A stretch of DNA of 61,905 nucleotides. Source: Nanobdellota archaeon (GTDB lineage Archaea > Nanobdellota > Nanobdellia > Parvarchaeales > Parvarchaeaceae). The stretch spans positions 1 through 61,905 of the forward strand of contig JAJZLM010000008.1 of assembly GCA_021850635.1 (NCBI GenBank), in the 5' to 3' direction. Positions within the stretch are counted from its first letter, which is position 1, and the number at the start of each line of letters is the position of its first letter. Below the pieces are notes generated by a model, which worked only from the letters and a program-made list of their open reading frames with translations, was not told where the DNA came from and did no database searches. Shown piece by piece: positions 1 to 61,905 of the stretch. Position numbers and translations under genes: made by a program.

Positions 1-216
1 TTTGTATTCCTCTTTCTGCTTTAGTTCTTTCAGTAATCTTGCGGTGTCATAGTAGTTCAGTCCTTTCTTTGATTTATCGCTTTTGTGCTCTTTGTAGTAA
101 TTTTCTCTCAACTCTAAAGCTTTGTTCCAGACTACCCTGCTGCAGCCGAAGTATCTGGAGAATGTTTCTTTCTGCTCCTTATTAGGATACAACCTAAATT
201 TGTATGCTGCCGACAT
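1..216 (-). CDS. tnpB: IS200/IS605-family TnpB (OrfB), N-terminal 72 codons only; gene runs off the left window edge
   Basis: Hand translation of minus strand from ATG at 216: MSAAYKFRLYPNKEQKETFSRYFGCSRVVWNKALELRENYYKEHKSDKSKKGLNYYDTARLLKELKQKEEYK, the canonical TnpB N-terminus (YKFRLYPN..Q). Not on the ORF track because no stop lies in the window. Confidence 0.85.
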   Translation of the reverse strand, partial: MSAAYKFRLYPNKEQKETFSRYFGCSRVVWNKALELRENYYKEHKSDKSKKGLNYYDTARLLKELKQKEEYK

Positions 217-321
217 ATTGCCATTTTACCACTCTTGCTATTTATGTTTTCCATTCTTTCAGTTCGCTTTCATCCCACTGCTAAAGCACGTGGGTTTTCC
301 CGCTCACCTTTGATAAACTTT
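217..321 (-). mobile_element. Putative left end (LE) of the tnpB-only IS, with subterminal hairpin at 274-294
   Basis: CCCAC-TGC-TAAA-GCA-C-GTGGG hairpin 58-78 nt upstream of the tnpB ATG. Flanks (CATCC...TTCCCGC) resemble the hairpin region at the 3' end of the second tnpB (61010-61030). The exact IS boundary is not determinable. Confidence 0.5.
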
Positions 322-1029
322 TTAGTCCACTATCTTTTCGTATGCTTTTTCCAGAGTTTTATACTTTTTCTTCAGAGCGGCAACGCTTCCGCTACCAACT
401 AGTTTGCCTTTGTTTATAAACAGTATTGAATCGCATACCTCTTGTATCTCTTGCGTCACATGTGAACTTATCAAGATAAGCCTGTCTTTTTTTAACAGTT
501 TCAACATATTCTTAAGCTTGACTCTCTCTATAGGGTCCAGACCACTTGTCGGCTCATCTAAGATCAATATTTCCGGCTCTGAAAGCAGAGCAGAGACTAG
601 TGAAACTCTCTGCCTCTGTCCTTTCGAAAGCCTTCCGTTCCTAAAATCTAATGGAGGCAGTTCTAGGAGTTTGTTATACTTTGATATCTGAGAATCTATA
701 CTTTCGTTCGACATGCCGCGGAATTCTCCTGCCATATGCAGGGCTTCTCTTACGGTCTGCGATTTGTCAGGCTCTGGAGATTCTATAACCGCTCCGATGT
801 CTAAAAGCGCCTCTTTTTTATTTTTAGTCGCGTCTATACCGTTTATTTTCACCGAACCAGAAGTCGGTCTTATAAGCCCAGTCATTATCTTGAACGTTGT
901 GGTCTTGCCAGCGCCATTCGGGCCTAGATATCCTATCGCACCGTCTTTTTCGAATGTGAATGATATTCCGTCGAGGGCGATTGTTTCCTTGTATTTTTTT
1001 ACCAGATTAATAACTTCGATTTTTGCCAT
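322..1029 (-). CDS. ABC transporter ATP-binding protein
   Basis: Walker A GPNGAGKTT, ABC signature LSKGQRQRV, Walker B ILILDEP. Confidence 0.9.
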   Translation of the reverse strand: MAKIEVINLVKKYKETIALDGISFTFEKDGAIGYLGPNGAGKTTTFKIMTGLIRPTSGSVKINGIDATKNKKEALLDIGAVIESPEPDKSQTVREALHMAGEFRGMSNESIDSQISKYNKLLELPPLDFRNGRLSKGQRQRVSLVSALLSEPEILILDEPTSGLDPIERVKLKNMLKLLKKDRLILISSHVTQEIQEVCDSILFINKGKLVGSGSVAALKKKYKTLEKAYEKIVD

Positions 1030-1031
1030 AT

Positions 1032-1871
1032 TCAGTTTAGCACCTGCTTATAGTTGTATGTGTACAGTGCTGCGACCAAGAAGACTATTAAGTAACCTAA
1101 CATTATTTCTATCCCCTCTAACAAATATGGTTGGTATTGTGAAACAGTATATTTTCCGGCTTTTGTTGGTATGGTGCTGGACGAGAAATGCATAAAATTA
1201 TTTGAAAATATGTTGTATACGACTTGTCCTCCATAATTGATCAGGAACCACGGCTCGATGTTCGCTAGCGCTGGTAATAAGTTCGATAGTATAGGTAGTG
1301 CTATGACTAATAGTATTACGACAGCCATCGTACTTGTCTGGGGGTTGTTAAAGAGCGAACTCATGAAAAACGCGAACGCTAGAACGGAAGCTATAAAGAC
1401 AGCTGCAAGACCTATCGAAGAGGCAAATACAAGCGGTATCGAAGAGAAAAAGTAGATACTACCACCAGCTGCGAAAATGTAGTAAACTAAGACTATTATT
1501 AAAGATGCTATAAATGCGGAGATATACCTGCCTATAAGCAGCGATGAACGCCTGACCGGCTGGACTAAGATAAAATAACTGTAATTAGATGCGAAGTCAG
1601 TAGATATCGCACTGCCGCCGAAGAATGCTGCGACGAGGATTATTACGAAAGTTATATTTTGCATAAAGCTAAACAAGTAAGCCATTGGATTCTGATACTG
1701 GGATGTTATAGCTGCTGTGCCCGAGTGTATTTCTAAAGCTAACACCGCAATCGATATTGCGGCCACTAACAGTACAAGCGCAATGAATTTTTTAGTGCGC
1801 AAGTACGAGTAAAACTGATATTTTAGTGCTATCTTAATCTCACCGAATCGACTCAGTTCACTGCCTTTCAT
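1032..1871 (-). CDS. ABC-2 type transporter permease
   Basis: 279 aa with about six hydrophobic helices, immediately upstream of and co-oriented with the ABC ATPase (2-nt gap). Confidence 0.65.
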   Translation of the reverse strand: MKGSELSRFGEIKIALKYQFYSYLRTKKFIALVLLVAAISIAVLALEIHSGTAAITSQYQNPMAYLFSFMQNITFVIILVAAFFGGSAISTDFASNYSYFILVQPVRRSSLLIGRYISAFIASLIIVLVYYIFAAGGSIYFFSSIPLVFASSIGLAAVFIASVLAFAFFMSSLFNNPQTSTMAVVILLVIALPILSNLLPALANIEPWFLINYGGQVVYNIFSNNFMHFSSSTIPTKAGKYTVSQYQPYLLEGIEIMLGYLIVFLVAALYTYNYKQVLN

Positions 1872-2118
1872 TTTATTAAAGCGCTTATTGTACTTATATA
1901 ATTAATGATTAAGCGGACTTAGAGAGTATACATTAAGAATTTACTTCATTCGTTTTGGATAATATAGCGGAACGAATTTATATTTAAATCCGCTTGGTCT
2001 ATTAATAAAAGTAGGTATACCATGAAGATCGAAGCAAGCAGCTGTATTGCACCATATAACTTCCACGCTATACACAACGCAGTCTTGCGCGCCGCGGTAG
2101 TACTTGAATAAATTTAAT

Positions 2119-3996
2119 ATGTCAAAAAAAAACACATTCGGAGAATTCCTTAGCGAGATAGCTTCTAGAATCGGCGTCAATAGCTCCGAAGAGTTGCGTT
2201 CTCTTATAAAGACCCAGGACTACAAATATAACTGCGATTTTTCTATAACAAAAGCACTTAGGGAAAACAAAGCCGACAAAGATGCTATAAAAAAATCAGC
2301 GGAATCGATAAGCAGTTCTCTGAAAGACTTAGAATTCATAGAAAAAACAGAGGTAGTAAACGGCTACGTTAACTGTTGGTACAATTACAAGGCTATAATG
2401 AATAGGCTAGTCGGTTCTATGGGCGAAGACTACGGCAGCACCGATTATGGCGCAAAAAAGAGAGTCCTAATAGAACATACGAGCGTAAACCCAAACAAGG
2501 CTATACATATAGGGCATACTAGAAATTCATCTATAGGGGATTCGCTCTCGCGCCTTCTCAGATTGGCAGGATATGATGTAATAGTAACGAATTACATAGA
2601 TGACACGGGCGCACAGGTCGCCGATAACGTAGTAGGCATAAAATTTATGGGATTACCCCCAAGAAAGGAAGGGGTTAAGATAGACCACTATTTAGGCGAC
2701 GAAGTCTACATAACGGTTAACGATGCATACGCCAAAGACAGTTCATTAATGTCCAAAAGAAGCTTGGTTCTAAAAGCGATAGAAGCTGGTGACAACGATA
2801 TCGCTTTAGAAGCCAAAGAGATGGTAGATGAGGTCCTCAGGGCCCAGCTAGATACTATGAGCCGCTTGGGTGTATTCTATGACCTTGTGAATTATGAATC
2901 CCATATACTGGCCTATAAATTCTGGGAGATAGCTTTCGAGCAATTAAAAAAAGCTGGTGTTATAGACCTGGAGAGTGAGGGAGAAAAGAAAGGATGTTGG
3001 GTGTTTCAAGCATCAAACGGGGACAAAAAGATACTAACTCGTTCCGATGGGACAGTTGTATACGCTGGGAAGGACATAGCGTATGCGATGTGGAAACATG
3101 GTCTACTTAACGGTGATTTTAGATACAAGGAATGGTTTACGCAGAAGAACGGCGAGGAATTGTGGGCGACTACTCTAGACAAGGAATCAGAGACTAACCA
3201 CCCCATGTTTAACCATGTCCAAAGATCAATAAGCGTGATAGACATAAGGCAAAGCTACGAGCAGAACGTCGTAAAGGAAGCTATAAATAAACTAAGCGGT
3301 GGGGAGACAGTCGATTATATGCACTATGACTATGCCGTTGTGGCTCTATCCAGCAACACAGCGAAGAAGCTCGGTTTTAATGGAGCGGATAAAGGAGTTA
3401 TGCAAATGAGTGGTAGGAAAGGAGTCTACATAAACGCCGATGATTTCATAGATAAACTTAAAGGCGTCATACTAGAAGAAACCAAAAAGAAGAATACAAA
3501 CGATTTAAGTGAAGAGGAATATGAGAAGATTGCAGAAGACATCGCTGTTTCCACGTTGAGGTATGAGATGGTGCGCACAGATCCTAAAAAAACTATAGTC
3601 TTCGACGTAGACGAAGCCATCAAACTTGAGTCAAAAGGAGCAATATATATAGATTATACTCTAAGCAGGATGGCTGGTATACTTAGAAATGCAGCAGAAG
3701 ACATCCAAAGCCCAGAGTGCCCGGACGATCTAGACGAATCTGAAAAGAAACTTTTATTTAATATATTCAGATTCCAGGACATAGTAGAATCTGCAGCAAA
3801 GTCTTTGGATCTGACTATAATATCTAATTTCGTGTCTGAATTTGCGTCGGATTTCAATGCTTTTTACGCTAAAAATCAAGTCATAAAAGCTGAAGGGAAA
3901 AGAAAAACATTCAGGTTATGGCTAGTCGATTCATCTAGAAAAGTGCTAAAGAACGCTGCCAGTATACTGGGAGTGCTGCCTTTAGAGCGCATGTGA
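2119..3996 (+). CDS. argS: Arginyl-tRNA synthetase
   Basis: Class I HIGH motif (NKAIHIGHTRN). Size and the C-terminal ...LPLERM are typical of ArgRS. The ORF track starts at TTG 2104; the first ATG is at 2119. Confidence 0.88.
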   Translation: MSKKNTFGEFLSEIASRIGVNSSEELRSLIKTQDYKYNCDFSITKALRENKADKDAIKKSAESISSSLKDLEFIEKTEVVNGYVNCWYNYKAIMNRLVGSMGEDYGSTDYGAKKRVLIEHTSVNPNKAIHIGHTRNSSIGDSLSRLLRLAGYDVIVTNYIDDTGAQVADNVVGIKFMGLPPRKEGVKIDHYLGDEVYITVNDAYAKDSSLMSKRSLVLKAIEAGDNDIALEAKEMVDEVLRAQLDTMSRLGVFYDLVNYESHILAYKFWEIAFEQLKKAGVIDLESEGEKKGCWVFQASNGDKKILTRSDGTVVYAGKDIAYAMWKHGLLNGDFRYKEWFTQKNGEELWATTLDKESETNHPMFNHVQRSISVIDIRQSYEQNVVKEAINKLSGGETVDYMHYDYAVVALSSNTAKKLGFNGADKGVMQMSGRKGVYINADDFIDKLKGVILEETKKKNTNDLSEEEYEKIAEDIAVSTLRYEMVRTDPKKTIVFDVDEAIKLESKGAIYIDYTLSRMAGILRNAAEDIQSPECPDDLDESEKKLLFNIFRFQDIVESAAKSLDLTIISNFVSEFASDFNAFYAKNQVIKAEGKRKTFRLWLVDSSRKVLKNAASILGVLPLERM

Positions 3997-4049
3997 AGGA
4001 CAATATGAGTCTTAAAAGCATAAATAGATTACTGAGTTAATTCAATATT

Positions 4050-4325
4050 ATGCCAAGTAAAGAAATCAATCCCAACAAGGCGATACGCAGGCTGTTTCTG
4101 CACGAAAAACCTTTCATGCTACTTAAAATAATAGCTTCTAACGACGGGAGCGCCTATTCTGCGATGGTTGCAAAAAGAATAGACTGTAGTTACACCTACA
4201 TAATAAAACTCATAAAGAAAATGACTGAACTGGGTATAATAACTGCAGAAGGCAATTCACACAAGAAACTTTTAAAGTTAACCTACAGTGGCAAAAGGAT
4301 ATACAAACTTATATCGGATATCTAA
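4050..4325 (+). CDS. Small winged-helix DNA-binding protein (putative transcription regulator)
   Basis: 91 aa; HTH-like segment AMVAKRIDCSYTYIIKLIKKMTELGIITAEG. Confidence 0.45.
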   Translation: MPSKEINPNKAIRRLFLHEKPFMLLKIIASNDGSAYSAMVAKRIDCSYTYIIKLIKKMTELGIITAEGNSHKKLLKLTYSGKRIYKLISDI

Positions 4326-4798
4326 TTATTTTTTTCTGACTGTTCGTCTATTTTAGAAGCGTACTCCAATACTCGCTTTAATATTCTCTCTACTATGTAA
4401 GGTTTTATAAACGTCTCGAGTATCTCGCTAAGCGTCATGTTCTGCTTAACTCTGTATTTACCGTCAAGTTTCTCGACTAACCCAACAGACATCAGCTTCC
4501 TAAGGTCCCGCAGTATGTTGGCATAGACTATCTTTACATCCGTCTTGTACAACTCCTTTACGATGGAATAACTGTCTATGCCTTCTGGATGCGCTTTTCT
4601 CTCTTTAAGTAGAACATCTAGTATATGCACTATCCCTACCCTGCTCTCTCCTGGGCTGATTACCCCTATGGATATGCAGAATCTCCTTAGATTCGTGAAA
4701 TAATCTTGACCTGGCTTTTCAAATTCTCCTATGCTTATGCTGGCCAGCGGCATGTCTTTATAGAGCCTTTTTCTTATCCTGCCGTTGTCTTCTTCCAT
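4322..4798 (-). CDS. Hypothetical protein with C-terminal winged-helix-like segment
   Basis: 158 aa; SYSIVKELYKTDVKIVYANILRDLRKLMSVGLVEKLDGKYRV resembles a wHTH. Convergent with 4050..4325, overlapping it by 4 nt. Confidence 0.4.
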   Translation of the reverse strand: MEEDNGRIRKRLYKDMPLASISIGEFEKPGQDYFTNLRRFCISIGVISPGESRVGIVHILDVLLKERKAHPEGIDSYSIVKELYKTDVKIVYANILRDLRKLMSVGLVEKLDGKYRVKQNMTLSEILETFIKPYIVERILKRVLEYASKIDEQSEKNN

Positions 4799-4808
4799 AT
4801 ACGTGTGC

Positions 4809-6071
4809 TTAGCTTTGCTGGGTAGAAAGCTTATTCAGCTTATTGTTTATCTCTATGAGGTCGTCTTTCGTGGCAAACAAGGTAAAATTACTCTTTATCT
4901 TTGCTAGTTCCAAATCCGCACTTCCAATTCTTTTTGAGAGGTCGCCAAGTTTGTTGGATAAGTCCATGAAACGGTCCATTTGACTGCTGATCTCATTGTA
5001 CATAACCTCTACTTTAGAAACCTTAGCGTTTATTCTGTTATCGACTTCCTCTAACGAGTCTGAAGTCTTCTGCACGGTTTCTAAAAGCTTCGATGCGTTC
5101 TTGATAGTAGAGAGCTCGGATAGCTTATTGTTAACCGAAGACAGTGACGATTGAAGTTTTTCTACTCTAAAAGCCATGTCAGACATTTGATTTTCTATAG
5201 AATCTGTCTTATCTATATTCTTCTTTATCTCTATGCTCAAAGTCTCAGGACTGTAAGTGCTTGCATTGGATATGGATGACCTAGCTATGTTTATGAAGTC
5301 CATAACATGTTTTTGGGTGTCGGATACACTGGCTTGTATATTCTGGAACTCTTTACTTATAGTGTCTAGCTTCAAGCTAAGACTATTTGTTTCCACTGAC
5401 AGTGAATTCGCGTTGTTTGTCAACGCTTCAAAACGGGAGTTTATGTTAGAGTTGGCTTTCTTAAGCTGGTTCAGGTCGTCCACTAATCTGTTTATATTTG
5501 GTATGCCAGAATACAATGTCTCAGAAAGCTTGTTGACTTTATTCATAAGCTCATTGTCAGAAGAGGTGAGCTCGTTCAGCTCGTTTCTCACATTTTCAGA
5601 CAACCTATCTAAATTCGCTTTCAACTCATCGGTTCTCTTAGAGTTTACATCCACGTCATGGGACACTTTATCAGCTAAGCTGTTGAAGCTGTTTATGCTC
5701 TTGTTTAGGTCGGAAACAAGCATGTTCGAGTTTGAGGAGACGGATTCCACGGCGGAACTTAATTTTGTTATCTTAGACACAGAGTCCCTATAATTTTCAT
5801 TTACCCTGTCTATTGCGGAATTGAAATTTGATATCATTCCATTGAAGTCTGAAGACAGTTTATCCACCTTAGAATCTATCTTTTTAATATACGCAGGGTC
5901 TATATTGTCCCTTCTGGCGGCATCTATCTCTGATATACTATGAGCCAGAGAATCTATCTTACGATATATATCAGTGATCGTGTCGTTTAATCTTCTGTTG
6001 AAATCATTTATACTTTTTGAGTAATCACTGTAGTTCTGTGATACTTCTACTTTGGAATCACTGTTCTGCAT
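4809..6071 (-). CDS. Asn/Ser/Leu-rich coiled-coil protein, function unknown
   Basis: 420 aa, no TM segment, continuous heptad-like low-complexity sequence (..NKLSELS.., ..DLNKSINSFNSLADKV..). Confidence 0.6.
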   Translation of the reverse strand: MQNSDSKVEVSQNYSDYSKSINDFNRRLNDTITDIYRKIDSLAHSISEIDAARRDNIDPAYIKKIDSKVDKLSSDFNGMISNFNSAIDRVNENYRDSVSKITKLSSAVESVSSNSNMLVSDLNKSINSFNSLADKVSHDVDVNSKRTDELKANLDRLSENVRNELNELTSSDNELMNKVNKLSETLYSGIPNINRLVDDLNQLKKANSNINSRFEALTNNANSLSVETNSLSLKLDTISKEFQNIQASVSDTQKHVMDFINIARSSISNASTYSPETLSIEIKKNIDKTDSIENQMSDMAFRVEKLQSSLSSVNNKLSELSTIKNASKLLETVQKTSDSLEEVDNRINAKVSKVEVMYNEISSQMDRFMDLSNKLGDLSKRIGSADLELAKIKSNFTLFATKDDLIEINNKLNKLSTQQS

Positions 6072-6099
6072 AATAAGCTATTAATGCAGTTTTTGATAT

Positions 6100-7032
6100 T
6101 TAACCTTTTGATATCTGCCCTGATACTCTAGACTTTATAGCGCACGCTTCGCATACCGTCCTAGAAGAAGGTGAACCACATTCCGAACAGTTTAGCAACT
6201 TTGCTCTAGCGGAAACAACGCGATCGCCTGAATGAGCATTCTTAACAAAGATAGACGCGTCTATTATCTTCTTTTTAGAACCAGGCACGTCAGACTCCAG
6301 CTGCTTGACTACCTTGGCCAGCACTCCTCTAAAACCAAAACCAGAGTATGGGCAGGGAGTATGAAGCGCGTCTATGCCGTTTAATATGGAAAAGAGCATG
6401 GTCTCCTTCTCGCTTACAAAGATGAATGGCTTTACTCTCGGGACAAATCCTTCTTTAGCCTCTATACCCGATATAGGTCCAGATCTTAGTAGTTTTTCAT
6501 AATCTTTCTGGAATATATTCATAAGCACGCTTTCCGCTTCATCATCCATGTTGTGCGCTGTTAGTAGTTTGTCCGCTCTCTGTTCGATGGCTCCTGCGTT
6601 GATTAGGTGTCTTCTTAAGACACCGCAAGAGGCGCATGGTATCCCACTCTCTTTTTTCACTATATCGTCCATTCCTAGACCAGCAAAGTCCTTGTATGAA
6701 TACACTACGTAATCTACCCCCCACATCTCGCAGTATTTTTTCATAGTCCCTATAGTCTTGTCTCTGTACCCGTGTATGCCTTCATCTATGGTTATTGAGA
6801 CTATGTCATTTTTATCGCCGAAGTATTTCGATAATATGTAAAGCAGTGACAACGAATCTTTACCTCCAGAATTCGCCACTGCAATCCTCTCTCCTTCCTC
6901 GATCATTCCATACTTTTCTATAGTCTCCAAGACTATCTTCTCGAAATTCTCTTTGAAGTGATCTGCACAAAAAGTTCCGTTGAAATTAGATATTACAGCA
7001 ACCGCTCCGCATTTTTGACAAAGCATAATCAT
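6100..7032 (-). CDS. ttuA: PP-loop ATPase of the TtuA/Ncs6 (tRNA 2-thiolation) family
   Basis: PP-loop SGGKDS, N-terminal CxxC (CQKCG), C-terminal CSECG...CEAC zinc-finger cysteines, internal CASCG. Confidence 0.78.
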   Translation of the reverse strand: MIMLCQKCGAVAVISNFNGTFCADHFKENFEKIVLETIEKYGMIEEGERIAVANSGGKDSLSLLYILSKYFGDKNDIVSITIDEGIHGYRDKTIGTMKKYCEMWGVDYVVYSYKDFAGLGMDDIVKKESGIPCASCGVLRRHLINAGAIEQRADKLLTAHNMDDEAESVLMNIFQKDYEKLLRSGPISGIEAKEGFVPRVKPFIFVSEKETMLFSILNGIDALHTPCPYSGFGFRGVLAKVVKQLESDVPGSKKKIIDASIFVKNAHSGDRVVSARAKLLNCSECGSPSSRTVCEACAIKSRVSGQISKG

Positions 7033-7235
7033 CCGCCGGAGAACACTTCTATCATGTTAACTGTCGACCCCTCTTCTAACACCGTGTCCTTTGTGCATAT
7101 ATTTCCATCCTCTTTAACGAAGATCACCGCGTCGTCATTCGTACTAAATCTCTGTGTGAGTTCATCGACTGTGCCTCTGGTTAATTCGATTTTCTTTTCT
7201 CCAAAGTTTATGTTCTTCACAGTTATCTCTACCAT
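7029..7235 (-). CDS. Ubiquitin-like beta-grasp sulfur carrier (ThiS/MoaD/TtuB/SAMP-like) ending in Gly-Gly
   Basis: 68 aa ending ...MIEVFSGG. Overlaps the downstream TtuA-like gene by 4 nt. Confidence 0.7.
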   Translation of the reverse strand: MVEITVKNINFGEKKIELTRGTVDELTQRFSTNDDAVIFVKEDGNICTKDTVLEEGSTVNMIEVFSGG

Positions 7236-7236
7236 A

Positions 7237-9594
7237 TCACTTTATATTGTGCATAGCTTTCAAATCGTCTGAAAAATCTTTCAAGTCGTCTGGTATATCT
7301 ATCGAAATATTGTCACGCAAAGACAGCCCTCCTTCTTTTTTCTTCCCCCATACCATGCTGTTAAATTCGATTATTTTATCCCCTAACATATATTTCTCTT
7401 CGTACTTCATCTGTTCTGGGAATCTGTGGGAGTGAACTGAATCTTCCTTCCCGTGAGATTCCAACCAAAGTGCGTCGGTTATAAACGGACAGATAGGGGC
7501 AGTCAATAGCAGCACCACATTCAGCACGTAATTAAGCGTGTACAATGCCGCGTTTCTCTGGCTTTTTGAAAAACCGTTGCCGTAAGCCCGTGCTTTAACC
7601 ATCTCAACATAGTGCGGGGCGAACACTGACCATACAAAGTTGCGTATCCTGTTCGATGGCACCAAGAAATTAAAGCTGCTGTATCCCGATACAGCGTCCT
7701 TTACAAGCAAAGACAGTTCTCCTATAATCCATTTGTCGGACGGCATCAAATCATCATATTTTATATCCGAATAACCTTGTTCGCCAAACGAGGATATCAA
7801 CCTTGAAAGGTTTAGTAGCTTAGTAAGGAACTTCTGCGACCCGGCCACTTTGCTTTCAGAATAGAGAAAATTACTTCCTACCGACGCTTCAGAAGCCGAC
7901 CAAAACCTGAATGCATCTGCACCGTACTTATTTATAAGCGGAACTGGGTCTACAAAATTCCCCTTACTCTTAGACATTTTTTCACCGTGCTCGTCTAATC
8001 CCATCCCTCCAACCCATACTGATTTCCAAGGAGACATTCCAGTAAGTTCCGAGCATCTGACCATGCTATAATACATCCAAGTTCTTATTATGTCTACACC
8101 TTGAGGCCTTACCGAGACTGGATAAGTTTTCTTGCTCAGGTCTTCATCTCTGCCATAACCTGTGACGTAAAGAGCACTTACACTAGAATCCATCCACGTG
8201 TCCAAAGTCCTCTCATCCCCTATAAATTCCTTTCCTTTGCACGAAGCGCATTCCGCAGATCCTGGTGGGGATTCTTTCCAGGGTTTGTAATATTTGCCTG
8301 GGGGTGGAATATAAGGTTCTCCACATTTCTTACAGTACCATATAGGTATTTCAGTCCCATAGAACCTACGTCTCGATATTGGCCAGTCAGACGCGACATT
8401 TATCCAGTTTATCAATATCTGCCTGTGCTGCTCTGGTATAAAATCTATTTTTTTAGCCATCTCCAACAGCACTTCTTTCTTATCAGAAGTCCTCAAGAAA
8501 TATTCGTCCATCGGTATTATCTCTATAGGTGTCTTGCTCCTGTCACATAGAGGAGTTCTATGGTTAATATTGACTTCCTTCTCTACAAGTCCTTTTTCCT
8601 TCAAGATCTCCACGATCTTCTTGCGTGCTTCTTTTACCGTCAGTCCAGACAAGCTTTCTCCTGCGTTCTCATTCATTTTCCCGGAAGTATCTATCAATAT
8701 TTTCTCGTCCAAGCCGAACTTCTTAAAGAGCAGCACGTCGTTGTAATCCCCATAAGAACATATCATTACGACCCCGCTTCCAAACTCCGGTTTAGCGGAT
8801 TCGTCCTCTATAACTCTTATATCATATCCATACAGCGGCACAGTCACGCTTTTTCCGATAAGGTCTTTATAGCGTTCGTCCGTTGGATTTACCATTACGG
8901 CTCTGCACGCTCCCAAAAGCTCTGGTCTAGTCGTAGCTATAGACAAGGACTTGTCTCCGCCTTTTAGAGAAAATTTTATGTACACTAGCTTGGAAGGTAA
9001 ATCCACGTACTCTATTTCCGCATCTGCTATAGTCGTCCCGCAGTCTATACAATAATTACTCGGTCTTTTGCCCTTGTATATCCTTTTTGATTTCCAGTGC
9101 TCTATGAACGTTGCTTGGGTGAACGCTCTATATTCATCGCTGTCAGTCCTATAGATGTTTTCGAAATCTGCAGAGTATCCTATGTCATGCAGTATCTTGA
9201 TCATGCTGGTTTCTAAGTCGTCCAGGGCAGTCTTACACATGAAGAGGAACTTTTCTCTGCCCGCGCTCGCCATGCTGACACCATACGTCTTTTCGGCATA
9301 TCTCTCGACTGGTATGCCGTTTCTGTCCATGCCAACTGGAAAAAGCACTTCTTTCCCCAGCATCCTTTGGGACCTGGCTATCATGTCTATCTGTGAATAG
9401 TGGGCCACTGCTCCTAAGTGCCATGTCTTGCCCGACGTATACGGTGGTGGCGTGTCCATAGAGAAAACATCTAATTTAGACGACTTGTCAAACGCGTATT
9501 TACGCGCACCACTTCCTTCTTTAGTCTTTAACTCTAGTTCCCTATTCCAAGCCTTGAACGAAGCCAAAAAACTTTTAGCGTTATCTTCTGCCAT
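7237..9594 (-). CDS. valS: Valyl-tRNA synthetase (class Ia aaRS; Val assignment by size and motifs)
   Basis: 785 aa; PPPYTSGKTWHLGA (degenerate HIGH), WPISRRRFYGTEIPIWYC, LDTWMDSS, KMSKSKGN. Confidence 0.7.
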   Translation of the reverse strand: MAEDNAKSFLASFKAWNRELELKTKEGSGARKYAFDKSSKLDVFSMDTPPPYTSGKTWHLGAVAHYSQIDMIARSQRMLGKEVLFPVGMDRNGIPVERYAEKTYGVSMASAGREKFLFMCKTALDDLETSMIKILHDIGYSADFENIYRTDSDEYRAFTQATFIEHWKSKRIYKGKRPSNYCIDCGTTIADAEIEYVDLPSKLVYIKFSLKGGDKSLSIATTRPELLGACRAVMVNPTDERYKDLIGKSVTVPLYGYDIRVIEDESAKPEFGSGVVMICSYGDYNDVLLFKKFGLDEKILIDTSGKMNENAGESLSGLTVKEARKKIVEILKEKGLVEKEVNINHRTPLCDRSKTPIEIIPMDEYFLRTSDKKEVLLEMAKKIDFIPEQHRQILINWINVASDWPISRRRFYGTEIPIWYCKKCGEPYIPPPGKYYKPWKESPPGSAECASCKGKEFIGDERTLDTWMDSSVSALYVTGYGRDEDLSKKTYPVSVRPQGVDIIRTWMYYSMVRCSELTGMSPWKSVWVGGMGLDEHGEKMSKSKGNFVDPVPLINKYGADAFRFWSASEASVGSNFLYSESKVAGSQKFLTKLLNLSRLISSFGEQGYSDIKYDDLMPSDKWIIGELSLLVKDAVSGYSSFNFLVPSNRIRNFVWSVFAPHYVEMVKARAYGNGFSKSQRNAALYTLNYVLNVVLLLTAPICPFITDALWLESHGKEDSVHSHRFPEQMKYEEKYMLGDKIIEFNSMVWGKKKEGGLSLRDNISIDIPDDLKDFSDDLKAMHNIK

Positions 9595-9634
9595 TAGAGT
9601 TTACACCTCTTCTCCCTTAAATATCTCTATACCT

Positions 9635-10966
9635 TTAGTCTAGTACAAGTTCCTGGCCATTCAAAAGTATGTGTGACGTCTTATTCAATTCATAACCCAT
9701 ATCTTTCGCCAAGTCTATCGCTACGCTTATCTTGTCCATGCCTCCATGGGATGGTATAAGATGCTTGGGTCTAAACATCTTTAGCATAAGCTTATAGTCG
9801 TTCTTTGAGCCGTGCCCTGACACATGTATATTGTCTGCAATGTTGACGTTCAGTCTTTCTAGCGCGACCTGTAACATGCTTCTGTTAGCTATGTTCAGAG
9901 AGGTAGGTATAACCCTCGATGAAAATATAACTGCATCATCGTTACCAAGTTTATACTCGTACTGCCCAGTCACAAGTTTGTCTAGGAAAGCTCCTTTTTC
10001 CCCTTGGTGGCCAGTGCATATTATTACGTATTTTCCTGGCTTACCCCTCACATACCTCAATATCTCGTTTACTTTCACCCTTCTAGTGATGACCTCCGGG
10101 AACTTTGATTTTTCTATTATTTTGGTGTCTATAGCTGCGCTGATGTACATGGACATGCTCCTGCCGAATATCAGCACTTGCCTGTTCAATTTCCTGCTTA
10201 TTTCTATTATATTTTTTATCCTAGCTATATGCGATGAAAAGGTAGTTACAAATATAGTCTTATTGCTAAGAGACTTCTTTATTACGTCCTCTAGCATAGT
10301 CCTAACCACGCTTTCTGAAAAAGTATACCCTTCTTGATCGACATTTGTAGAGTCTAGGATCAAGGCGTATACGCCTTTGTCCCCGAGCTCCTGCATCCTT
10401 GCGTAATTAGGTTTCTGACCGAGAGTTGGTGTGTCATCCAGTTTCCAGTCGTTAGCATACACTACCGCTCCATAGATAGTGTGTACCACAAGTATAGCTG
10501 AATTTGGTATAGAGTGGGTTATGTTCACAAGTTCCACCGACACCTTATCAGATATCTTATATTGCGTCCCAGTGTTAAGTCTTATAAGGTTTAAGTCCTT
10601 TTGCTTGAAATTTGCCATCAAGTTCTCAAGGACCTTAAGCGTGAACTGCGTGCCTATCACTGGACACTTGTACTTTGCAGCTAGGAAAGGCACTCCCCAT
10701 ATGTGGTCCAGGTGACCGTGTGTAAGAACAATAGCCTTTACCTTTTTCCCGTTCTCATTGAAAAACGCTGTATCGTCCGGTATCACTCCATTCTCTATGA
10801 GAGCTTGTGTATCGTGTATGGATATAACGCTCTTCTCATCCTCGAAATCCACGAGTTTCTCTATGTCAGCTCCTATGTCAGTCACGATGATTTCTCCATC
10901 GACGTCTATGGCAGTCATGCTCTTTCCTATTTTGCTGTATCCTCCAAATGCTTTTATCTTTATCAT
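9635..10966 (-). CDS. rnj: Archaeal RNase J (metallo-beta-lactamase / beta-CASP ribonuclease)
   Basis: 443 aa; HGHLDH metal-binding motif near the N-terminus; size typical of archaeal RNase J. Confidence 0.78.
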   Translation of the reverse strand: MIKIKAFGGYSKIGKSMTAIDVDGEIIVTDIGADIEKLVDFEDEKSVISIHDTQALIENGVIPDDTAFFNENGKKVKAIVLTHGHLDHIWGVPFLAAKYKCPVIGTQFTLKVLENLMANFKQKDLNLIRLNTGTQYKISDKVSVELVNITHSIPNSAILVVHTIYGAVVYANDWKLDDTPTLGQKPNYARMQELGDKGVYALILDSTNVDQEGYTFSESVVRTMLEDVIKKSLSNKTIFVTTFSSHIARIKNIIEISRKLNRQVLIFGRSMSMYISAAIDTKIIEKSKFPEVITRRVKVNEILRYVRGKPGKYVIICTGHQGEKGAFLDKLVTGQYEYKLGNDDAVIFSSRVIPTSLNIANRSMLQVALERLNVNIADNIHVSGHGSKNDYKLMLKMFRPKHLIPSHGGMDKISVAIDLAKDMGYELNKTSHILLNGQELVLD

Positions 10967-11916
10967 ATTCTTTTTATGTATTCACCTACGTTTTTAATCC
11001 CATTCTCTACGGCAAGCTTTTCAAGGTGTTTCATAACCCCACTGCCGTATTGCATGGCCTTTTTGTTTCTTTCCACAATACGCTCGTCGAGACCCAACTT
11101 CTTTCCTGCAAGCCTCAGCTGTGTTTTGTGATAAATGTCATCACGCGTCGTCTCTATGCGCATATTCAATGCAAAATTAACTATTTCTTCATTTAAATAT
11201 GGCGACAAGACTCTAGCACCAAGACAATCCGCTATCTTATTTATCCTTATCATGTCCGTGACGTTTATGTACGACAATCTCTCATCTCTAAGGCTTCTAA
11301 GAGAGCTTGCCGACCGTTCCAACCTGTGTTTAGCAAAACCGAAGAACAGTTCGTCACTGCCTATGCCACTCAGAAGTTTTCTGCGACCGCGAGAAACTGC
11401 CAGCTTTATGGCTGAATACTCAGTTATCCCGATTATAACATTATAAGTGTCCAGTCCGAGCGATTTTAACTTGACAACTATGTCCTTGATTTTCTCATCG
11501 GTTAGAAAGGCCTTATTAACATTTACTCCCATGCTGTCTGCTAATATGCTGGAAAATTTGATGTCCTCGCTGTCTGGAAACCCAGATGTGAAAAATTCTA
11601 TGTCTTCTTTCTTCTTTTTGGCTATCGCAGCTATTACCGACGAATCTATACCACCTGATACCAATACACCATCGAACGCCCCGCATCCATCGACTGCTTT
11701 CATTAAAACGGACATAATGTCCTTACCTTTATTCTTATTTCGATAATCCAACCGTTTTATCCTGATCCCTCTCCCAATCCTAGTTATAGAATTCCCTGGA
11801 AGGACCATCTCAAAGCCGGCTAAGTCGATGGATTTGCAAGCAGTATTGAAAATGTCCGTCCTTATCAATTTATCTTCCCTATCTTTTATCGTGTTTGTTG
11901 CTGTTTTTATTCTCAT
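10963..11916 (-). CDS. Asparagine synthase C-terminal-domain-like PP-loop ATP pyrophosphatase (start uncertain)
   Basis: VLVSGGIDSSVIAAIA PP-loop. The longest ORF overlaps the upstream DUF192 gene by 38 nt. Internal Met codons at 11808 or 11715 are more plausible starts. Confidence 0.6.
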   Translation of the reverse strand: MRIKTATNTIKDREDKLIRTDIFNTACKSIDLAGFEMVLPGNSITRIGRGIRIKRLDYRNKNKGKDIMSVLMKAVDGCGAFDGVLVSGGIDSSVIAAIAKKKKEDIEFFTSGFPDSEDIKFSSILADSMGVNVNKAFLTDEKIKDIVVKLKSLGLDTYNVIIGITEYSAIKLAVSRGRRKLLSGIGSDELFFGFAKHRLERSASSLRSLRDERLSYINVTDMIRINKIADCLGARVLSPYLNEEIVNFALNMRIETTRDDIYHKTQLRLAGKKLGLDERIVERNKKAMQYGSGVMKHLEKLAVENGIKNVGEYIKRI

Positions 11917-12247
11917 ATACCTTTATCTTAAGCTTATCTCCTACGCTAAGTTTAGCGTGATTGGACACGGGCAGTTCGAGCACATGGACCGCACCATAAG
12001 GGCCGTTATAAAGCCTCCATCTCTTCGCGATTTTTTCTTCCATCACGCGGAAATCCCTATCTAACCACACGACTCTTAGTTCAAAGTTCACGAAATTCAT
12101 GTGTATATCTTTTACATCAGGGAGAAAAGCGCCCGCCCCAGGATGTTTTACGAACATAAGCCCGAGCAGTTTTAGACCAAAAGTGCCACAATATTTTACT
12201 CTCTTCGCTATAGGCTTAGCGCCTTTATACACATCACAAAACTCCAT
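11879..12247 (-). CDS. DUF192-like protein
   Basis: 122 aa; pattern LLGLMF...GAFLP....HMNFVNFELRVVWLD....VHVLELP resembles DUF192 (COG1430). Confidence 0.5.
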   Translation of the reverse strand: MEFCDVYKGAKPIAKRVKYCGTFGLKLLGLMFVKHPGAGAFLPDVKDIHMNFVNFELRVVWLDRDFRVMEEKIAKRWRLYNGPYGAVHVLELPVSNHAKLSVGDKLKIKVYENKNSNKHDKR

Positions 12248-12255
12248 AATAATTA

Positions 12256-12855
12256 TTAGAAATCTAATTCTTTCGAAATAAAGTCGTCTATCTCCACACT
12301 TTCCAATTTTTCTTTCTCTGACTTGGTGCCCATCTCATACGCGAGTAGATACAGTATAAGGCCTATGCTGTTGCCGCTCTTGTTGTTTCCTGGTATTATC
12401 AGGTCTATGAAAGAGACTCTATTATCAGTATCACATATGCCTATTATAGGGATGTTTATCCTCTTCGCATCGTTTATAGCCCTCCTGTTAGCATTAGGGT
12501 CTGTTACAATAAGAACCTTCGGCTCAAAGAAGTTTTTGTAGTTTATATTAGTTAAAGATCCAGCCAAATACCTACCGAAATTCACGCTGACTTTCATCAA
12601 TTTCGCGAAGTTGTATATCGCATAGTATGCGCTATCGAGCGTACAAACGAGCAGTATATCCTTCCTGTTATAGTTGTTTAGAGATTTAGCGGCTAGTTTT
12701 ATCCTGTCGTCTATGAGCTTTATGTTGAGTATGGTGAATTTATTGGCTATTTTCTTGAATACAAACCTTTCTAACGCGGTGTTTACCGATTTTGTGCCTA
12801 TGCGCGTACCATACTTCTTGTACGCTTCTAATTTGTCCGTTTTCTTCAACATCAT
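12256..12855 (-). CDS. rps2: Ribosomal protein uS2
   Basis: LIVTDPNANRRAINDAKRINIPIIGICDTDN, a typical uS2 core. Follows enolase as in other archaea. Confidence 0.9.
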   Translation of the reverse strand: MMLKKTDKLEAYKKYGTRIGTKSVNTALERFVFKKIANKFTILNIKLIDDRIKLAAKSLNNYNRKDILLVCTLDSAYYAIYNFAKLMKVSVNFGRYLAGSLTNINYKNFFEPKVLIVTDPNANRRAINDAKRINIPIIGICDTDNRVSFIDLIIPGNNKSGNSIGLILYLLAYEMGTKSEKEKLESVEIDDFISKELDF

Positions 12856-14021
12856 ATCTGATCAATTTCTAATAGTCTATTAATTTTGTCTACTCTCTCT
12901 CCTCTATTAATTCCTACTTTTAAATACTTTGCGCCCAAGCCTACGGCTAGGTCTGAAAGGATGTTTATAGAGGTTTCCTCGGACCTGTGTGACGCTATTT
13001 TGGTTATTCCGATCTTATCAGCCATATCGGAGAACTCTTTAACCTTGTATAATAGTCCTACTTGGTTCGGTTTTATAAGCACAGCGTTTATCTTGCCGGT
13101 CGCTTCGCTGAGCCTATCCGTGGAAGTTGCGGTAGAATCATCTCCTACCACAAGATTGCCACATAGAGAGAGTATCTTGCCGTAGTCCTCTAATAGGGAT
13201 TCACCGACAGGGTCTTCTATATAATATAGATCGAACTCGTCCGTAAGCTTTTTAACTATGTCTATTTGCTCTTCCCGTGATACTTCTTTCTTTCCATATA
13301 AAGGTTTCTTGTAGGTATACTTTCCATCCTTAAAGAACGTGGACGCTGCCATGTCTACTCCTAAACGTATGTCCTTCCCAGTCCTTTCTATGACTTTCTC
13401 TACAGCTTTTTTAGCTATCTTAAGCGATTCGTAATTGTCCAATCCTGTGACAAACCCACCTTCTGGATCGACTCCTCCGATAAAGCTGTAAGTGCTGTTC
13501 TTTAGTATCTCCTTAAGCTGTTTGTACACTTCTAAAGTGCCGTCAACGCTGCTGCGTACATCTTCTTCCATCGTGACGGCCAATATCTCCTGGATATCCA
13601 TCCCTAAATTGGACGCATGCATCCCCCCTCCAAGCATCTTTGATACTGGCAGGACTAAGCTCTTCTGACCGAACAGCTCATATGGCTCTTTCCTTGATTC
13701 GGCTGCTATCGCATACACCAGCGCATACGATAAGGACAATGAAGGTCCGCCAATGAATTCCTTTGGTATCTCTTTTTCTAAGGAATATACGTCCTCTATT
13801 GTGGATAGCTCTTTGTTTTTGAGGGTCCCTAAGAATCTATTGAACTTGTCTATTTCAGAATCTAGCCCTTCCTTGAACTGTGCCACTTCAAATTCGCTTA
13901 CACTCTCACCTGCGGGAGACGACCCTCTAAATTTTCCTGAATCGGACTCGATATCAACCTGTATAGTAAAGTTCGAATTTGAATTGAGTATTTTCAGTGC
14001 TATTGCATTTTTTATCTTCAT
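12852..14021 (-). CDS. eno: Enolase (short, divergent)
   Basis: 389 aa; SHRSEETS (cf. SHRSGETED), IKPNQVG, DD motif. Conserved archaeal eno-rps2 linkage with 4-nt overlap. Confidence 0.78.
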   Translation of the reverse strand: MKIKNAIALKILNSNSNFTIQVDIESDSGKFRGSSPAGESVSEFEVAQFKEGLDSEIDKFNRFLGTLKNKELSTIEDVYSLEKEIPKEFIGGPSLSLSYALVYAIAAESRKEPYELFGQKSLVLPVSKMLGGGMHASNLGMDIQEILAVTMEEDVRSSVDGTLEVYKQLKEILKNSTYSFIGGVDPEGGFVTGLDNYESLKIAKKAVEKVIERTGKDIRLGVDMAASTFFKDGKYTYKKPLYGKKEVSREEQIDIVKKLTDEFDLYYIEDPVGESLLEDYGKILSLCGNLVVGDDSTATSTDRLSEATGKINAVLIKPNQVGLLYKVKEFSDMADKIGITKIASHRSEETSINILSDLAVGLGAKYLKVGINRGERVDKINRLLEIDQI

Positions 14022-14183
14022 AGATTAATCAGTATTTCGCGTTATTTAAACATTGACGGCTCGCTGTATTTTTACTGCCCTTCTTTACGATTATATCATG
14101 TCTATAAACTAACCTAGAGTCGTATATCAATTGATTGCGCTCGATTAAAGCAATATATTTAGATGGCTTCATAGAATTACTAT

Positions 14184-15863
14184 ATGACAGAATACAAACT
14201 TGACAATAAGTTCAACGATTCATTCAAGCAGGTAGCTCTAGGTGTATCTATAGGAGAAAACAATCAGCTTGCTGAGTTTGCGAAGATACTTAGAAGCGGT
14301 GCTCAGATGGTAGAACTGGATCTCGCTAGCCTTTACGGACACACGGGTCAGGGAACATCAGCTGAAAAGATCGGCAAAACTGAAAGAGAAGCAATAGGTA
14401 ACTTGGCAAAGACCACTAATTCCGATCTTAGTGTACATGCACCGTGGTCTATAAACTTTTCTGGAATAAACCCGAAGACCGGGGAAAAAGACACCAGTTA
14501 CAGCGAGCTTATGAGGAATGAGATAGAAGCTGCTATAAAATTCACAGATGAAATCAGCAGGCCTATGGGAAGACGCAACATGCCGATAATATTTCACGCC
14601 GCTTCGGATAACTTCGGCACACCAGATCCTAGATCACGCATAACTGTCTATGATAAAAAAGATGACAAAGTTATCTCTATAGGTCCATCAAAGATTATGA
14701 ACACAAGTTTGGAAGAATTCAAAAATGTTTATGGTGAAGACACCTTCAAAAGATTGCGTGGAGAGATAGCCCAGAAAAAAACCGATAGGAATGAGGCTTA
14801 TATCGAATTCACCCCTCAGGGCGCCCTTAACTTCCAACTAGACCAGTTGAGAATAGGGATGAGTCAGCAACTATCCACTATCGATATAAGCGAACGTAAC
14901 ATCGAGAGAAGATTGATAGAAGTAGCTAACGAATTTGTAGAGGCTAAAGCAAAAGGAGAAAACAGGGAATCCGAACTTTCAGCAAAAAAAGAAAGATTGC
15001 TCCAAGAGAAAAAGGACCTTTCGACTGAGAGGTACAGACTACAGAAAGAGATAGATAATCTGGGCTCCAGATTCGTATCATTCAGCGAAGAAGCTCCTAA
15101 ACTAGCAGCAGAAGGCATAAAAAATGCAGCACTTATGGCCGCTAAAACAAAGACTGCCCCTATGATACTTGTGGAGAATACGATGAGCCCGGACATGTCT
15201 TTAAGTAAACCGGAAGACGTGAAGAAAACTATAGACGCCGCCAGAGAACTATTTGTTGAAGCTGCGATGAAGGACGAAAAACTTAGACTGTCTAGATCCG
15301 ATGCAGAGAAATTGAGTAGGGACCTGATCGGCGTAAATCTGGACGTTGGACACTTGAACATATTCAAATCGTATACGAACCCAAAGACTGGGAAACCTTA
15401 CTCAGATAAAGATATAGTCAAAATGGCTGGGACCCTAGGAGACTATGTGAAAAGATATCACTTGAACGATAATATGGGTAACATAGACGCGCACCTGCCT
15501 CTCGGAGAAGGCACTACTCCGATAAAGGAGATATATGAGACGCTTAGGAACGCGGGTGTTGAAGCGCCGGCGATAATGGAGGTATTCGGAGGTGTCGGCG
15601 GTATAACTGCCGGGATGGGTCCATCAATGCAGTATATGGGCGCGCCTCTTTTTGACAATATGCCTTATGCTGGTCTCCCGGCTTATGCCGGCAGACCTTA
15701 TTCTTCGATCGTCGGAGACTACTCCTCATATCTCAACTTGGGATTAAGGAACGACCTTTTCCAGTACGGCGGTTTCAGCGGTATATCGCCGACATTTGGA
15801 GCAGGTTACATGCAGAACGAAAGAGGTGGTGAAGGTGGCTTCTCTGGAGCGCCGATTATTTAA
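14184..15863 (+). CDS. Xylose-isomerase-like TIM-barrel protein with inserted coiled coil and Gly/Tyr-rich tail
   Basis: VELDL..., LSVHAPW, NLDVGHLN, HLNDN..IDAHLPLGEGT match the AP-endonuclease-2/sugar isomerase barrel pattern. About 100 aa of charged coiled coil lie in the middle. The C-terminal 90 aa are G/Y/P-rich. Confidence 0.5.
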   Translation: MTEYKLDNKFNDSFKQVALGVSIGENNQLAEFAKILRSGAQMVELDLASLYGHTGQGTSAEKIGKTEREAIGNLAKTTNSDLSVHAPWSINFSGINPKTGEKDTSYSELMRNEIEAAIKFTDEISRPMGRRNMPIIFHAASDNFGTPDPRSRITVYDKKDDKVISIGPSKIMNTSLEEFKNVYGEDTFKRLRGEIAQKKTDRNEAYIEFTPQGALNFQLDQLRIGMSQQLSTIDISERNIERRLIEVANEFVEAKAKGENRESELSAKKERLLQEKKDLSTERYRLQKEIDNLGSRFVSFSEEAPKLAAEGIKNAALMAAKTKTAPMILVENTMSPDMSLSKPEDVKKTIDAARELFVEAAMKDEKLRLSRSDAEKLSRDLIGVNLDVGHLNIFKSYTNPKTGKPYSDKDIVKMAGTLGDYVKRYHLNDNMGNIDAHLPLGEGTTPIKEIYETLRNAGVEAPAIMEVFGGVGGITAGMGPSMQYMGAPLFDNMPYAGLPAYAGRPYSSIVGDYSSYLNLGLRNDLFQYGGFSGISPTFGAGYMQNERGGEGGFSGAPII

Positions 15864-15864
15864 T

Positions 15865-16647
15865 ATGGATGAAAAAGACAAGGGAGAATTAAAGCTAAGA
15901 GGATATGATTCGGCGTATAAGTTCGCCAAAGGGGCGTTCGAAAAATACCCTAAACTTATAAAGACCATTGCATTGTTCGGTTCGTACAGCAAAGGAAAGG
16001 AAACAGAGCAAAGCGATGTGGATATAATGCTGATAATGGATGACGTATTAAACAAGTTGGATGAAAACGTACTAGCTCCTTTCTACGCAGACATAGACAA
16101 GATAATAAAAGCTGAAAAATCCATGAAGTTGCATATAAACTTCGTTACCCTAACGGCTTTCTGGAAGGGTGTTCTAGCTGCTGACCCTGTTTCTGTAAAC
16201 GTGCTAAAATACGGAGTACCGCTCATAGATACTGGATATTTTGAGCCGCTGCAGGTACTATTAGAAAGAGGAGAAATAAAACCAACGGAAGAATCTATAT
16301 ACGCCGCTCTCTCCAGGAGTCAGCTGTACGCGGAGTCTTCAAAGATAAGGCTTGCTGGTTCAATAACCGACATGTACTGGTCGGTCGTCAATTCGGCCCA
16401 GGCTCTGATAATGAAGCATGGAGAGGTGCCTCCTTCTCCAGAAACGATAGGGGAAATGCTTGAATCTCTGCAGAGGATGCACGTGGTAACAGAGGAAGAT
16501 ATATCCACGTTTAACCAGATATTCACAATAGGCAAAAAAATACTGCACGGCGACAAAGTGGAGATAACCGGAACCGATGTAGACAAGATAATAAGCGCAG
16601 GAATGCGATTCAACGAGAAGATGGACCGTCTGGTCGAAAAAGGTTAA
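15865..16647 (+). CDS. Nucleotidyltransferase (Pol-beta superfamily) fused to a HEPN-like helical domain
   Basis: FGSYSKGKETEQSDVDIMLIMDD (GS...DxD NTase motif) with a helical C-terminal half. Paralog of 24492..25571. First ATG is 1 nt after the upstream stop. Confidence 0.72.
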   Translation: MDEKDKGELKLRGYDSAYKFAKGAFEKYPKLIKTIALFGSYSKGKETEQSDVDIMLIMDDVLNKLDENVLAPFYADIDKIIKAEKSMKLHINFVTLTAFWKGVLAADPVSVNVLKYGVPLIDTGYFEPLQVLLERGEIKPTEESIYAALSRSQLYAESSKIRLAGSITDMYWSVVNSAQALIMKHGEVPPSPETIGEMLESLQRMHVVTEEDISTFNQIFTIGKKILHGDKVEITGTDVDKIISAGMRFNEKMDRLVEKG

Positions 16648-16709
16648 TTCTCCAAAGGTTTAACGCTGTTATAAGCAATATTTAAATACTAAAAGAGACT
16701 TGTATCATA

Positions 16710-17078
16710 ATGATAACCGGTTCCAAAGGTCAAGGATTACCGATAAATACTATAATACTTATAGCTATAGGTCTTCTGATATTGGTCCTTTTCATAACGT
16801 TCGTTCTAAACGGGTTCAAGGGGATAGGTGGTTCGACGAATCCTAATGCCCAAGCCCAACAGGCTTTCGCATCAAATTGCCAGACTGCATGTTCTGAATC
16901 TGCGGCATCTAATAACCCAGCGCAATGGTGCAGTTATCCTAACGATACTATAGGCGGCACGCTGTTCAGCTGTGGTAATGTACCAGGAGGAACGACAAGC
17001 TGCAGGCTCGATAATGGTACAACATTCTATTGGGGTAGCTCCGGGTCTCCATCCTGCTTCAGTGTACTGAATCCTTAA
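16710..17078 (+). CDS. Cys-rich secreted protein with class III (prepilin-like) signal peptide
   Basis: MITGSKGQGLPINTIILIAIGLLILVLF N-terminus; 6 Cys in the mature part; paralog of 54314..54664. Confidence 0.6.
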   Translation: MITGSKGQGLPINTIILIAIGLLILVLFITFVLNGFKGIGGSTNPNAQAQQAFASNCQTACSESAASNNPAQWCSYPNDTIGGTLFSCGNVPGGTTSCRLDNGTTFYWGSSGSPSCFSVLNP

Positions 17079-17170
17079 TTAATCTAATCTAGTAGATACT
17101 CCTAAGTCTATATTGCAATGATTTATCTTGCTTAATAAAAGTTAAATACCAAAGATGTAATACCATAAAA

Positions 17171-17755
17171 ATGACCACGCAGAGCAGCCTAGCCAGCACG
17201 ATATTAGGCTTCATTCTACTTATAGCGATAGCTGGGGGAATAATATACGCATTGAGCAGTCACATAATATTGATAAACACGTGCAGTGCAGATTCGACTT
17301 TGATATTCCAGAACAAAACAGGGTTGTGCCTATCGCATAATTCTTCAATAGCTATATCTGAAGGGACTATAGTGCCTCTTGCGTTCAAGTTTATCGGTAA
17401 TAACCCTCTATTATACATATGGAACCAGAAGATATCAGAGAAAGCGGATTCATACGTGTTCATGTCTATACCAGACACTTTCAGAGTCCACATGCAGTAT
17501 AATGCTACTTCGGATACGGAGTTCTTGGTGATGACAAACCAGCAGTACGTTGCATGGGTAAACTCCAACGGCGCTAATGCTGCTAGTGTGTTCTCCCTGT
17601 CTGGCAAACAGGTGTCTGGATGGTTCAATGACAGTGCAGGATGCGCCGGATACGTGGCCGTGATAATATCCACCTCACATTCTGCATTTTCGATATACCC
17701 TAATGAGACAGCGCTGTACGACCCAGCGCCTTCTCCGACGGGCGTTTGCGCATAA
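17171..17755 (+). CDS. N-terminally membrane-anchored or secreted protein
   Basis: 194 aa; the single N-terminal hydrophobic helix is ILGFILLIAIAGGIIYAL. Several N-x-S/T sequons. Confidence 0.5.
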   Translation: MTTQSSLASTILGFILLIAIAGGIIYALSSHIILINTCSADSTLIFQNKTGLCLSHNSSIAISEGTIVPLAFKFIGNNPLLYIWNQKISEKADSYVFMSIPDTFRVHMQYNATSDTEFLVMTNQQYVAWVNSNGANAASVFSLSGKQVSGWFNDSAGCAGYVAVIISTSHSAFSIYPNETALYDPAPSPTGVCA

Positions 17756-17801
17756 ATTCCCCTAAAATCGATTTTATATTTACTGGAGGCTATAAGGTGT
17801 A

Positions 17802-18419
17802 ATGGAGATGAATGCTTTCGAAGCCATAAATGAACTTAAAAAGTTCTTCGATGGCACTGGATCTATAATGAAATTGAGTACTATAATACCCGCTAAAAAG
17901 CTCGATATAAATCTAGATTATTTGGAAGGCGCTGTAAAACTAAAAGTGTCTCATCCTCTGCGCTTATATGCCGATGAGATATACAAGATACTTTTGAGAC
18001 TGTACCTGGTGTCTTCGACTGAACTTATAGTCGATTTCATATCTGGCGGAAAACCCAGAAGCGTGTCTAAGAAGTTCGGTGCCGACGAAAACATAAAGGA
18101 CACTATAAACGACCTGCTGGAGCTGCCGCATGAAAGGATAACCGACATAATAATAGAAACGGAATACTTCAAGATAGTAGAGACATCTGACCTAAATGAC
18201 ACTGTTTCAATGATAATAAAAAAAGGAGACCAAAAAGCCCTGTTCAGGAGCCTGCTAAATTATCTGTTTCCATTCGTCAACGTGTCCGTCGATAAATCTG
18301 CAAAGGAAGAGATAACATTTGAACAGAACGAGGACGAGCTAACAGCGGACGTTTCTATAACGGTAGACGGGACTTCTATAGGGATAAAATCAAAGCATGT
18401 AAAGCTCCTAAAGATATGA
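17802..18419 (+). CDS. Hypothetical protein, first gene of the KaiC-like/GTPase/Roadblock operon
   Basis: 205 aa with no recognisable motif. Its stop overlaps the next start (ATGA). Confidence 0.5.
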   Translation: MEMNAFEAINELKKFFDGTGSIMKLSTIIPAKKLDINLDYLEGAVKLKVSHPLRLYADEIYKILLRLYLVSSTELIVDFISGGKPRSVSKKFGADENIKDTINDLLELPHERITDIIIETEYFKIVETSDLNDTVSMIIKKGDQKALFRSLLNYLFPFVNVSVDKSAKEEITFEQNEDELTADVSITVDGTSIGIKSKHVKLLKI

Positions 18420-19075
18420 TAAAGACAGGAATACAATCCTTCGACGATGCAGTAGGAGGCATAGATTTGAGGAAGACCTATCTTATAAGCGGAAACAAGG
18501 AAAGCGGCAAGGAGGATTTTTCGTATAGGCTTGTGGCTTCTGCCCTCCGTGATAAGAATGCGGTCATATACGTCACGACTGGAAAGACTGTAAACGACGT
18601 AATCGCATCGTTCCAGTCGAGACAGTTGAATATATCTCAGTACATGGGGAATTCTTTCAAGATAATAGACGCTTACAGCAGAAGCATATCACCGCAATCT
18701 ACGGACAATTCATATACCAAGATGCTAAACGGTCCGTTGGACCTTACGGGCATATCAGTAGCGCTTTCTGCTATGAACGCTGAAATGTCAAAGGAAGGAG
18801 TCCCGGTCCTCAACGTAATAGACTCAATTTCGGTCCTGATGCTATACAACAACCCTACTACAATATATAGGTTCCTCCAATTTGTATGCGGCCGCTCTAA
18901 AATGGCGGGGATATCTAGCGTGTTCCTTATAGATGATGAGATGCACTCCCCTGAAGTAAACGAAACCATAAAATCCATAATGGATTCTGTGATAATGCTT
19001 AGATTAGAGAACGGGAAAAGGAGCTTTAAGGTATTAGGAAACTCTAAAGAGGTACTGGATTGGAAGGACATATGA
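18416..19075 (+). CDS. KaiC/RecA-superfamily ATPase-like protein (ArlH/FlaH-sized)
   Basis: 219 aa; GIQSFDDAVGGI...LISGNKESGKE (Walker A with E in place of S/T), Walker B-like VLNVIDSIS. Confidence 0.68.
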   Translation: MIKTGIQSFDDAVGGIDLRKTYLISGNKESGKEDFSYRLVASALRDKNAVIYVTTGKTVNDVIASFQSRQLNISQYMGNSFKIIDAYSRSISPQSTDNSYTKMLNGPLDLTGISVALSAMNAEMSKEGVPVLNVIDSISVLMLYNNPTTIYRFLQFVCGRSKMAGISSVFLIDDEMHSPEVNETIKSIMDSVIMLRLENGKRSFKVLGNSKEVLDWKDI

Positions 19076-19120
19076 GCACGACCAAAGAAGGGTTATATTT
19101 GTGGGTGGATAATCTTTTTT

Positions 19121-20329
19121 ATGGATAAAGTTAAAGACCCTGTATTTGGTATAGGTAAGCTAGATGATGACCTTACTGGGATCCCAGACAAGAAAAGTGT
19201 ACTTTTTTTCGCTTCTCCGGCTGTCGGAAACGAAGTTTTCGGTTATCAAGTTATACACAATAACCTATTACACGGCAATAAGGTACTGCTGTATGTAAAC
19301 AGGACTTCTCCGGAAGCGTACCTTGCAGACATGAAGGATTACGATTTTGAAGTTAACAGCAATCTGCATATAATAGACTCCTATAGCGGGATAACTGGAA
19401 TAAGTTCCAAAAGCGTTGACGACAGTACGATGATTTCAAACCCATATGACAAGGAAGAGATAAAGAAGGCGCTTTCAGAAGAATTGGACAAAGGGTATGA
19501 TCTTCTTGTCATAGATTCACTTTCCCTGATCGCTGATTTCTTCGATTTTGACTACGCGATGTCTGTTATAGATCTTGTAAAAGATAAGCTAGATAAGAAA
19601 GGCGGCTCTGTACTATCTCTGTTTACAGACTGGGATTATGGAGAGGAAAACTTGAACAAACTTATCTCCAAAGTAAACGCTAAGGTAGATATAAAGGGAA
19701 TAGAGAAACGAGTTATATTCGGACAATACTTCGCCGTTATAAAATGCGACTGGGTAAAGGATAAAAAGTTCTCATCGGTATTATTCAAGGCAGTGAAGCC
19801 AGGTGGAATAAAGATATACTTCCCCAAGATACTTGTTACTGGGCCTACAGATGCGGGCAAGACGTCTTTTATACACTCGGCATCAAAGGATGCAGTCAGC
19901 GTCGACAGACTTGGGGGCACTATAGCACTAGACCATGGAAATCTAGATTTTAAGGGTTACAAGGCAGATCTTTTCGGAACACCTGGTCAAGAGAGGTTCG
20001 ACCCGTTGCTCAAACTGTTGGGCGGTGAAGCCGTAGGGGTCATACTCGTGATAGATTCGACTAAACCAGACCAATTCCCAAGAGCGATAGAGATGCTCAG
20101 AAAAACAGAGACGTACGGCCTTCCGATAGTCGTAGTAGCAAACAAGGCAGACCTGCCTGGAGCTTTGTCACTCGATGATATAAGAGAACACCTGCACCTA
20201 GACAAGAACACCTCTTTGGTTAGGACCGTCGCAGAAAACTTAAATAATATAGATCCTAACAAACCGACAAGACTAAAGAAAGACGGAGTGGACTCTGCGC
20301 TCGATGCACTGTTCGCGGAGCTGACCTGA
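19121..20329 (+). CDS. Fusion of a degenerate KaiC-like domain with a small Ras-superfamily GTPase
   Basis: The N-terminal 230 aa are KaiC-like but lack the P-loop lysine (ASPAVGNE); DLLVIDSLS is retained. The C-terminal part has G1 GPTDAGKT, G3 DLFGTPGQERF, G4 NKAD. Confidence 0.75.
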   Translation: MDKVKDPVFGIGKLDDDLTGIPDKKSVLFFASPAVGNEVFGYQVIHNNLLHGNKVLLYVNRTSPEAYLADMKDYDFEVNSNLHIIDSYSGITGISSKSVDDSTMISNPYDKEEIKKALSEELDKGYDLLVIDSLSLIADFFDFDYAMSVIDLVKDKLDKKGGSVLSLFTDWDYGEENLNKLISKVNAKVDIKGIEKRVIFGQYFAVIKCDWVKDKKFSSVLFKAVKPGGIKIYFPKILVTGPTDAGKTSFIHSASKDAVSVDRLGGTIALDHGNLDFKGYKADLFGTPGQERFDPLLKLLGGEAVGVILVIDSTKPDQFPRAIEMLRKTETYGLPIVVVANKADLPGALSLDDIREHLHLDKNTSLVRTVAENLNNIDPNKPTRLKKDGVDSALDALFAELT

Positions 20330-20364
20330 AAAATGTTTAAATTGAAGGTAGATAATAAGTAGAT

Positions 20365-20739
20365 ATGGCCACTAAATCAGAATCGATGAGTATAATATTG
20401 GAGAAACTAGGGGAAGTAGGTGGAATAAAAGCTTCTGCGGTGATCTCTGCAGATGGCCTGCCTATAGTGCACAGGATACCTCAAGACATAGACCCGAATA
20501 ATTTCGCGGCTATGATGGCTTCGATGGTAGGTGCAGCCGAAGAGGCGCTTAAGTACCTTGGGTCCAAAAACATATTTGACACCATATTCGCGGAATCTAA
20601 GGATATAAGGGTCGTAGCTATAAAAGCTGGCGACAACGCTATACTCACGGTAATGACCGACCCGAATGCGAATTACGGACTTATAAAAATGTACGCTAAG
20701 AGATCTGCTGATGAGATAGCAAATATACTGAAGGACTGA
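20365..20739 (+). CDS. Roadblock/LC7 (MglB-like) domain protein
   Basis: 124 aa; GGIKASAVISADGLPIV ... AILTVMTD pattern typical of Roadblock/LC7. Confidence 0.7.
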   Translation: MATKSESMSIILEKLGEVGGIKASAVISADGLPIVHRIPQDIDPNNFAAMMASMVGAAEEALKYLGSKNIFDTIFAESKDIRVVAIKAGDNAILTVMTDPNANYGLIKMYAKRSADEIANILKD

Positions 20740-20781
20740 ATGCAAAGCTTAAAAGAGTCTGCATGCAGAAACCGGTTGATT

Positions 20782-21057
20782 TCACTGGGTTCCTAGAGCC
20801 TTTACTATTTCGTCTACTTTGTCCAATTCGTCGTTCTTCAGTGCCTCAATTATAGCGAGTTTATTGGCTTTCCTTACTTTTATCTTGACCCCATTTTTAA
20901 GCACTTTGAGCTGCTCCTTACTTATGTCAATGGGAGCCTTGTCGCCTCGCGGCTGAAAGTCCTCTTTTTTCTCTTTTTTCACGTATTTTATTTCGAACTC
21001 GCCGAATTTGAGTTCTTTCACTGTCTTACCTTCCGAATGTTTGTACCAATTTTCCAT
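20782..21057 (-). CDS. Hypothetical Lys/Glu-rich protein
   Basis: 91-aa ORF with clean boundaries between convergent and tandem genes; no motif. Confidence 0.35.
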   Translation of the reverse strand: MENWYKHSEGKTVKELKFGEFEIKYVKKEKKEDFQPRGDKAPIDISKEQLKVLKNGVKIKVRKANKLAIIEALKNDELDKVDEIVKALGTQ

Positions 21058-21182
21058 CAGAAATTCTATATTTCTATACTTTTAAAGCTTTGCATTCCAC
21101 AGTCACTATAGATAATCTTAAGGTTTCATTTCCTGGAATGCACTTCTATCTCTTTGATTTGATTTACTCTCTATATCGTATT

Positions 21183-21812
21183 CTATTTAGTATTACTATT
21201 CGAATCTACTCTTTTCACTATCTCGCGCCCGACTTCAACTTTCTGGTAAGGAGTCAGTTTGAATAGTTTTGAGTACATGCCCTGTAGTTCTTTTGGATTG
21301 TCTTGACCAAAGAACGGTGGTTCAAGTATCATAGGTTGGATACCATTTGAACCGTTTATACTGTAAGATCCTTTTGAAGCGAATACTCCTATGGTTAGGT
21401 CAGGCAAATCAGTAAGATAACCTAGTTGAGTTATTATCCTGCCTACATGATCCCTGCTACTAACTCCAAAGACTGAATCAGCTCCAACTCCCTTGGCATA
21501 TGAGCTTATCTTATTTACATTGTCCTGTGTATTTTTGGATTCTTTGTCCAAGACTACCTCATCTATAATTTTTTCTAGGTTAGTATATCTTTTCTTAAGT
21601 AAATCATGCATCGCATCGGCTTCTACTTTACCTGTTTTATTAGATACTGTTCCTCCAGAAATGTACATATCTACGTCTATATTATGACTCTTGAGGAATC
21701 TGGCAATGCCAACCGCGCCATCGAATCTATCAGAAACCACCTGCTCCCAAGGATTATTCCCAGGGACTATATTCTCACTGTAACCATATACACTTACGAT
21801 AGCTTTTGCCAT
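21183..21812 (-). CDS. DUF218 (YdcF/ElyC-like) domain protein
   Basis: ISGGTV...VEADAM...ESKNTQDNV...GVSSRDHVGRI. Paralog of 38115..38711. GGAGGT lies upstream of the ATG. Confidence 0.68.
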   Translation of the reverse strand: MAKAIVSVYGYSENIVPGNNPWEQVVSDRFDGAVGIARFLKSHNIDVDMYISGGTVSNKTGKVEADAMHDLLKKRYTNLEKIIDEVVLDKESKNTQDNVNKISSYAKGVGADSVFGVSSRDHVGRIITQLGYLTDLPDLTIGVFASKGSYSINGSNGIQPMILEPPFFGQDNPKELQGMYSKLFKLTPYQKVEVGREIVKRVDSNSNTK

Positions 21813-21896
21813 AATTTACCTCCTATACTATAACTATTGTCTAGTAATGATAACATCTCATATAAATACTTTTCTACGGCTGACTGCTCTTGGTTT

Positions 21897-22073
21897 TTAT
21901 ACTCTGCCCAATCCAGATATTATAGAAGATTTGAACCCGGAGAAGAATCCGGATATAGCGTTTGTTATTACGCTTGGCCCGGCTAGGAGTATATAGATTA
22001 TTATAAGCACTATCGAGAGCGCAAGCGCTATGATGTAGTATATGGTGGTTTCTGTTATGCCTTTTGTATGCAT
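21897..22073 (-). CDS. Mini membrane/pilin-like protein 4 of 4 (58 aa)
   Basis: Hand translation: MHTKGITETTIYYIIALALSIVLIIIYILLAGPSVITNAISGFFSGFKSSIISGLGRV. Starts 4 nt after the preceding stop. Below the ORF-track size cutoff. Confidence 0.6.
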   Translation of the reverse strand: MHTKGITETTIYYIIALALSIVLIIIYILLAGPSVITNAISGFFSGFKSSIISGLGRV

Positions 22074-22077
22074 ATAA

Positions 22078-22224
22078 TCACCCGAAGGGATTCGGAAGGG
22101 AAGGTATAAGCTTTCCGAGGGAGCTAGGCGAATATATGACGAGATAAAATATAACTATCACTATTGCGATTATCAAGATTATTATAAGCATAAGTATATA
22201 GTCAGTGACGCCTTTATTATGCAT
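22078..22224 (-). CDS. Mini membrane/pilin-like protein 3 of 4 (48 aa)
   Basis: Hand translation: MHNKGVTDYILMLIIILIIAIVIVIFYLVIYSPSSLGKLIPSLPNPFG. The ATG overlaps the preceding stop (TATGCATAA) and GGAGGAGGGAG lies upstream. Confidence 0.6.
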   Translation of the reverse strand: MHNKGVTDYILMLIIILIIAIVIVIFYLVIYSPSSLGKLIPSLPNPFG

Positions 22225-22393
22225 ATCTCCCTCCTCCACCGCTGTTGCCAGCGGCAGATATGAAAGATTCTATGAAGTTAGACAACTTATAAGGCGTTAG
22301 AAACTGTAGGAAGATGAGTATTACGATTACCACTATTATTATGAGCACTATATACAAAAGCACGGTCCCTTGTATTGCTCCTTTCTCATCCAT
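22217..22393 (-). CDS. Mini membrane/pilin-like protein 2 of 4 (58 aa)
   Basis: Hand translation: MDEKGAIQGTVLLYIVLIIIVVIVILIFLQFLTPYKLSNFIESFISAAGNSGGGGRYA. The ATG overlaps the preceding stop (AATGGATGA). Confidence 0.6.
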   Translation of the reverse strand: MDEKGAIQGTVLLYIVLIIIVVIVILIFLQFLTPYKLSNFIESFISAAGNSGGGGRYA

Positions 22394-22562
22394 TCCCGAA
22401 AAGCCAGCTGAACGATACTGCTTTTAATATATCGTTTCCTATGCTGGTGCCACCTCCTAATAAATAGATGGCCGCTATCACGATTCCTATCGCTAATACG
22501 ACCAAGGCTATGACTATAGCCACTATTTCTGTAACCGGCATCTCTCCTTTTTTATTGAACAT
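22386..22562 (-). CDS. Mini membrane/pilin-like protein 1 of 4 (58 aa)
   Basis: Hand translation: MFNKKGEMPVTEIVAIVIALVVLAIGIVIAAIYLLGGGTSIGNDILKAVSFSWLFGNG. Starts 9 nt after the stop of the 577-aa ORF. Confidence 0.6.
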   Translation of the reverse strand: MFNKKGEMPVTEIVAIVIALVVLAIGIVIAAIYLLGGGTSIGNDILKAVSFSWLFGNG

Positions 22563-22571
22563 ATTATCGTA

Positions 22572-24305
22572 TCAGAACAGAGGGTTATCGAACTTCGATA
22601 AGGGAGTCATTAGATTCTTCCTTCTTTTGAACTCGTTGTATATCAAATATGCATCGTTCATCGAAATGAACATCCCTGCTTCTATCGCTCTCTTATTCTT
22701 TATAGCGCCGAACTTCCTGTGGCTAAGCTCTATTTCATAAAGCTCGGGTTTGAAACTGTGTTTATCATCTTCATAGTGCGGAGATGCTGCAGACATCGCT
22801 TTATTTATGCCTAGGATGTCATCCTTGAACGACCTATAGATATCTATGAATGCGTAGCTGTTGTCATTTTTCTTTGGTTTTGTCGCTTTGTCCGCTTCCT
22901 CTATATACTTATCTAGCTCTTTCTGTATCGAGCTGAGTGAAGAAACTGAAACCTTGTCTAACTCTGAAAAGACGGTTTTGCTTATCCTTGCTTCCTGTGC
23001 CTTAGTGAATAAATACCATTCATCTACGGAAAAACAATAAGGGGTAACGTTTATGTCTAGCGTACCGTAGTACTGCGGTTTATCCTGTATGGCACCCTTT
23101 AGGAATAGCTGTTTTTCAACAAAGGTCAGAGATACTTCTATAGCTGATATCACCTTAGGCCCATATTTAGTCAGGTAATCGTGGATGAATGACCTGCTGT
23201 TCTCGCGTGGGCCTTGTCTCATGGACGGTGATGCGGGGAACTTTTCATTGACTGAAACTGGGAGCTGCACCCCTTTGTTGCCGAATATCTTTGCGTTTTC
23301 AACTGAGTACTCTCCTAGGTATATAGGCTTGTTGCCAATTACTTCTAGAGATAATTTAGCAGTCTCCATTATATCCGGTTGCTTAGTATTTGACATGTAT
23401 CCTTTCGCGTCTTTAGTCCCTGTCAGATTTATTCTCTTAAGTATAGTCAGAGCTTCAGCGGCCCATTCTGAATACATTTTATACGAAGACACCTGGCTTT
23501 TCAGGTACTGCAGAAGCATAGCTTTTCTCTGTCTTAAGTCCGAACCGCTTATTTTGACCCACTCCTCATATTCTATGTATCTGTTCTTGAGTATGTCCTT
23601 GTACTCGTCGTTCCTCTGCATGTTTTCTATGTCTCTTAAACTTTTCACCTTGTAAAATGAAGCGACTAAGTCTATGAACCCAGCTCCTCCCTGTCCTTGG
23701 GAGTACCCAGCTGAAAGAGCAGCCAGACTTGCGCCTCTTTTTCTTGCATCGACCTGGTCCACGAATATTCTCTTGAGAGCCAGTCCTGCAGCTTCCTTTT
23801 TCTCTTTGTCGCCAGATTCCATCAGATTATAAAATTGAAGGTTCCTGTCTAATTCTCTCAGTTCGTACGTTATGGATATTATTGATTTAAGGACGGTGTT
23901 GACGCTGCCCAGAAGAGTCATCGCTCTGTCTTCGAAGGCTTTCCTTTTTTCGAAAACCATCACCATCAAGTTCGACAAAGCCGAAGGGTCTATGGACTCC
24001 GCAGTCTTTAGCATATTATAACCCAATCCCCCGAACTCTTGTCTCACCATGTTATATTCTGTCTGGAACTGGTATCCTTTTTCTATATCAAACGAAATAA
24101 AGATACCTTTTTCTGGACCAATCAAACCTGGGGCTGGCGTTTCCTTTTTTTTGGCGAACTTCAGGTTTTCTAGCTTACCGCGATAATGGCCTTCTATGCT
24201 GGAAGCACGCATCTTCAGCTCCTTTATCCATGAGTCCACCACATCTGTTGGTGTAGAAGGTTTCATCAGCATTTCCACATATCTTGATAAAGTCGCTAGA
24301 TTCAT
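22572..24305 (-). CDS. Orphan 577-aa soluble protein, function unknown
   Basis: Long uninterrupted ORF with normal composition. No TM, P-loop or other motif recognised. Helical and charged central region. Confidence 0.7.
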   Translation of the reverse strand: MNLATLSRYVEMLMKPSTPTDVVDSWIKELKMRASSIEGHYRGKLENLKFAKKKETPAPGLIGPEKGIFISFDIEKGYQFQTEYNMVRQEFGGLGYNMLKTAESIDPSALSNLMVMVFEKRKAFEDRAMTLLGSVNTVLKSIISITYELRELDRNLQFYNLMESGDKEKKEAAGLALKRIFVDQVDARKRGASLAALSAGYSQGQGGAGFIDLVASFYKVKSLRDIENMQRNDEYKDILKNRYIEYEEWVKISGSDLRQRKAMLLQYLKSQVSSYKMYSEWAAEALTILKRINLTGTKDAKGYMSNTKQPDIMETAKLSLEVIGNKPIYLGEYSVENAKIFGNKGVQLPVSVNEKFPASPSMRQGPRENSRSFIHDYLTKYGPKVISAIEVSLTFVEKQLFLKGAIQDKPQYYGTLDINVTPYCFSVDEWYLFTKAQEARISKTVFSELDKVSVSSLSSIQKELDKYIEEADKATKPKKNDNSYAFIDIYRSFKDDILGINKAMSAASPHYEDDKHSFKPELYEIELSHRKFGAIKNKRAIEAGMFISMNDAYLIYNEFKRRKNLMTPLSKFDNPLF

Positions 24306-24491
24306 ATTAGTAATTTGACGGTGGTAATTTATATACTATTACCATAGATGACCAAACTCTATTTTCCATTCGTGATTTTTAACGTAGCCGGCAACGCTTG
24401 ACAGCCGATAGAGCAGCGTCCCACGACAATACAAAAGACTTATAAAGGAGAGTGGAGTGTAATATAAATTTATCACTTGAGGAATTATATT

Positions 24492-25571
24492 ATGCATCAG
24501 ACCGAAAACGTGAACCCTGTTGAAGGAGCGCTCAACAAGCTTTTTTCCACGATAGACGCTCTTTCTGCAAAGATAGACGAACTTAATGAACGAGTAGACT
24601 ATATGGGCTCTTTCGTAGGTATAGACGTTGGAGAAGAGGGCAAGGAAGCGCATATAGAACCACCCGGTCAACTAGCTGGTCTTTCTTTCGATATATTAAG
24701 CAAGATACTACAGCCAAAAGATGCCAACGATATTAGAGCGTATTTCCTTAGGGTATTAAGCCTATTTAGAAAATACATAAAATCTATAATAATATTCGGA
24801 AGCTCCAAAACAAAAACCGGCATAAACAGCACATCTGACATAGACGTGGCTTTCATAGTAGACGACACGGATATACAGAGATTTACGCTGGAACAGCTCA
24901 AAGAGAGACTATTCACTAAGATGGCCGAGATAGCGAAGGACTTCTCCGAGAAGATACACGCTCAGGCTTATCCTCTTTCTGAATTTTGGGCTTCTATAAT
25001 AAAACCAAATCCTGTGATACTAACCTTATTGAGGGATGGCATAGCGGTTTACGATACGGGTTATTTTGTGCCTATACAGATGTTGTACAAGACTGGGAAC
25101 ATCATCCCTACCAAAGAATCAATAGACGCTAACATAGAGAATGCAGAAGGACTTATAATGCTTGCAGACAACGTTCTTAGCACAAAACTGAGCATGGACC
25201 TTTATAACTCCGTTGTAGCAGCTGGGCAGGCTCTTCTTATGGAATACGGTTACTTACCACCCGTGCCTAAAGAAGTTTCTAAGGATCTTATGGTGATAGC
25301 CGTAGAAAAGGAAAAAGCGCTTACTAAGGAAGATGTGGATAAAGTAAGCGATGTAGTCACATGGTTCAAAAAGATAGACCACGGTGAAATCAAAGAAGTT
25401 AGCGGCGAAGAATACAGTAAGAAGCGCAAGATAACTAAAGAGGTCGTTGATAAGATACTAAAGATAATAAGCGACTTGCGAGAAAAAAAAGGGATTCCAA
25501 AGCCAGCGATAGACAAGGAGATTGCAAAGGAGATGGAGAAGAAAGACAGCCAATATAGCGTCCCGCAGTGA
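24492..25571 (+). CDS. Nucleotidyltransferase fused to a HEPN-like domain, with coiled-coil N-terminal and K/E-rich C-terminal extensions
   Basis: IIFGSSKTKTGINSTSDIDVAFIVDD NTase motif. VYDTGYFVPIQMLYKTGNIIPTKESI aligns with LIDTGYFEPLQVLLERGEIKPTEESI of 15865..16647. First ATG at 24492. Confidence 0.72.
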   Translation: MHQTENVNPVEGALNKLFSTIDALSAKIDELNERVDYMGSFVGIDVGEEGKEAHIEPPGQLAGLSFDILSKILQPKDANDIRAYFLRVLSLFRKYIKSIIIFGSSKTKTGINSTSDIDVAFIVDDTDIQRFTLEQLKERLFTKMAEIAKDFSEKIHAQAYPLSEFWASIIKPNPVILTLLRDGIAVYDTGYFVPIQMLYKTGNIIPTKESIDANIENAEGLIMLADNVLSTKLSMDLYNSVVAAGQALLMEYGYLPPVPKEVSKDLMVIAVEKEKALTKEDVDKVSDVVTWFKKIDHGEIKEVSGEEYSKKRKITKEVVDKILKIISDLREKKGIPKPAIDKEIAKEMEKKDSQYSVPQ

Positions 25572-25572
25572 T

Positions 25573-25827
25573 ATGACAATGAGAATACTATCGTTTAGAC
25601 GGGGAAGAAAGACGCAGAACACTATGCAAGCCGTATTAAAGATAAGCGGCGTGAACGACCGGGAATCCGCTGCCAAGTACATAGGAAAAAAAGTAGAAGT
25701 TTCTTTTTCAAAGAATTCTATAAGAGGCTCCATAACCAGAGTACACGGTGACAACGGCCGCGTAGTAGCTAGGTTCAGAAGAGGCCTCCCTGGTCAAGCC
25801 CTGCTCAAAGAAGTCAAAGAATTATAA
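25573..25827 (+). CDS. rpl35ae: Ribosomal protein eL33 (L35Ae)
   Basis: MTMRILSFRRGRKTQNTMQAVLKISGVNDRESAAKYIGKKVEV...HGDNGRVVARFRRGLPGQA. Internal ATG of track ORF 25522..25827. Confidence 0.85.
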   Translation: MTMRILSFRRGRKTQNTMQAVLKISGVNDRESAAKYIGKKVEVSFSKNSIRGSITRVHGDNGRVVARFRRGLPGQALLKEVKEL

Positions 25828-26862
25828 TTTTGAGTATAATCCCACAAGCTCTTTAAATGCCATTTTTGTGCGAAAACCTTTTGGATTTAGGACGGTCTTG
25901 CTTCCTAACAAGCCGTTCTTTTTCTCCGGCTGTTTTAGGTATTTCGCTATCTCTGTCGTTGTATAATAGGATATCATATCCTCTTCCTCCTTTAAAGCGC
26001 TAAGATATTCTTTCTCTTTGAGCCCACTGGAAAGCTCATACATCTTAAGCACCAAATCTCTATCGAATAACCTTCCCGTCCACAAAGGTCCTAAACGGTT
26101 CATTTCTGCTCCGCAGTTGCTGCACATAAACTCCTCTTGCATAGACCTATTCGGGCATTCTGGGCATTGGTATATTGTGTCTATCTCCGTAGAAGATTTT
26201 ATCCTGCCTATCTTTATGTAGGTCCTGATATAGTGTCTTCTTACATCGAAGATCATCGGTTCTATGGACTTCTTGTATATCCCAGCTATCTCATCTATGC
26301 GCTTAAGAAGTATCCTCAAACCTAGTTCGTTATAATAAGAGGTCTTGCAGGAAACCGATCTATACTTTAAAGCACAGGCTTTTGCAGCTCTGCCATACAA
26401 AGCGGCAGTATCTGTTGCTGTAAGCGCCAAGATGCCTCCAAGCTTGATGCTGTTCATAGCGTAGAGTGCATATGTCACGGGTGAACCGAAAGGATCGATA
26501 TCTATATAGTCGAATACCTTGCCGAACTTGTACGTCTCAGCTGCGTTGAAAGAAGACACACTGACTTCGGATTTTATTAGGTCTGAATTTGATTCTACGT
26601 TCTTTTTCAGGACGCTATAGGTGTTTAAATCGTTAAGCGCCATTGTTTTAAAACCCTCGGTCTCTACTGCTAGTCTCAATCCTCTTACACCGCTAGCAGA
26701 CATCAAATCCAATCCATCTAGGCCACTGCGCCCGATAGCCTTAATCAGAAGTACGTTGAGGTTTCTATCGAATTCTCTATCTGGATTAAAAAAAGCCTCA
26801 GAACCCCTAGTTTGTTTGTTCTCTGCGAGGAAGGACACTGCGCCTTCTCTGAATCTTTCCAT
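25822..26862 (-). CDS. trm1: tRNA (guanine26-N2)-dimethyltransferase Trm1
   Basis: FFNPDREFDRN, SASGVRGLR, DIDPFGSP, Cys cluster CPECPN...CSNCG. Confidence 0.85.
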   Translation of the reverse strand: MERFREGAVSFLAENKQTRGSEAFFNPDREFDRNLNVLLIKAIGRSGLDGLDLMSASGVRGLRLAVETEGFKTMALNDLNTYSVLKKNVESNSDLIKSEVSVSSFNAAETYKFGKVFDYIDIDPFGSPVTYALYAMNSIKLGGILALTATDTAALYGRAAKACALKYRSVSCKTSYYNELGLRILLKRIDEIAGIYKKSIEPMIFDVRRHYIRTYIKIGRIKSSTEIDTIYQCPECPNRSMQEEFMCSNCGAEMNRLGPLWTGRLFDRDLVLKMYELSSGLKEKEYLSALKEEEDMISYYTTTEIAKYLKQPEKKNGLLGSKTVLNPKGFRTKMAFKELVGLYSKL

Positions 26863-26870
26863 AAGGAGAC

Positions 26871-27794
26871 TTACTCCTCTATCTTATATCTGTCCTTAAG
26901 ATCTAGAGCTTGATAAAGCTCTTTGTACCTATTCCTTATGGTGACTTCGGTTATTCCTGCAGCTTTAGCTGCGTCCCTCTGGGTCTTCTTCTCCTTATTT
27001 ATTAAGGTCGCCACGTAAAGCACCGCAGCGGCTATACCCATCGGTCCTTTTCCACTCGTTAGTCCTTTCGCTTCTGCTTCTTTTAGTAATTTAACAGCAT
27101 CTGCTACCGTCTTATTAGAGACCTTAAGATCGACCGCGAACTTGTATATATAATCGTTTGGTGATGTGGGTAATATCTTTATCCCGAGCTCCCTGCATAG
27201 AAGCCTGTAAGCTTTGCCTACTTCCTTGCGTTCAACGCTGAACGTATCTGATATTTCATCCAAAGTTATTGGTCTATTGTACTTCCTTGCCGATGCATAA
27301 AGTGCGCCTGCTATGACGCTTTCCATGGATCTTCCCCTGACAAGACGCCTGCTTATCGCCTCTCTGTACATCTTAGCTGCTTCTTCTTGTATCACGTCTG
27401 ACACATGAAGCCTGTTACTGGCGTGTCTGAGTTCTGTTAGTGCGAATTTTAGGTTGCGTTCGAAAGCTGTAGATATCCTAGGCTGCCATTTCCTAAGTTT
27501 ATAGAATGTCCTTCTATTCGCATTTGAAAGTTTTATAGACTCGCTGGCTTTACCTATGACTGTGCTAGTGCCCTTATCATATTTGGCGTAGCTAAGCGGC
27601 GATCCCATTCTACCTTTGCCCTCTGATCTTTCATCCTCAAAGGAACGCCACTCTCTGCCATAGTCTATCATATCACTTTCGACCACATACCCGCATTTCT
27701 GGCATATAGATTCACCAGTAGTCTTATCGTAAACTACTTCGTTCGCTCCGCACGACGGGCATTTCTTACTCTCCTTGTTGGTTATCACTCTCAT
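26871..27794 (-). CDS. tfb: Transcription initiation factor TFB
   Basis: N-terminal Zn ribbon CPSCG...CQKCG followed by two cyclin-like repeats; 307 aa. Confidence 0.92.
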   Translation of the reverse strand: MRVITNKESKKCPSCGANEVVYDKTTGESICQKCGYVVESDMIDYGREWRSFEDERSEGKGRMGSPLSYAKYDKGTSTVIGKASESIKLSNANRRTFYKLRKWQPRISTAFERNLKFALTELRHASNRLHVSDVIQEEAAKMYREAISRRLVRGRSMESVIAGALYASARKYNRPITLDEISDTFSVERKEVGKAYRLLCRELGIKILPTSPNDYIYKFAVDLKVSNKTVADAVKLLKEAEAKGLTSGKGPMGIAAAVLYVATLINKEKKTQRDAAKAAGITEVTIRNRYKELYQALDLKDRYKIEE

Positions 27795-27947
27795 AATAAT
27801 ATTTATATAGTAGTAATGCAGGTTATATATAAAGCTTTCTATTCTATTTGGAAAAATTATAATTTTGTGAATTTACCACCCGAGACAGTCAGCTTTCGAT
27901 TTTACCTGTTTACAGACAGATAAATATTAGACAATCGATAAAAGTAT

Positions 27948-28649
27948 ATGCTAGGTAAGCCTTTGGGCAAAAATTCGAAGGGTCAGTTCACAACGGAATA
28001 CATGATAGTCATAGCCATAGCTCTTGCGACAATAGCGTTCTTTTTGATCTACGTTTTCATATACTACTCGAATTATTACGGCTCTTCCACTTCATCGAAG
28101 GTATCCAGCGTAGCGACAACTCTTACAAACGAGGCGAACTACGTGACTAACGAAGGGATTGGATCGAAGACCTCCTTTTCTTTGAGTGTGCCGGATCTGA
28201 CTTTATTAGGGTCGTTTTTCTGCGGGAATTATATAAAGGCGTCGTACGGAGCATATTCCTCGATACAGTACTCCAAATCTAAGCTAGAAGGAGTGCTTCC
28301 AACAACAGGAGGCACATACATAGTATATGCCAAATATAGTGGCAATGATATAGTACAGATAGGATTACAGGCAGACATATCTTACATAAATTACTCTTAT
28401 TCTATCAATGGCAATCTGTTGAATTATTATCTGGAATTTTACGGTAAAAACGGGCTCCCTACCGGTTCTACCGCATACAATATAAGCGTGTTCTCATATA
28501 CAGGTCAATACATAAACAGCACAGTTAGCTCTTCTACGAACGGAGAGGCGGCTTCCTCCATATACCTCGGACAAGTGCCTTCTACATTATTAATATACAT
28601 ATTCGCTTTAGGTACTAATGTGGTGGCACCATCGTGCTTCCAAACTTGA
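27948..28649 (+). CDS. Type IV pilin-like protein with class III signal peptide
   Basis: MLGKPLGKNSKGQFTTEYMIVIAIALATIAFFLIYVF. KG|Q-x-T-x-E followed by a hydrophobic helix resembles EppA/DUF361-type archaeal prepilins. Ser/Tyr/Asn-rich mature part. Confidence 0.65.
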   Translation: MLGKPLGKNSKGQFTTEYMIVIAIALATIAFFLIYVFIYYSNYYGSSTSSKVSSVATTLTNEANYVTNEGIGSKTSFSLSVPDLTLLGSFFCGNYIKASYGAYSSIQYSKSKLEGVLPTTGGTYIVYAKYSGNDIVQIGLQADISYINYSYSINGNLLNYYLEFYGKNGLPTGSTAYNISVFSYTGQYINSTVSSSTNGEAASSIYLGQVPSTLLIYIFALGTNVVAPSCFQT

Positions 28650-28654
28650 TTGAT

Positions 28655-29809
28655 ATGAACAGGAAAATAAGGATAGCCCTGCTGGTTCCATGGTTGAAAA
28701 GCAAAGGCGGTGTAGAACGCACGATGCTAAGATTTCTACGCGATAAAAAATATGATATAGATTTGTATACGCTATATTACGATAGGAAAAACACGTTCGA
28801 TGATTTCAAAAAATTCCACATATCGGTCATAGGAAACGCCGGACCGAGCGGATTTATAAGAAAGGGGGTCAATCTCTTCGCGGGGTTACTGTTCAGCAAG
28901 ATAAAGAATTTGAAGGATTACGATATATTCCTAATATCAACCGCCGGTATAGCCGAATTTACCGTTTTTAGAAACCGACATCCATTGACTATTGCGTTTT
29001 CACATACTCCTCTCAGAGTGGCTCATTCTATGTATGACTATTACAAGCGCAATTCTCTGAAATACAAGATAGTTTTACCTGTAGCTGTCCATATCTATCG
29101 CTTTTTTGAAAAGCTTGCGTGGAAACATATCTCCTACGCAATAGTGCACGATGATGAAGTAAAAAATAGGCTTTTAAGGTACGGCTTAATAGAACCTGAC
29201 AAAATATACAAAGTCGGACCCGTAACTGACTATACCAAAAAAACCCGCGGAAAAACAGAGAAAATAATATTCTATGCGAGCAGATTCACCCCTTACAAAA
29301 GGCAGGATCTAGCTGTGGATGCGTTCATTAATTCCGACCTACCCTCTCTAGGGTTCAAGTTAGTCATGGGGGGGTTTGTAGAGGACAAAAATTACTTCGA
29401 AAAGGTGAAAGCCATTGCATCTAGTAGAGATGACATAATAATAAAGAGCAACTTAAGCGAAAAAGAGCTTAGACATCTTTATCAATCTTGTTACGCGACG
29501 CTATTCCTCGCCATAAACGAGGACACCGGATTTGTCCCTCTAGAATCGCTTGCATACGGAAAACCAGTCATATCTGTAAATGAAGGAGGCCCGAAAGAAT
29601 TCATAAAGGATGGCAGCAATGGCATGCTTGTAGAGGCAACAGTAAATGCTGTAGCGTCTGCATTGAACAAGATAAGCGATAAAAAGTACTATTCTAAGTT
29701 AAAAAGTGGCGCTATAAAATCTGAAGTGTACGACGAGAAGAAGATGATGAAAAAATTTGATTCTGCGATAGATAACATATTGCATAGAGAAAAAAGACGC
29801 ATTCGATAA
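28655..29809 (+). CDS. Glycosyltransferase, GT4-like (GT-B fold)
   Basis: C-terminal E-x7-E type region: NEDTGFVPLESLAYGKPVISVNEGGPKEFIKDGSNGML. First ATG at 28655. Confidence 0.8.
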   Translation: MNRKIRIALLVPWLKSKGGVERTMLRFLRDKKYDIDLYTLYYDRKNTFDDFKKFHISVIGNAGPSGFIRKGVNLFAGLLFSKIKNLKDYDIFLISTAGIAEFTVFRNRHPLTIAFSHTPLRVAHSMYDYYKRNSLKYKIVLPVAVHIYRFFEKLAWKHISYAIVHDDEVKNRLLRYGLIEPDKIYKVGPVTDYTKKTRGKTEKIIFYASRFTPYKRQDLAVDAFINSDLPSLGFKLVMGGFVEDKNYFEKVKAIASSRDDIIIKSNLSEKELRHLYQSCYATLFLAINEDTGFVPLESLAYGKPVISVNEGGPKEFIKDGSNGMLVEATVNAVASALNKISDKKYYSKLKSGAIKSEVYDEKKMMKKFDSAIDNILHREKRRIR

Positions 29810-29872
29810 ACCTCTGAAAGAACGGAACCGCTGTTCAAACTATCTAGCAACTACTCAGACTAGGTATATTTC

Positions 29873-31588
29873 TTAAAGCTTCTTTATCTTCTGTATCTCC
29901 GACATTATTTGAGAGTAATCCTCAGAAAGTTCTGCACGCACGTCCTCAAATTTTATTATGTCATGTATTTCTATGTCAGTATAAAGCACGTCCTCTTCCT
30001 TCAAGTTTCTTCCGTAAACGGCATCGTCAACGCTTACTGCTACTTTATCCCCTTTCACTGCCCTTTCTACAGGTTTCTTGTCGTTCTGTATATTCACTAT
30101 TTTGCCTATGCTTCCTCCTTTCTCATTCATCAAAGGATAACCTGGCCTTATCTCCCCTCCTAATACTTCTACCCCGAACACGCAGGGACCAGACCTGCGG
30201 AAGACATTTCCTTTCAGAAAAACTATCTTTGCAGGTAATCGTAAGCCCGAAGTTATGGATTCAAATCTCCTCTTATTCACATCGTTAATAAATTCTAAAT
30301 ATCTCTCAAAAAGAACGTATATAGAATTAGTGCTTATGATCGTTACGCCATCTTCTTTAGCAATGGTCTCTATATTTTTCTGGATGGGCACGTTAAACGC
30401 GAGTATAACGCCATCGTTGAGCCTAGCGGTAGAGATGTCGTTTTTAGAAGGCTCTCCTATCTTGGTTTTACCTATCTGTATGTTCTTAGACGCACCTATT
30501 TTTCTTATCGCGTCTATGCTGCCTAGCGAATCAGCGCACACAACTACACCTTTCGCCAGGTCATCGTTGTATCCTGCCACAGCTTCAGAAATCTCTGAAA
30601 TAAGTTTTTCTTTTTCTTTATCCGAATAGAAAACAGCTATAGAAGAGCCTATCATAGCTTCAGCGTCTTGTAGCACTAATCTTATCGGTGAAGTCGCTGA
30701 AATAGATTTAACGCTTTCATACTTTCCAAAATTCTCCCTGCTCTCTTCTAGCGGGATAAGCTTCATTATAGCCTTTATCTTTGTCTTATTAGGTCCTTCT
30801 TTGGTCTGCATTATAACTTTGTCCCCTACGCTCAATTTTCCAGAATACACTATTGCATCGTATACTTTCCCGACTCCTTTTATAGATTTTTCTTCCAGTA
30901 TTGCCGCCTGATCACCTTCGGATACGCCCATCGAGATATATCTTTGACTTAGTCCTATTATCATGACTATTAAGTCCTTTATCCCTATGTTATTTACCGC
31001 TGAAACTGGGATTATAGCCAGTTGTTTCGTGAAATCCGTAACTCTATCGTAACGTTCCGCCTGAAAACCGTAGTTAGATAATTCTGCCACTAAAGAATAA
31101 ACTTCCTTGTCCACTGCTTCATTGTAGCTGTTGCCTTCTTTCCTCAAAAAGTCAATGAACGAAATATCTTTAGACGGCAGGTACCCCTGTACTGTGTCTA
31201 TTTTCGTAAGCGCCACCAAGAAAGGTGTCTTATACGATTTCAAGATATCAAGCGACTCTATGGTTTGTTTTTGCAGACCTTCTGTTATGTCTACAGTCAG
31301 TATAGCTAGATCAGCTATAGAAGCCCCTCTTTCCCTTAGAGTTACAAAAGCCTCGTGCCCAGGCGAATCTATGAATATTATGCTAGGTACCTCCACTTTA
31401 ACTTTAAACCTATCCAAAAGATCAGACGTAATCTCTTTTATTCTATCTGTAGGAACTTCCGTGATCCCTATATTTTGAGTCAGTCCTCCGCTCTCCCTAT
31501 AAGCGAAGAACGTGTCGCGTATAGCATCCATTATACTAGTCTTTCCTGCGTCCACATGCCCCAGGAACGCACATATAGGAGATCTCAT
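29873..31588 (-). CDS. infB: Translation initiation factor aIF5B (IF-2)
   Basis: GHVDAGKTS, DSPGHEAF, TKID; about 570 aa. The ATG at 31588 lies just inside the TTG-started track ORF. Confidence 0.9.
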   Translation of the reverse strand: MRSPICAFLGHVDAGKTSIMDAIRDTFFAYRESGGLTQNIGITEVPTDRIKEITSDLLDRFKVKVEVPSIIFIDSPGHEAFVTLRERGASIADLAILTVDITEGLQKQTIESLDILKSYKTPFLVALTKIDTVQGYLPSKDISFIDFLRKEGNSYNEAVDKEVYSLVAELSNYGFQAERYDRVTDFTKQLAIIPVSAVNNIGIKDLIVMIIGLSQRYISMGVSEGDQAAILEEKSIKGVGKVYDAIVYSGKLSVGDKVIMQTKEGPNKTKIKAIMKLIPLEESRENFGKYESVKSISATSPIRLVLQDAEAMIGSSIAVFYSDKEKEKLISEISEAVAGYNDDLAKGVVVCADSLGSIDAIRKIGASKNIQIGKTKIGEPSKNDISTARLNDGVILAFNVPIQKNIETIAKEDGVTIISTNSIYVLFERYLEFINDVNKRRFESITSGLRLPAKIVFLKGNVFRRSGPCVFGVEVLGGEIRPGYPLMNEKGGSIGKIVNIQNDKKPVERAVKGDKVAVSVDDAVYGRNLKEEDVLYTDIEIHDIIKFEDVRAELSEDYSQIMSEIQKIKKL

Positions 31589-31657
31589 AAGCAATAAGTA
31601 AGATCTCTAGTTATATAAAATCGTTTTGACTGAGCGCTTGGACGATTTGTGCAGAAA

Positions 31658-32200
31658 CTAGAAAAACTCTTTCTCAAACAGTTCTGTTTCTATCTTTGCT
31701 CCGTCACTATCAGAAGCGTGTACCAAGTTTCTAGTCGCCCTTCCTTCTAGATTAGCATTTAATATGGAATCATCCGCGAAATCTCCCCTTATAGTCCCTT
31801 TAGCGGCCATCGATGGGTCTGTCTTCCCTATTAGTTCCCTCCCTTTCGCAACAGCGTCTTCCCTCTCGAGTATCATAGCTATTATGTCAGAAGAGATCAT
31901 AAATTTTCTGTTCCACTCCATCAGTTTCTCGCCTATTCTATATGGATCGTTTGTTCCGAAAATCTTCTTTATATCGGCTTCATGTCCGGATGATGTCATT
32001 GATTCGAGTGTCTTTTTACCCATGCCAGTGAGCTGTGTGTCGGTGCTGCGATACTGTTTCTCGGCAAGCTCCTTAGACAGCCTACCTTTTCTCATCCTAA
32101 GTATGCTGAAACCAGAATCCTCGAATCTTGATATTATTTTTCCAGTTAATTTTCTCTCTATAGCGTCAGGTTTTATCATTATGAGCGTTTTTTCTATCAT
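31658..32200 (-). CDS. ndk: Nucleoside diphosphate kinase (with an internal insertion)
   Basis: EKTLIMIKPDAIERKLTGKIISRFE, NLVHASDS active-site His region. 180 aa versus about 150 typical. Confidence 0.8.
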   Translation of the reverse strand: MIEKTLIMIKPDAIERKLTGKIISRFEDSGFSILRMRKGRLSKELAEKQYRSTDTQLTGMGKKTLESMTSSGHEADIKKIFGTNDPYRIGEKLMEWNRKFMISSDIIAMILEREDAVAKGRELIGKTDPSMAAKGTIRGDFADDSILNANLEGRATRNLVHASDSDGAKIETELFEKEFF

Positions 32201-33225
32201 AATATCTTTACACTTCCTATTACTCTAAGCATCCTTATAGGCAGATCTTTGTTTATCAATATAAGATGATCGTTTTCATCGAAGCAGAAATTCTTATCAG
32301 CCTCAAAATCAGCCTTTAACGTTTCACCTTCTTTTACTATGTTGGTGAGAGTTATGGTAGCTGTCTGCCAGTTGCATATAAGCGTAAGCTTAGATTCGTT
32401 CCTTATCTCCTGTTTGTACAGGCGGTTTACCGTCACGCTTAGCTTGCCGTTTCTAACGTCTTTGAAACTCCCTTTCTGCCTGAACTCCACTCCTCTTGGT
32501 AGATCCCATGGCCACACTCCTTTGATACCTATGCCTGGTCTGTCTCCAGCTTCTGCTTTTTGTACGTCTTCCTGGTTTATCTGGATAGAATTTATAGAGA
32601 CTTCCTTTGTTAAAGGCGACGGACAAAGAGTACCTTCTGTGTGTATAGCAATAGAACCTGAAGCGAGATTCCCAACCGCTATGGACATTCCTTTGGACTC
32701 AAAAGCGTTATCGATGAATAACTTGAACGGCTTATGTATTTTACTTTCGTTGTAGTTGAGCGAAGAAAGCTTTGCACGGATGTCCGCCATATTCTGATCA
32801 TTGTTTATGTCAATAGCTACTATGTCAAAGTTTTCCAGATGGGTGCCCTTGGTAAATGCAGATATCTTAGATTTTAAAGCATCTATATCCGATTCTGTTG
32901 AAATATCGGCTTTAGTTATGCATATTATCCCCTGCTCTATGTTCACGGTGTCTGCAAGGACTAGTAATTCTCCGACCTGAGCATTGACTCCTATATCCGG
33001 CGAAACACAGAATATGATTGCATCGGATATGCACAGCACCGAACTTATCAAAGTCGGAGCATCCATGTCTCCTGGGGTATCCATCAGCGTTATGCTCTTA
33101 CCACCGTACTTAAAAGAATAGAACGATACATCTCCCTCAAAACCCTTCCTCTGCTGCAGTTTGTTCACTAGAGTGCTCTTGCCTGACTTGTAAGGACCGA
33201 TTACTGCTATTGAAAGCGAATTCAT
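32197..33225 (-). CDS. EF-Tu/SelB-like translational-GTPase-family protein
   Basis: GPYKSGKST (G1), DTPGD (G3), TKAD (G4-like), followed by a beta-barrel domain-2-like region. 4-nt overlap with ndk. Confidence 0.55.
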   Translation of the reverse strand: MNSLSIAVIGPYKSGKSTLVNKLQQRKGFEGDVSFYSFKYGGKSITLMDTPGDMDAPTLISSVLCISDAIIFCVSPDIGVNAQVGELLVLADTVNIEQGIICITKADISTESDIDALKSKISAFTKGTHLENFDIVAIDINNDQNMADIRAKLSSLNYNESKIHKPFKLFIDNAFESKGMSIAVGNLASGSIAIHTEGTLCPSPLTKEVSINSIQINQEDVQKAEAGDRPGIGIKGVWPWDLPRGVEFRQKGSFKDVRNGKLSVTVNRLYKQEIRNESKLTLICNWQTATITLTNIVKEGETLKADFEADKNFCFDENDHLILINKDLPIRMLRVIGSVKIL

Positions 33226-33313
33226 ACTGCATTTTGCAGACGAATATTTAAATACTTTTGCCTAAAAAACGACTCTACTCCGCAAGATCTAATTAAACTA
33301 ATAGGACTATAAA

Positions 33314-33410
33314 CGTCGGGGATGGGAGTTGAACCCATCGGGGCTATTCACCCCCACGCTTTCAGTCAAACTGATAGCAGGCGTGCACCTTGCCGCTCGG
33401 TCACCCCGAC
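33314..33410 (-). tRNA. tRNA-Ser(GCU) with about 14 extra nt (intron) in the anticodon loop
   Basis: Hand fold: acceptor GUCGGGG/CCCCGAC plus discriminator G, 3-bp D stem, and anticodon stem CACGC/GCGUG. That stem encloses CUGCUA + 14 nt + A. Long variable arm GGGGUGAAUAGCCCC, T arm AUGGG-UUCAACU-CCCAU. Confidence 0.8.
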
Positions 33411-33419
33411 ATTGACAGT

Positions 33420-33683
33420 GACAGGCCACGGCTTCGAAATGACTATCCGCACAGAGGATAGCAACATTTTCTCCCCACAGTTTACTTACAAGCACGCACC
33501 CATTCAATTACGGTTGCTCCCTTCCGGGCCTGGCCGGTTTTTCGAACGAAAGCATCCCGCAAGGCTGTGGCTCTCAGATAGCTTTGCTAGCATATACAGA
33601 GTCATCACCCCTTGACCGCGCTTTCGCCACGCCTAAAGTCCGTTTGCGTTGTAGGGAGGGACTAACTCCCCAGCTAGCCTGTC
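33420..33683 (-). ncRNA. Signal recognition particle (7S) RNA
   Basis: Minus strand contains CCGGCCAGGCCCGGAAGGGAGCAACCG (the conserved helix-8 motif). 5' GACAGGCUA pairs with 3' UGGCCUGUC to close the molecule. Ends are approximate. Confidence 0.8.
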
Positions 33684-33703
33684 AAGTATAATTTGATTAC
33701 GGC

Positions 33704-33711
33704 ATAATAAA
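33704..33711 (-). promoter_or_regulatory. Candidate TATA box for the SRP RNA / tRNA-Ser transcript
   Basis: TTTATTAT on the minus strand, 21-28 nt upstream of the inferred SRP RNA 5' end. Confidence 0.3.
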
Positions 33712-33795
33712 TATGTTTTAAAGTGCCTAATATATCAGCAAACTTATACAAATAACACTTCATACTAGGTTGATTCAGCCGATATCTACAATTTC

Positions 33796-34251
33796 TCACG
33801 TGTAGTTGTAAGAAGCTGCCATGCTACCCAGATTGAAACCGAACAATTGTGTAGCTCCGCTTATTTTTATCAAGCCGTGGACTGAAGAATTGATTACGAG
33901 TACACCGAATTTTATAGCTCCTATAGAAGTGGCGTTATTGAGTATTGCTACTGGTTTGCCGTTGAGAGTAGCTGTGAACCCTCCTAAAGTAAAAGTGTAC
34001 GCATTGAATATTACTATGTCTGTTGTATTGACTGTCCCTGGATTCGCTCCCATTATATTAGGACCTATGCTTATTGGGATACCAAAATTTGGTATGCCGA
34101 CTATAGGGAAAGAATGAAAGACAAGTACAGTACCTGCCATCACTATAGCGATTATTATAAGGGCTTCAAACAGCGGTTTTATTATGCGAACAAGGGTTAT
34201 TATAGCCACTATTATTATGATTATACCTGCTATCAAACCTATATCGACCAT
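33796..34251 (-). CDS. Membrane protein (two N-terminal TM helices plus a beta-rich extracellular part)
   Basis: 151 aa; IGLIAGIIIIIVAIITLV and ALIIIAIVMAGTVLVF hydrophobic segments. Confidence 0.5.
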   Translation of the reverse strand: MVDIGLIAGIIIIIVAIITLVRIIKPLFEALIIIAIVMAGTVLVFHSFPIVGIPNFGIPISIGPNIMGANPGTVNTTDIVIFNAYTFTLGGFTATLNGKPVAILNNATSIGAIKFGVLVINSSVHGLIKISGATQLFGFNLGSMAASYNYT

Positions 34252-34300
34252 AATTAATTAAGTTTTGTATAGAATAAAAACTTACGTATTGCCTATTTTT

Positions 34301-34322
34301 AAAAAATAAAAAATAAAAAAAA
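34301..34322 (-). terminator. Oligo-T tract (archaeal-type terminator) downstream of the 59-aa histone-fold-like gene
   Basis: Minus strand reads TTTTTTTTATTTTTTATTTTTT, 14 nt after the stop codon. Confidence 0.5.
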
Positions 34323-34335
34323 CAATCTACATTAC

Positions 34336-34515
34336 TTAGAAGTCGTGGGGTCTAACGGTCTTTCTTCCGTCTGCTTTCGCTCTCGCGACTGCTTTCTCAA
34401 TCTTCATCTTGACTACTTTGTCAAGTCCCTCGATTGAGTCATCAGGACATCTCATGCCCTTTCCGACTTTCTTGACTTCAGCTTTTACCAAGCTTTTCCT
34501 AATGAAGTCTGCCAT
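34336..34515 (-). CDS. 59-aa histone-fold-like (DUF1931-like) protein
   Basis: Hand translation: MADFIRKSLVKAEVKKVGKGMRCPDDSIEGLDKVVKMKIEKAVARAKADGRKTVRPHDF. The A..GRKTV...D ending resembles the histone-fold alpha2-L2-alpha3 region. Below the ORF-track cutoff. Confidence 0.5.
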   Translation of the reverse strand: MADFIRKSLVKAEVKKVGKGMRCPDDSIEGLDKVVKMKIEKAVARAKADGRKTVRPHDF

Positions 34516-34649
34516 TTTAATACCACCTCGTGTATTCTACTTTATATATGATTTATAACTTTGCAATTTAAAAACATGTCTGCTGCCACTTTTCAGCCGT
34601 TTTAGCGGGTTTTATAACATATAAGCGGAAAAATATATAAAATATTATC

Positions 34650-36335
34650 ATGGACGACCTTGAAATCAGAAAAGTAGCTATAAAGAATGCGCTAGACCAC
34701 GAAGGCAAAGCCAATGAATCAGCTGTTTTCTCAAAAATCGTAGGAATGGACAAATCGGTCCTAAAAGACGTAAAGGCTTTGAAAGACAGGATACATTCCA
34801 CCATAATCGATGTAAATAAGTTATCCATCGAGGAACAGAGGGTCGAAGCGCTTAGAACCGGCATTAACACCGAAAGAAACAAACCTGCAGAGCGAACTGG
34901 TCTTAAGGACTTGCCTGGGGTGAACGGCAAGGTTGTATTAAGATTCCCTCCCGAACCTGGCGGGTTCATGCATCTTGGAAATGCTATAGCGGCTATGATA
35001 AATTACTTATACAAAGAAAGATATGGCGGAAAACTATGGCTAAGGTTCGAGGATACAAATCCAAATAAAGTCGGAGAAAAGTTCATAAAATCGTTCAGAG
35101 ACGGTTTAGCCTGGCTTGGAATAAAGTACGACGAAGAAAAATTCATAAGTTCCGATATGGATAAAATATATAGTGCAGGCGAAAAGCTACTTGAAAGCGA
35201 AAAAGCTTACGTCTGCATGTGTACTCCTGAAGAAGTAAAATCCTTCCGATTCAAAGGTGAGGAGTGCGAACACAGGATACATACTATAGAAGAGAACCGC
35301 CATCTTTGGAATTTCGCAATGGATGGGAAGATCGAACCCGGGAAAGCCTTCGTAAGGTTCAAAGGAAACATGAAGGATAAAGACCTGGCTCTTAGAGATC
35401 CTACCATATTTAGAATAATAAAGACAGACTACAAGCCGTATTTGCTCTGGCCTACATACGATTTAGCAAGCATTATAGAAGAAGATATATGTGGAGTAAC
35501 GCACATACTTAGAAGCAATGAATTCAAGGTATCTCTGCAGAACAAGCTGCGCGAGGCACTGGGCATAAAAAGCCCCGTGATAGTACAATTCTCTCGTTAT
35601 AATTTTAAGGGCACCCCCTTTGCTAAAAGAATGCTACGAGACTTGATAGAAAAAGGATTTGTTGGGGGGTGGGACGACATACGGTTACCGACTATATCCG
35701 CGATAAAAAGAAGGGGTATAATGCCTGAAGCTATAAAAGAATTTACGCTGAGCGTAGGGTATTCCGAATCAAAGCACGAATATGGATGGGACCTGCTTTT
35801 AACTTTGAATAGAAGAATAATAGATAGTAGTTCTAAACGCTATTTCTTTGTGTCTTCTCCGACTAAACTTCATATTGAGGGGGCTGGGAGTAAAACCGTT
35901 AAGATACCTATGCATCCATCGGTGGACATCGGCTTTCGTCAGATAGAAACCAATGGGGAATTCATGATAGACGGAAACGATGCAAGGTCATTGTCTAATG
36001 GTTCTCTGCTCCGTCTTAAAGACTTGTATACGGTAAAGGTGGAGAAGATAGGAAAGGATGGGATATTTGCTAAGTTCGTATCTGATAAAATCCTGGGCGA
36101 AGAGAAGATAGTACAGTGGGTAACTGAAGACAGCGTCCCGATAAGAATAACTATTGTGGACAGGTTATTGAACGACGATGGATCCTTCAACGCAGACAGC
36201 CTGAAGACGTTGGATGGTCTAGCAGAGGCTTCGTCAGAATCAATAAAGGAAGGTGAAACTGTGCAGTTCGAGAGATTTGGGTTCTGCATCCTAGACAATA
36301 GAGATTCAAATTCATTTATCTACATAAGTAGGTAG
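34650..36335 (+). CDS. gltX: Glutamyl-tRNA synthetase (archaeal/eukaryal type)
   Basis: RFPPEPGGFMHLGN (HIGH variant), WLRFEDTNP, THILRSNEF; 561 aa. Confidence 0.8.
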   Translation: MDDLEIRKVAIKNALDHEGKANESAVFSKIVGMDKSVLKDVKALKDRIHSTIIDVNKLSIEEQRVEALRTGINTERNKPAERTGLKDLPGVNGKVVLRFPPEPGGFMHLGNAIAAMINYLYKERYGGKLWLRFEDTNPNKVGEKFIKSFRDGLAWLGIKYDEEKFISSDMDKIYSAGEKLLESEKAYVCMCTPEEVKSFRFKGEECEHRIHTIEENRHLWNFAMDGKIEPGKAFVRFKGNMKDKDLALRDPTIFRIIKTDYKPYLLWPTYDLASIIEEDICGVTHILRSNEFKVSLQNKLREALGIKSPVIVQFSRYNFKGTPFAKRMLRDLIEKGFVGGWDDIRLPTISAIKRRGIMPEAIKEFTLSVGYSESKHEYGWDLLLTLNRRIIDSSSKRYFFVSSPTKLHIEGAGSKTVKIPMHPSVDIGFRQIETNGEFMIDGNDARSLSNGSLLRLKDLYTVKVEKIGKDGIFAKFVSDKILGEEKIVQWVTEDSVPIRITIVDRLLNDDGSFNADSLKTLDGLAEASSESIKEGETVQFERFGFCILDNRDSNSFIYISR

Positions 36336-36340
36336 ATGTT

Positions 36341-36751
36341 CTATCTCTTAGTCTCAAATTTTTCCAGATCTACAGGCTTGAACTTAGAGACTATGTAATC
36401 AAATGCCTCCTGCGGCTTACTACTCTCACCGCACGAATAGATATCTATTGTGACGTAATTGCTCTCGGGCCACGTGTGAAGGGCTATGTGGCTCTCTATC
36501 AGCAATGCTATTATAGAAATACCTCCGGCGTCCGGCGAATCTATTATGTTGAACTGCTTCTCTAGTATATCTATTATGTGCAGGTTGCCTTTTTCTGCTG
36601 CATTGAATACTATCTCTTTAGCAAGCACAGGGTCTTTAAGCAACTCCGCATCCACTCCATACAAATTACCAAAAACGTGGGTACCCACTACGGGTTTCAA
36701 AATTTCTTTTTCTAGCGTTTTTTGTTTGTACTTCACCGCTCTTATCTTCAT
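36341..36751 (-). CDS. speH: Pyruvoyl-dependent S-adenosylmethionine decarboxylase proenzyme (SpeH type)
   Basis: LLIESHIALHTWPE self-cleavage/active-site motif, DIYSCG; 136 aa. Confidence 0.82.
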   Translation of the reverse strand: MKIRAVKYKQKTLEKEILKPVVGTHVFGNLYGVDAELLKDPVLAKEIVFNAAEKGNLHIIDILEKQFNIIDSPDAGGISIIALLIESHIALHTWPESNYVTIDIYSCGESSKPQEAFDYIVSKFKPVDLEKFETKR

Positions 36752-36879
36752 ATTTTATATAAATTAGTTTGATTTAAATAATTATGTATTATGGGGAGAC
36801 GACCAAAAAACGTAGTTTTTAACGATTTTAAGCGTCTACTTCCAGTACAATTATATAGTTAGCAATACAGCGCGGTATT

Positions 36880-37083
36880 ATGGAAAAATTGGAAGTATTA
36901 TTAAACAAAAAAAGAACCGGCTACCTTCCTTCTATCCCATTAATAATAAGTGCGCAGGACAAGATAAACAGGATTAACTACTACAGCAGCTTAGAATTTA
37001 TAGGACTATCCATCTTCGTATCTATAGCAGCCGGATACGCGGTTTATAAGTACCTGAAGCAGCTAAATAAAAATTATAGATAG
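36880..37083 (+). CDS. Small hypothetical membrane protein
   Basis: 67 aa with one C-terminal hydrophobic helix (FIGLSIFVSIAAGYAVY). Weak support. Confidence 0.3.
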   Translation: MEKLEVLLNKKRTGYLPSIPLIISAQDKINRINYYSSLEFIGLSIFVSIAAGYAVYKYLKQLNKNYR

Positions 37084-37092
37084 AGATCGTTC

Positions 37093-38118
37093 TCACTTTG
37101 ACAAGAATTCCTCTCCGAGTTCTTTGAGGATATCTTGCCTGTCTTCGAAGTACTTTCTTACTCTTTCTAGTTTCTTTATCAAATATGACGCTACCGTGCT
37201 CTTCAGGTCCTCCGGGTGTATCTTCTTTTCAGTGTAAAGTCTCTCCAATTCCTCCGAAGAAGTTATTTCCAGGTCTCCCCCAAACTTCTCAGCACGCTCT
37301 ATTTTGAACTTTTCATCGGAGGGTAGTATCAGATACTTTGCTACATCAACGACGAAATTGTCCTTTGTTACCCCTGGTGGGCAGTAGGCTCTGGCTATCT
37401 TTCTTCTTATAATATCCTCAGAGTCGTACACTTTTATGTGCGTTTCAGGAAGCGAAGAGCTCATCTTTGAGCCGGGGCCTAACAACGATGTTATAAACGG
37501 CACCATTATTTCTACTCTTTTGCGATATCCTAATATTGGGAGGTGCTCTCTTGCAAACACGAATATATGTCTCTGATCCATAGAACCTAGCTGTATGTCG
37601 ACGTCTAAATACTGCTCGTCCAAAGACTGCATTATAGGATATATAAGTTCGCTTACTTTTGGATTCTTCATCCTTGTCACCTCGGACGCTGCGCGCAAAG
37701 CTCTGTCGATCGTCGTCACAGTGGATATTTTTAGCATGTCGTTGATATAATCTTTGTCCAACTCGAAATCTGATCCCCTCACGAACTCTGGTTTTTCTTT
37801 CCAATCAAAGGACAGCTCAAAACATTTTTTAGTATAATCTACTCTCTTGTCAAGATCCTCCCATTTTGACTTTAAGTCGTCTAGAGCTGCATGTATGTCG
37901 GCGAGCAATATCTTAGCATGTATGCCTGCCTTTTGGAAATCCAACAATTTGCCGAATGCTACCAAATGCCCTAAATGCATAGCACCTGTCGGTGCTCTTC
38001 CACAATACGCGGATATGTCTTTCTTCTCGGTGAGAAGAGAATTAAGTTCGCTGTCGGTTATTATTTCAGACGTGTTCCTCTTAATCAGTTTCAGTCTTTC
38101 ATCTAAATCCATATTCAT
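37093..38118 (-). CDS. tyrS: Tyrosyl-tRNA synthetase
   Basis: GRAPTGAMHLGHL (HIGH), LLADIHAALDD, KMSSS; 341 aa. Confidence 0.82.
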   Translation of the reverse strand: MNMDLDERLKLIKRNTSEIITDSELNSLLTEKKDISAYCGRAPTGAMHLGHLVAFGKLLDFQKAGIHAKILLADIHAALDDLKSKWEDLDKRVDYTKKCFELSFDWKEKPEFVRGSDFELDKDYINDMLKISTVTTIDRALRAASEVTRMKNPKVSELIYPIMQSLDEQYLDVDIQLGSMDQRHIFVFAREHLPILGYRKRVEIMVPFITSLLGPGSKMSSSLPETHIKVYDSEDIIRRKIARAYCPPGVTKDNFVVDVAKYLILPSDEKFKIERAEKFGGDLEITSSEELERLYTEKKIHPEDLKSTVASYLIKKLERVRKYFEDRQDILKELGEEFLSK

Positions 38119-38711
38119 TCTAATCCAGAGCGCACAGCGTCTCTTATCTTCTTTTTCACATCTTCTTTTTTATCGTCATGGACATATAAAATGTCCTTTA
38201 GCGAATCATAAGCCCAAAACGGAGGCTCTATTACTATTGGCGCATTCTTATCTCCGGATTCACTGTAAGATTCTTCAGACGGCGCGACCATCACTAGGTG
38301 CTCACTAACGTTCTTATCATACGCCCAATCCTTAGCTATTCTAGAGATATGATCCTTGCTGCTGACAGCTATTATAGCTGCATTCTTTTTCTTAGCCCAC
38401 TTCATTATCTCATCCACGTTCTCCTGCGTGTTCTTCGACTCTCTTTCCAGTATGACGTCTGTGACCATATCAAAAAGAGCTGGGAATTTTTTCCTCGCTA
38501 ATTCGTATATCCTATCGGCTTCAACGACTCCATTTGTGACTACGCCTCCGGATAATATCAAGTAACTAATCACTTTAGTCGACTTAAAAAATCTGGCTAG
38601 TTTTATAGCCGTGCGTAACCTGTCTTCTACCACAGACTCCCATGTCCTGTGCATTGGTTTCGGCTCCCTCGTATATCCGTGTACGCATATCAGAACGCTC
38701 TGCATTTCCAT
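38115..38711 (-). CDS. DUF218 (YdcF/ElyC-like) domain protein
   Basis: LSGGVV..VEADRI...ESKNTQENV...AVSSKDHISRI. 4-nt overlap with tyrS. Confidence 0.68.
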   Translation of the reverse strand: MEMQSVLICVHGYTREPKPMHRTWESVVEDRLRTAIKLARFFKSTKVISYLILSGGVVTNGVVEADRIYELARKKFPALFDMVTDVILERESKNTQENVDEIMKWAKKKNAAIIAVSSKDHISRIAKDWAYDKNVSEHLVMVAPSEESYSESGDKNAPIVIEPPFWAYDSLKDILYVHDDKKEDVKKKIRDAVRSGLE

Positions 38712-38831
38712 TAGGATTACTATCAGAAGCTGCTTATATAATTGTTAAGAGTAGGCGAAGAAAAGCGTAACTCTGGCTGCGCACTGATTTATAACATTTG
38801 TGAAATGTCATACGTCGCTGTAGAAAGCACA

Positions 38832-38944
38832 TCCGCTCGGCCGGATTCGAACCTGCACTCTTCCCGTCGCTGCCCTTCATCGCACTAATACATAGCACTT
38901 TGTTATATCTACAGCGGGACGCGTTACCGTTGCGCCACGAGCGG
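38832..38944 (-). tRNA. tRNA-Tyr(GUA) with a 41-nt intron at the canonical 37/38 position
   Basis: Hand fold: acceptor CCGCUCG/CGAGCGG plus discriminator A, D arm GCGC-AACGGUA-ACGC, G26. Anticodon stem UCCCG/CGGGA, loop CUGUAG|intron|A, T arm GCAGG-UUCGAAU-CCGGC. BHB is helix CUGU/GCAG flanked by 3-nt bulges AGA and CGA. Confidence 0.8.
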
Positions 38945-38992
38945 ATAAGGTATCATATTCACGAATGTATAAATAAACCTTTCCCTCTCTGT

Positions 38993-39271
38993 TTACTGGG
39001 CTACACTTTCGGATATTACGCCGTCTATCTCCTGCTTTATCTTTTCTCCTATCTTACCAAGGGTCTTACCAAGGTTGGTTTCAAGTTTCTTGTAATCATC
39101 GTCGCACATATATCCGTGGTAGACTTCCACTCTCGGACCAAAACGCAACCCTACATCGACAGAAAACACTTTTGTATCTGCCTCACAGAGATCCCTACCA
39201 CACACAGGACACGTCTTCGTAGCTATCCTCTGCTTACACATGTCACATATTGTAACTGTAACCTTTGCCAT
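38993..39271 (-). CDS. Small zinc-ribbon protein
   Basis: 92 aa; CDMC...CPVCG near the N-terminus. Confidence 0.5.
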   Translation of the reverse strand: MAKVTVTICDMCKQRIATKTCPVCGRDLCEADTKVFSVDVGLRFGPRVEVYHGYMCDDDYKKLETNLGKTLGKIGEKIKQEIDGVISESVAQ

Positions 39272-39394
39272 ATATCACCAACAGCATATTGACTCGTTTT
39301 AGGCGCTATGCCAGACGCTTATACTATGGATAATATGTAACATTTCGAATATTTAACAATTTAGTAGCTTAGACAAAGCGTTGTGTTTGATGTT

Positions 39395-40564
39395 CTATGG
39401 ATTATTTGTTTTCAATATGTTGTTTAATATCTGCATAAAATAAGATAGCATGCTTTTATTCGATAGGAATTCGTAGTTGTTCCCGTTAGTTATTATCTGG
39501 ATGGATGACAGACTCGGTTGCACCTCTAAGTAAGAATATGTACCCATTAGCATGCCCAGAAATGGTTTGTTTAACGGGTTTGTGAGCTGGAACGTAGTCG
39601 AACCGCATACTATCGGCTGACAGTCCAAGGTCTGATTGACTAGATAACCGCTTTTGAAGGCTGAAGGCAATATATCGCACTGCTCTGATAGTGCCCCTAT
39701 GCTCGAGCCAGAAGCGTAACCAGAATACTGTGTAGCGCTTATGTTTATCTGGTATTGTATATCCTTACCGCCGGTATTGAACACTACGCTCACGTTTTGG
39801 AAAGCGCTGTTGCAAGAGGGGGACACGACAAATTTATTCGGCCCAGAATTCGCTAGTTCCGTCACTTCTTGGCACGTGTTGCCGCTGTTTATAAAATTTA
39901 TAACTATATTGGAGGATATGTTCGAATATATGTCAAATTCGAACGTATAAATGTTAGGAAGAAACAAAAACGGTTTCGATGATGTTTGGACGGAGTACTC
40001 TATGGACGTGTCTTTTGTGTCACCGCTGCCAGCAGTGACTTCTATATCTGGTAGTCCTAATAAATTTTGTGCAGAGTATTGCGACAGACTTATGACGTCT
40101 GCGCTATTATACGTCGACGCTATCGGCGTAGGGTAGTAGGTGTTTATGCTGCTTATGCTGTTGTTGAGGTAGTACTGCTCGTTCGTATAGTTGGCAACGA
40201 ATATGGTAGAGGGGAGGGGGTTAAGCAGCAGCGTACCCGGCTGTGCATAACACAGATCGAATCTGTTCTTTAGCGAGCTTGAGTAAGGTGAATTTGGCGA
40301 AAATAAGTTGTTATTTGATGATAGTGCCAGATCGCATGTTGAGTTATCATACATCTGGAATATAACTGCATCCGGTGAATTGAACTGCAAATTTGTAACA
40401 GACTGCGGAGATGTACACGCGCCCATCACTGCCGAAACCAATTGGTTATAGCTGTTTAAAGAACCTTGGGGCTTGAAAAAATTTGATAGTAGGATCACCA
40501 CGAACACCAGTATTACTGCCATAAGCAGAAACATCCCTATTCCCTCCCACGTTATATCTGTCAT
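39395..40564 (-). CDS. Secreted or surface Ser/Asn/Thr-rich protein with N-terminal anchor
   Basis: 389 aa; N-terminal helix GMFLLMAVILVFVVILLSNFF, many N-x-S/T sequons. 1-nt gap after the upstream pilin-like gene. Confidence 0.55.
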   Translation of the reverse strand: MTDITWEGIGMFLLMAVILVFVVILLSNFFKPQGSLNSYNQLVSAVMGACTSPQSVTNLQFNSPDAVIFQMYDNSTCDLALSSNNNLFSPNSPYSSSLKNRFDLCYAQPGTLLLNPLPSTIFVANYTNEQYYLNNSISSINTYYPTPIASTYNSADVISLSQYSAQNLLGLPDIEVTAGSGDTKDTSIEYSVQTSSKPFLFLPNIYTFEFDIYSNISSNIVINFINSGNTCQEVTELANSGPNKFVVSPSCNSAFQNVSVVFNTGGKDIQYQINISATQYSGYASGSSIGALSEQCDILPSAFKSGYLVNQTLDCQPIVCGSTTFQLTNPLNKPFLGMLMGTYSYLEVQPSLSSIQIITNGNNYEFLSNKSMLSYFMQILNNILKTNNP

Positions 40565-40565
40565 A

Positions 40566-41372
40566 TCACCCTATATCAAATTGGCATACTAGTGCGTTTC
40601 CACCCGAGTAACTGCACTCTTGAAGGGATATTACTCCTGGGGAACCGTGCAGAAAAGCCATCGGATTATCATTACAGTTACTCCCGCAATTAGTATCTTT
40701 TACGCTGAGAAATATTGGAATGCCGTTCTTCTCAGGTATCTGTGCACAGTCGAGCGCTGAGATATAACCAGATGGTTCGTTTCTACCGAAGGAAGTAGTA
40801 GCGTTTAGAAAAGACGTACACGATGAACCTAATGATAATGATGGAGGTAAGTTTACGAAGAAACTTAGAGTACCTTGTGAGCCATTTATACCGGATGTAT
40901 TCGAGCTGGAACCAGAGTTCAGGTATGTAGCGGCACCGAACCAATCTGGAAAGGATGCGCTATTTGAAGAGGAAGGCAAGTCACTCCATCCAGAGTCGAC
41001 AAGATTGCTGGTTGTGTACGAACCTATACATATGAAATAGCTTCCGGACAGCGTAGTCGGGTCGCTCGGCGCGGTGAGCTCGCCGGTTCTAGACAACTGA
41101 TCTAAAAGAGAAATACACGATGAACTGCCATAAAATTGGGCCATAAACTGATCCCCACTAAGAGACGGGGCGAGGGAGCCAACCACAACAGATTCTCCGC
41201 TAGTCAGCGCAACGGCGGTCTGGCTAACGTAAGCTTGCGGTGATTGGACTATGGATTTCACGCTGGCAGAACCGTAAACGAATATTACCAGAACTACGAA
41301 CAGTACGGGTATAATTATTATTATGGAGATTATAAACCCCAGAAAAGCGTTTATGCCCTTCTTATTGCTCAT
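40566..41372 (-). CDS. Pilin-like secreted protein with class III signal peptide
   Basis: From the internal Met: MSNKKGINAFLGFIISIIIIIPVLFVVLVIF. The ATG at 41372 lies 4 nt after the rpl24e stop, whereas the longer track ORF would overlap rpl24e. Confidence 0.6.
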   Translation of the reverse strand: MSNKKGINAFLGFIISIIIIIPVLFVVLVIFVYGSASVKSIVQSPQAYVSQTAVALTSGESVVVGSLAPSLSGDQFMAQFYGSSSCISLLDQLSRTGELTAPSDPTTLSGSYFICIGSYTTSNLVDSGWSDLPSSSNSASFPDWFGAATYLNSGSSSNTSGINGSQGTLSFFVNLPPSLSLGSSCTSFLNATTSFGRNEPSGYISALDCAQIPEKNGIPIFLSVKDTNCGSNCNDNPMAFLHGSPGVISLQECSYSGGNALVCQFDIG

Positions 41373-41376
41373 TAGA

Positions 41377-41556
41377 TTACTTAGTCTCGCCACTATTTAT
41401 TGATTTTGTAATCCACTTGATCTTTCTTGTATCCTTTTTCATGATGGAATACTTCATGCACCGTCTGCTGCAGAAATTTTGAGTGGTACCGTCTAATTTA
41501 ACGTACATTATTCCGCTTCCTCTTTTTATATCTCTGCCACAAAAATTACATTTCAT
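41377..41556 (-). CDS. rpl24e: Ribosomal protein eL24 (L24e)
   Basis: Hand translation: MKCNFCGRDIKRGSGIMYVKLDGTTQNFCSRRCMKYSIMKKDTRKIKWITKSINSGETK. Below the ORF-track cutoff. Confidence 0.85.
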   Translation of the reverse strand: MKCNFCGRDIKRGSGIMYVKLDGTTQNFCSRRCMKYSIMKKDTRKIKWITKSINSGETK

Positions 41557-41559
41557 AGA

Positions 41560-41832
41560 TTAACGTATGGGGAGAGCCTCCATCTCAGTCTCCTTGAGGA
41601 CAAGGATATCTCCTTTTATTACAGGACCTCTCACGTTCCTTCTTATTACTTTGTCTTTGTCTGGACCTGTAAGAACTTTACATTTTACTTGCGTCACTTC
41701 ACCCGCTACGCCGTGTCTTCCGACTATCTCTATTACTTCGGATGGAAAACCAGAAAAACCAGCTCCACTATCCTGCTGCTGTTTCGTAGCCGTGGTCTTC
41801 TGAGCGACATTTTTATTAAAGTTCTTTTTCAT
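41560..41832 (-). CDS. rps28e: Ribosomal protein eS28 (S28e), with N-terminal extension
   Basis: [56 protein letters not shown]. About 30 extra N-terminal residues if the ATG at 41832 is used. Confidence 0.85.
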
Positions 41833-42182
41833 ACGCTCTTAATCTTGCTTACTAGCTCCTCTAATGAGTGCGCTTCCTCTCCAGCGTCGATAACGGCTAC
41901 AGCTGCTGTAGGCACGGATATACCGACTGCCCTACCGAGCTCAGTCCTGCTCTTCACCTCTATACAGGGTACGCTCCTATCCTTGGATAGTAAAGGAAGG
42001 TGCATAACTATCTCTTTCGGAGAGACGTCAGAAGCGTATACCACTAGCTTTGCCTGCGATCTTTCAAGCGCTTTTGTCGCTTCGTTTACACCTTTTCTTA
42101 TGCTTCCAGATTTAGCGTGTATTTTTTCTAGAACAGAATATACCTGACTGTCCAAGTCCTTTTTTTGAGCTTCATCTACCAT
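41829..42182 (-). CDS. rpl7ae: Ribosomal protein eL8 / L7Ae
   Basis: [26 protein letters not shown]...ELGRAVG; classical rpl7ae-rps28e-rpl24e order. Confidence 0.9.
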
Positions 42183-42346
42183 ATCTGCTTACCTCCTAAA
42201 TATTTTATTACAAGTTATGATGATATACCTTTATAAATCTTAAATATATGTCTATCGTCTTGCTTTTGAACGGACAGAACGGTTTTGTATAACTTATACT
42301 GTAGTAATAAAAGATTTAAATAGTTACGATTCACTTAAAAAGTGAT

Positions 42347-42658
42347 ATGCAGAAAGCAAGGATAAAATTGACTGGTACAGATGCAGTTAAACTTAAGGAA
42401 GTCTGCGATAATATATTAGATATATCTAAAAAACTTGGTATAGCTACCGCGGGACCTATCCCTACGCCTACTAAGAAACTTAAGGTTACAACTAGACGAG
42501 CACCGGCTGGTTCTGGAAGAGAAAGCTATGAAACATGGGAGATGCGTCTGCACAAAAGGATAATAGACATACAAGCGGACCCAAAAGCCTTGCATCTTAT
42601 AATGAAGACTAACGTGCCAAAGGAAGTAAATATAGAGATGGAACTTCTAGGGTATTAA
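42347..42658 (+). CDS. rps10: Ribosomal protein uS10
   Basis: ARIKLTGTD...AGPIPTPTKKLKVTTRRAP.G.G..TWEMRLHKRIIDI. Confidence 0.9.
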   Translation: MQKARIKLTGTDAVKLKEVCDNILDISKKLGIATAGPIPTPTKKLKVTTRRAPAGSGRESYETWEMRLHKRIIDIQADPKALHLIMKTNVPKEVNIEMELLGY

Positions 42659-42712
42659 TCACCGTATAAGCCAAAAAGAAACGAATATTAACGACAAATA
42701 TTATTTATTGTA

Positions 42713-43417
42713 ATGGACGACATCCATGAAAACCTGCAGAAAGTCTTGATAGCAGCTATAATATTGTTATTGATGATAATTATTCTGACAGTACTTATAT
42801 CAAGGGATCAGAATATATCGATAAATAGTGCATTCCTATCTATATTCGTGGCTCTCGAGACCTTTAATTTTAGGTCCGATTTCGGCGTATTATTGCTGTT
42901 TCTATCGCTTTTTATGGGTGTATTTGCTGTATACCTTATTGAATTTATGGTGGCAGCCATACGAAAAGAATTTGGAGGTGTAGTCTATATGGCTCAAACA
43001 GTGAAGTTGAAACATCACAATATAGTATGTGGTGGTGGTAGGATAGGAGAGAGAGTAGCTACTCTGCTGAAGGAACAGCACAAGCCCGTGATAATAATAG
43101 AATCAGATGAAATAAGGGCTGCAGAACTTAAGAAGTATAAGTTCAAAGTGCTCAAGGAAAACGCACTCGACGAGAAATCCTTGAAGATGGCCAACATAAA
43201 GAATGCAGAAAACGTTTTTGCGTGTCTTGGCCAGGACGTCGACAACTTCCTTGTGGTTTTGAATACCCGCGAACTTAATAAAGGAGTAAAGGTAGTCAGC
43301 AGATGTAATGCTATAAAGAACGTTGGTAAGTTCAAGCAGCTTGGAGCTAATGAAGTAGTACTGCCTGAAATCGTTGGCGCGGATAGAATGCTTTACCTAG
43401 CGGAAAAGAAAAAATGA
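42713..43417 (+). CDS. Membrane protein with C-terminal RCK/TrkA-N (NAD-binding-like) domain
   Basis: N-terminal TM helices followed by NIVCGGGRIGERVA Rossmann GxGxxG. No GYG selectivity filter seen. Confidence 0.6.
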   Translation: MDDIHENLQKVLIAAIILLLMIIILTVLISRDQNISINSAFLSIFVALETFNFRSDFGVLLLFLSLFMGVFAVYLIEFMVAAIRKEFGGVVYMAQTVKLKHHNIVCGGGRIGERVATLLKEQHKPVIIIESDEIRAAELKKYKFKVLKENALDEKSLKMANIKNAENVFACLGQDVDNFLVVLNTRELNKGVKVVSRCNAIKNVGKFKQLGANEVVLPEIVGADRMLYLAEKKK

Positions 43418-43869
43418 ACCCAGCAAAGCGTTACTTCAGAAAATTCGCCGTGCTTATAGAAGAATATGCTGTAGAGCTGTTCATCCTAGAGGCACTGGCA
43501 ATAATACTAATATATCATTCCATACGAAACATAGAAATAATTACCTTAACTGTGTTTGTAGCGTTCTTTCTCTCGGAGACTATAAAGTTCTTCGTGGATG
43601 AAAATAGGCCGAAAACTGCACAAGAGAGGGCATATTTCAAAAAACATCGTTCTAGACTAAAAAATCACAGCTTCCCTTCGACTCATTCTTCCGTGGTAGC
43701 TGCTTTTGCGGGAGCTTTTTACGGGACATATATTTTTATCCCTCTACTCGCTTTTGCTTTATTAGTTATGTACAGCAGAGTATATTTGAAATCCCATTAC
43801 CCGCGCGATGTTTTTGCTGGGGGAGCTTTGGGGATCCTTATAGGCTATTCGATTACCATACTATTATAA
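43414..43869 (+). CDS. PAP2-family phosphatase (undecaprenyl/dolichyl-diphosphatase-like)
   Basis: KFFVDENRP, PSTHS, SRVYLKSHYPRD, the three PAP2 motifs; 4-nt overlap with the upstream gene. Confidence 0.78.
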   Translation: MNPAKRYFRKFAVLIEEYAVELFILEALAIILIYHSIRNIEIITLTVFVAFFLSETIKFFVDENRPKTAQERAYFKKHRSRLKNHSFPSTHSSVVAAFAGAFYGTYIFIPLLAFALLVMYSRVYLKSHYPRDVFAGGALGILIGYSITILL

Positions 43870-43963
43870 GAATTTGTTTACGGGCTAATAATTATTTAGG
43901 GATTTATTTTTACAGATAAGATTTTAATAGATATCTAACCTATCTATAGGTTAGACAAAAACT

Positions 43964-45997
43964 ATGAAATCAGACTTTAGCGACCAAATTTCTTCGTTCG
44001 TAAACAAAAAGTTAAATGAACAACTAAAGTCGATAATAGGAACTAACAAATCTTCAGTGCTGATAGACTTTAAGGACGTAGATGATTTCTCCCCAGCATT
44101 AGGGGATTACATACTTAAGAATCCTACAGACTCACTAGATGAAATAAAGCAGTTCATAAGCGGGATAGGACCAGTATACACTGACCTCTCACTGGATGTC
44201 CGCATAAGGAACCTACCTGCGAACGCCCAACTTAAGATAAGAGAGATAAGAAGCAAACATATAGATAAGCTCATTCAGGTGTCCGGACTAATAAAACTGG
44301 CAGTAAGCGTTAGACCAGTAGCTAAGAGCATAGATTTCGAGTGCTTCAGTTGCGGCCACATCACAAAAGTCGAGCAGACAGAGCGCACCATAAAAGCTCC
44401 ATCGATATGCTCAAACTGCGGTAGAAAAGGTAGGTTCAAGCTCGTCAAAAAAGAACTTATAGACACCCAGAAGATAACGCTTGAGGAAGCACCAGAAGAT
44501 TTGGAAGGAGGAGAACAACCCGAGCACGTAGACGTCATACTTAAGGGAGACCTTGTCGATCCAAAATTCGAAAAAAATATTGTACCTGGAAATAAGGTGA
44601 TGGTGTCCGGCATAGTAAACGAAACTCCGGTGATATACGGTGGAGGCAGAAAATCCAAGACCTCGGAAATATTCGTTGACGCATCCTATCTGGAGTCTGT
44701 TGAACAGGGTTTCGAAGATATGGAGATAAGCAGAGAAGAAGAGATGACTATAAAGGAGATGGCCAAGGACAAGCTGATATACCAGAAATTCAGGGATTCT
44801 ATAGCTCCCAACATATTCGGCTATGATCACGTGAAGGACTCCATAGTTCTGCAACTTTTCGGTGGCGTAAGAAAGGTCGGCATGGACGGAAACAGCGTGA
44901 TAAGAGGCGACGCCCATATACTGTTAGTAGGAGACCCTGGTGTTGCAAAAAGCGCGATGCTAAAATATGTCAGCGGCATAGCGCCAAAAGCTAGGTATGT
45001 GACCGGCATGGGTTCGAGCGCAGCTGGTCTCACTGCAACTATACTTAAAGACGATGCAACAAAAAGCTACATTCTAGAAGCTGGCGCCCTCCCCCTAACT
45101 AACAAGGGTCTGCTTGCTATAGATGAGATAGACAAGATGAATAAAGATGATAGAGTAGCAATGCACGAAGCCCTGGAACAACAGACAATAAGCATCTCGA
45201 AGGCCAATATCCACTCCACACTTTCTGCACAGACAAGCGTTCTAGCCGCTGCAAACCCGAAGATGGGGAGATTCAACCCATACGATGTTATATCTTCACA
45301 GATAGAACTGCCACCTACTCTGATAAATCGTTTTGACCTAATCTTCATAATGAGGGACAAACCTAACGAGAATGTAGATAAGCTTATATCTGAAAGGATA
45401 CTCGAGGCAAACAAAGACATAAACAAGAACAAGCCCGCTATAAAAACAGACCTATTAAAGAAATACGTAGCATATGCAAAACAGAACTGTAAACCGATTC
45501 TTTCAAACGACGCCATAAAAGCAATTCAGGAATTCTATCTTAAGCTGAGGAGACAGAATTCCTCTGAGGGCGAGGAACTCAGGCCAATCCCAATATCAGC
45601 TAGGCAGCTAGAAGCCATAATTAGACTGACCGAAGCAAGCGCTAAAGTAAGGTTATCGGAGTACGCCACCTTAGACGACGCAAAAAGAGCCATAGACCTC
45701 ATGATGGCTTACCTAGGTGAAGTCGGTATAGACAAGGGAACTGGCGAGCTTGACATAGACAGGGTAATAACTGGTATCCCCTCATCACAGCGCAGCATGA
45801 TAATAACTATAAAATCGTTCATAAGATCTGAATTGGATGTAATGCCTAAAGGCAGCATGTTGCCGATAACAAAAGTATACGATGACGCTGAAAAAAGCGG
45901 CATAAGCGCCGACAATGTGGACCAAGCTCTAACTGTCCTAAAGAAAGAGGGAGAAATATTCGAGCCTAAATCCGGCTTTATAAAGTTGATAAACTGA
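43964..45997 (+). CDS. mcm: MCM replicative helicase
   Basis: Zn finger CFSCG...CSNCG, Walker A GDPGVAKS, Walker B AIDEIDKM, arginine finger SARQLEA; 677 aa with no intein. Confidence 0.92.
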   Translation: MKSDFSDQISSFVNKKLNEQLKSIIGTNKSSVLIDFKDVDDFSPALGDYILKNPTDSLDEIKQFISGIGPVYTDLSLDVRIRNLPANAQLKIREIRSKHIDKLIQVSGLIKLAVSVRPVAKSIDFECFSCGHITKVEQTERTIKAPSICSNCGRKGRFKLVKKELIDTQKITLEEAPEDLEGGEQPEHVDVILKGDLVDPKFEKNIVPGNKVMVSGIVNETPVIYGGGRKSKTSEIFVDASYLESVEQGFEDMEISREEEMTIKEMAKDKLIYQKFRDSIAPNIFGYDHVKDSIVLQLFGGVRKVGMDGNSVIRGDAHILLVGDPGVAKSAMLKYVSGIAPKARYVTGMGSSAAGLTATILKDDATKSYILEAGALPLTNKGLLAIDEIDKMNKDDRVAMHEALEQQTISISKANIHSTLSAQTSVLAAANPKMGRFNPYDVISSQIELPPTLINRFDLIFIMRDKPNENVDKLISERILEANKDINKNKPAIKTDLLKKYVAYAKQNCKPILSNDAIKAIQEFYLKLRRQNSSEGEELRPIPISARQLEAIIRLTEASAKVRLSEYATLDDAKRAIDLMMAYLGEVGIDKGTGELDIDRVITGIPSSQRSMIITIKSFIRSELDVMPKGSMLPITKVYDDAEKSGISADNVDQALTVLKKEGEIFEPKSGFIKLIN

Positions 45998-45998
45998 T

Positions 45999-46394
45999 AT
46001 GGATTACACATTCTTCATGCTGCCGCTAAAAGTCATAGAGAACACGGAAAGAGGGTCAGATGAAGAAGGCAACTTTATACTATACGGCGGCAGAAAAATC
46101 TACCGATTGCACCTGATAGGTACTATAGCTGCTATAGAAGTGAACGAAGAGAGTGGGAGTGGATATTTCGTTCTTGACGATACTTTTTCAACTATATTAG
46201 TGCATTTTCAGACGCCTCTTTTTAATATGTTTACTGACATTTCACGTGGCAGCTCTGTCGAGGTGCTTGGGACTATAGACATATTCAATGACAGTCTAAC
46301 TTTAAGACTCGGTAATATAAAGAAAGTTACACTAGAAAGATACTCTTATAACAAGATTCAAAGCATAAAAAACATGATGGAATTATCTAAGTAA
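45999..46394 (+). CDS. OB-fold protein (RPA32/Stn1-like pattern)
   Basis: 131 aa; LHLIGTIAAIEVNEESGSGYFVLDDTFSTILVHF ... VEVLGTI resembles the RPA2-type OB fold. Starts 1 nt after the mcm stop. Confidence 0.4.
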   Translation: MDYTFFMLPLKVIENTERGSDEEGNFILYGGRKIYRLHLIGTIAAIEVNEESGSGYFVLDDTFSTILVHFQTPLFNMFTDISRGSSVEVLGTIDIFNDSLTLRLGNIKKVTLERYSYNKIQSIKNMMELSK

Positions 46395-46795
46395 TGGAAT
46401 ACGAAGACCTGTTAAACAAGATATTGAAGGAGAAGAAAGTCGGAAGAAGCGAGCGTTTTAACCCGCCGCAAGTCGATATATCAATTTCCGGCCAGAAAAC
46501 AGTCATAAACGCCGATACTTTCTCCAAGTATATAAATCGTCCTCTGACACACATAGCCAAATATTTGATGCATGAACTAACCACCTCAGGACAGATAGAC
46601 GCAAATGGTAAGATAATAATGGGAGGTAAGTTCTCGAGGCATTTGGTCCAGGAAAAACTGAATTCTTATATAAAAGAGTATGTGATTTGCAGACAGTGCG
46701 GCTCTCCTGATACACAGATAAAAAAAGTGGAAAACAACTTCGTAATTACCTGTCTAGGCTGTGGAGCTGAGTATCCTGTAGGCAAAATAAAATAA
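46394..46795 (+). CDS. eif2b: Translation initiation factor aIF2 beta
   Basis: C-terminal Zn ribbon CRQCGSPDT...CLGCGA; 133 aa. Confidence 0.88.
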   Translation: MEYEDLLNKILKEKKVGRSERFNPPQVDISISGQKTVINADTFSKYINRPLTHIAKYLMHELTTSGQIDANGKIIMGGKFSRHLVQEKLNSYIKEYVICRQCGSPDTQIKKVENNFVITCLGCGAEYPVGKIK

Positions 46796-46796
46796 T

Positions 46797-47111
46797 ATGC
46801 CAAAATTCGTAATGAAGATACACGAAGACCATTTCGGCAATAAAGTCGTAGCGGCCAGTGATTCAGATATAATAGGTAAAGACATCACAGACAGTGATAG
46901 AGGCATAGAAATTCGAGTTTCAAAGGATTTTTATGGAGAGACTGAATTTGAGCTCGGCGACATAATAAAATACATTCTTGAAGTCGGCAATGCAAATGTA
47001 ATGGGCACCGGAATTGTAGACGCCCTCATAGAGGAAAACGTAGTGGACCCAGTGCACGTCGTTATGATAGGCGACGTAAAGCACGCACAAATATATAGGA
47101 TTTACAGCTGA
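46797..47111 (+). CDS. DUF424-like protein
   Basis: 104 aa; MKIHE...VVAASDSDIIGK...FYGE pattern. In archaea this family is commonly next to aIF2 beta. Confidence 0.5.
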   Translation: MPKFVMKIHEDHFGNKVVAASDSDIIGKDITDSDRGIEIRVSKDFYGETEFELGDIIKYILEVGNANVMGTGIVDALIEENVVDPVHVVMIGDVKHAQIYRIYS

Positions 47112-47186
47112 ACCACAGAAACATCAGTACCCATAACTTAGGAAGACAAACGATGCTTATTAAAGGTATACTGGAGTAATTAATGT

Positions 47187-47483
47187 ATGACAGAAATACC
47201 TCATTTCAGATATCCAAAGAAGGACGAACTCTTGGGCTACGTCACTCAACTTCTTGGTTTTGGTAGGATGTACGTTAAATGCTCGGATGGAAAGATAAGA
47301 TTATGCCAGGTAAAAGGTAGCCTGAGCAGATACTTGTGGGTTGGTGAAGGAGACCTTGTTATAGTTAAACCTTGGACAGTGGAGCACGAAAAAAAAGCAG
47401 ATATAATGTACAAATACGACAAGAATTCTTGGAGCGACCTAAGATCAAAAGGTCTACTTAAGGAAGACCTTATCCAACAGTAG
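47187..47483 (+). CDS. eif1a: Translation initiation factor aIF1A
   Basis: S1-like OB: GYVTQLLGFGRMYVKCSDGKIRLCQVKGSLSRYLWVGEGDLVIVKPW. Confidence 0.88.
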   Translation: MTEIPHFRYPKKDELLGYVTQLLGFGRMYVKCSDGKIRLCQVKGSLSRYLWVGEGDLVIVKPWTVEHEKKADIMYKYDKNSWSDLRSKGLLKEDLIQQ

Positions 47484-47484
47484 T

Positions 47485-47973
47485 CTAAACTTTTGTACTG
47501 GACGTCATATTAACGTTTACACTCCGTCCAAGTATGTACTCGTTACCAAAGGAATAATTTATCATGACTGAAGCTGTGAAACTAAGGGACAAAACTACAT
47601 CGTTCAAGCTATCAAAAGATGGGCACGTGTACGAATTGGAATAGAAAACCTTCTCTTCCCCGGGTCCTATTACAACCGGCATACCGGAATCAGCCTTGAG
47701 ACCTACAGAATAGTTACTATCTAACATATTCGCGGAAAAGACGGACATATTAACGTTAAGATTGTTCTTGATAGAAAAGAACGTACCATTAAAATCGCAA
47801 TAAGCCTGTGTTACTGACATTGGCGCAGGTTGTCCTTTGGACAGGGGATTTATACCTAATGCGTAGAACGTTATAAAAAACACTACGAAGAGTATCAGTG
47901 CAAAAATTAGGACAAGAACGATAATAGAAGAGTAGTGCGAAAACTTGTCACCTTGGATATATTTTCTTTGCAT
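47485..47973 (-). CDS. Secreted or membrane-anchored protein
   Basis: 162 aa; N-terminal helix SSIIVLVLIFALILFVVFFITFY; N-x-S/T sequons. Confidence 0.5.
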   Translation of the reverse strand: MQRKYIQGDKFSHYSSIIVLVLIFALILFVVFFITFYALGINPLSKGQPAPMSVTQAYCDFNGTFFSIKNNLNVNMSVFSANMLDSNYSVGLKADSGMPVVIGPGEEKVFYSNSYTCPSFDSLNDVVLSLSFTASVMINYSFGNEYILGRSVNVNMTSSTKV

Positions 47974-48065
47974 CCGAATTGACTCCTTTTGTTATAGTTA
48001 CTTTATTATCCCTCGGAACATAAATATTTTAATTTTACGCCTTTGGTACTCTATCTAAAAATTAT

Positions 48066-48815
48066 CTATACTTTTTTACCGATTTCCTTGAGCTCTTCTT
48101 CGATGCTTTCTATTGCCTGTTCAAATATCTCTTTTGTACTCAGCTGCCCCCAGTTCTCCAGACTGAAGATTACCTTTTCTGGATCAGAAGATATCTTTAT
48201 GTTTTCCTGGCCGGCGTAGTCTTCACAAGCCTTACACAATATACAATCTTGAGTCATGCCTTTCTTTACGGACAAATTATCTCCGCTGCCTTCAAGTATG
48301 TTTACTGGACATAGAGAAGCTATTTTTGCTGCTCCTTTTACGCCGCCTTTCTTTATGTCTATGACAGGATAAAAATGATAGGATACATGCGCTGGTGAGA
48401 ACTTTATGTGGTCACTCCCTCTGCCAAAAACTGCCTTTGCCTCTAGGTCTATACTTTCCCCCTCTTTCAAGTTAAGAAGAAGCATGTCAGGATAGACTGG
48501 AACTATGTCTTTATCAGATGGGATAAAGTCCGATGCGTGCACTGCTTTAGGCCCTGTTTCCTTAAGCTTGAATAGTATCTCCTTTTTGCTTTTAACTAGC
48601 TCGGGTATTGTCTTTAATGGTACTAAACCCAATCGCGATGCCAGTATCTCATCGTACATAGAACTAGTATTCTTGAATATAGTCACATCTTCTATCGCAA
48701 GCGTGTCTACGCTGTTTATTATTACTCTCCTAAGCGCATTGACAAACGACAACTTAAAGTCGGACAACAGCAAAGTAGAAGACTTATCGTCGGATTTTAT
48801 TACAGATGCTTCCAT
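48066..48815 (-). CDS. rpoD: DNA-directed RNA polymerase subunit D (Rpo3) with Fe-S-type Cys cluster
   Basis: NALRRVIINSV, ferredoxin-like CPVN...CILCKAC; follows S13-S4-S11. Confidence 0.88.
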   Translation of the reverse strand: MEASVIKSDDKSSTLLLSDFKLSFVNALRRVIINSVDTLAIEDVTIFKNTSSMYDEILASRLGLVPLKTIPELVKSKKEILFKLKETGPKAVHASDFIPSDKDIVPVYPDMLLLNLKEGESIDLEAKAVFGRGSDHIKFSPAHVSYHFYPVIDIKKGGVKGAAKIASLCPVNILEGSGDNLSVKKGMTQDCILCKACEDYAGQENIKISSDPEKVIFSLENWGQLSTKEIFEQAIESIEEELKEIGKKV

Positions 48816-48817
48816 AT

Positions 48818-49207
48818 TTACATTCTCCTCCCCCTTCTTCCGCCTTTTCTTTTACACCCATCATGAGGTACGGGAGTAACGTTCTCGACGCTGAGTATCT
48901 TAACCCCAGCCCGTTCCAATGCTTTGACTGCGGATCTTGCACCCGGTCCGGTAGTCTTAGAGCCTATCCCTCCCGCCGCGCGTATCTTTATATGAGCAGC
49001 TGATACTCCTTTAGCTGACATATCCTCTGCGACTCTTTTTGCAGCATCCATTGCAGCACGTGGTGAAGACCCTAATCTGTCGGCCTTAACTTGAGAGCCA
49101 CCACTTCTTATAGAGAACGTGTGCGCATTACTTATATCCGTGACATGTATTATCGTATTATTCATTGTGGCGTATATATGAACGACTCCTATCTTTCCTC
49201 TTTCCAT
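48818..49207 (-). CDS. rps11: Ribosomal protein uS11
   Basis: [18 protein letters not shown]...[15 protein letters not shown]. Confidence 0.92.
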
Positions 49208-49208
49208 A

Positions 49209-49736
49209 CTACTCTGATTTGTTCCTCATTCTTATAGGATGCTCTGGTGACGCTACAGGGGATTTTTTCGAGAAGACTATCTTATCTTCCTCGTTCCTTT
49301 CTACTAGGTAACTAGGTGTATCTATTATTTTTCCGTTGACTTCTATGTGTCTGTGCGTTATAAGTTGTCTAGATTCTCTTATACTCCTAGCCATGCCTCT
49401 CTTAACTACGAAGGTCTGCAGCCTCCTATCTAAGAAATTCTCTATGTTAAGATCCAAAACGTCATCGACTGTTGCATTTTCGCTAACTAACCCCAAAGAA
49501 TTAAGTTTCCTTATAAACGCTTTCTCTTCCTCATCTCCTTTATTCAGAGCTTTCAGGCCTACCAACTCCCTAGCCTGTTTTCTTACGTTTCTAAGTCTAG
49601 ATTCTACTTTCCACAATTCTTTCTTGTTTTTGAATCCGTATTTTTTTCTAAGCTGTATATCCCTGTCTATCCTCGCCTTCTCCCATATTTTAAGAGGCGG
49701 TTTGTACTTCTTTGACTGTCTCTTACTTGTTCCCAT
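49209..49736 (-). CDS. rps4: Ribosomal protein uS4
   Basis: S4 RNA-binding domain [34 protein letters not shown]. Confidence 0.9.
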
Positions 49737-49737
49737 A

Positions 49738-50280
49738 TTATTGTTTAGCTGCAGGCTGCTGTACTATAGTTTTCTTAGTTACACCAATAGTGTTACCAAT
49801 ACGTCCTTTGAAGTTAGCTCCTCTGGATTTAACCCTCTGTCCTCTCATCTTATAATTGAAAGAATGCCTGTACCCACGATAAGATCGGCTAGTCTTTATT
49901 TCCTGTATATGCAAATTATGCTTAGATTTCAGATCGTTACCTATCAAGTGCGTATCTAACCCAGTGTTCTCGTCTTTTCTCCAGTTGTACATCCACCCTG
50001 GTATCCCATTTTTATGTGGGTTCTTCATTATGTCTTTGAGTTTATCCATGTCTCCCGCACTTATGTCCTGGAGTTTAGTATTTCCGTTTATTCCTAGGAC
50101 CTTTATTATAGCGTTCGCATACGAGAAGCTTATTCCAGTTATTATCCTCAACGCATTTTTAATCTCCGTACTGCCGTCTATGTCTGTATCGGATATTCTT
50201 ATTATCTTTCTTTCGCCTTCCGCCTGCTGCTTCACGCGCTGTGTCGCTTGTGGTTTCTGTGCTGTTTTACCGCTCTGCAT
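49738..50280 (-). CDS. rps13: Ribosomal protein uS13
   Basis: IRISDTDIDGSTEIKNALRIITGISFSYANAI...; basic C-terminus. Confidence 0.88.
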   Translation of the reverse strand: MQSGKTAQKPQATQRVKQQAEGERKIIRISDTDIDGSTEIKNALRIITGISFSYANAIIKVLGINGNTKLQDISAGDMDKLKDIMKNPHKNGIPGWMYNWRKDENTGLDTHLIGNDLKSKHNLHIQEIKTSRSYRGYRHSFNYKMRGQRVKSRGANFKGRIGNTIGVTKKTIVQQPAAKQ

Positions 50281-50323
50281 ATCGAATTATGATATTGATA
50301 ACTTAAGGGTATTTAAATGTTAA

Positions 50324-50439
50324 GTGACAGCATCCACTTACTTTTTCCCTTTTACGGAATACTCATAAGACGCGCCGGTGATTATCTTCCGTGTTCGAAA
50401 TGGGAACGGGATTTGCCGCCGGCCTATTAACGCTATCAC
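50324..50439 (-). rRNA. 5S ribosomal RNA (unlinked to 16S/23S)
   Basis: Minus strand has CCCAUUUCGAACACGGAAGAUAA (conserved loop B/helix III region). Helix I is GUGAUAGC/GCUGUCAC. About 116 nt. Confidence 0.8.
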
Positions 50440-50473
50440 GTATTACTAAGAAAACTTGCATTTAAAAGCTTAA

Positions 50474-51067
50474 CTACCTGGCCAGCAGATTGACATTTAT
50501 ATACTCTGAAACGTACGTGCCATTCGAAGCAGATATTATCGTACCCCTACAGTCATGATTAGCGTAGCATGAATATGGTACATTGTAATACCCGAATCGC
50601 AGAGCCAGATACGCGTAAAACATGCCTTTAGTATTTACCTTTATGATACTGGGTGAATACGGCCACACGACCGTTGCAGTAGAATTTGGGAGCAGGATAT
50701 ACTCCAAAAGAGCGGAACACGATGCTTCGTTGCTGACGTTTATTATATACGCAGTATCTACTGGATACACATTCCCTGTCAACGGTGATACGCATCCTGC
50801 AACATATCCCACGGCGGAGTCCGCATTGTTTTTAAGGCTGATAGCTAGTACAAGCTGACCGTTATACGAGTTAAACGAGGGGGTGATATTTGTAACTGAG
50901 ACAACAGAACTAGACTGAGAAAAGTTTATCACCGACACTGAAGAGACCCCTCCAAGAGGTCCAGCCGTATAGATGTAATATACAAGGCTTACTAAAAGGA
51001 ACATTACCAGAACTACTGCGATGCTACCGACCACTTTATCTTGGGCTATATTATTGCCAGCGCGCAT
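50474..51067 (-). CDS. Secreted or membrane-anchored protein
   Basis: 197 aa; N-terminal helix GSIAVVLVMFLLVSLVYYIY; N-x-S/T sequons and several Cys. Confidence 0.5.
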   Translation of the reverse strand: MRAGNNIAQDKVVGSIAVVLVMFLLVSLVYYIYTAGPLGGVSSVSVINFSQSSSVVSVTNITPSFNSYNGQLVLAISLKNNADSAVGYVAGCVSPLTGNVYPVDTAYIINVSNEASCSALLEYILLPNSTATVVWPYSPSIIKVNTKGMFYAYLALRFGYYNVPYSCYANHDCRGTIISASNGTYVSEYINVNLLAR

Positions 51068-51148
51068 TATAATATTAATAGTTGTAAGTTAAAAAGTATA
51101 TCACAACCTGATTAAATGGTTTTATAGTGAAACTAACAATAGGTAACT

Positions 51149-51484
51149 ATGGAAAAGGATAAAGAACTTAAGTTCTATCACATAGGAAGAGTAATAAAAG
51201 TAATAGACTCAAAAGGCGGTAAAAACTTCGACAACAAAAACAAGGCAGCCATAGAGATGTGGGACAACAATGTGATTACCTGCGAGACCGGTACTGCAAA
51301 AGTGAATGAAAACGATTTTGTCATAGTCAGATTCAACGGTATAATACAAAGCGGTAGCAATAATATATTCATGAGCCCTAGCTCCGTCACAGACATAGTA
51401 TCTGAAGAAGTCGGCGGGTCTATATGGAGGAGCTATAAGAGTTTCTATGACAAGGCGAAGCCTTCGCACCCTCTAACAGGCTGA
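51149..51484 (+). CDS. Hypothetical protein
   Basis: 111-aa ORF with clean intergenic spacing; no motif. Confidence 0.4.
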   Translation: MEKDKELKFYHIGRVIKVIDSKGGKNFDNKNKAAIEMWDNNVITCETGTAKVNENDFVIVRFNGIIQSGSNNIFMSPSSVTDIVSEEVGGSIWRSYKSFYDKAKPSHPLTG

Positions 51485-51534
51485 AACACGCCATATATCT
51501 AATGTTTATATTTGTGCGATAAAATAATCTCTTA

Positions 51535-52683
51535 ATGAATATTAGAAAGCTACTCGCTAAGGTCGTAGACTCTGAAAGATTAGCGCACGACATATATTCT
51601 AGATTATACTTGGTGGAGAAGGATAAAAAACTTAAAAACAAGCTAAAGGAGCTAAAAGCCATAGATATAAAGCATCTAGAGACTTGGGATAAAATAGACT
51701 CAGAGATGAAACTCAGGACAGTATCACATACGCATGGACTGGAAGTAGCCTCTATTCTATTTGTAAGGAGACTTTTTGGAAAAGACTTGACGCTTAGCAT
51801 AATAAATTCCATAGAGAACAGAAAGATATCGGATTTATCCAAAGTGTTCCATTACATACCAAATAGATACAAACCAAAGATAATCGACTATCTAGTAGAA
51901 GAGCTGTACCAGGAAAGACTCCTCAAACAAGACAGTAAAAGCAGCGGCATAATCACAAATATAAGAGACGTAGTTTTCGGCATGAACGATGGTCTTGTAG
52001 AAGTGCTGGCAGCAGTAGCAGGGTTTACAGGAGTACTACACGATAATCTTCTAATCTTGATAGCTGGAACTATAGTCGGACTGTCAGGTACGATTTCGAT
52101 GGCAGTCGGAGCGTATCTTGCATCTAAGTCCGAGAAGGACGTTGAAAACGATAGCATAAACAGGCTGGAACTTGAACTGCAGGTTGCAAAAGAACGCCTT
52201 ATAGAAGACCTTAAAAAGCATTCAAGAACTTATGAGAAGTTCGATAAAGGATTAGACGAGCTTATTATAAAACTAAAAAAGTTTAGGGATCCTGTTTATA
52301 AAGTCCTAGAGAGGGAGCGTGGGAACCCACTAATGAAATTCTTGGCAGGCAAAGGCAGGATATACGATAGAGAGACGAAGACAGGAATAAATCCGGTGAA
52401 GGATGCGATATATGTGGGTGCTTTCTATATCTTGGGTGCCATTATACCCTTAGTAAGTTTCCTAGCGGGAGTGATAATCAATACTAGTCCTTATCTAAAC
52501 CTTGTGATATCAGTAACGCTCACGGTTATCACTATCGGAATGATATCCACAGTCATCGCGATGAATTCGAATGAAAACATAGGAAGATATATGGGCAGGG
52601 CCATTTCATTAAGTCTGCTAGCCGCCGCTGTGACTTTCTTCATAGGCTACATAGCCTCATCTTACCTGCATATAGCAGTTTGA
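51535..52683 (+). CDS. VIT1/CCC1-family iron/manganese transporter with N-terminal ferritin-like domain
   Basis: VFGMNDGLVEVLAAVAGF and C-terminal TM helices typical of VIT1. The N-terminal 100 aa form a helical ferritin-like region. Confidence 0.72.
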   Translation: MNIRKLLAKVVDSERLAHDIYSRLYLVEKDKKLKNKLKELKAIDIKHLETWDKIDSEMKLRTVSHTHGLEVASILFVRRLFGKDLTLSIINSIENRKISDLSKVFHYIPNRYKPKIIDYLVEELYQERLLKQDSKSSGIITNIRDVVFGMNDGLVEVLAAVAGFTGVLHDNLLILIAGTIVGLSGTISMAVGAYLASKSEKDVENDSINRLELELQVAKERLIEDLKKHSRTYEKFDKGLDELIIKLKKFRDPVYKVLERERGNPLMKFLAGKGRIYDRETKTGINPVKDAIYVGAFYILGAIIPLVSFLAGVIINTSPYLNLVISVTLTVITIGMISTVIAMNSNENIGRYMGRAISLSLLAAAVTFFIGYIASSYLHIAV

Positions 52684-52735
52684 CGGCAATTGAAATAGTT
52701 AAATACGGTTTATACTCTATATATTGTGAATCGAT

Positions 52736-53950
52736 ATGTCAGATTTTGATGCAAATGAGGTCAGAAAAGACTTTCCTATACTGTCAAAGACTATAGAGGG
52801 GAATCCCCTTATCTACTTGGATAATGCAGCTACATCACAAAAGCCGAGCACAGTTATAGACGGGATAAAATACTTTTACGAAAATATAAACGCAAATCCG
52901 CTGAGAAGCCTGCATAAGCTAGCCGAGGAATCGACCAAAGCATACGAAACTGCGAGAGAAAAGGTGGCAAGGTTCATAAATGCGTCCCCCGAAGAGATAA
53001 TATTCGTAAGGAACACTACAGAAGCCATAAACCTCGTATCTTTCTCCCTCAAGATGGATAGAGGAAGCAGAATACTCACTACCTATCTAGAGCACCACTC
53101 TAACCTGCTCCCATGGCTTAGATTAAGGGATAAAGGCATGTTCGTGGATATCGTAGGAGTTGATGACAACTTAGAACTTGACATGGGTCGTTTCGAGAAC
53201 ATAAGACAGGACACAAAATTAGTAGCGGTTACCCACGGGTCTAACGTTACCGGTACTATAACGGACGTAGAAAAAATATCAAGACTTGCACACGCGAGCG
53301 GCGCTTTAGTATTAGTGGACGCGGCCCAGACTGCCCCTCACATTAAACTCGACGTTAAAAAAATAGACGCAGATTTTCTGGCTTTTTCTGGACATAAGAT
53401 GCTTGGACCTATGGGAGTAGGTGTACTCTACATAAACAAGAGGGTTATACCAAAACTCGGTACTTTCCTTACTGGAGGAGAAATGATATCTAGCGTCAAA
53501 ATGAACGACATAAAATACGCGGATGTGCCGGCTTACTTCGAGGCCGGTACCCCAAACGTTGCAGACGCCTACGGACTAGGTCTGGCTATAGACTATCTAG
53601 ATAAGGTAGGGATGGATAGAATATATGCATACGAGAAGAAACTGATGGATTATCTTTATTCATCAGCGGCTTCCATAGATTGCCTCGATATATACAGCGG
53701 AAAAAGCAGAGAAAGAGGCTCCATATTCTCTTTCAGCGTCAAGAATGCGCATCCGCATGACGTGGCTTATCTTCTAAACAAAAAAGGGATAGCGATACGT
53801 TCCGGTTTTCAATGCGCCCAACCCCTTATAGAGGACAAGCTCCATGTGAAAGGCGGAGTCGCGCGGGCAAGTCCTTACTTTTATAATACGTACGACGAGA
53901 TAGACACCTTTCTTGCGGAGATTAAAAAAATAGGCAATATGTATGGATGA
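52736..53950 (+). CDS. sufS: Cysteine desulfurase (SufS/Csd, class V aminotransferase)
   Basis: FSGHKMLGPMGVGVLY (PLP Lys), RSGFQCAQP (catalytic Cys). Confidence 0.88.
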   Translation: MSDFDANEVRKDFPILSKTIEGNPLIYLDNAATSQKPSTVIDGIKYFYENINANPLRSLHKLAEESTKAYETAREKVARFINASPEEIIFVRNTTEAINLVSFSLKMDRGSRILTTYLEHHSNLLPWLRLRDKGMFVDIVGVDDNLELDMGRFENIRQDTKLVAVTHGSNVTGTITDVEKISRLAHASGALVLVDAAQTAPHIKLDVKKIDADFLAFSGHKMLGPMGVGVLYINKRVIPKLGTFLTGGEMISSVKMNDIKYADVPAYFEAGTPNVADAYGLGLAIDYLDKVGMDRIYAYEKKLMDYLYSSAASIDCLDIYSGKSRERGSIFSFSVKNAHPHDVAYLLNKKGIAIRSGFQCAQPLIEDKLHVKGGVARASPYFYNTYDEIDTFLAEIKKIGNMYG

Positions 53951-54317
53951 AGACAAATATTATGAGCTCATAGACATATATAAGAACCCAGAACATGCTG
54001 GTAAGTTACAGGATTTCGATGTATCGGAGGAAGGATATTCTACGTCGTGCGGAGATACTTTCAATGTCTACTTAAAGATGGAGAATGGCACGATAAAAGA
54101 GGCATCTTTCGAAGGCAACGGTTGCATAATATCCACGGTTTCTATATCCAAACTTTGCAGTGAAGTAGTCGGTAAAAGCTCGGATAAAGTAAATAGTATG
54201 GGTTTGGAAGACGTAAAAAGGATAATCGGGATAGACCACATAAGCGCCTCTAGAGTGGGCTGTGCACTGGTCGGACTCGAAACTATAAAAAAGGCGCTTG
54301 CAAAGTATAAGCTATGA
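53943..54317 (+). CDS. sufU: SufU/IscU-like Fe-S scaffold or sulfur acceptor
   Basis: Three conserved Cys (STSCGD, GNGCIIS, VGCAL); overlaps sufS by 8 nt. Confidence 0.8.
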   Translation: MDEDKYYELIDIYKNPEHAGKLQDFDVSEEGYSTSCGDTFNVYLKMENGTIKEASFEGNGCIISTVSISKLCSEVVGKSSDKVNSMGLEDVKRIIGIDHISASRVGCALVGLETIKKALAKYKL

Positions 54318-54664
54318 AAGGACAGGAACTGCCTACCTCAACTATAATACTCATAATACTTACCGTAGTCATACTGATATTCGTCATAGTCTATATAATC
54401 CTACCTATAATCAAGGTTGGGACTCCTAAATCTCCGAGCACATCTATGGCATCTTTCACTTTTAACTGTGCTACATACTGTGGACAACCAGCGTCAGCAA
54501 ACAACATCCCGGCGGATACTTATTTCTGCAAGGACACTATAGATTATAATGGAACAATATATCACTGCTACGACGTATTCGAAGGCAAACAGATAGCTAC
54601 TTGCAGTTACACCGCGCAGAATGGCACACGGTGGTCTGATATAGGCAGTGTAGAGTGCGGCTAA
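54314..54664 (+). CDS. Cys-rich secreted protein with class III (prepilin-like) signal peptide
   Basis: MKGQELPTSTIILIILTVVILIFVIV; the mature part aligns with 16710..17078 (NC.T.C..A..NN.PA...C...G....C). Confidence 0.6.
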   Translation: MKGQELPTSTIILIILTVVILIFVIVYIILPIIKVGTPKSPSTSMASFTFNCATYCGQPASANNIPADTYFCKDTIDYNGTIYHCYDVFEGKQIATCSYTAQNGTRWSDIGSVECG

Positions 54665-54721
54665 TATTATAGAGCCGCATAGCGCAAAAACCGTTAATAT
54701 AAGGGACTCCTACTATCAGTT

Positions 54722-55275
54722 ATGATATACAAAAATCTCGGTAAAACCGGCGAAAAACTGTCTGCTATAGGCTAGTTTTGGACGGAAAGATAAAATATAT
54801 AAGAGTAAGCAACTTTTCCAAAAAGCAGTTCATAGATGCGCAGAATTTTCTAAGCAATCATGATATAGTTTCTGACCAAGTAGAATATAGTTTGATTGTC
54901 AGAGATCTGGAGAAAGACTTGTTGCCGTACCTACAGAAAGAGGGTGTCACGCTGATAGCTTATAGCCCTCTGGCAAAGGGTGCGATCTTCACGAATAAGT
55001 ATAGTAAACTAGTAACAGAATTGTCTGATATCAGCAAAAAATATTCTATGACATCTGTGCAAGTAGCACTTAACTGGCTTATATCCAAAGAAGGCGTGAT
55101 AACAATACCAAAGGCTTCTACGTCTGCACATGCAGCCGAAGACGCAAAATCTGTCGACTTCAAATTAGGACCTACGGATATACAAATTTTAGATAAATTA
55201 GGTGGCAAATTCAGAAGAAGGCCCCTGAGCCGCAGGATACATCCATTCATATCGTTGCTGAACGTGATTAGATAA
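54722..55275 (+). pseudogene. Aldo/keto reductase remnant (internal deletion plus frameshift)
   Basis: 54722-54775 encodes MIYKNLGKTGEKLSAIG followed by a stop (AKR N-terminus). A different frame from 54778 encodes only the C-terminal half (IRVSNFS...NQ-like VEYS...AYSPLAKG...IPKAS). About 120 residues of the barrel are missing. Confidence 0.75.
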
Positions 55276-55307
55276 CCCTAGATACAAGCAGTAAGTTCGA
55301 ACTAGAT

Positions 55308-56135
55308 TCACTGATATATAATATGGCCGTCAGTAATATCTATTCTGCCATGCTTGATTCCTAGGACTCCGTTATTGAAAGATATCTTGGACACGTAAAA
55401 ACTGTCATTGTACTTCACAAGTATGCCATCATCGTCGGATAATAGCATTACACCTTCATTACCGAAGTCCTTTAGACTCCCTCCATTTCTATTTGTGAGT
55501 TCACGCGCTATGTAACTGTAACTTAATCCTGAACCATTTAAGTTTACCAGCGTTATCGGTTCCTTTCCGTTTTTCCTACAGGATAATTCAGCGTATACTT
55601 TATCGATAAGCTTGTTTTTGTTAGTCCACTCCTTTACTTCTGAAAAAATCGGGAAATCTTCCAATCTATTATTAGAATACACAGTGGTCGGTAGATAACC
55701 ACCTATCTCGCGCGACAAAAGCGCAAATGACAGCCCATGATCTGTGTCTAAGGAGCACGTCGAAGCAGTGACAGGATCTGCGCGACTACAATCAAAAAGT
55801 CCTGACGTTCGGTTTATCTTATGAGCTATTTCATGCATTATTAACTTTCTTGCATTTTCCTCTACGTTTATCATATCTTCTCGTGATAATGGGATTTCAG
55901 TGTACTTACCCCTTTTCTTAGAGGCTGCGAGATAAGTTTTCTTCAACATACCGCGCGTTATGTAAAATTTATCCTCTTCCGGAACCCAATACGCGAGATG
56001 TGATCCATTGTTCTCTATTATTATAAAGTCTTCACTTTTGATGTTAGAATAAGCTAGTAGACTGTACTTATCATTGTTTTTTAGGTACCCGACGAAATCA
56101 TCAATAATCTTGTCAAGCGTTTCGCGGACACCCAT
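55308..56135 (-). CDS. Hypothetical protein with HExxH motif (putative zinc metallopeptidase)
   Basis: 275 aa; LIMHEIAHKINR; no signal peptide. Confidence 0.4.
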   Translation of the reverse strand: MGVRETLDKIIDDFVGYLKNNDKYSLLAYSNIKSEDFIIIENNGSHLAYWVPEEDKFYITRGMLKKTYLAASKKRGKYTEIPLSREDMINVEENARKLIMHEIAHKINRTSGLFDCSRADPVTASTCSLDTDHGLSFALLSREIGGYLPTTVYSNNRLEDFPIFSEVKEWTNKNKLIDKVYAELSCRKNGKEPITLVNLNGSGLSYSYIARELTNRNGGSLKDFGNEGVMLLSDDDGILVKYNDSFYVSKISFNNGVLGIKHGRIDITDGHIIYQ

Positions 56136-56188
56136 GATACCATAAAACTGGGATATTATTAAAATATAATGTTCTGCTGTTTGACTAT

Positions 56189-56581
56189 CTACTTTACGCT
56201 TTTTATCACTTTCTGCCCCATCATGTCAGAATAGGTAACCTGTACCCCTTCTTTCAGCTTGTCTTTAATTTCTGAGGGAGCATCGGTTTCAAACACATCA
56301 TATGATTCCATGTCCATAAGCTGTACTTTATTATCATTAACGCTTATGACCTGTGCTGTGCGTTTCTCTATTATAGGTATCTTTGCGCGGTCTTCCGCGG
56401 ACATCACGAAAACCCTTTTTTTATCGTCAAGCATCCCTACAGCTTCTATCCTAGCTTTAGCGTGGCCATGTTTTCCGGGAGCACTGAGAGTGATATCAGT
56501 TATTTTGCATATGAACTGGTCATCCACAAGTATAGTATCTCCTTTCCTCAATTCGTTGATACCGACCAACTTGTATTCCAT
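56189..56581 (-). CDS. eif5a: Translation initiation factor aIF5A
   Basis: Hypusination loop SAPGKHGHAKARIE; 130 aa. Confidence 0.9.
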   Translation of the reverse strand: MEYKLVGINELRKGDTILVDDQFICKITDITLSAPGKHGHAKARIEAVGMLDDKKRVFVMSAEDRAKIPIIEKRTAQVISVNDNKVQLMDMESYDVFETDAPSEIKDKLKEGVQVTYSDMMGQKVIKSVK

Positions 56582-56722
56582 AAATTCACACTGATATGTT
56601 ATCTACAACTTTCTTTAAATAACTTTGCTTGTTTACGATTATTATACGCTTTTCAGGCTTTTTATACCGTGTTTCCTTAGATACTCTGAAAGGTTAAAAT
56701 AGAGGTGCTTTCATAGATTTGT

Positions 56723-57655
56723 ATGAGGAACGCGATCAGGCCTCCTGCTCTTAAAGTAGGAGACGACATAAGAATAGTAACACCTGCAAGTGCAACTGAT
56801 ATAAGGGACCTTTCAAAGGGTATATCTGCGCTGAAGAACTTAGGGTATAAGATATCCTTGGGCAAGAACATAAGACGATTAGCTCAAAGGGGTGACCTTG
56901 CTGCACCCGACAAAGACCGCGCCGAGGAACTAATGGATGCGTTTAAAGACAATTCAGTCAAAGCGATATTCTGTGCGCGTGGAGGATATGGCTCGATAAG
57001 AATACTCCCATACCTGGACTTTGACCTGATAAAACTTCACCCGAAAATATTCGTAGGTTATAGCGACATAACTGCTCTCCACCTAGCGATAAATAAAATG
57101 ACTGACTTGATAACGTTCCATGGCCCTATGCCAGGAGTAGACGCAGACGAGATAAAAAAACCATCCTTCAAACAGTTTATGAGCGTATTGAGTGGGGAGT
57201 CCACGGATATAAGTGGATACATAAACCGAGTTATAAAATACGCGGTGCCTGGGAAAACGGAGGGAGTAAGCGCAGGCACTTGTATGTCGGTTTTCGCGTC
57301 GTTGATAGGTACGGAATACATCACAGAACCAGAAGGAAAGATACTTTTTATGGAGGACACTGGTTCCACTGCTGCTGATATAGACAGGTATATGTTCAGA
57401 CTAAAGCTATCTAAGATGCTGAAGAAGTTCAATGGATTCGCTTTTGGAGATTTCACTGATATACCGACCATAGATGAACCGATGCCAGCTATAGAGGAAG
57501 TAATAGAAGGGTATATGGAGGAATTGAGCAAACCTTCGATATTCGGCCTGCCTTTCGGACACAGTAATGATCAGATGCTTATACCTCTAAATGCAAAAGT
57601 AAGGATATCATCCGAGGAACCGTATCTTGAACTTCTAGAAAAAGTAGTCGATTAA
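56723..57655 (+). CDS. Peptidase S66 family (LD-carboxypeptidase / MccF-like)
   Basis: LKVGDDIRIVTPAS, GGYGSIRILP, VGYSDITALH (nucleophile Ser), GLPFGHS (His). Confidence 0.75.
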   Translation: MRNAIRPPALKVGDDIRIVTPASATDIRDLSKGISALKNLGYKISLGKNIRRLAQRGDLAAPDKDRAEELMDAFKDNSVKAIFCARGGYGSIRILPYLDFDLIKLHPKIFVGYSDITALHLAINKMTDLITFHGPMPGVDADEIKKPSFKQFMSVLSGESTDISGYINRVIKYAVPGKTEGVSAGTCMSVFASLIGTEYITEPEGKILFMEDTGSTAADIDRYMFRLKLSKMLKKFNGFAFGDFTDIPTIDEPMPAIEEVIEGYMEELSKPSIFGLPFGHSNDQMLIPLNAKVRISSEEPYLELLEKVVD

Positions 57656-57659
57656 ATAT

Positions 57660-58277
57660 TCATTCTAGCTGGCTCTTTCTTATCTCGCTTATTATGCCTA
57701 TATCTTTATCATAAATGTAAGGGGACATATCTAAGTCGCTTGGACTCTTTTCCATCTTCTTTGATGATATCAGCGACAAGTTCTTGTTGACCTCTTTGGA
57801 ATAATCATCCCATGATATCCCTTTGCTCTCCACGTACGCGCGCTCTATCATAGTAGCTATCTTATGTGCGTATGGGTAGGTATAAGTGTCGTCTATGAGC
57901 CACTTCTCCACGAGTTCGTGATGGATTGCAATGGACGAAATGCAGTTTATAGACTTGTCGCCTATGAATATCTCCTTGGGAAAGTTCCTGTCTAGATAAA
58001 CTTTCTTGCCGTCTACACTATAGCCGCCAGTGTATTTTATGTCGTATTCCGTGTCTACTGCTATGCCTTCATCAGTCTTTATCTGTGCAACTGTGCCTAT
58101 TATTTTACCGTCCTTTAAAATAGTTTTGCCATCTTCTACTTGTATTCTGTCGTCGAACTTAAGCTGAATATCTGTGTTGACTTTCACATAAGTAGGTTTT
58201 ATAAAATTTACGGCTGCATTTATGAACGTCTTACCGTCCGCTGTTTTGCTCTGTTCTACGACTATAAATTCTTCCAT
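57660..58277 (-). CDS. Hypothetical protein
   Basis: 205-aa ORF; no motif recognised. Confidence 0.4.
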   Translation of the reverse strand: MEEFIVVEQSKTADGKTFINAAVNFIKPTYVKVNTDIQLKFDDRIQVEDGKTILKDGKIIGTVAQIKTDEGIAVDTEYDIKYTGGYSVDGKKVYLDRNFPKEIFIGDKSINCISSIAIHHELVEKWLIDDTYTYPYAHKIATMIERAYVESKGISWDDYSKEVNKNLSLISSKKMEKSPSDLDMSPYIYDKDIGIISEIRKSQLE

Positions 58278-58423
58278 ACTGTTATCTGTTTCATTCTATA
58301 GGACATTATATCCACTATATTTTATATCTCTTTCTGTTTTTGCCCTATATTTACAAAAGGTTAATTAGGGTATCTATCGCGCATACTTGCATTATCTATA
58401 GCTGCGAATCGACGTTCTAAGCC

Positions 58424-59623
58424 CTATCTGTATGTATATCCAATGTCTTCATACGACGCAAGCTTCACGGTTGAGCTGCTTCCACTTACTCTGCTGCCTA
58501 TCACGTACTTGACTTCGCTCTGTTCCGCTGATTTCGCTATCTCGTCGGTTATGACACCATCAAGGACTATCATAAATATATCTTCTATGTTGAGTATAGC
58601 CGCCTCTACTTCTTTATACGGTATCTTGCCGACTATCTCGAACTTATCATTGACTAGGAAAGCACCGCGTGTGCCTATTATCTCATTTATAAGGCTTAGG
58701 GATTTTTCCTTTACTTCCTGTGGTATGTCCACTGGCTGCCTGTTAGGTTGACTCTGTACTCTCTCAACGCGTTCTGCCGACTGTTCCCTTCTGGGACTCC
58801 CTGCTTCGTATTCCTCTGCAGGAATCTTGCCGCGAAGCGCTTGGTTTATCTCTTTCTTTGAAAGCTCTTCGACTTCTGTGCCGTTTGGAGCTTTAGCTAT
58901 GAAGTCTGCGTGACCCATCTGCATGAAGGCGTTTATTATCATATCTCCTCCTCTGTCACCGTCTACGAAAAGAGTAACTGTCTTCTTCCTGCTCAGATCG
59001 ATTACTGTCTTTGGGATGTTAGTTCCATTCATACCTATTATATTAGGGAAACCATGCTTAAGCATGTTGAGAACATCTGCACGACCCTCTACGACTATTA
59101 TATCGTCCGAATCGTTTATTTCCGGCCCGGCTGGAAGTTTCTCTGTGCCGTATTCTATTAGCTCCTTCTGCCTTACTTCATCGTAAAGCTTCTGGAGTAG
59201 CTCCGTAGTGTCCACGGCGCTATTTTTCAGCGACTCATTCAGTAGCTGCAAAGCTTTGTTCATTATGTACTCACGCTTTGAAACCCTGACGTCTTCTATC
59301 CCACTGACTGTGACTTTTGCCTTCGATGGGCCTATCCTGTCTATAGTCTCTATAGCTGCGCCAATAAGAGCAGTCTCAGCTATGTCTAAGGAAGTCGGGA
59401 GTATTATTTCTCCAGTAGTCTTCCCATTAGAAGAAGTACTTTCAACGTTTATTCTGCCTATCTTTCCGTTTTTCTGAGCTTCTCTTAAATCGAGTTCTTC
59501 GCCCAATAATCCTTCTGTCTGCCCGAATACCGCTCCTATCACGTCCGGTTTATCTACCAGACTGTCCACAGTGAATTTGGCCTTCAATACGTACTTAAAT
59601 GAAGTCGGTCCTATTTTTGCCAT
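58424..59623 (-). CDS. dnaG: Archaeal DnaG (Toprim-domain primase / exosome-associated protein)
   Basis: IVVEGRADVLNMLKHG and LFVDGDRGGDMI Toprim motifs; 399 aa. Confidence 0.85.
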   Translation of the reverse strand: MAKIGPTSFKYVLKAKFTVDSLVDKPDVIGAVFGQTEGLLGEELDLREAQKNGKIGRINVESTSSNGKTTGEIILPTSLDIAETALIGAAIETIDRIGPSKAKVTVSGIEDVRVSKREYIMNKALQLLNESLKNSAVDTTELLQKLYDEVRQKELIEYGTEKLPAGPEINDSDDIIVVEGRADVLNMLKHGFPNIIGMNGTNIPKTVIDLSRKKTVTLFVDGDRGGDMIINAFMQMGHADFIAKAPNGTEVEELSKKEINQALRGKIPAEEYEAGSPRREQSAERVERVQSQPNRQPVDIPQEVKEKSLSLINEIIGTRGAFLVNDKFEIVGKIPYKEVEAAILNIEDIFMIVLDGVITDEIAKSAEQSEVKYVIGSRVSGSSSTVKLASYEDIGYTYR

Positions 59624-59816
59624 ATTTTACCTCCTATACTCTCAGAATATCTACCAAAGGAGCACTCAACTCCCAAAATCAACGATTATGATGGTGATAT
59701 TTTGATATTTTTCTACTTTTCACTTTTGTAACGAGTCACTAGACCCGTCTTTAATCATTATAATATATATTATGATACTGCATAGTTTATAAACCTTAAT
59801 TTGTATGCTAAGCTGG

Positions 59817-60902
59817 TTACAGTATCCCTCTTTTAAGCCTCAACCCTAATCCTTTGCTTTTGTAAATGGTATTCTTACCATCTGAAGTGCTTACGCCTCC
59901 ATATGTAACTTCATTTCTGTGAGTGAGGTGAGAATCCAAATCTACTGTACCAACGTTCTCATAAGTCAAGGCGAAGTGCATCCCTGCAGCCACACCTACT
60001 TTTGTTTCGTCCATGCATCCTATCATAACGCCTATACCGTTTTCTTCCGCTAATTCTGCTATCTCAGCGCATTTAGATATTCCTCCGCTTTTCATTAGTT
60101 TTATATTTATAAGATCAACAGCACCTATGCGCAACATCCTTCTCAAGTCTTCTATGCTCTTGAGTGATTCGTCCGCCATTATTGGAATATCACTTGCTTC
60201 CCTAACTTTTTTCAATCCAGTGATATCGTTTGCTTTTATTGGCTGTTCTATAAAACTTATCCCTATATCATTTATCTTTCTGCTGAAAGCTATAGCATCG
60301 CCTACGCTGTACCCCTGATTCGCGTCAACTACTATCTTTATGTTTTCTCCTACAACTTCTCTTATACGTCTTAGCCTAGTTTCATCCTTCTCCGAATCCA
60401 ATCCTACCTTTATCTTTAGCGACTTGAAACCTTTTTCTTTATAGAAAACTGCTTCTTCCATAGATTGCTTGGCACTGCTTATCCCTATCGTGATAAAAGT
60501 TTCTTTGGACCTGCCTTTACCTCCTAAAAGAGAGACAACGCTTTTGTTCTTAAACTTCCCTAAGAGATCATACAGTGCTATGTCTATTCCTGCTTTAGCC
60601 GTATTATTCCCACTGACTAGCTTATCTAAGTCATGCATTATACTCGGCACGTCTGACACTTCCCTGCCTATTAACGTTGCCCTAAACTTGCTTAGCGAAT
60701 TCTTCACAGTAACAATATTTTCTCCTGTTACAGATTCGTCGGGAGCAGCTTCCCCTATTCCGTAGCAATTCTGTGCGCTTATTTTTACCAAGGTGACATC
60801 ACAGTAGGAATAATTTTCGTTAGCTATCTCGAACCGCTTTTTTAAGTATATTCTTACAGGTTTATACGATACATCCAGTATTTTTATCCCGTCGCTGCCC
60901 AC
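59817..60902 (-). CDS. Enolase-superfamily dipeptide epimerase (L-Ala-D/L-Glu epimerase-like, MR/MLE family)
   Basis: KIKVG, VDANQGY, IEQP, MADES, INIKLMKSGG; GTG start. Confidence 0.72.
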   Translation of the reverse strand: MGSDGIKILDVSYKPVRIYLKKRFEIANENYSYCDVTLVKISAQNCYGIGEAAPDESVTGENIVTVKNSLSKFRATLIGREVSDVPSIMHDLDKLVSGNNTAKAGIDIALYDLLGKFKNKSVVSLLGGKGRSKETFITIGISSAKQSMEEAVFYKEKGFKSLKIKVGLDSEKDETRLRRIREVVGENIKIVVDANQGYSVGDAIAFSRKINDIGISFIEQPIKANDITGLKKVREASDIPIMADESLKSIEDLRRMLRIGAVDLINIKLMKSGGISKCAEIAELAEENGIGVMIGCMDETKVGVAAGMHFALTYENVGTVDLDSHLTHRNEVTYGGVSTSDGKNTIYKSKGLGLRLKRGIL

Positions 60903-61040
60903 TCAGTATATTATTCGTTTACACGATAAAAACTTACCTGCTCAATGTGTAACTATCCTACACATATTAGGTACAGAATAGTCGTCGAGACCTATTTATG
61001 TGACATCCTCCCACCTCTAAAGAGCGTGGGCTTCCGCAGC
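60903..61040 (-). mobile_element. Right-end (RE) region of the tnpB IS, with two hairpins
   Basis: Hairpin CCCAC-CTC-TAAA-GAG-C-GTGGG at 61010-61030 spans the tnpB stop codon. A perfect 7-bp hairpin ATGTGTA-N7-TACACAT lies at 60945-60965. The exact IS boundary is unknown. Confidence 0.5.
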
Positions 61041-61905
61041 TATCTGCTGCAGGACCGGTTCCTGCTTCTTTAAATCATGGCTCGTAGATCTCGATGAGAT
61101 TCTTATCTTAGCAAGTTCCGCCGTCAGAGGATTCTCCACAGGCTTAAATTCCCCTCTGTCCGAGGGTATCGGGTCCAGTTTTACTTGTTTCAAACCAAAA
61201 TCCCTTATGTTTATCGCTGCGTTTACGTCTCTGTCTAATTGTGTGTTGCAGTCCTGACAGATCCATTCTCTCTTATTTAACGTCAAACTATTGTTGACAT
61301 GTCCGCATACATGGCATGTCTTTGACGACTTCTCAAACACCCCTATCTCTACTATGTTCTTTCCCTGTTTCTCTGCTTTGTACTTAAGGAACTGGAAGAA
61401 CCTGCTCCAGCTTGCGTTGCTTATTGACTTTGCAAGGCTATGGTTCCTTTTCATTCCCTGTATATTCAACGTTTCTATCACTATGGTATCGAACCACTTG
61501 GTTATCGCTGTCGATACCTTGTGTAGGAAATCGTTCCTTTGATCTGTGACTCTTTCGTGGGTCCTTGCGACCATTAATCTTGCCTTGTCCCTATTGTTTG
61601 AGCCTTTTTGTTTCCTTGACAGTGTCCTCTGCCTGCTTTTAAGCAACTTTTCCGCTCTCTGCAGGTATTTTTGATTTGCTATCTTTATGCCGTTAGACAA
61701 TGCGGCAAAGTCCTTTAATCCCATATCAATGCCTATGGTCTTGTTGGGATTATTTGTTATCTTGACCTTTACAGGCGCTTCTTTTTTATCATCCACTGTT
61801 AAGGAGACGAAGTACCTGCCTGTCGGGGTCTTTGTTATGGTCAATTGCTTTACTTTATCCCTTGGAAATTCCCTGTGAACTTCCATCCTTATGCCTTTTC
61901 CCATT
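61017..61905 (-). CDS. tnpB: IS200/IS605-family TnpB (OrfB), C-terminal about 295 codons; N-terminus lies beyond the right window edge
   Basis: IGIDMGLKDF (RuvC-I Asp), zinc finger CHVCG...CQDCN, DRDVNAAINI (RuvC-III). Confidence 0.88.
   Translation of the reverse strand, partial: MGKGIRMEVHREFPRDKVKQLTITKTPTGRYFVSLTVDDKKEAPVKVKITNNPNKTIGIDMGLKDFAALSNGIKIANQKYLQRAEKLLKSRQRTLSRKQKGSNNRDKARLMVARTHERVTDQRNDFLHKVSTAITKWFDTIVIETLNIQGMKRNHSLAKSISNASWSRFFQFLKYKAEKQGKNIVEIGVFEKSSKTCHVCGHVNNSLTLNKREWICQDCNTQLDRDVNAAINIRDFGLKQVKLDPIPSDRGEFKPVENPLTAELAKIRISSRSTSHDLKKQEPVLQQIAAEAHAL

Follow-up and report, generated by a model that had tools for sequence, protein, structure and literature searches.

A KaiC-like pseudo-ATPase fused to a small GTPase belongs to a gene set conserved among archaea and may be part of an MglA/MglB-type switch

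In the MglA/MglB switch of Myxococcus xanthus and Thermus thermophilus, and in MglA groups 2-5, the gene for the G domain is located beside the gene for a single-domain Roadblock/LC7 protein. MglA groups 2-5 have in common a GTPGQ G3 motif without the usual Asp, lack an Arg next to the G2 Thr, and are coupled to MglB proteins with an Asp-Gly pair (PMC4316618). Proteins longer than 240 aa were left out of the same survey, which described archaeal MglA group 4 as having no conserved neighbours (Wuichet & Sogaard-Andersen 2014, PMC4316618). The actinobacterial conservon (CvnA sensor kinase, CvnB Roadblock, CvnC, and CvnD GTPase) is a multi-gene cassette that combines a GTPGQ-type GTPase with a Roadblock protein and sensors. 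In eukaryotic and Asgard Rag-Ragulator systems, the Roadblock (or longin) domain is fused to or paired with the GTPase, and a Roadblock-fold dimer serves as a platform or regulator of small GTPases (PMC10933270 and abstract of PMC3747258). Archaeal KaiC-like ATPases and iKaiC domains, which have a single-domain KaiC/RecA fold, in some cases with disrupted ATPase motifs, and are tied to signalling domains, have been proposed to be signal-transduction hubs (Makarova, Galperin & Koonin 2017, as cited in PMC5847659). ArlH (FlaH), a related single-domain KaiC-like protein that regulates the archaellum motor, forms hexamers and is autophosphorylating rather than a strong ATPase (PMC8978795).

The locus described here is located on a contig of Candidatus Parvarchaeota, a DPANN archaeon, within an analysed window of 61,905 nucleotides. 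It encodes a protein of 205 aa, a stand-alone KaiC-like protein (sKaiC), a fusion of a KaiC-like domain (iKaiC) with a small GTPase, and a Roadblock/LC7 protein:

17802-18419, + strand: gene of the accessory protein, 205 aa (open reading frame list)
18416-19075, + strand: gene of sKaiC, 219 aa (open reading frame list and Pfam KaiC PF06745)
18491-18514, + strand: Walker A motif of sKaiC, GNKESGKE, aa 26-33
18815-18832, + strand: Walker B motif of sKaiC, VIDSIS, aa 134-139
19121-20329, + strand: gene of the fusion, 402 aa, iKaiC domain followed by GTPase domain (open reading frame list)
19121-19816, + strand: iKaiC domain, aa 1 to about 232 of the fusion, KaiC-like pseudo-ATPase
19211-19240, + strand: P-loop position of iKaiC, ASPAVGNEVF (ASPAVGNE is aa 31-38)
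19502-19525, + strand: Walker B motif of iKaiC, LLVIDSLS
19796-19846, + strand: linkerless junction of iKaiC and GTPase, KPGGIKIYFPKILVTGP
19817-20329, + strand: small GTPase domain, aa about 233-402 of the fusion, putatively of MglA-family type
19841-19864, + strand: G1 motif, GPTDAGKT, aa 241-248
19898-19924, + strand: switch I/G2, SVDRLGGT(267)
19967-19990, + strand: G3 motif, DLFGTPGQ, aa 283-290
20141-20152, + strand: G4 motif, NKAD, aa 341-344
20365-20739, + strand: gene of the Roadblock/LC7 protein, 124 aa (open reading frame list and Pfam Robl_LC7)
20446-20463, + strand: Asp-Gly pair of the Roadblock protein, in SADGLP

An earlier note on this DNA had claimed four co-oriented genes, the coordinates of which agree exactly with the open reading frame list, and the motifs that it quoted from sKaiC and the fusion are all in place. 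The stop codon of the 205-aa gene overlaps with the start codon of sKaiC (ATGA), and the gaps that separate the fusion from sKaiC and from the Roadblock gene are 45 and 35 nt long, respectively. A TATA-like AT-rich box is positioned approximately 25 nt upstream of every gene in the window, and co-transcription is therefore not a given outside the overlapping pair. The locus has the same GC content as its flanks, is surrounded by housekeeping genes in the window, and is native to the contig.

In the P-loop of iKaiC, Asn stands in the position of Lys and Glu in that of Ser/Thr, and the segment AVGNE aligns with GTGKS of FlaH and GTGKT of SSO2452. None of the 60 aligned members and none of the genome-derived copies has GK[S/T] in iKaiC, and the family-wide loss thus represents an old, maintained state and not decay. 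As a single sequence, iKaiC matches the Pfam KaiC model below threshold (20.5 bits, cutoff 26.6). The profile of the fusion family matches PH0284 (E 2.3e-21) and KaiC (E 1.7e-19), hhalign aligns iKaiC with the sKaiC family (99.9%, E 5e-34), and in Foldseek the predicted fold resembles PH0284 (TM 0.78-0.82, rmsd 2.7-3.1 Å) and FlaH (4yds, TM 0.78). The agreement of family profile, hhalign, and predicted fold settles that the N-terminal half of the 402-aa protein has a KaiC/RecA fold and, as had been claimed, is KaiC-like without the P-loop lysine. The domain fits the iKaiC concept. In contrast to the hubs as cited in PMC5847659, the output partner in the module is a Ras-superfamily GTPase with a Roadblock protein.

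sKaiC is, as judged from profile matches, a stand-alone single-domain KaiC-like protein of the RecA superfamily (GenBank name 'RAD55 family ATPase', MCL5009450.1). It is recognized by Pfam KaiC PF06745 (E 4.8e-18, 65.8 bits, cutoff 26.6) and DUF7504 (E 3.5e-10, Pfam scan), and its family profile matches KaiC (E 5.8e-43), PH0284 (E 7.4e-37), and FlaH (E 1e-15). Both iKaiC and sKaiC share their size and fold with ArlH/FlaH; however, sKaiC scores far under the equivalog cutoffs of ArlH (34 vs 215 bits), FlaH (54 vs 194 bits), and KaiC, and no arlI or arlJ gene is located nearby. The Walker A Lys and Walker B Asp are both kept in sKaiC. Its Walker A motif has GKE at the end where GK[S/T] would be expected, and VTFEES of KaiC is aligned with VTTGKT, which places Gly-Lys opposite the catalytic Glu-Glu and leaves sKaiC with no catalytic glutamate. 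The catalytic equipment of sKaiC appears weak, which casts doubt on the claim of a probably active KaiC paralogue. In the Methanoperedens/Methanosarcinales clade, Asn takes the place of the Walker B Asp. The canonical GK[S/T] is present in sKaiC of Methanobacteria and Aenigmatarchaeota, and real ATP turnover may therefore occur in some lineages.

The C-terminal part of the fusion is a complete small GTPase (TIGR00231 small_GTP, E 6.6e-16; Pfam Arf, E 1.4e-12; Ras, E 2.1e-8), which upholds the original call. All 60 aligned members have G1 as GPxx[AS]GK[ST], and 59 of the 60 have G3 as GTPGQ; G4 reads NKx[DN], and no Arg is present beside the G2 Thr. By its GTPGQ motif, the domain is probably better placed with MglA-family groups 2-5 than with Arf proper, but its best sequence scores among solved structures are to Arf and Arl, with MglA outside the top 60. 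The 124-aa protein matches Pfam Robl_LC7 (E 1.2e-14, 54.3 bits, cutoff 23) and is presumably an MglB-like GTPase regulator, either a GTPase-activating protein or a platform. Its match to the NCBIfam MglB model (Thermus type, E 6.6e-7) is well under the model cutoff, and the G domain has low similarity to solved MglA; motifs and gene coupling, and not close sequence similarity, are therefore the basis of the designation MglA/MglB-type. All 18 Roadblock partners have the Gly of the Asp-Gly pair (Gly31), preceded at residue 30 by D in 13 of them, E in 3, and N in 2.

The last strand of the KaiC-like domain (KPGGIK.Y) continues straight into strand 1 of the G domain (PKILVTGP). Residues P227, G228, G229, P235, and K236 of the junction are invariant, its pLDDT is 85-89, and it is rigid as judged from both the sequence and the predicted model. 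The G-domain stretches modelled with the lowest confidence are aa 261-270, which include switch I/G2, and aa 291-300, immediately after G3.

The fusion, regarded in the earlier note as an unfamiliar arrangement, is common. It comprises at least 120 protein clusters, the best 120 of which are all full-length fusions of approximately 390-420 aa, and occurs in 26 species genomes of methanogens, Archaeoglobi, Thermoplasmata, Hadarchaeota, Altiarchaeota, and several DPANN lineages. GenBank labels for the parts of the module are generic ('GTP-binding protein', 'RAD55 family ATPase'), so that the arrangement is annotated in this sense only. The joint occurrence of GTPase, Roadblock, and KaiC-like genes in relatives was borne out: 24 of 26 loci have an sKaiC homologue close to the fusion (all except L013 and L018), and 21 of 24 informative loci have a Roadblock gene there (all except L019, L026, and L027). 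The four genes exist as claimed, and three of them are conserved as a set in Parvarchaeota, Woesearchaeota, Aenigmatarchaeota, Altiarchaeota, Hadarchaeota, Archaeoglobaceae, Methanosarcinales, Methanoperedens, Methanocellales, Methanobacteria, and Thermoplasmata. The presence of the trio in 26 species-level genomes of many archaeal lineages is far beyond chance. The gene order is permuted in some lineages, such as Methanobacteria (Roadblock-fusion-sKaiC-sKaiC), which argues for selection on co-occurrence. The literature searched, to which the Makarova 2017 survey did not belong, contained no description or experimental study of the module.

In DPANN-type clusters, HAMP, FIST, PAS, and GAF proteins accompany the trio, which resembles the conservon. 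The clusters in L087 and L088 contain TrmB, fusion, Roadblock, FIST, HAMP, Roadblock, PAS/GAF, and sKaiC genes, and in L004 V4R and PAS genes are located beside the module. Unlike in the conservon, KaiC-like proteins occupy the place of the CvnA and CvnC partners, and Pfam and NCBIfam scans of the window identified no CvnA-like histidine kinase or CvnC (DUF742) homologue. None of 54 examined bacterial loci of stand-alone GTPGQ GTPases contains sKaiC. The module shares with MglA/MglB the coupling of G domain and Roadblock genes; however, its G domain is fused to a KaiC-like pseudo-ATPase instead of being a stand-alone protein of at most 240 aa, a second KaiC-like protein is added, and no link to polarity or motility is known. 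The module differs from Rag-Ragulator systems, none of which contains a KaiC/RecA-fold domain, and its range is Euryarchaeota and DPANN archaea, not Asgard-specific.

We consider it somewhat probable that the module works as a GTPase switch of MglA/MglB type, for which the KaiC-like parts provide a largely non-catalytic platform. The MglA-type G domain would alternate between GTP and GDP states and thus be the working part of the three-protein module (18416-20739). The Roadblock protein, probably a dimer, would control the GTPase cycle as a GTPase-activating platform. Homology and co-occurrence suggest that iKaiC and sKaiC may form a KaiC/ArlH-like hetero-oligomer, possibly a mixed ring. Such an oligomer would serve as a scaffold, or at most as a nucleotide-binding sensor and not a motor ATPase, and would make a number of G domains accessible to effectors and to the Roadblock regulator. 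The inputs may depend on the lineage and be provided by the PAS, GAF, FIST, HAMP, and V4R proteins and TrmB regulators clustered with the module in other archaea.

It is unlikely that an active sKaiC ATPase gates the fused GTPase and that the module controls how a type IV pilus-like filament encoded upstream is assembled or polarized. The open reading frames at 16710 and 17171 have hydrophobic, pilin-like N-termini, are co-oriented with the module and separated by short gaps, and the six-gene arrangement is kept in five Parvarchaeota genomes. However, the Parvarchaeota synteny extends in both directions into unrelated housekeeping genes, and the pilin-like genes are thus not singled out; in Ca. 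Rehaiarchaeum, a glutamate dehydrogenase gene directly precedes the four-gene unit. Type IV pilus loci of archaea are reported to contain or adjoin genes for KaiC-family ATPases and arCOG02603 Roadblock proteins (PMC4858521), and bacterial MglA stimulates type IV pilus formation (abstract of PMC7519303). Nevertheless, when 66 same-strand neighbours from 21 other genomes are considered, the 25 commonest Pfam families do not include pilin, type II secretion ATPase, or TadC, and no pilus or archaellum machinery was detected among 30 proteins of the window scanned against Pfam. The proposed link to a surface filament is thus confined to Parvarchaeota synteny, as the trio has no companion genes for pilins, type IV pili, or archaella in the other lineages surveyed. 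The retained Walker A Lys and Walker B Asp would be compatible with gating by sKaiC, but GKE in place of GK[S/T], the missing catalytic glutamate, and the Walker B Asn of one clade make ATPase gating unlikely as a general mechanism, and the score against ArlH is low.

A slow timer or oscillator has a similarly small probability. In such a device, a KaiC-like ring would carry the G domains as a second tier, and slow turnover or autophosphorylation coupled to the Roadblock-controlled GTPase cycle would generate a delay or rhythm. KaiC autophosphorylates; however, the KaiC-like parts of the module appear catalytically weak or dead. The succession of a RecA-fold domain and a second P-loop NTPase domain across a rigid junction echoes CI-CII of KaiC, and KaiC is among the Foldseek matches, but full-length KaiC superimposes on the model with an rmsd of 12-16 Å and a TM of about 0.45. 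The fit is thus limited to one domain, and the predicted geometry departs from that of CI-CII. Autophosphorylation of ArlH (PMC8978795) and the pole-to-pole oscillation driven by MglA/MglB in Myxococcus would agree with a timer, but no KaiB-like partner was seen in the module clusters inspected.

DPANN lineages have reduced genomes, and the retention of the module in Parvarchaeota, Woesearchaeota, and Aenigmatarchaeota would suit a constitutive regulator with a housekeeping role, for example in cell division or linked to the ribosome or translation. The neighbours in the window are housekeeping genes, and in Methanoperedens genes for YhbY, S19e, and a dsDNA-binding protein come after the module. 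Nevertheless, such a role is improbable, as the flanks vary by lineage with no recurrent housekeeping neighbour, several genomes place the module among classic sensor domains and TrmB regulators, and some have two copies (L011). Mere adjacency of genes with independent functions, which the TATA-like element of each window gene might suggest, is close to refuted by their co-occurrence in 21-24 of 26 species-level genomes from distant lineages, in permuted order, and by the start and stop codons, which overlap or nearly abut in many genomes.

For a GTPase switch on a KaiC-like platform, the 205-aa protein, probably translationally coupled to sKaiC, would be a candidate accessory or input component in Parvarchaeota. 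It has no match in Pfam, NCBIfam, or PADLOC, and only 10 representatives among 1.84 billion proteins. It had been called an orphan but is no singleton, with 20 relatives, all from Parvarchaeota, and a few distant DPANN homologues, and it appears to be an accessory protein restricted to DPANN archaea. One of the distant homologues, P0143, does not adjoin the module. The AlphaFold2 model of the protein is confident (pLDDT 88.8, pTM 0.82) and has no fold match at E<0.007 in PDB or BFVD. Comparison by hhalign gave no Roadblock-like identity (0.4%). The slot upstream of sKaiC is also filled in loci L006-L010, and in Ca. Rehaiarchaeum (L089) it is occupied by a 192-aa homologue of the 205-aa protein (hhalign 97%, E 1.3e-10).

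The four genes under study lie next to each other on the forward strand:

17802-18419 (+), 205-aa protein
18416-19075 (+), 219-aa stand-alone KaiC-like protein (sKaiC)
19121-20329 (+), 402-aa fusion of an N-terminal KaiC-like domain (iKaiC) and a C-terminal small GTPase (G domain)
20365-20739 (+), 124-aa Roadblock protein

The ORF listing places all four on the plus strand at exactly the positions assigned to them in the earlier note, and a sequence check found every motif quoted there. The ATGA overlap of the first two genes was confirmed, and the other gaps measure 45 and 35 nt. The window, 61,905 nt long, is a contig from a Candidatus Parvarchaeota archaeon (DPANN). The four proteins are identical to GenBank MCL5009449-MCL5009452, named, in order, 'hypothetical protein', 'RAD55 family ATPase', 'GTP-binding protein', and 'roadblock/LC7 domain-containing protein'. 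The GC content of the locus (0.41-0.42) is the same as that of its flanks, and most of the other ORFs scanned in the window are core housekeeping genes, including aminoacyl-tRNA synthetases, MCM, aIF2-type GTPases, TFIIB, enolase, and ribosomal protein S2. The locus is part of the native chromosome and not an island. A defence system was considered and rejected, as the sole PADLOC match was at the level of the P-loop, with an E-value of 0.005.

The N-terminal half of the fusion has a KaiC/RecA-like fold. As a single sequence, iKaiC scores 20.5 bits against the Pfam KaiC family PF06745, under the gathering cutoff of 26.6, and matches FlaH by phmmer with an E-value of 0.014; a PF06745 match is precomputed for many relatives. 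A family profile built from 18 fusion sequences matches PH0284 (E 2.3e-21), KaiC (E 1.7e-19), PH0186, and SSO2452 in the PDB, and hhalign aligns the fusion family to the sKaiC family over 226 columns (99.9%, E 5e-34). The AF2 model of the fusion (pLDDT 87.9, pTM 0.76) superimposes in Foldseek on PH0284 with a TM-score of 0.78-0.82 and an rmsd of 2.7-3.1 Å, and on Sulfolobus FlaH with a TM-score of 0.78. The family profile, the hhalign comparison, and the superposition of the model are decisive for the assignment, which was the point where the hypothesis of an ATPase-gated GTPase switch could have failed.

The P-loop of iKaiC has been lost. The sequence GTGK[S/T] of FlaH and SSO2452 (GTGKS in FlaH) aligns with AVGNE in iKaiC. 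The corresponding position reads P-[GSA]-[VI]-[EGD]-x-x-x-F in 60 aligned relatives, none of which contains GK[S/T], and the motif is also missing from the iKaiC of all genome-derived copies of the fusion. Since the loss is family-wide, it represents an old, maintained state. The Walker B aspartate of iKaiC, D132 (LLVIDSLS), is kept in most lineages and is replaced by Gly or Glu in the clade of Methanoperedens, Methanosarcinales, and Methanocellales; the invariant D139 is located seven residues downstream.

The two domains of the fusion are joined without a linker segment: the last strand of the KaiC fold, KPGGIKIY, which aligns with '..tdkGIvv' of sKaiC and PH0284, passes directly into strand 1 of the G domain, PKILVTGP. 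The junction residues P227, G228, G229, P235, and K236 are invariant in the family, and the junction was modeled with a pLDDT of 85-89. The least confident stretches of the G domain in the model are residues 261-270, which contain switch I and the G2 motif, and residues 291-300, just after G3. The presence of the same junction throughout the family points to a single origin of the fusion, and suggests that the two domains are mechanically coupled in a rigid way.

The C-terminal part of the fusion, approximately residues 233-402, is a Ras-superfamily small GTPase that exceeds the curated cutoffs of TIGR00231 (58.5 bits, cutoff 42.5, E 6.6e-16), Pfam Arf (47.9 bits, cutoff 22.3, E 1.4e-12; the best domain model), and Pfam Ras (34.4 bits, cutoff 21.6). 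Its best PDB sequence matches are Arf and Arl, with MglA outside the top 60. Nevertheless, the Arf-type G3 motif (WDxGGQ, with a conserved Asp) is absent, and the fusion has FGTPGQ, with Gly at the position of the Asp. The motifs G1 (GPxx[AS]GK[ST]) and G4 (NKx[DN]) are conserved across the family, G3 is GTPGQ in 59 of the 60 members, and the G2 threonine, T267, is invariant and preceded by Gly, Thr, Asp, or Glu. The Roadblock protein consists of a single domain (Robl_LC7, 54.3 bits, cutoff 23) and scores 29.5 bits against the NCBIfam MglB model NF052242, far under its cutoff of 200. The Roadblock partners of the fusions contain a [D/E/N]-G pair with an invariant Gly, which is D-G in the window protein.

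MglA groups 2-5 have GTPGQ in common, the intrinsic Arg beside the G2 Thr is restricted to group 1, and an Asp-Gly pair is common to the MglB proteins coupled to groups 2-5 (Wuichet & Sogaard-Andersen, PMC4316618). The fusion has the GTPGQ form of G3, no Arg adjacent to the G2 Thr, and a coupled Roadblock gene, as in groups 2-5; a single-domain protein of about 150-240 aa would be expected for these groups, whereas the fusion has 402 aa and includes a KaiC-like domain. Judged by motif and gene coupling in the sequences, the G domain and its Roadblock partner are an MglA/MglB-type pair. The survey in PMC4316618 left out proteins longer than 240 aa, which would explain the absence of the fusion from it, and reported no conserved partners for the archaeal MglA group.

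The sKaiC protein is a single-domain KaiC-like protein that matches PF06745 with 65.8 bits and also DUF7504; its family profile matches KaiC (E 5.8e-43) and PH0284 (E 7.4e-37). The Walker A motif of the window protein, GNKESGKE, keeps the Lys and has Glu in place of the Ser/Thr. GKE is found instead of GK[S/T] in Parvarchaeota and in most of the aligned members from Methanoperedens, Methanosarcinales, and Halobacteriota, and canonical GKS or GKT in Methanobacteria and Aenigmatarchaeota. In the alignment, the window sKaiC has VTTGKT opposite the catalytic Glu-Glu of KaiC (VTFEES; ALEEH in PH0284). The Walker B Asp is present in both KaiC-like proteins of the window, and is Asn in the sKaiC of the Methanoperedens clade. 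Thus, the window sKaiC may bind ATP but appears poorly equipped to hydrolyse it, which makes its earlier description as probably active doubtful.

The fusion belongs to a large and widely distributed family, of which the window copy is an ordinary member and not the unusual arrangement that it was first taken for. Each of the best 120 database clusters is a full-length fusion, about 390-420 aa long, and those with a named source belong to Parvarchaeota, Ca. Rehaiarchaeum, 'Nanoarchaeota', Methanoperedens, Methanocellales, and Methanosarcinales. When one genome per species was scanned, full-length fusions appeared at 26 loci, which belong to Parvarchaeota, Woese-, Alti-, Aenigmat-, and Hadarchaeota, Archaeoglobaceae, Halobacteriota, Methanosarcinales, Methanoperedens, Methanocellales, Methanobacteria, and Thermoplasmata. 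The ORFs of the 26 loci were searched with profiles, and sKaiC was detected near the fusion in 24. A Roadblock gene is present in 21; two of the five loci without it are on contigs that end at the fusion gene, which leaves 21 of 24 informative loci. The genes are therefore co-conserved, as the earlier note had proposed to check. Their order is sKaiC-fusion-Roadblock in Parvarchaeota, Methanoperedens, Methanosarcinales, Archaeoglobaceae, and Aenigmatarchaeota, and Roadblock-fusion-sKaiC-sKaiC in Methanobacteria. Among 54 loci of bacterial stand-alone GTPGQ GTPases (L032-L085), sKaiC was found beside none, and an archaeal profile applied to these bacterial loci detected Roadblock in only six, a count that carries no information on their MglB coupling.

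The composition of the module varies between lineages. Expanded clusters of the DPANN type occur at L004, L087, and L088, and L004 includes V4R and PAS domains. In two loci from uncultured archaea (L087, 2624-12188; L088, 4230-13218), co-directional genes encode TrmB, the fusion, Roadblock, FIST, HAMP, a second Roadblock, PAS/GAF, and sKaiC, with one or two copies of TrmB and interspersed small ORFs (72-161 aa) without a Pfam match; these clusters amount to a larger form of the module that includes explicit sensor domains. In a Halobacteriota locus (L011, 4276-10161), two genes for the fusion, of 393 and 392 aa, and four for Roadblock proteins lie within 6 kb, with only one sKaiC. In a Hadarchaeota locus (L027, 71-1293), which has no Roadblock gene nearby, iKaiC (183 aa) and the GTPase (227 aa) are encoded by two distinct, slightly overlapping ORFs, owing either to a natural split of the fusion or to a frameshift in the assembly. 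Among 66 same-strand genes that neighbour the fusion in 21 other genomes, the commonest Pfam families are TPR (four) and V4R (three), and no neighbour beyond the trio recurs widely.

The 205-aa protein has no family match in Pfam, NCBIfam, or PADLOC. It has 20 close relatives, all from Parvarchaeota, and only 10 came up in a full HMMER scan of 1.84 billion representatives. In five other Parvarchaeota genomes, it overlaps the sKaiC start from the same upstream position, and a 192-aa homologue occupies this position in Ca. Rehaiarchaeum, the fusion of which is only 49% identical to that of the window; a more distant homologue has no such module near it. The confident AF2 model (pLDDT 88.8, pTM 0.82) has an alpha/beta fold with four helix-plus-sheet units, for which there is no convincing match in the PDB or in the viral library BFVD. 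Its identification as a divergent Roadblock or longin protein was rejected, as the Foldseek matches to LAMTOR/Roadblock are weak and partial (probability 0.4-0.6, TM-score below 0.3) and hhalign gives 0.4% against the Roadblock family. The top Foldseek matches, which are CYTH-like, have a TM-score of about 0.14 and are meaningless. We treat the 205-aa protein as a putative DPANN-specific accessory.

Two co-oriented genes precede the four-gene unit, and AT-rich TATA-like elements are located about 20-30 nt upstream of the starts at 16710, 17171, 17802, and 20365:

16679-16688, TATA-like element TTTAAATA
16710-17078 (+), small protein with hydrophobic N-terminus MITGSKGQGLPINTIILIAIGLLILVLF, followed by a 92-nt gap to the next gene
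about 17143-17150, TATA-like element TTAAATAC
17171-17755 (+), small protein with hydrophobic N-terminus MTTQSSLASTILGFILLIAIAGGIIY, followed by a 46-nt gap to the four-gene unit
about 17772-17782, TATA-like element TTTTATAT
about 20336-20343, TATA-like element TTTAAAT

A weaker element, TTATATTT, precedes 19121 by about 25 nt, the distance at which boxes of this kind precede most genes. Occurrences of the exact 8-mer TTTAAATA show no enrichment in the window (12 observed, 7.2 expected; 9 of 100 shuffles gave at least 12). Individual promoters or leaderless transcripts are possible for these genes.

The two small proteins have no significant match in Pfam and none in NCBIfam or PADLOC. Both are kept at 38-50% identity and in the same position in five Parvarchaeota genomes, and are missing from Ca. 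Rehaiarchaeum. Their pilin-like N-termini, of which the first is a candidate class III (pilin-type) signal peptide, bear on the reading of the module as an ATPase-gated regulator of a surface filament, which was the guess of the earlier note. KaiC-like and Roadblock genes do occur near some archaeal type IV pilus loci (Makarova et al. 2016, PMC4858521). However, the scanned window proteins include no pilin, type II secretion ATPase, TadC, or Arl protein, with no type II secretion-type ATPase or TadC/ArlJ homologue among the 30 scanned against Pfam, and there is no pilus family among the 25 most frequent Pfam families of the 66 neighbours in other genomes. The link to a type IV pilus or archaellum was rejected, as the pilin-like neighbours are conserved only within a generally syntenic Parvarchaeota region that takes in unrelated flanking genes too. 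Given also the weak ATPase equipment, an ATPase-gated filament regulator is quite improbable. ArlH/FlaH itself is distinct from the window KaiC-like proteins, as shown by scores of 34.1 bits against NF052589 (cutoff 215) and 53.9 bits against PRK06067 (cutoff 194).

Circadian KaiC has two tandem KaiC domains, whereas both KaiC-like proteins of the window have one, and the NCBIfam KaiC model, with a cutoff of 408, gives 46.2 bits. The module clusters examined showed no KaiB-like gene. Full-length KaiC aligns to the monomer model of the fusion with an rmsd of 12-16 Å, and a two-tier CI-CII geometry is unsupported. Because the predicted monomer lacks this geometry, a KaiC-like timer with a GTPase tier, attractive as it is, has little probability. 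The module also differs from the actinobacterial conservon, which includes the kinase CvnA and CvnC/DUF742, in that the six co-oriented genes have no match to HATPase, HisKA, or DUF742. Compared with MglA-MglB, the conservon, ArlH, and circadian KaiC, the module is a distinct variant, with a presumably Roadblock-regulated MglA-type GTPase on KaiC-like pseudo-ATPase parts.

We found no description of a fusion of KaiC and a GTPase in the searchable full-text literature, outside which lies Makarova et al. 2017, and the study of V4R by Podar (2008) does not mention one. The concept of inactivated KaiC domains is credited to Makarova et al. 2017 where that survey is cited in PMC5847659, and it is the survey most likely to have catalogued the fusion in silico. 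The module is not surprising to a comparative genomicist, yet it is a clean three-protein system open to direct tests.

The G domain, with intact GTP-binding motifs, is fused to a KaiC-fold domain without a P-loop and accompanied by an MglB-like partner and a KaiC-like paralogue, frequently in the company of sensor or regulator domains. In the MglA-MglB system, MglB dimers serve as GAPs by positioning intrinsic residues. By analogy, the Roadblock protein would control the GTPase cycle of the fusion. ArlH, a single-domain KaiC-like protein, forms hexamers and autophosphorylates rather than acting as a motor (PMC8978795). Similarly, iKaiC and sKaiC might co-assemble into an oligomeric platform, which is the least secure step; such a platform would scaffold several G domains, may sense adenine nucleotide or phosphorylation state, and would receive input from sensors that differ by lineage. 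We consider this overall picture, a Roadblock-controlled GTPase on an iKaiC/sKaiC platform with lineage-specific sensor inputs, to have slightly better than even chances. With sensor and regulator domains as frequent company, there is only a small likelihood that the module has a housekeeping role, and mere adjacency of genes that occur together in so many of the loci is extremely improbable.

A bolder form of the platform model is unlikely: the fusion and sKaiC would form a mixed KaiC-like ring with a crown of Ras-like G domains and docked Roadblock dimers, functioning as an ATP and GTP coincidence switch or a slow timer widespread in archaea. If correct, it would join the archaeal KaiC 'hub' logic to the Roadblock/GTPase logic later elaborated in the eukaryotic Rag-Ragulator and Arf-like systems, in a signalling machine without a characterised counterpart.

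Archaea contain expanded families of KaiC-like proteins and of Roadblock-coupled small GTPases, both proposed as signalling components by comparative genomics. To our knowledge, few members have been tested so far. The module joins the two families in a compact three-protein unit that occurs from methanogens to DPANN and, being small and conserved, is easy to bring to the laboratory. It would provide an experimental handle on archaeal MglA-type GTPases, and enables one to ask whether archaeal Roadblock proteins are GAPs and whether a dead RecA-fold domain can carry a Ras-like switch as its oligomeric platform. In annotation, a name for the whole system could take the place of 'GTP-binding protein' and 'RAD55 family ATPase'.

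Several other features of the window were recorded. A 577-aa ORF without a Pfam or NCBIfam match (22572-24305, minus strand) lies on the downstream side of the module, at a distance of about 1.8 kb. Two proteins, of 283 and 364 aa (15796-16647 and 24477-25571, both on the plus strand) have an N-terminal nucleotidyltransferase domain (NTP_transf_2/Polbeta) and similar C-terminal halves, and look like paralogues; one of the two genes is directly upstream of the pilin-like gene. In the 559-aa protein (14184-15863, plus strand), residues 376-469 alone match the xylose isomerase-like TIM barrel (AP_endonuc_2), and a coiled-coil-like stretch around residues 240-295 appears inserted. Some of its Parvarchaeota relatives appear shorter, with 480 aa in one genome stretch (L010) and 240-282 aa in three others (L006, L007, L009), where the ORFs begin no more than about 100 nt from the 5' end of the retrieved sequence and may be cut short. 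The 420-aa protein (4809-6071, minus strand) has many weak coiled-coil matches (DUF1664, Syntaxin_2, ATG17_like, BLOC1_2) and is probably a long coiled-coil protein. ARAGORN found no tRNA in the whole window, unlike Rfam, which identified one of 113 nt (38832-38944, minus strand, 45.3 bits); judged by this length, it may be an archaeal tRNA with an intron or another atypical structure.

Follow-up and report, generated by a model that had tools for sequence, protein, structure and literature searches.

A conserved five-gene operon of Parvarchaeota encodes a large protein of a widespread Nanoarchaeota family and four mini-proteins with prepilin-type leaders

We found that five genes on the minus strand of a contig from an ultrasmall, acidophilic Nanobdellota archaeon, analysed here as a single window of 61,905 nucleotides, are one real operon, transcribed from a putative TATA-like promoter upstream of its first gene. 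This first gene encodes a large protein of 577 aa, and the four small ORFs behind it are real genes, conserved, tightly packed and under purifying selection. Their products carry N-terminal leaders of the class III (prepilin) type. Our favoured reading, to which we give slightly less than an even chance, is that these mini-proteins are a four-member prepilin-type set whose leaders are cleaved and which has a pilin-like role together with pilus machinery encoded elsewhere.

The gene of the large protein ("BIG") spans 22572..24305. It is followed on the same minus strand by mini-gene 1 (22386..22562, 58 aa), which starts 9 nt past the large-gene stop, mini-gene 2 (22217..22393, 58 aa), which overlaps mini-gene 1 by 8 nt, mini-gene 3 (22078..22224, 48 aa from its ATG), which overlaps mini-gene 2 by another 8 nt, and mini-gene 4 (21897..22073, 58 aa), which starts 4 nt past the mini-gene 3 stop. 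The five ORFs with their lengths and the spacings of +9, -8, -8 and +4 nt are as described in an earlier, sequence-only reading of this DNA, and the N-terminal sequences that it gave for the four mini-ORFs are exact. A mechanical ORF list had pushed the start of mini-gene 3 to a GTG at 22239, giving a product of 53 aa. The ATG start is the same in the orthologues and in the NCBI annotation, and a Shine-Dalgarno-like GGAGG, placed inside Gly-rich C-terminal codons of mini-gene 2, lies 7 nt upstream of it. GenBank already carries the four mini-ORFs as hypothetical proteins (M1433_00510 to M1433_00525).

Upstream of the operon, a TATA-box-like element, TATATAAA, occupies 24328..24335 of the minus strand, 23-30 nt before the large-gene ATG, and an A/T-rich TATA-like element occurs at equal distance from the large gene in 10/10 orthologous loci examined. 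We infer that this element serves as an archaeal promoter, from which all five genes would be transcribed together on an mRNA with no leader or almost none. An Rfam search returned no RNA families in the operon region.

Nine related Parvarchaeota loci, whose large proteins are 44-100% identical, carry the four mini-genes after the large gene in identical order and with gaps of -8 to +9 nt; a metagenome scan gave only 4 loci. The four mini-gene positions correspond to four distinct orthologous families, each recognisable by a conserved tail of its own. Pairwise pN across the mini-genes is 0.10-0.37 against a pS of 0.60-0.91 (0.16-0.34 against 0.65-0.91 for mini-protein 2), and dN/dS ranges from 0.04 to 0.35, with synonymous sites close to saturation (0.04-0.15 for mini-protein 1, 0.09-0.35 for mini-protein 4). 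The sequence-only reading had staked its case on the conservation of these reading frames in related genomes, and the nine loci bear it out. The ORFs are short, and mini-gene 3 was missed by the gene caller in three metagenome assemblies, as might be expected of frames left open by chance in A+T-rich DNA between genes. However, frames, order, spacing and family-specific tails are kept in all nine loci, and a pS of 0.6-0.9 stands against a pN of 0.1-0.37. The nine-locus conservation and the pN/pS values together refute the chance-frame reading, which retains practically no probability.

The sequence-only reading had also suggested holin- or toxin-like peptides. Membrane-active peptides of this kind, or bacteriocin-like ones, belonging to a mobile or defence element would be consistent with short, very hydrophobic products encoded in tandem, and with weak Pfam noise matches to small viral membrane proteins. 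Nevertheless, the mini-proteins have no match in PHROGs or PADLOC, the G+C content of the operon region equals that of the rest of the window, and purifying selection is strong across deep divergence. The operon moreover lies within a conserved core-genome neighbourhood, between L35Ae/nucleotidyltransferase and GINS or DUF218. We found no support for this alternative and regard it as very improbable.

The mini-genes are restricted to one Parvarchaeales subclade. Searches with an HMM of each mini-family were negative for 80 loci of Pace-, Woese- and Nanoarchaeia and for loci L091, L095 and L097.

The leaders of the mini-proteins are 5-8 aa long and variable outside the putative processing site, while conservation is high past the site. 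A hydrophobic stretch (about 23 hydrophobic residues), free of charges over at least 16 aa, begins 0-6 residues further on. The tails that follow the hydrophobic helix comprise 17-27 residues with a short amphipathic stretch and open with the helix breakers GGG, TP, SPS or GPS. In mini-protein 1, the leader MFNKKG is followed by EMPVTE, a 23-residue hydrophobic helix and a tail ending in a conserved FSFSWLF; G6, M8, P9, T11, E12 and SFSWL are invariant among the nine loci, a conserved Thr-Glu pair stands at +5/+6 past the site, and one clade reads KGQM. Mini-protein 2 has the leader MDEKG, the hydrophobic helix and a tail with a conserved FTPYK motif, and mini-protein 3 joins the leader MHNKG and its hydrophobic helix to the tail SPSSLGKLIPSLPNPFG. 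Mini-protein 4 consists of the leader MHTKG, ITETT, the hydrophobic helix and a tail of the form GPS...ISGFFSGF, with a Glu at +3 that is invariant, leaderless forms included.

Processing of archaeal prepilins needs G, A or S at -1 and a charged residue at -2 (PMC4371748). The residue at -2 is K (31) or R (1) in 32/32 leader-bearing orthologues and the residue at -1 is G (30) or A (2), Ala replacing Gly in two mini-protein 2 orthologues. The leaders thus follow the FlaFind-type -2/-1 rule derived from that work, and the site lies near the N-terminus, ahead of a hydrophobic domain of around 20 residues. The L001/L004/L090 clade encodes mini-protein 4 without the MxxKKG-type leader described by the sequence-only reading. 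This leaderless form begins one residue past the predicted cleavage point, as would be the case if the mature protein can do without its leader.

We also observed that a 150-aa family of Pace- and Woesearchaeota (sister lineages) with a pilin-type N-terminus aligns to the leaders of mini-proteins 1 and 4 with the KKG in register (hhalign probability 81-83%; each E-value stems from one pairwise comparison, and the segments are short and biased in composition). In a rule-based scan of the window, the leader motif was found in only 9 ORFs, namely the four mini-genes and five genes of 116-275 aa that we judged to be real. The class III signal with which the sequence-only reading had credited these possible minimal pilins is thus backed by the [KR][GA] site and by the register with the 150-aa family, but not by the Pfam models: neither PF04021 (Class_IIIsignal) nor PF07790 (archaeal pilin N-terminal) matched a mini-protein at E<=1. 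NCBIfam returned nothing relevant. The mini-proteins contain no globular or beta-rich domain and do not correspond to the structural definition of a pilin, a long alpha-helix packed on a C-terminal beta domain. Furthermore, with helix breakers right after the hydrophobic helix, an alpha-1 helix as long and continuous as in known pilins is unlikely.

The peptides could also be unprocessed single-pass subunits, whose transmembrane bundle tethers or regulates the large protein and whose likeness to prepilin leaders is coincidental or vestigial. The Lys residues of such subunits would hold the N-terminus in the cytoplasm. The helix breakers past the 23-residue stretch and the amphipathic tails suit bitopic membrane proteins better than pilins, the pilin models give no match, and nine loci spanning 44-100% protein identity preserve the tight translational coupling with the large gene, with four distinct families in a fixed order that suggests a stoichiometric complex. 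On the other hand, a plain positive-inside anchor explains neither the G/A at -1 and K/R at -2 in 32/32 orthologues nor the loss of the whole basic leader from mini-protein 4 in one clade. The large protein, moreover, works without the peptides in most lineages, and no membrane-docking element is marked in its sequence. We consider unprocessed subunits possible, though unlikely.

Neither the operon nor the 62-kb window encodes a pilus ATPase, TadC or prepilin peptidase, as judged by motif, transmembrane-segment count and Pfam. In 22 published Parvarchaeum-type genomes, flaK and the pilus ATPase arCOG01818 are both listed in 22/22, TadC in most and a recognised pilin arCOG in only 1/22 (PMC10134863 Table S6). 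The sequence-only reading had made its proposal depend on the existence of a prepilin peptidase, and the presence of flaK in all 22 genomes agrees with it. Pilins of ~70 aa and nanoarchaeal pilus ATPases without identifiable pilins have been described, and major pilins are often encoded alone (PMC4858521).

According to the prepilin-type reading that we favour, genes 2-5 of the operon would encode four different ultra-short bitopic membrane proteins with a class III signal, which would insert with their N-terminus in the cytoplasm. A FlaK/PibD-type peptidase of the organism would cut off the leader, leaving peptides of 43-53 residues that may work together as a fixed four-member pilin-like set. 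Such a set could form the core of a minimal pilus or pseudopilus, or else act as a priming complex, and would serve a type IV pilus-like system encoded elsewhere in these genomes without recognisable pilins. The large protein, presumably cytoplasmic, would be made in step with the four peptides and may be their cytoplasmic partner or scaffold.

The short pilins of Methanococcales and Thermococcales (EpdA-E; MMP1685/EpdE; PF04021) share with the mini-proteins a short basic K-G leader, a hydrophobic stretch right past the site with an acidic residue a few positions in, a very small size and the presence of several paralogues per genome. Small class III signal members stand in tandem in Methanocaldococcus. 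Archaeal processing sites of the form KGQ[VLI] have been reported (PMC4371748). The mini-proteins differ from the EpdA-E type in that PF04021 gives no match, they lack the Q+1/E+5 signature of EppA substrates, and helix breakers come directly after the hydrophobic segment. At 43-53 aa, they would also be shorter in their mature form than any characterised pilin. Likewise, the mini-genes are coupled to the gene of a large soluble protein, whereas EpdA-E-type genes stand alone or in a pilus locus.

Archaeal minor-pilin sets offer another comparison, where, as with the mini-proteins, four distinct prepilin-type proteins form a fixed set with adjoining genes and are presumably made in fixed proportion. 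Several FlaFind-positive minor pilins are common in archaeal pilus loci, some of which also encode an intracellular coiled-coil protein (PMC4858521). However, known minor pilins have globular domains of at least 100 aa that form a tip complex, and the mini-proteins have none; unlike minor-pilin loci, the operon also has no adjacent ATPase or platform gene. The Geobacter PilA-N protein is a truncated helix-only pilin of 61 aa and resembles the mini-proteins in being pilin-like with little beyond the N-terminal helix. This bacterial protein is marked by a G|FTLIE signature, and PilA-C, with which it partners, is secreted and globular, unlike the large protein, which has neither a signal peptide nor a transmembrane segment.

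The sequence-only reading had treated the 577-aa protein as an orphan. Instead, we found that it belongs to a widespread Nanoarchaeota family with at least 440 clusters (counted at 50% identity and E<=1e-3). Its members occur across Pace-, Woese- and Nanoarchaeia, in no fewer than 577 species genomes. A family profile seeded by the window protein matches 290 representative clusters at E<=1e-10. Parvarchaeota contribute 39 full-length homologues, and repeating the search with a diverse alignment added none to these 39. The conserved core (~79-330) contains the motif LK-x-I-[FW]-x-D-x-VD-x-[RK]-x-G-x-x-S and an invariant W249. We confirmed that the protein has no P-loop (Walker A) and no transmembrane segment; it carries no signal peptide and is predicted to be cytoplasmic.

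Searches of Pfam, NCBIfam, PHROGs and PADLOC with the large protein gave nothing above noise. When 56 diverse homologues were scanned one by one against Pfam, no family was matched by more than 3 of them, even weakly, and neither the single protein nor the profile found a sequence match in the PDB. The AlphaFold2 model reached a pLDDT of 88 and a pTM of 0.80, and its best Foldseek hit in the PDB had an E of 0.099, with TM<=0.28; an earlier model at pLDDT 71 had given nothing meaningful in the PDB or BFVD. The best explanation is that the large protein has a previously undescribed fold, in which the model predicts long helical bundles and a sheet of long beta-strands. Foldseek matches to STAT, BabA, TolC and ClyA were rejected as low-TM coiled-coil look-alikes, and BAR-PH, MACPF, gasdermin and ClyA-like readings of the model secondary structure, which had no Foldseek support, were dropped.

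None of the resources searched gave a function or structure for the family, and our literature searches found no description of it or of DPANN mini-pilins. Module 98 consists of 51 families that are widespread in Pace- and Woesearchaeota and mostly of unknown function (Castelle et al. 2021). The large-protein family is comparable to this type of lineage-specific DPANN families, being likewise unannotated and widespread in exactly those lineages. Most of its members never adjoin such mini-ORFs: the family occurs without mini-genes in hundreds of genomes, including Rehaiarchaeum, from the deeper Parvarchaeales, and two closer loci. The family clearly has a function that is independent of the mini-proteins.

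Divergent from the operon lies a gene for a nucleotidyltransferase-fold protein of ~360 aa (24492..25571, plus strand; its ATG at 24492 was inferred from orthologue starts), which matches PF01909 and PF18765. In every Parvarchaeales locus and in 38/80 other Nanoarchaeota loci, a member of this family adjoins the large gene, and in Pace-/Woesearchaeota a paralogous or orthologous nucleotidyltransferase lies within the same gene string as the large gene. TFIIB, Trm1, L35Ae and GINS also hold their places, so that general synteny is strong around the operon. We regard the nucleotidyltransferase as genomic context of the operon rather than a proven component.

Elsewhere in the window, a 116-aa gene with a class III-type leader (54314..54664) has a 4-nt overlap with the end of a SufU-like gene that is unrelated to it. 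Given this case and the strong general synteny, co-transcription need not mean shared function, and the mini-proteins and the large protein could be tied by nothing more than a shared operon. The mini-proteins might then be small accessory subunits of another membrane machine (a transporter, for example, a complex of the respiratory or ATP-synthase-like kind, or one for secretion or glycosylation), riding on the large-gene transcript in a compact genome. Such piggy-backing is exemplified by the 116-aa gene, and unrelated housekeeping genes share the conserved neighbourhood. Nonetheless, the mini-proteins have no family match to any known complex and their leader motif points to the prepilin class, and we consider this alternative distinctly unlikely.

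A more far-reaching version of the prepilin-type reading would take the 43-53-residue peptides as the "missing" Parvarchaeum-type pilins, smaller than all type IV pilin-like subunits known so far, and the large protein as their cytoplasmic assembly or anchoring factor, of a new kind, within a Nanoarchaeota-wide apparatus. The large gene sits in a conserved gene string, and the linked TIM-barrel and nucleotidyltransferase proteins have no PDB sequence match. The peptides would form a filament or membrane stalk without globular domains. The large-protein family, a conserved acidic protein, the TIM-barrel protein (an unusual enzyme of 600 aa) and the nucleotidyltransferase might constitute a cell-envelope or cell-contact apparatus that had gone unrecognised. 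We regard this version as a long shot.

Parvarchaeota (relatives of ARMAN-4 and ARMAN-5) and other Nanoarchaeota are host-dependent ultrasmall archaea whose contact with the host is thought to be pilus-like. In this context, the four mini-proteins may be Parvarchaeum-type pilus subunits that have not been recognised so far. The four leader-bearing peptides and the five longer window proteins are concrete, testable candidates for prepilin peptidase substrates and, if the peptides are truly pilins, the pilin class would extend to smaller sizes than before. The large-protein family, widespread and with a confident predicted fold that matches nothing solved, is a target within the DPANN "dark matter" for both structural and cell-biological work.

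The large gene (22572..24305, 577 aa) and mini-genes 1 to 4 (22386..22562, 58 aa; 22217..22393, 58 aa; 22078..22224, 48 aa from the ATG; 21897..22073, 58 aa) form a closely packed string of five ORFs on the minus strand, running from 24305 to 21897. Successive junctions of +9, -8, -8 and +4 nt confirm the arrangement and spacings described in the sequence-only reading. The mechanical ORF list extends mini-gene 3 to a GTG at 22239. GenBank, which holds a protein identical to the large one (M1433_00530, from a 'Candidatus Parvarchaeota archaeon' MAG) and already holds the four mini-proteins as hypothetical proteins M1433_00525 to M1433_00510, starts mini-protein 3 at the ATG, giving 48 aa. In all orthologous loci an A/T-rich TATA-like element lies ~24-33 nt 5' of the large gene ATG. 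Mini-gene 4 is preceded by GGTGA, and mini-gene 3 by a Shine-Dalgarno-like GGAGG contained in the Gly-rich codons at the C-terminal end of mini-gene 2 (22225..22243, minus strand; GGT GGA GGA GGG AGA TAT G), a double role that may account for the conserved 'GG-x-Y' tail of mini-protein 2. We infer that a single transcript covers all five genes. The DNA is archaeal, with a G+C content of ~41% across the whole window, and Rfam detected no RNA family at the five-gene region. Elsewhere on the minus strand it identified an archaeal SRP RNA (33419..33684), a 5S rRNA (50325..50437) and a 113-nt tRNA (38832..38944) that ARAGORN missed, probably because an intron is present.

The mini-ORFs are real genes. 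We gathered twelve Parvarchaeales loci whose large protein is 44-100% identical to that of the window, and in ten of them mini-genes lie directly 3' of the large gene. As one of these ten duplicates another, nine loci are distinct: eight carry the full set of four, and the ninth contig stops inside the fourth. Every junction falls within -8 to +9 nt, and each position corresponds to a separate orthologous family with its own characteristic tail (...SFSWLF, ...FTPYK..., ...SPSxLxKLIPxxPN and ...GPSxxxxDISxFFSG for mini-proteins 1 to 4). Run on the very sequences from which they were built, the family HMMs reach 78-116 bits. Nei-Gojobori estimates for the mini-genes (pS 0.60-0.91 versus pN 0.10-0.37; dN/dS 0.04-0.35 where pS is unsaturated) exclude their being chance open frames, a reading to which we give a negligible probability. 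The plus-strand ORFs overlapping the five genes are short and, given that it is the minus-strand frames that are under selection, we regard them as spurious. A further small hydrophobic gene of 53 aa in a related Parvarchaeota genome (locus L002, 13381..13542, minus strand) matches the mini-protein 3 HMM weakly (E 8e-4), and more mini-genes of this kind may be scattered in these genomes.

The large protein had been regarded as an orphan, a label that must be abandoned. A word-indexed search returned 39 homologues, 38 of them close, whose named sources were all Parvarchaeota, and an exhaustive profile search recovered 440 clusters at 50% identity (E<=1e-3), 290 of them at E<=1e-10, with members mostly of 450-560 aa. 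When one genome per GTDB species was scanned, at least 577 loci matched the profile, the best 80 coming almost all from Pacearchaeota, Woesearchaeota or Nanoarchaeia MAGs. Ca. Rehaiarchaeum fermentans, a deeper Parvarchaeales member, also carries a homologue. Conservation across the family centres on a core (positions ~79-330) that includes an invariant Trp249 and the motif LK-x-I-[FW]-x-D-x-VD-x-[RK]-x-G-x-x-S. Clear homologues are also found in loci L017, L020, L067 and L079, from MAGs labelled Dojkabacteria, Paceibacterota, Patescibacteria and 'bacterium'; at least L067 and L079 have neighbouring gene families common to the archaeal loci, and these bacterial labels likely reflect mis-binning or mislabelling.

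No curated family in Pfam, NCBIfam, PHROGs or PADLOC covers the large protein, no Pfam family recurred as a weak match in more than three of 56 diverse members, and sequence and profile searches gave no PDB match. The AlphaFold2 model, computed with confidence from a 137-sequence alignment (pLDDT 88, pTM 0.80), predicts a small alpha/beta unit at the N-terminus and three helices of great length (112-162, 167-200 and 233-291), together with a five-stranded sheet of long strands (315-426) flanked by helices, a disordered Lys/Glu-rich linker and a C-terminal helical hairpin. The fold search proposed in the sequence-only reading was run with Foldseek and returned no match in the PDB (best E 0.099, TM<=0.28), and comparison of an earlier model with BFVD gave nothing meaningful. 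Judging from the model, this large, uncharacterised Nanoarchaeota family appears to be structurally novel. Neither a TM segment nor a signal peptide nor a Walker A motif is present in the protein, so we consider it cytoplasmic.

Throughout Parvarchaeales, a ~360-aa nucleotidyltransferase-fold (NTase) gene invariably stands in divergent orientation to the large gene, within the string TFIIB - Trm1 - L35Ae - NTase <> large gene - mini-genes 1-4 - GINS - helicase. The window's own clade closes this string with DUF218 and a 91-aa gene in place of GINS - helicase. The DUF218-like gene adjoining the mini-genes is absent from the closest relative (L096) and therefore lies outside the operon; the window has a pair of DUF218-like paralogues (21183..21812 and 38115..38711, both on the minus strand). 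The association of large-protein homologues with arrays of mini-ORFs holds in the nine distinct Parvarchaeales loci and not in others: no mini-genes adjoin the large gene in Rehaiarchaeum or in two loci of one clade (L091 and L095), and the mini-family HMMs found no copies in the 80 Pace-, Woese- or Nanoarchaeia loci. Since the large gene is present without mini-genes in other lineages, the large family is older than they are and functions in their absence; the mini-genes were added in one acidophilic Parvarchaeales subclade.

A second recurrent gene string was found among these 80 loci. On the opposite strand, towards the large gene, it comprises a 150-aa protein with a pilin-type N-terminus (26/80), a GluRS-like gene and a 120-aa coiled-coil protein (46/80), followed on the large gene's own strand by a low-complexity, acidic protein of ~190 aa, a 600-aa TIM-barrel protein (40/80) and a ~290-aa NTase (38/80). 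The TIM barrel is xylose-isomerase-like (PF01261), with a ~200-aa helical insert and a Gly/Tyr/Gln-rich tail. Its homologue in the window (14184..15863, plus strand; 29% identity, E 5e-31) is directly followed by an NTase, and this pair (14184..16647, plus strand) is kept 8 kb away from the large gene; the NTase adjoining the large gene (24477..25571, plus strand) is additional to it. The large gene, acidic protein, TIM barrel and NTase look like a conserved module of unassigned function. The ~120-aa protein, encoded next to the large gene and divergent from it (for example, 4433..4792, minus strand, in L087), has an amphipathic segment (MGLFGLGKKG) at its N-terminus, a linker rich in Ser and a coiled coil at its C-terminus; it matched no family and might be a membrane-tethering protein.

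The class III-like basic residue and Gly noted before the hydrophobic helix proved consistent across all 32 leader-bearing mini-protein orthologues, with K (31) or R (1) at -2 and G (30) or A (2) at -1 of the predicted cleavage site. Apart from these two positions the leaders (5-8 aa) are variable, and the residues past the site are strongly conserved, including an acidic residue shortly after it (mini-protein 4 always has Glu at +3, and mini-protein 1 always Thr-Glu at +5/+6). Processing of archaeal pilins requires G/A/S at -1 plus a charged residue at -2, and Methanococcus Epd pilins have KGQ[VLI] sites (PMC4371748). In one clade mini-protein 4 is entirely leaderless, and its M-E-[AS]-V-W start aligns to T-E-[AT]-T, one residue past the predicted cut, as expected if the leader is removed anyway. 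The 150-aa family, Pace- and Woesearchaeota proteins with a pilin-type N-terminus, has the leader M-x-N-K-K-G-L-S, and profile-profile alignment matched the leader of mini-protein 4 to it in the same register (probability 83%), and that of mini-protein 1 likewise (81%), the E-values being those of single pairwise comparisons. As for the prepilin peptidase sought by the sequence-only reading, flaK (preflagellin peptidase) is recorded in 22/22 Parvarchaeum-type genomes, ARMAN-4 and ARMAN-5 included, as is the pilus ATPase arCOG01818, with TadC in most and a recognised pilin arCOG in one (PMC10134863 Table S6). Makarova et al. reported certain nanoarchaeal pilus ATPases without identifiable cognate pilins, and methanococcal major pilins of merely ~70 aa (PMC4858521).

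We therefore favour, tentatively and at slightly less than even odds, the interpretation that all four mini-genes code for membrane proteins of prepilin type and extremely small size, which would be co-transcribed with the large cytoplasmic protein, are probably processed by the order's FlaK-type peptidase, and probably operate together as a fixed pilin-like set of four. On the other hand, the mini-proteins matched no Pfam pilin or class III model. Their hydrophobic, low-complexity sequences limit what can be proved by alignment statistics. The predicted mature forms (43-53 aa) have no globular domain, helix breakers directly follow the hydrophobic stretch, and no pilus machinery was found in the operon or the rest of the window. 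The main rival, which we consider possible and less probable, is that they are unprocessed membrane subunits anchoring the large protein. A functional tie between the large protein and the peptides may exist, as the tight coupling of their genes is retained across deep divergence; however, unrelated housekeeping genes hold the neighbourhood equally well. Rather unlikely, in our opinion, is a role as accessory subunits of an unrelated membrane complex. The holin or toxin alternative, raised from the sequence, is disfavoured by the lack of PHROGs or PADLOC matches and seems very improbable.

A simple rule-based scan found the leader motif in just nine ORFs of the 62-kb window, namely the mini-genes themselves and five others, 116-275 aa in length (e.g. 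MITGSKGQGLPINTIILIAIG and MKGQELPTSTIILIIL), that we judge to be real; the organism evidently has a repertoire of leader-bearing proteins. The 116-aa gene (54314..54664, plus strand), whose class III-type leader reads MKGQELPTSTIILIIL..., shares 4 nt with the end of a SufU/IscU-like gene, itself lying 3' of a gene resembling cysteine desulfurase (both assigned by eye). It is an example of a leader-bearing gene riding an unrelated operon, and such transcript sharing thus seems common in this compact genome. Three further proteins of 197-275 aa (27948..28649, plus strand; 40566..41393 and 50474..51067, minus strand) have a [KR][GA] leader and then a hydrophobic stretch (e.g. KGQFTTEYMIVIAI and KKGINAFLGF), and none matched a Pfam pilin model. 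In an operon 3' of the TIM-barrel/NTase pair (16710..20739, plus strand), the gene for a 122-aa protein that bears a class III-type leader (MITGSKGQGLPINT...) is accompanied by genes for two proteins of 194 aa (N-terminal TM segment present) and 205 aa, a 219-aa KaiC/FlaH-like ATPase, a protein of 402 aa with a weakly KaiC-like N-terminal part and a small Arf/Ras-like GTPase domain at its end, and a protein of the Roadblock/LC7 type; this operon may have a role related to pili or polarity.

Altogether, their sequences suggest that the mini-proteins, encoded next to a member of a family of unassigned function, belong with class III signal or pilin-like proteins.
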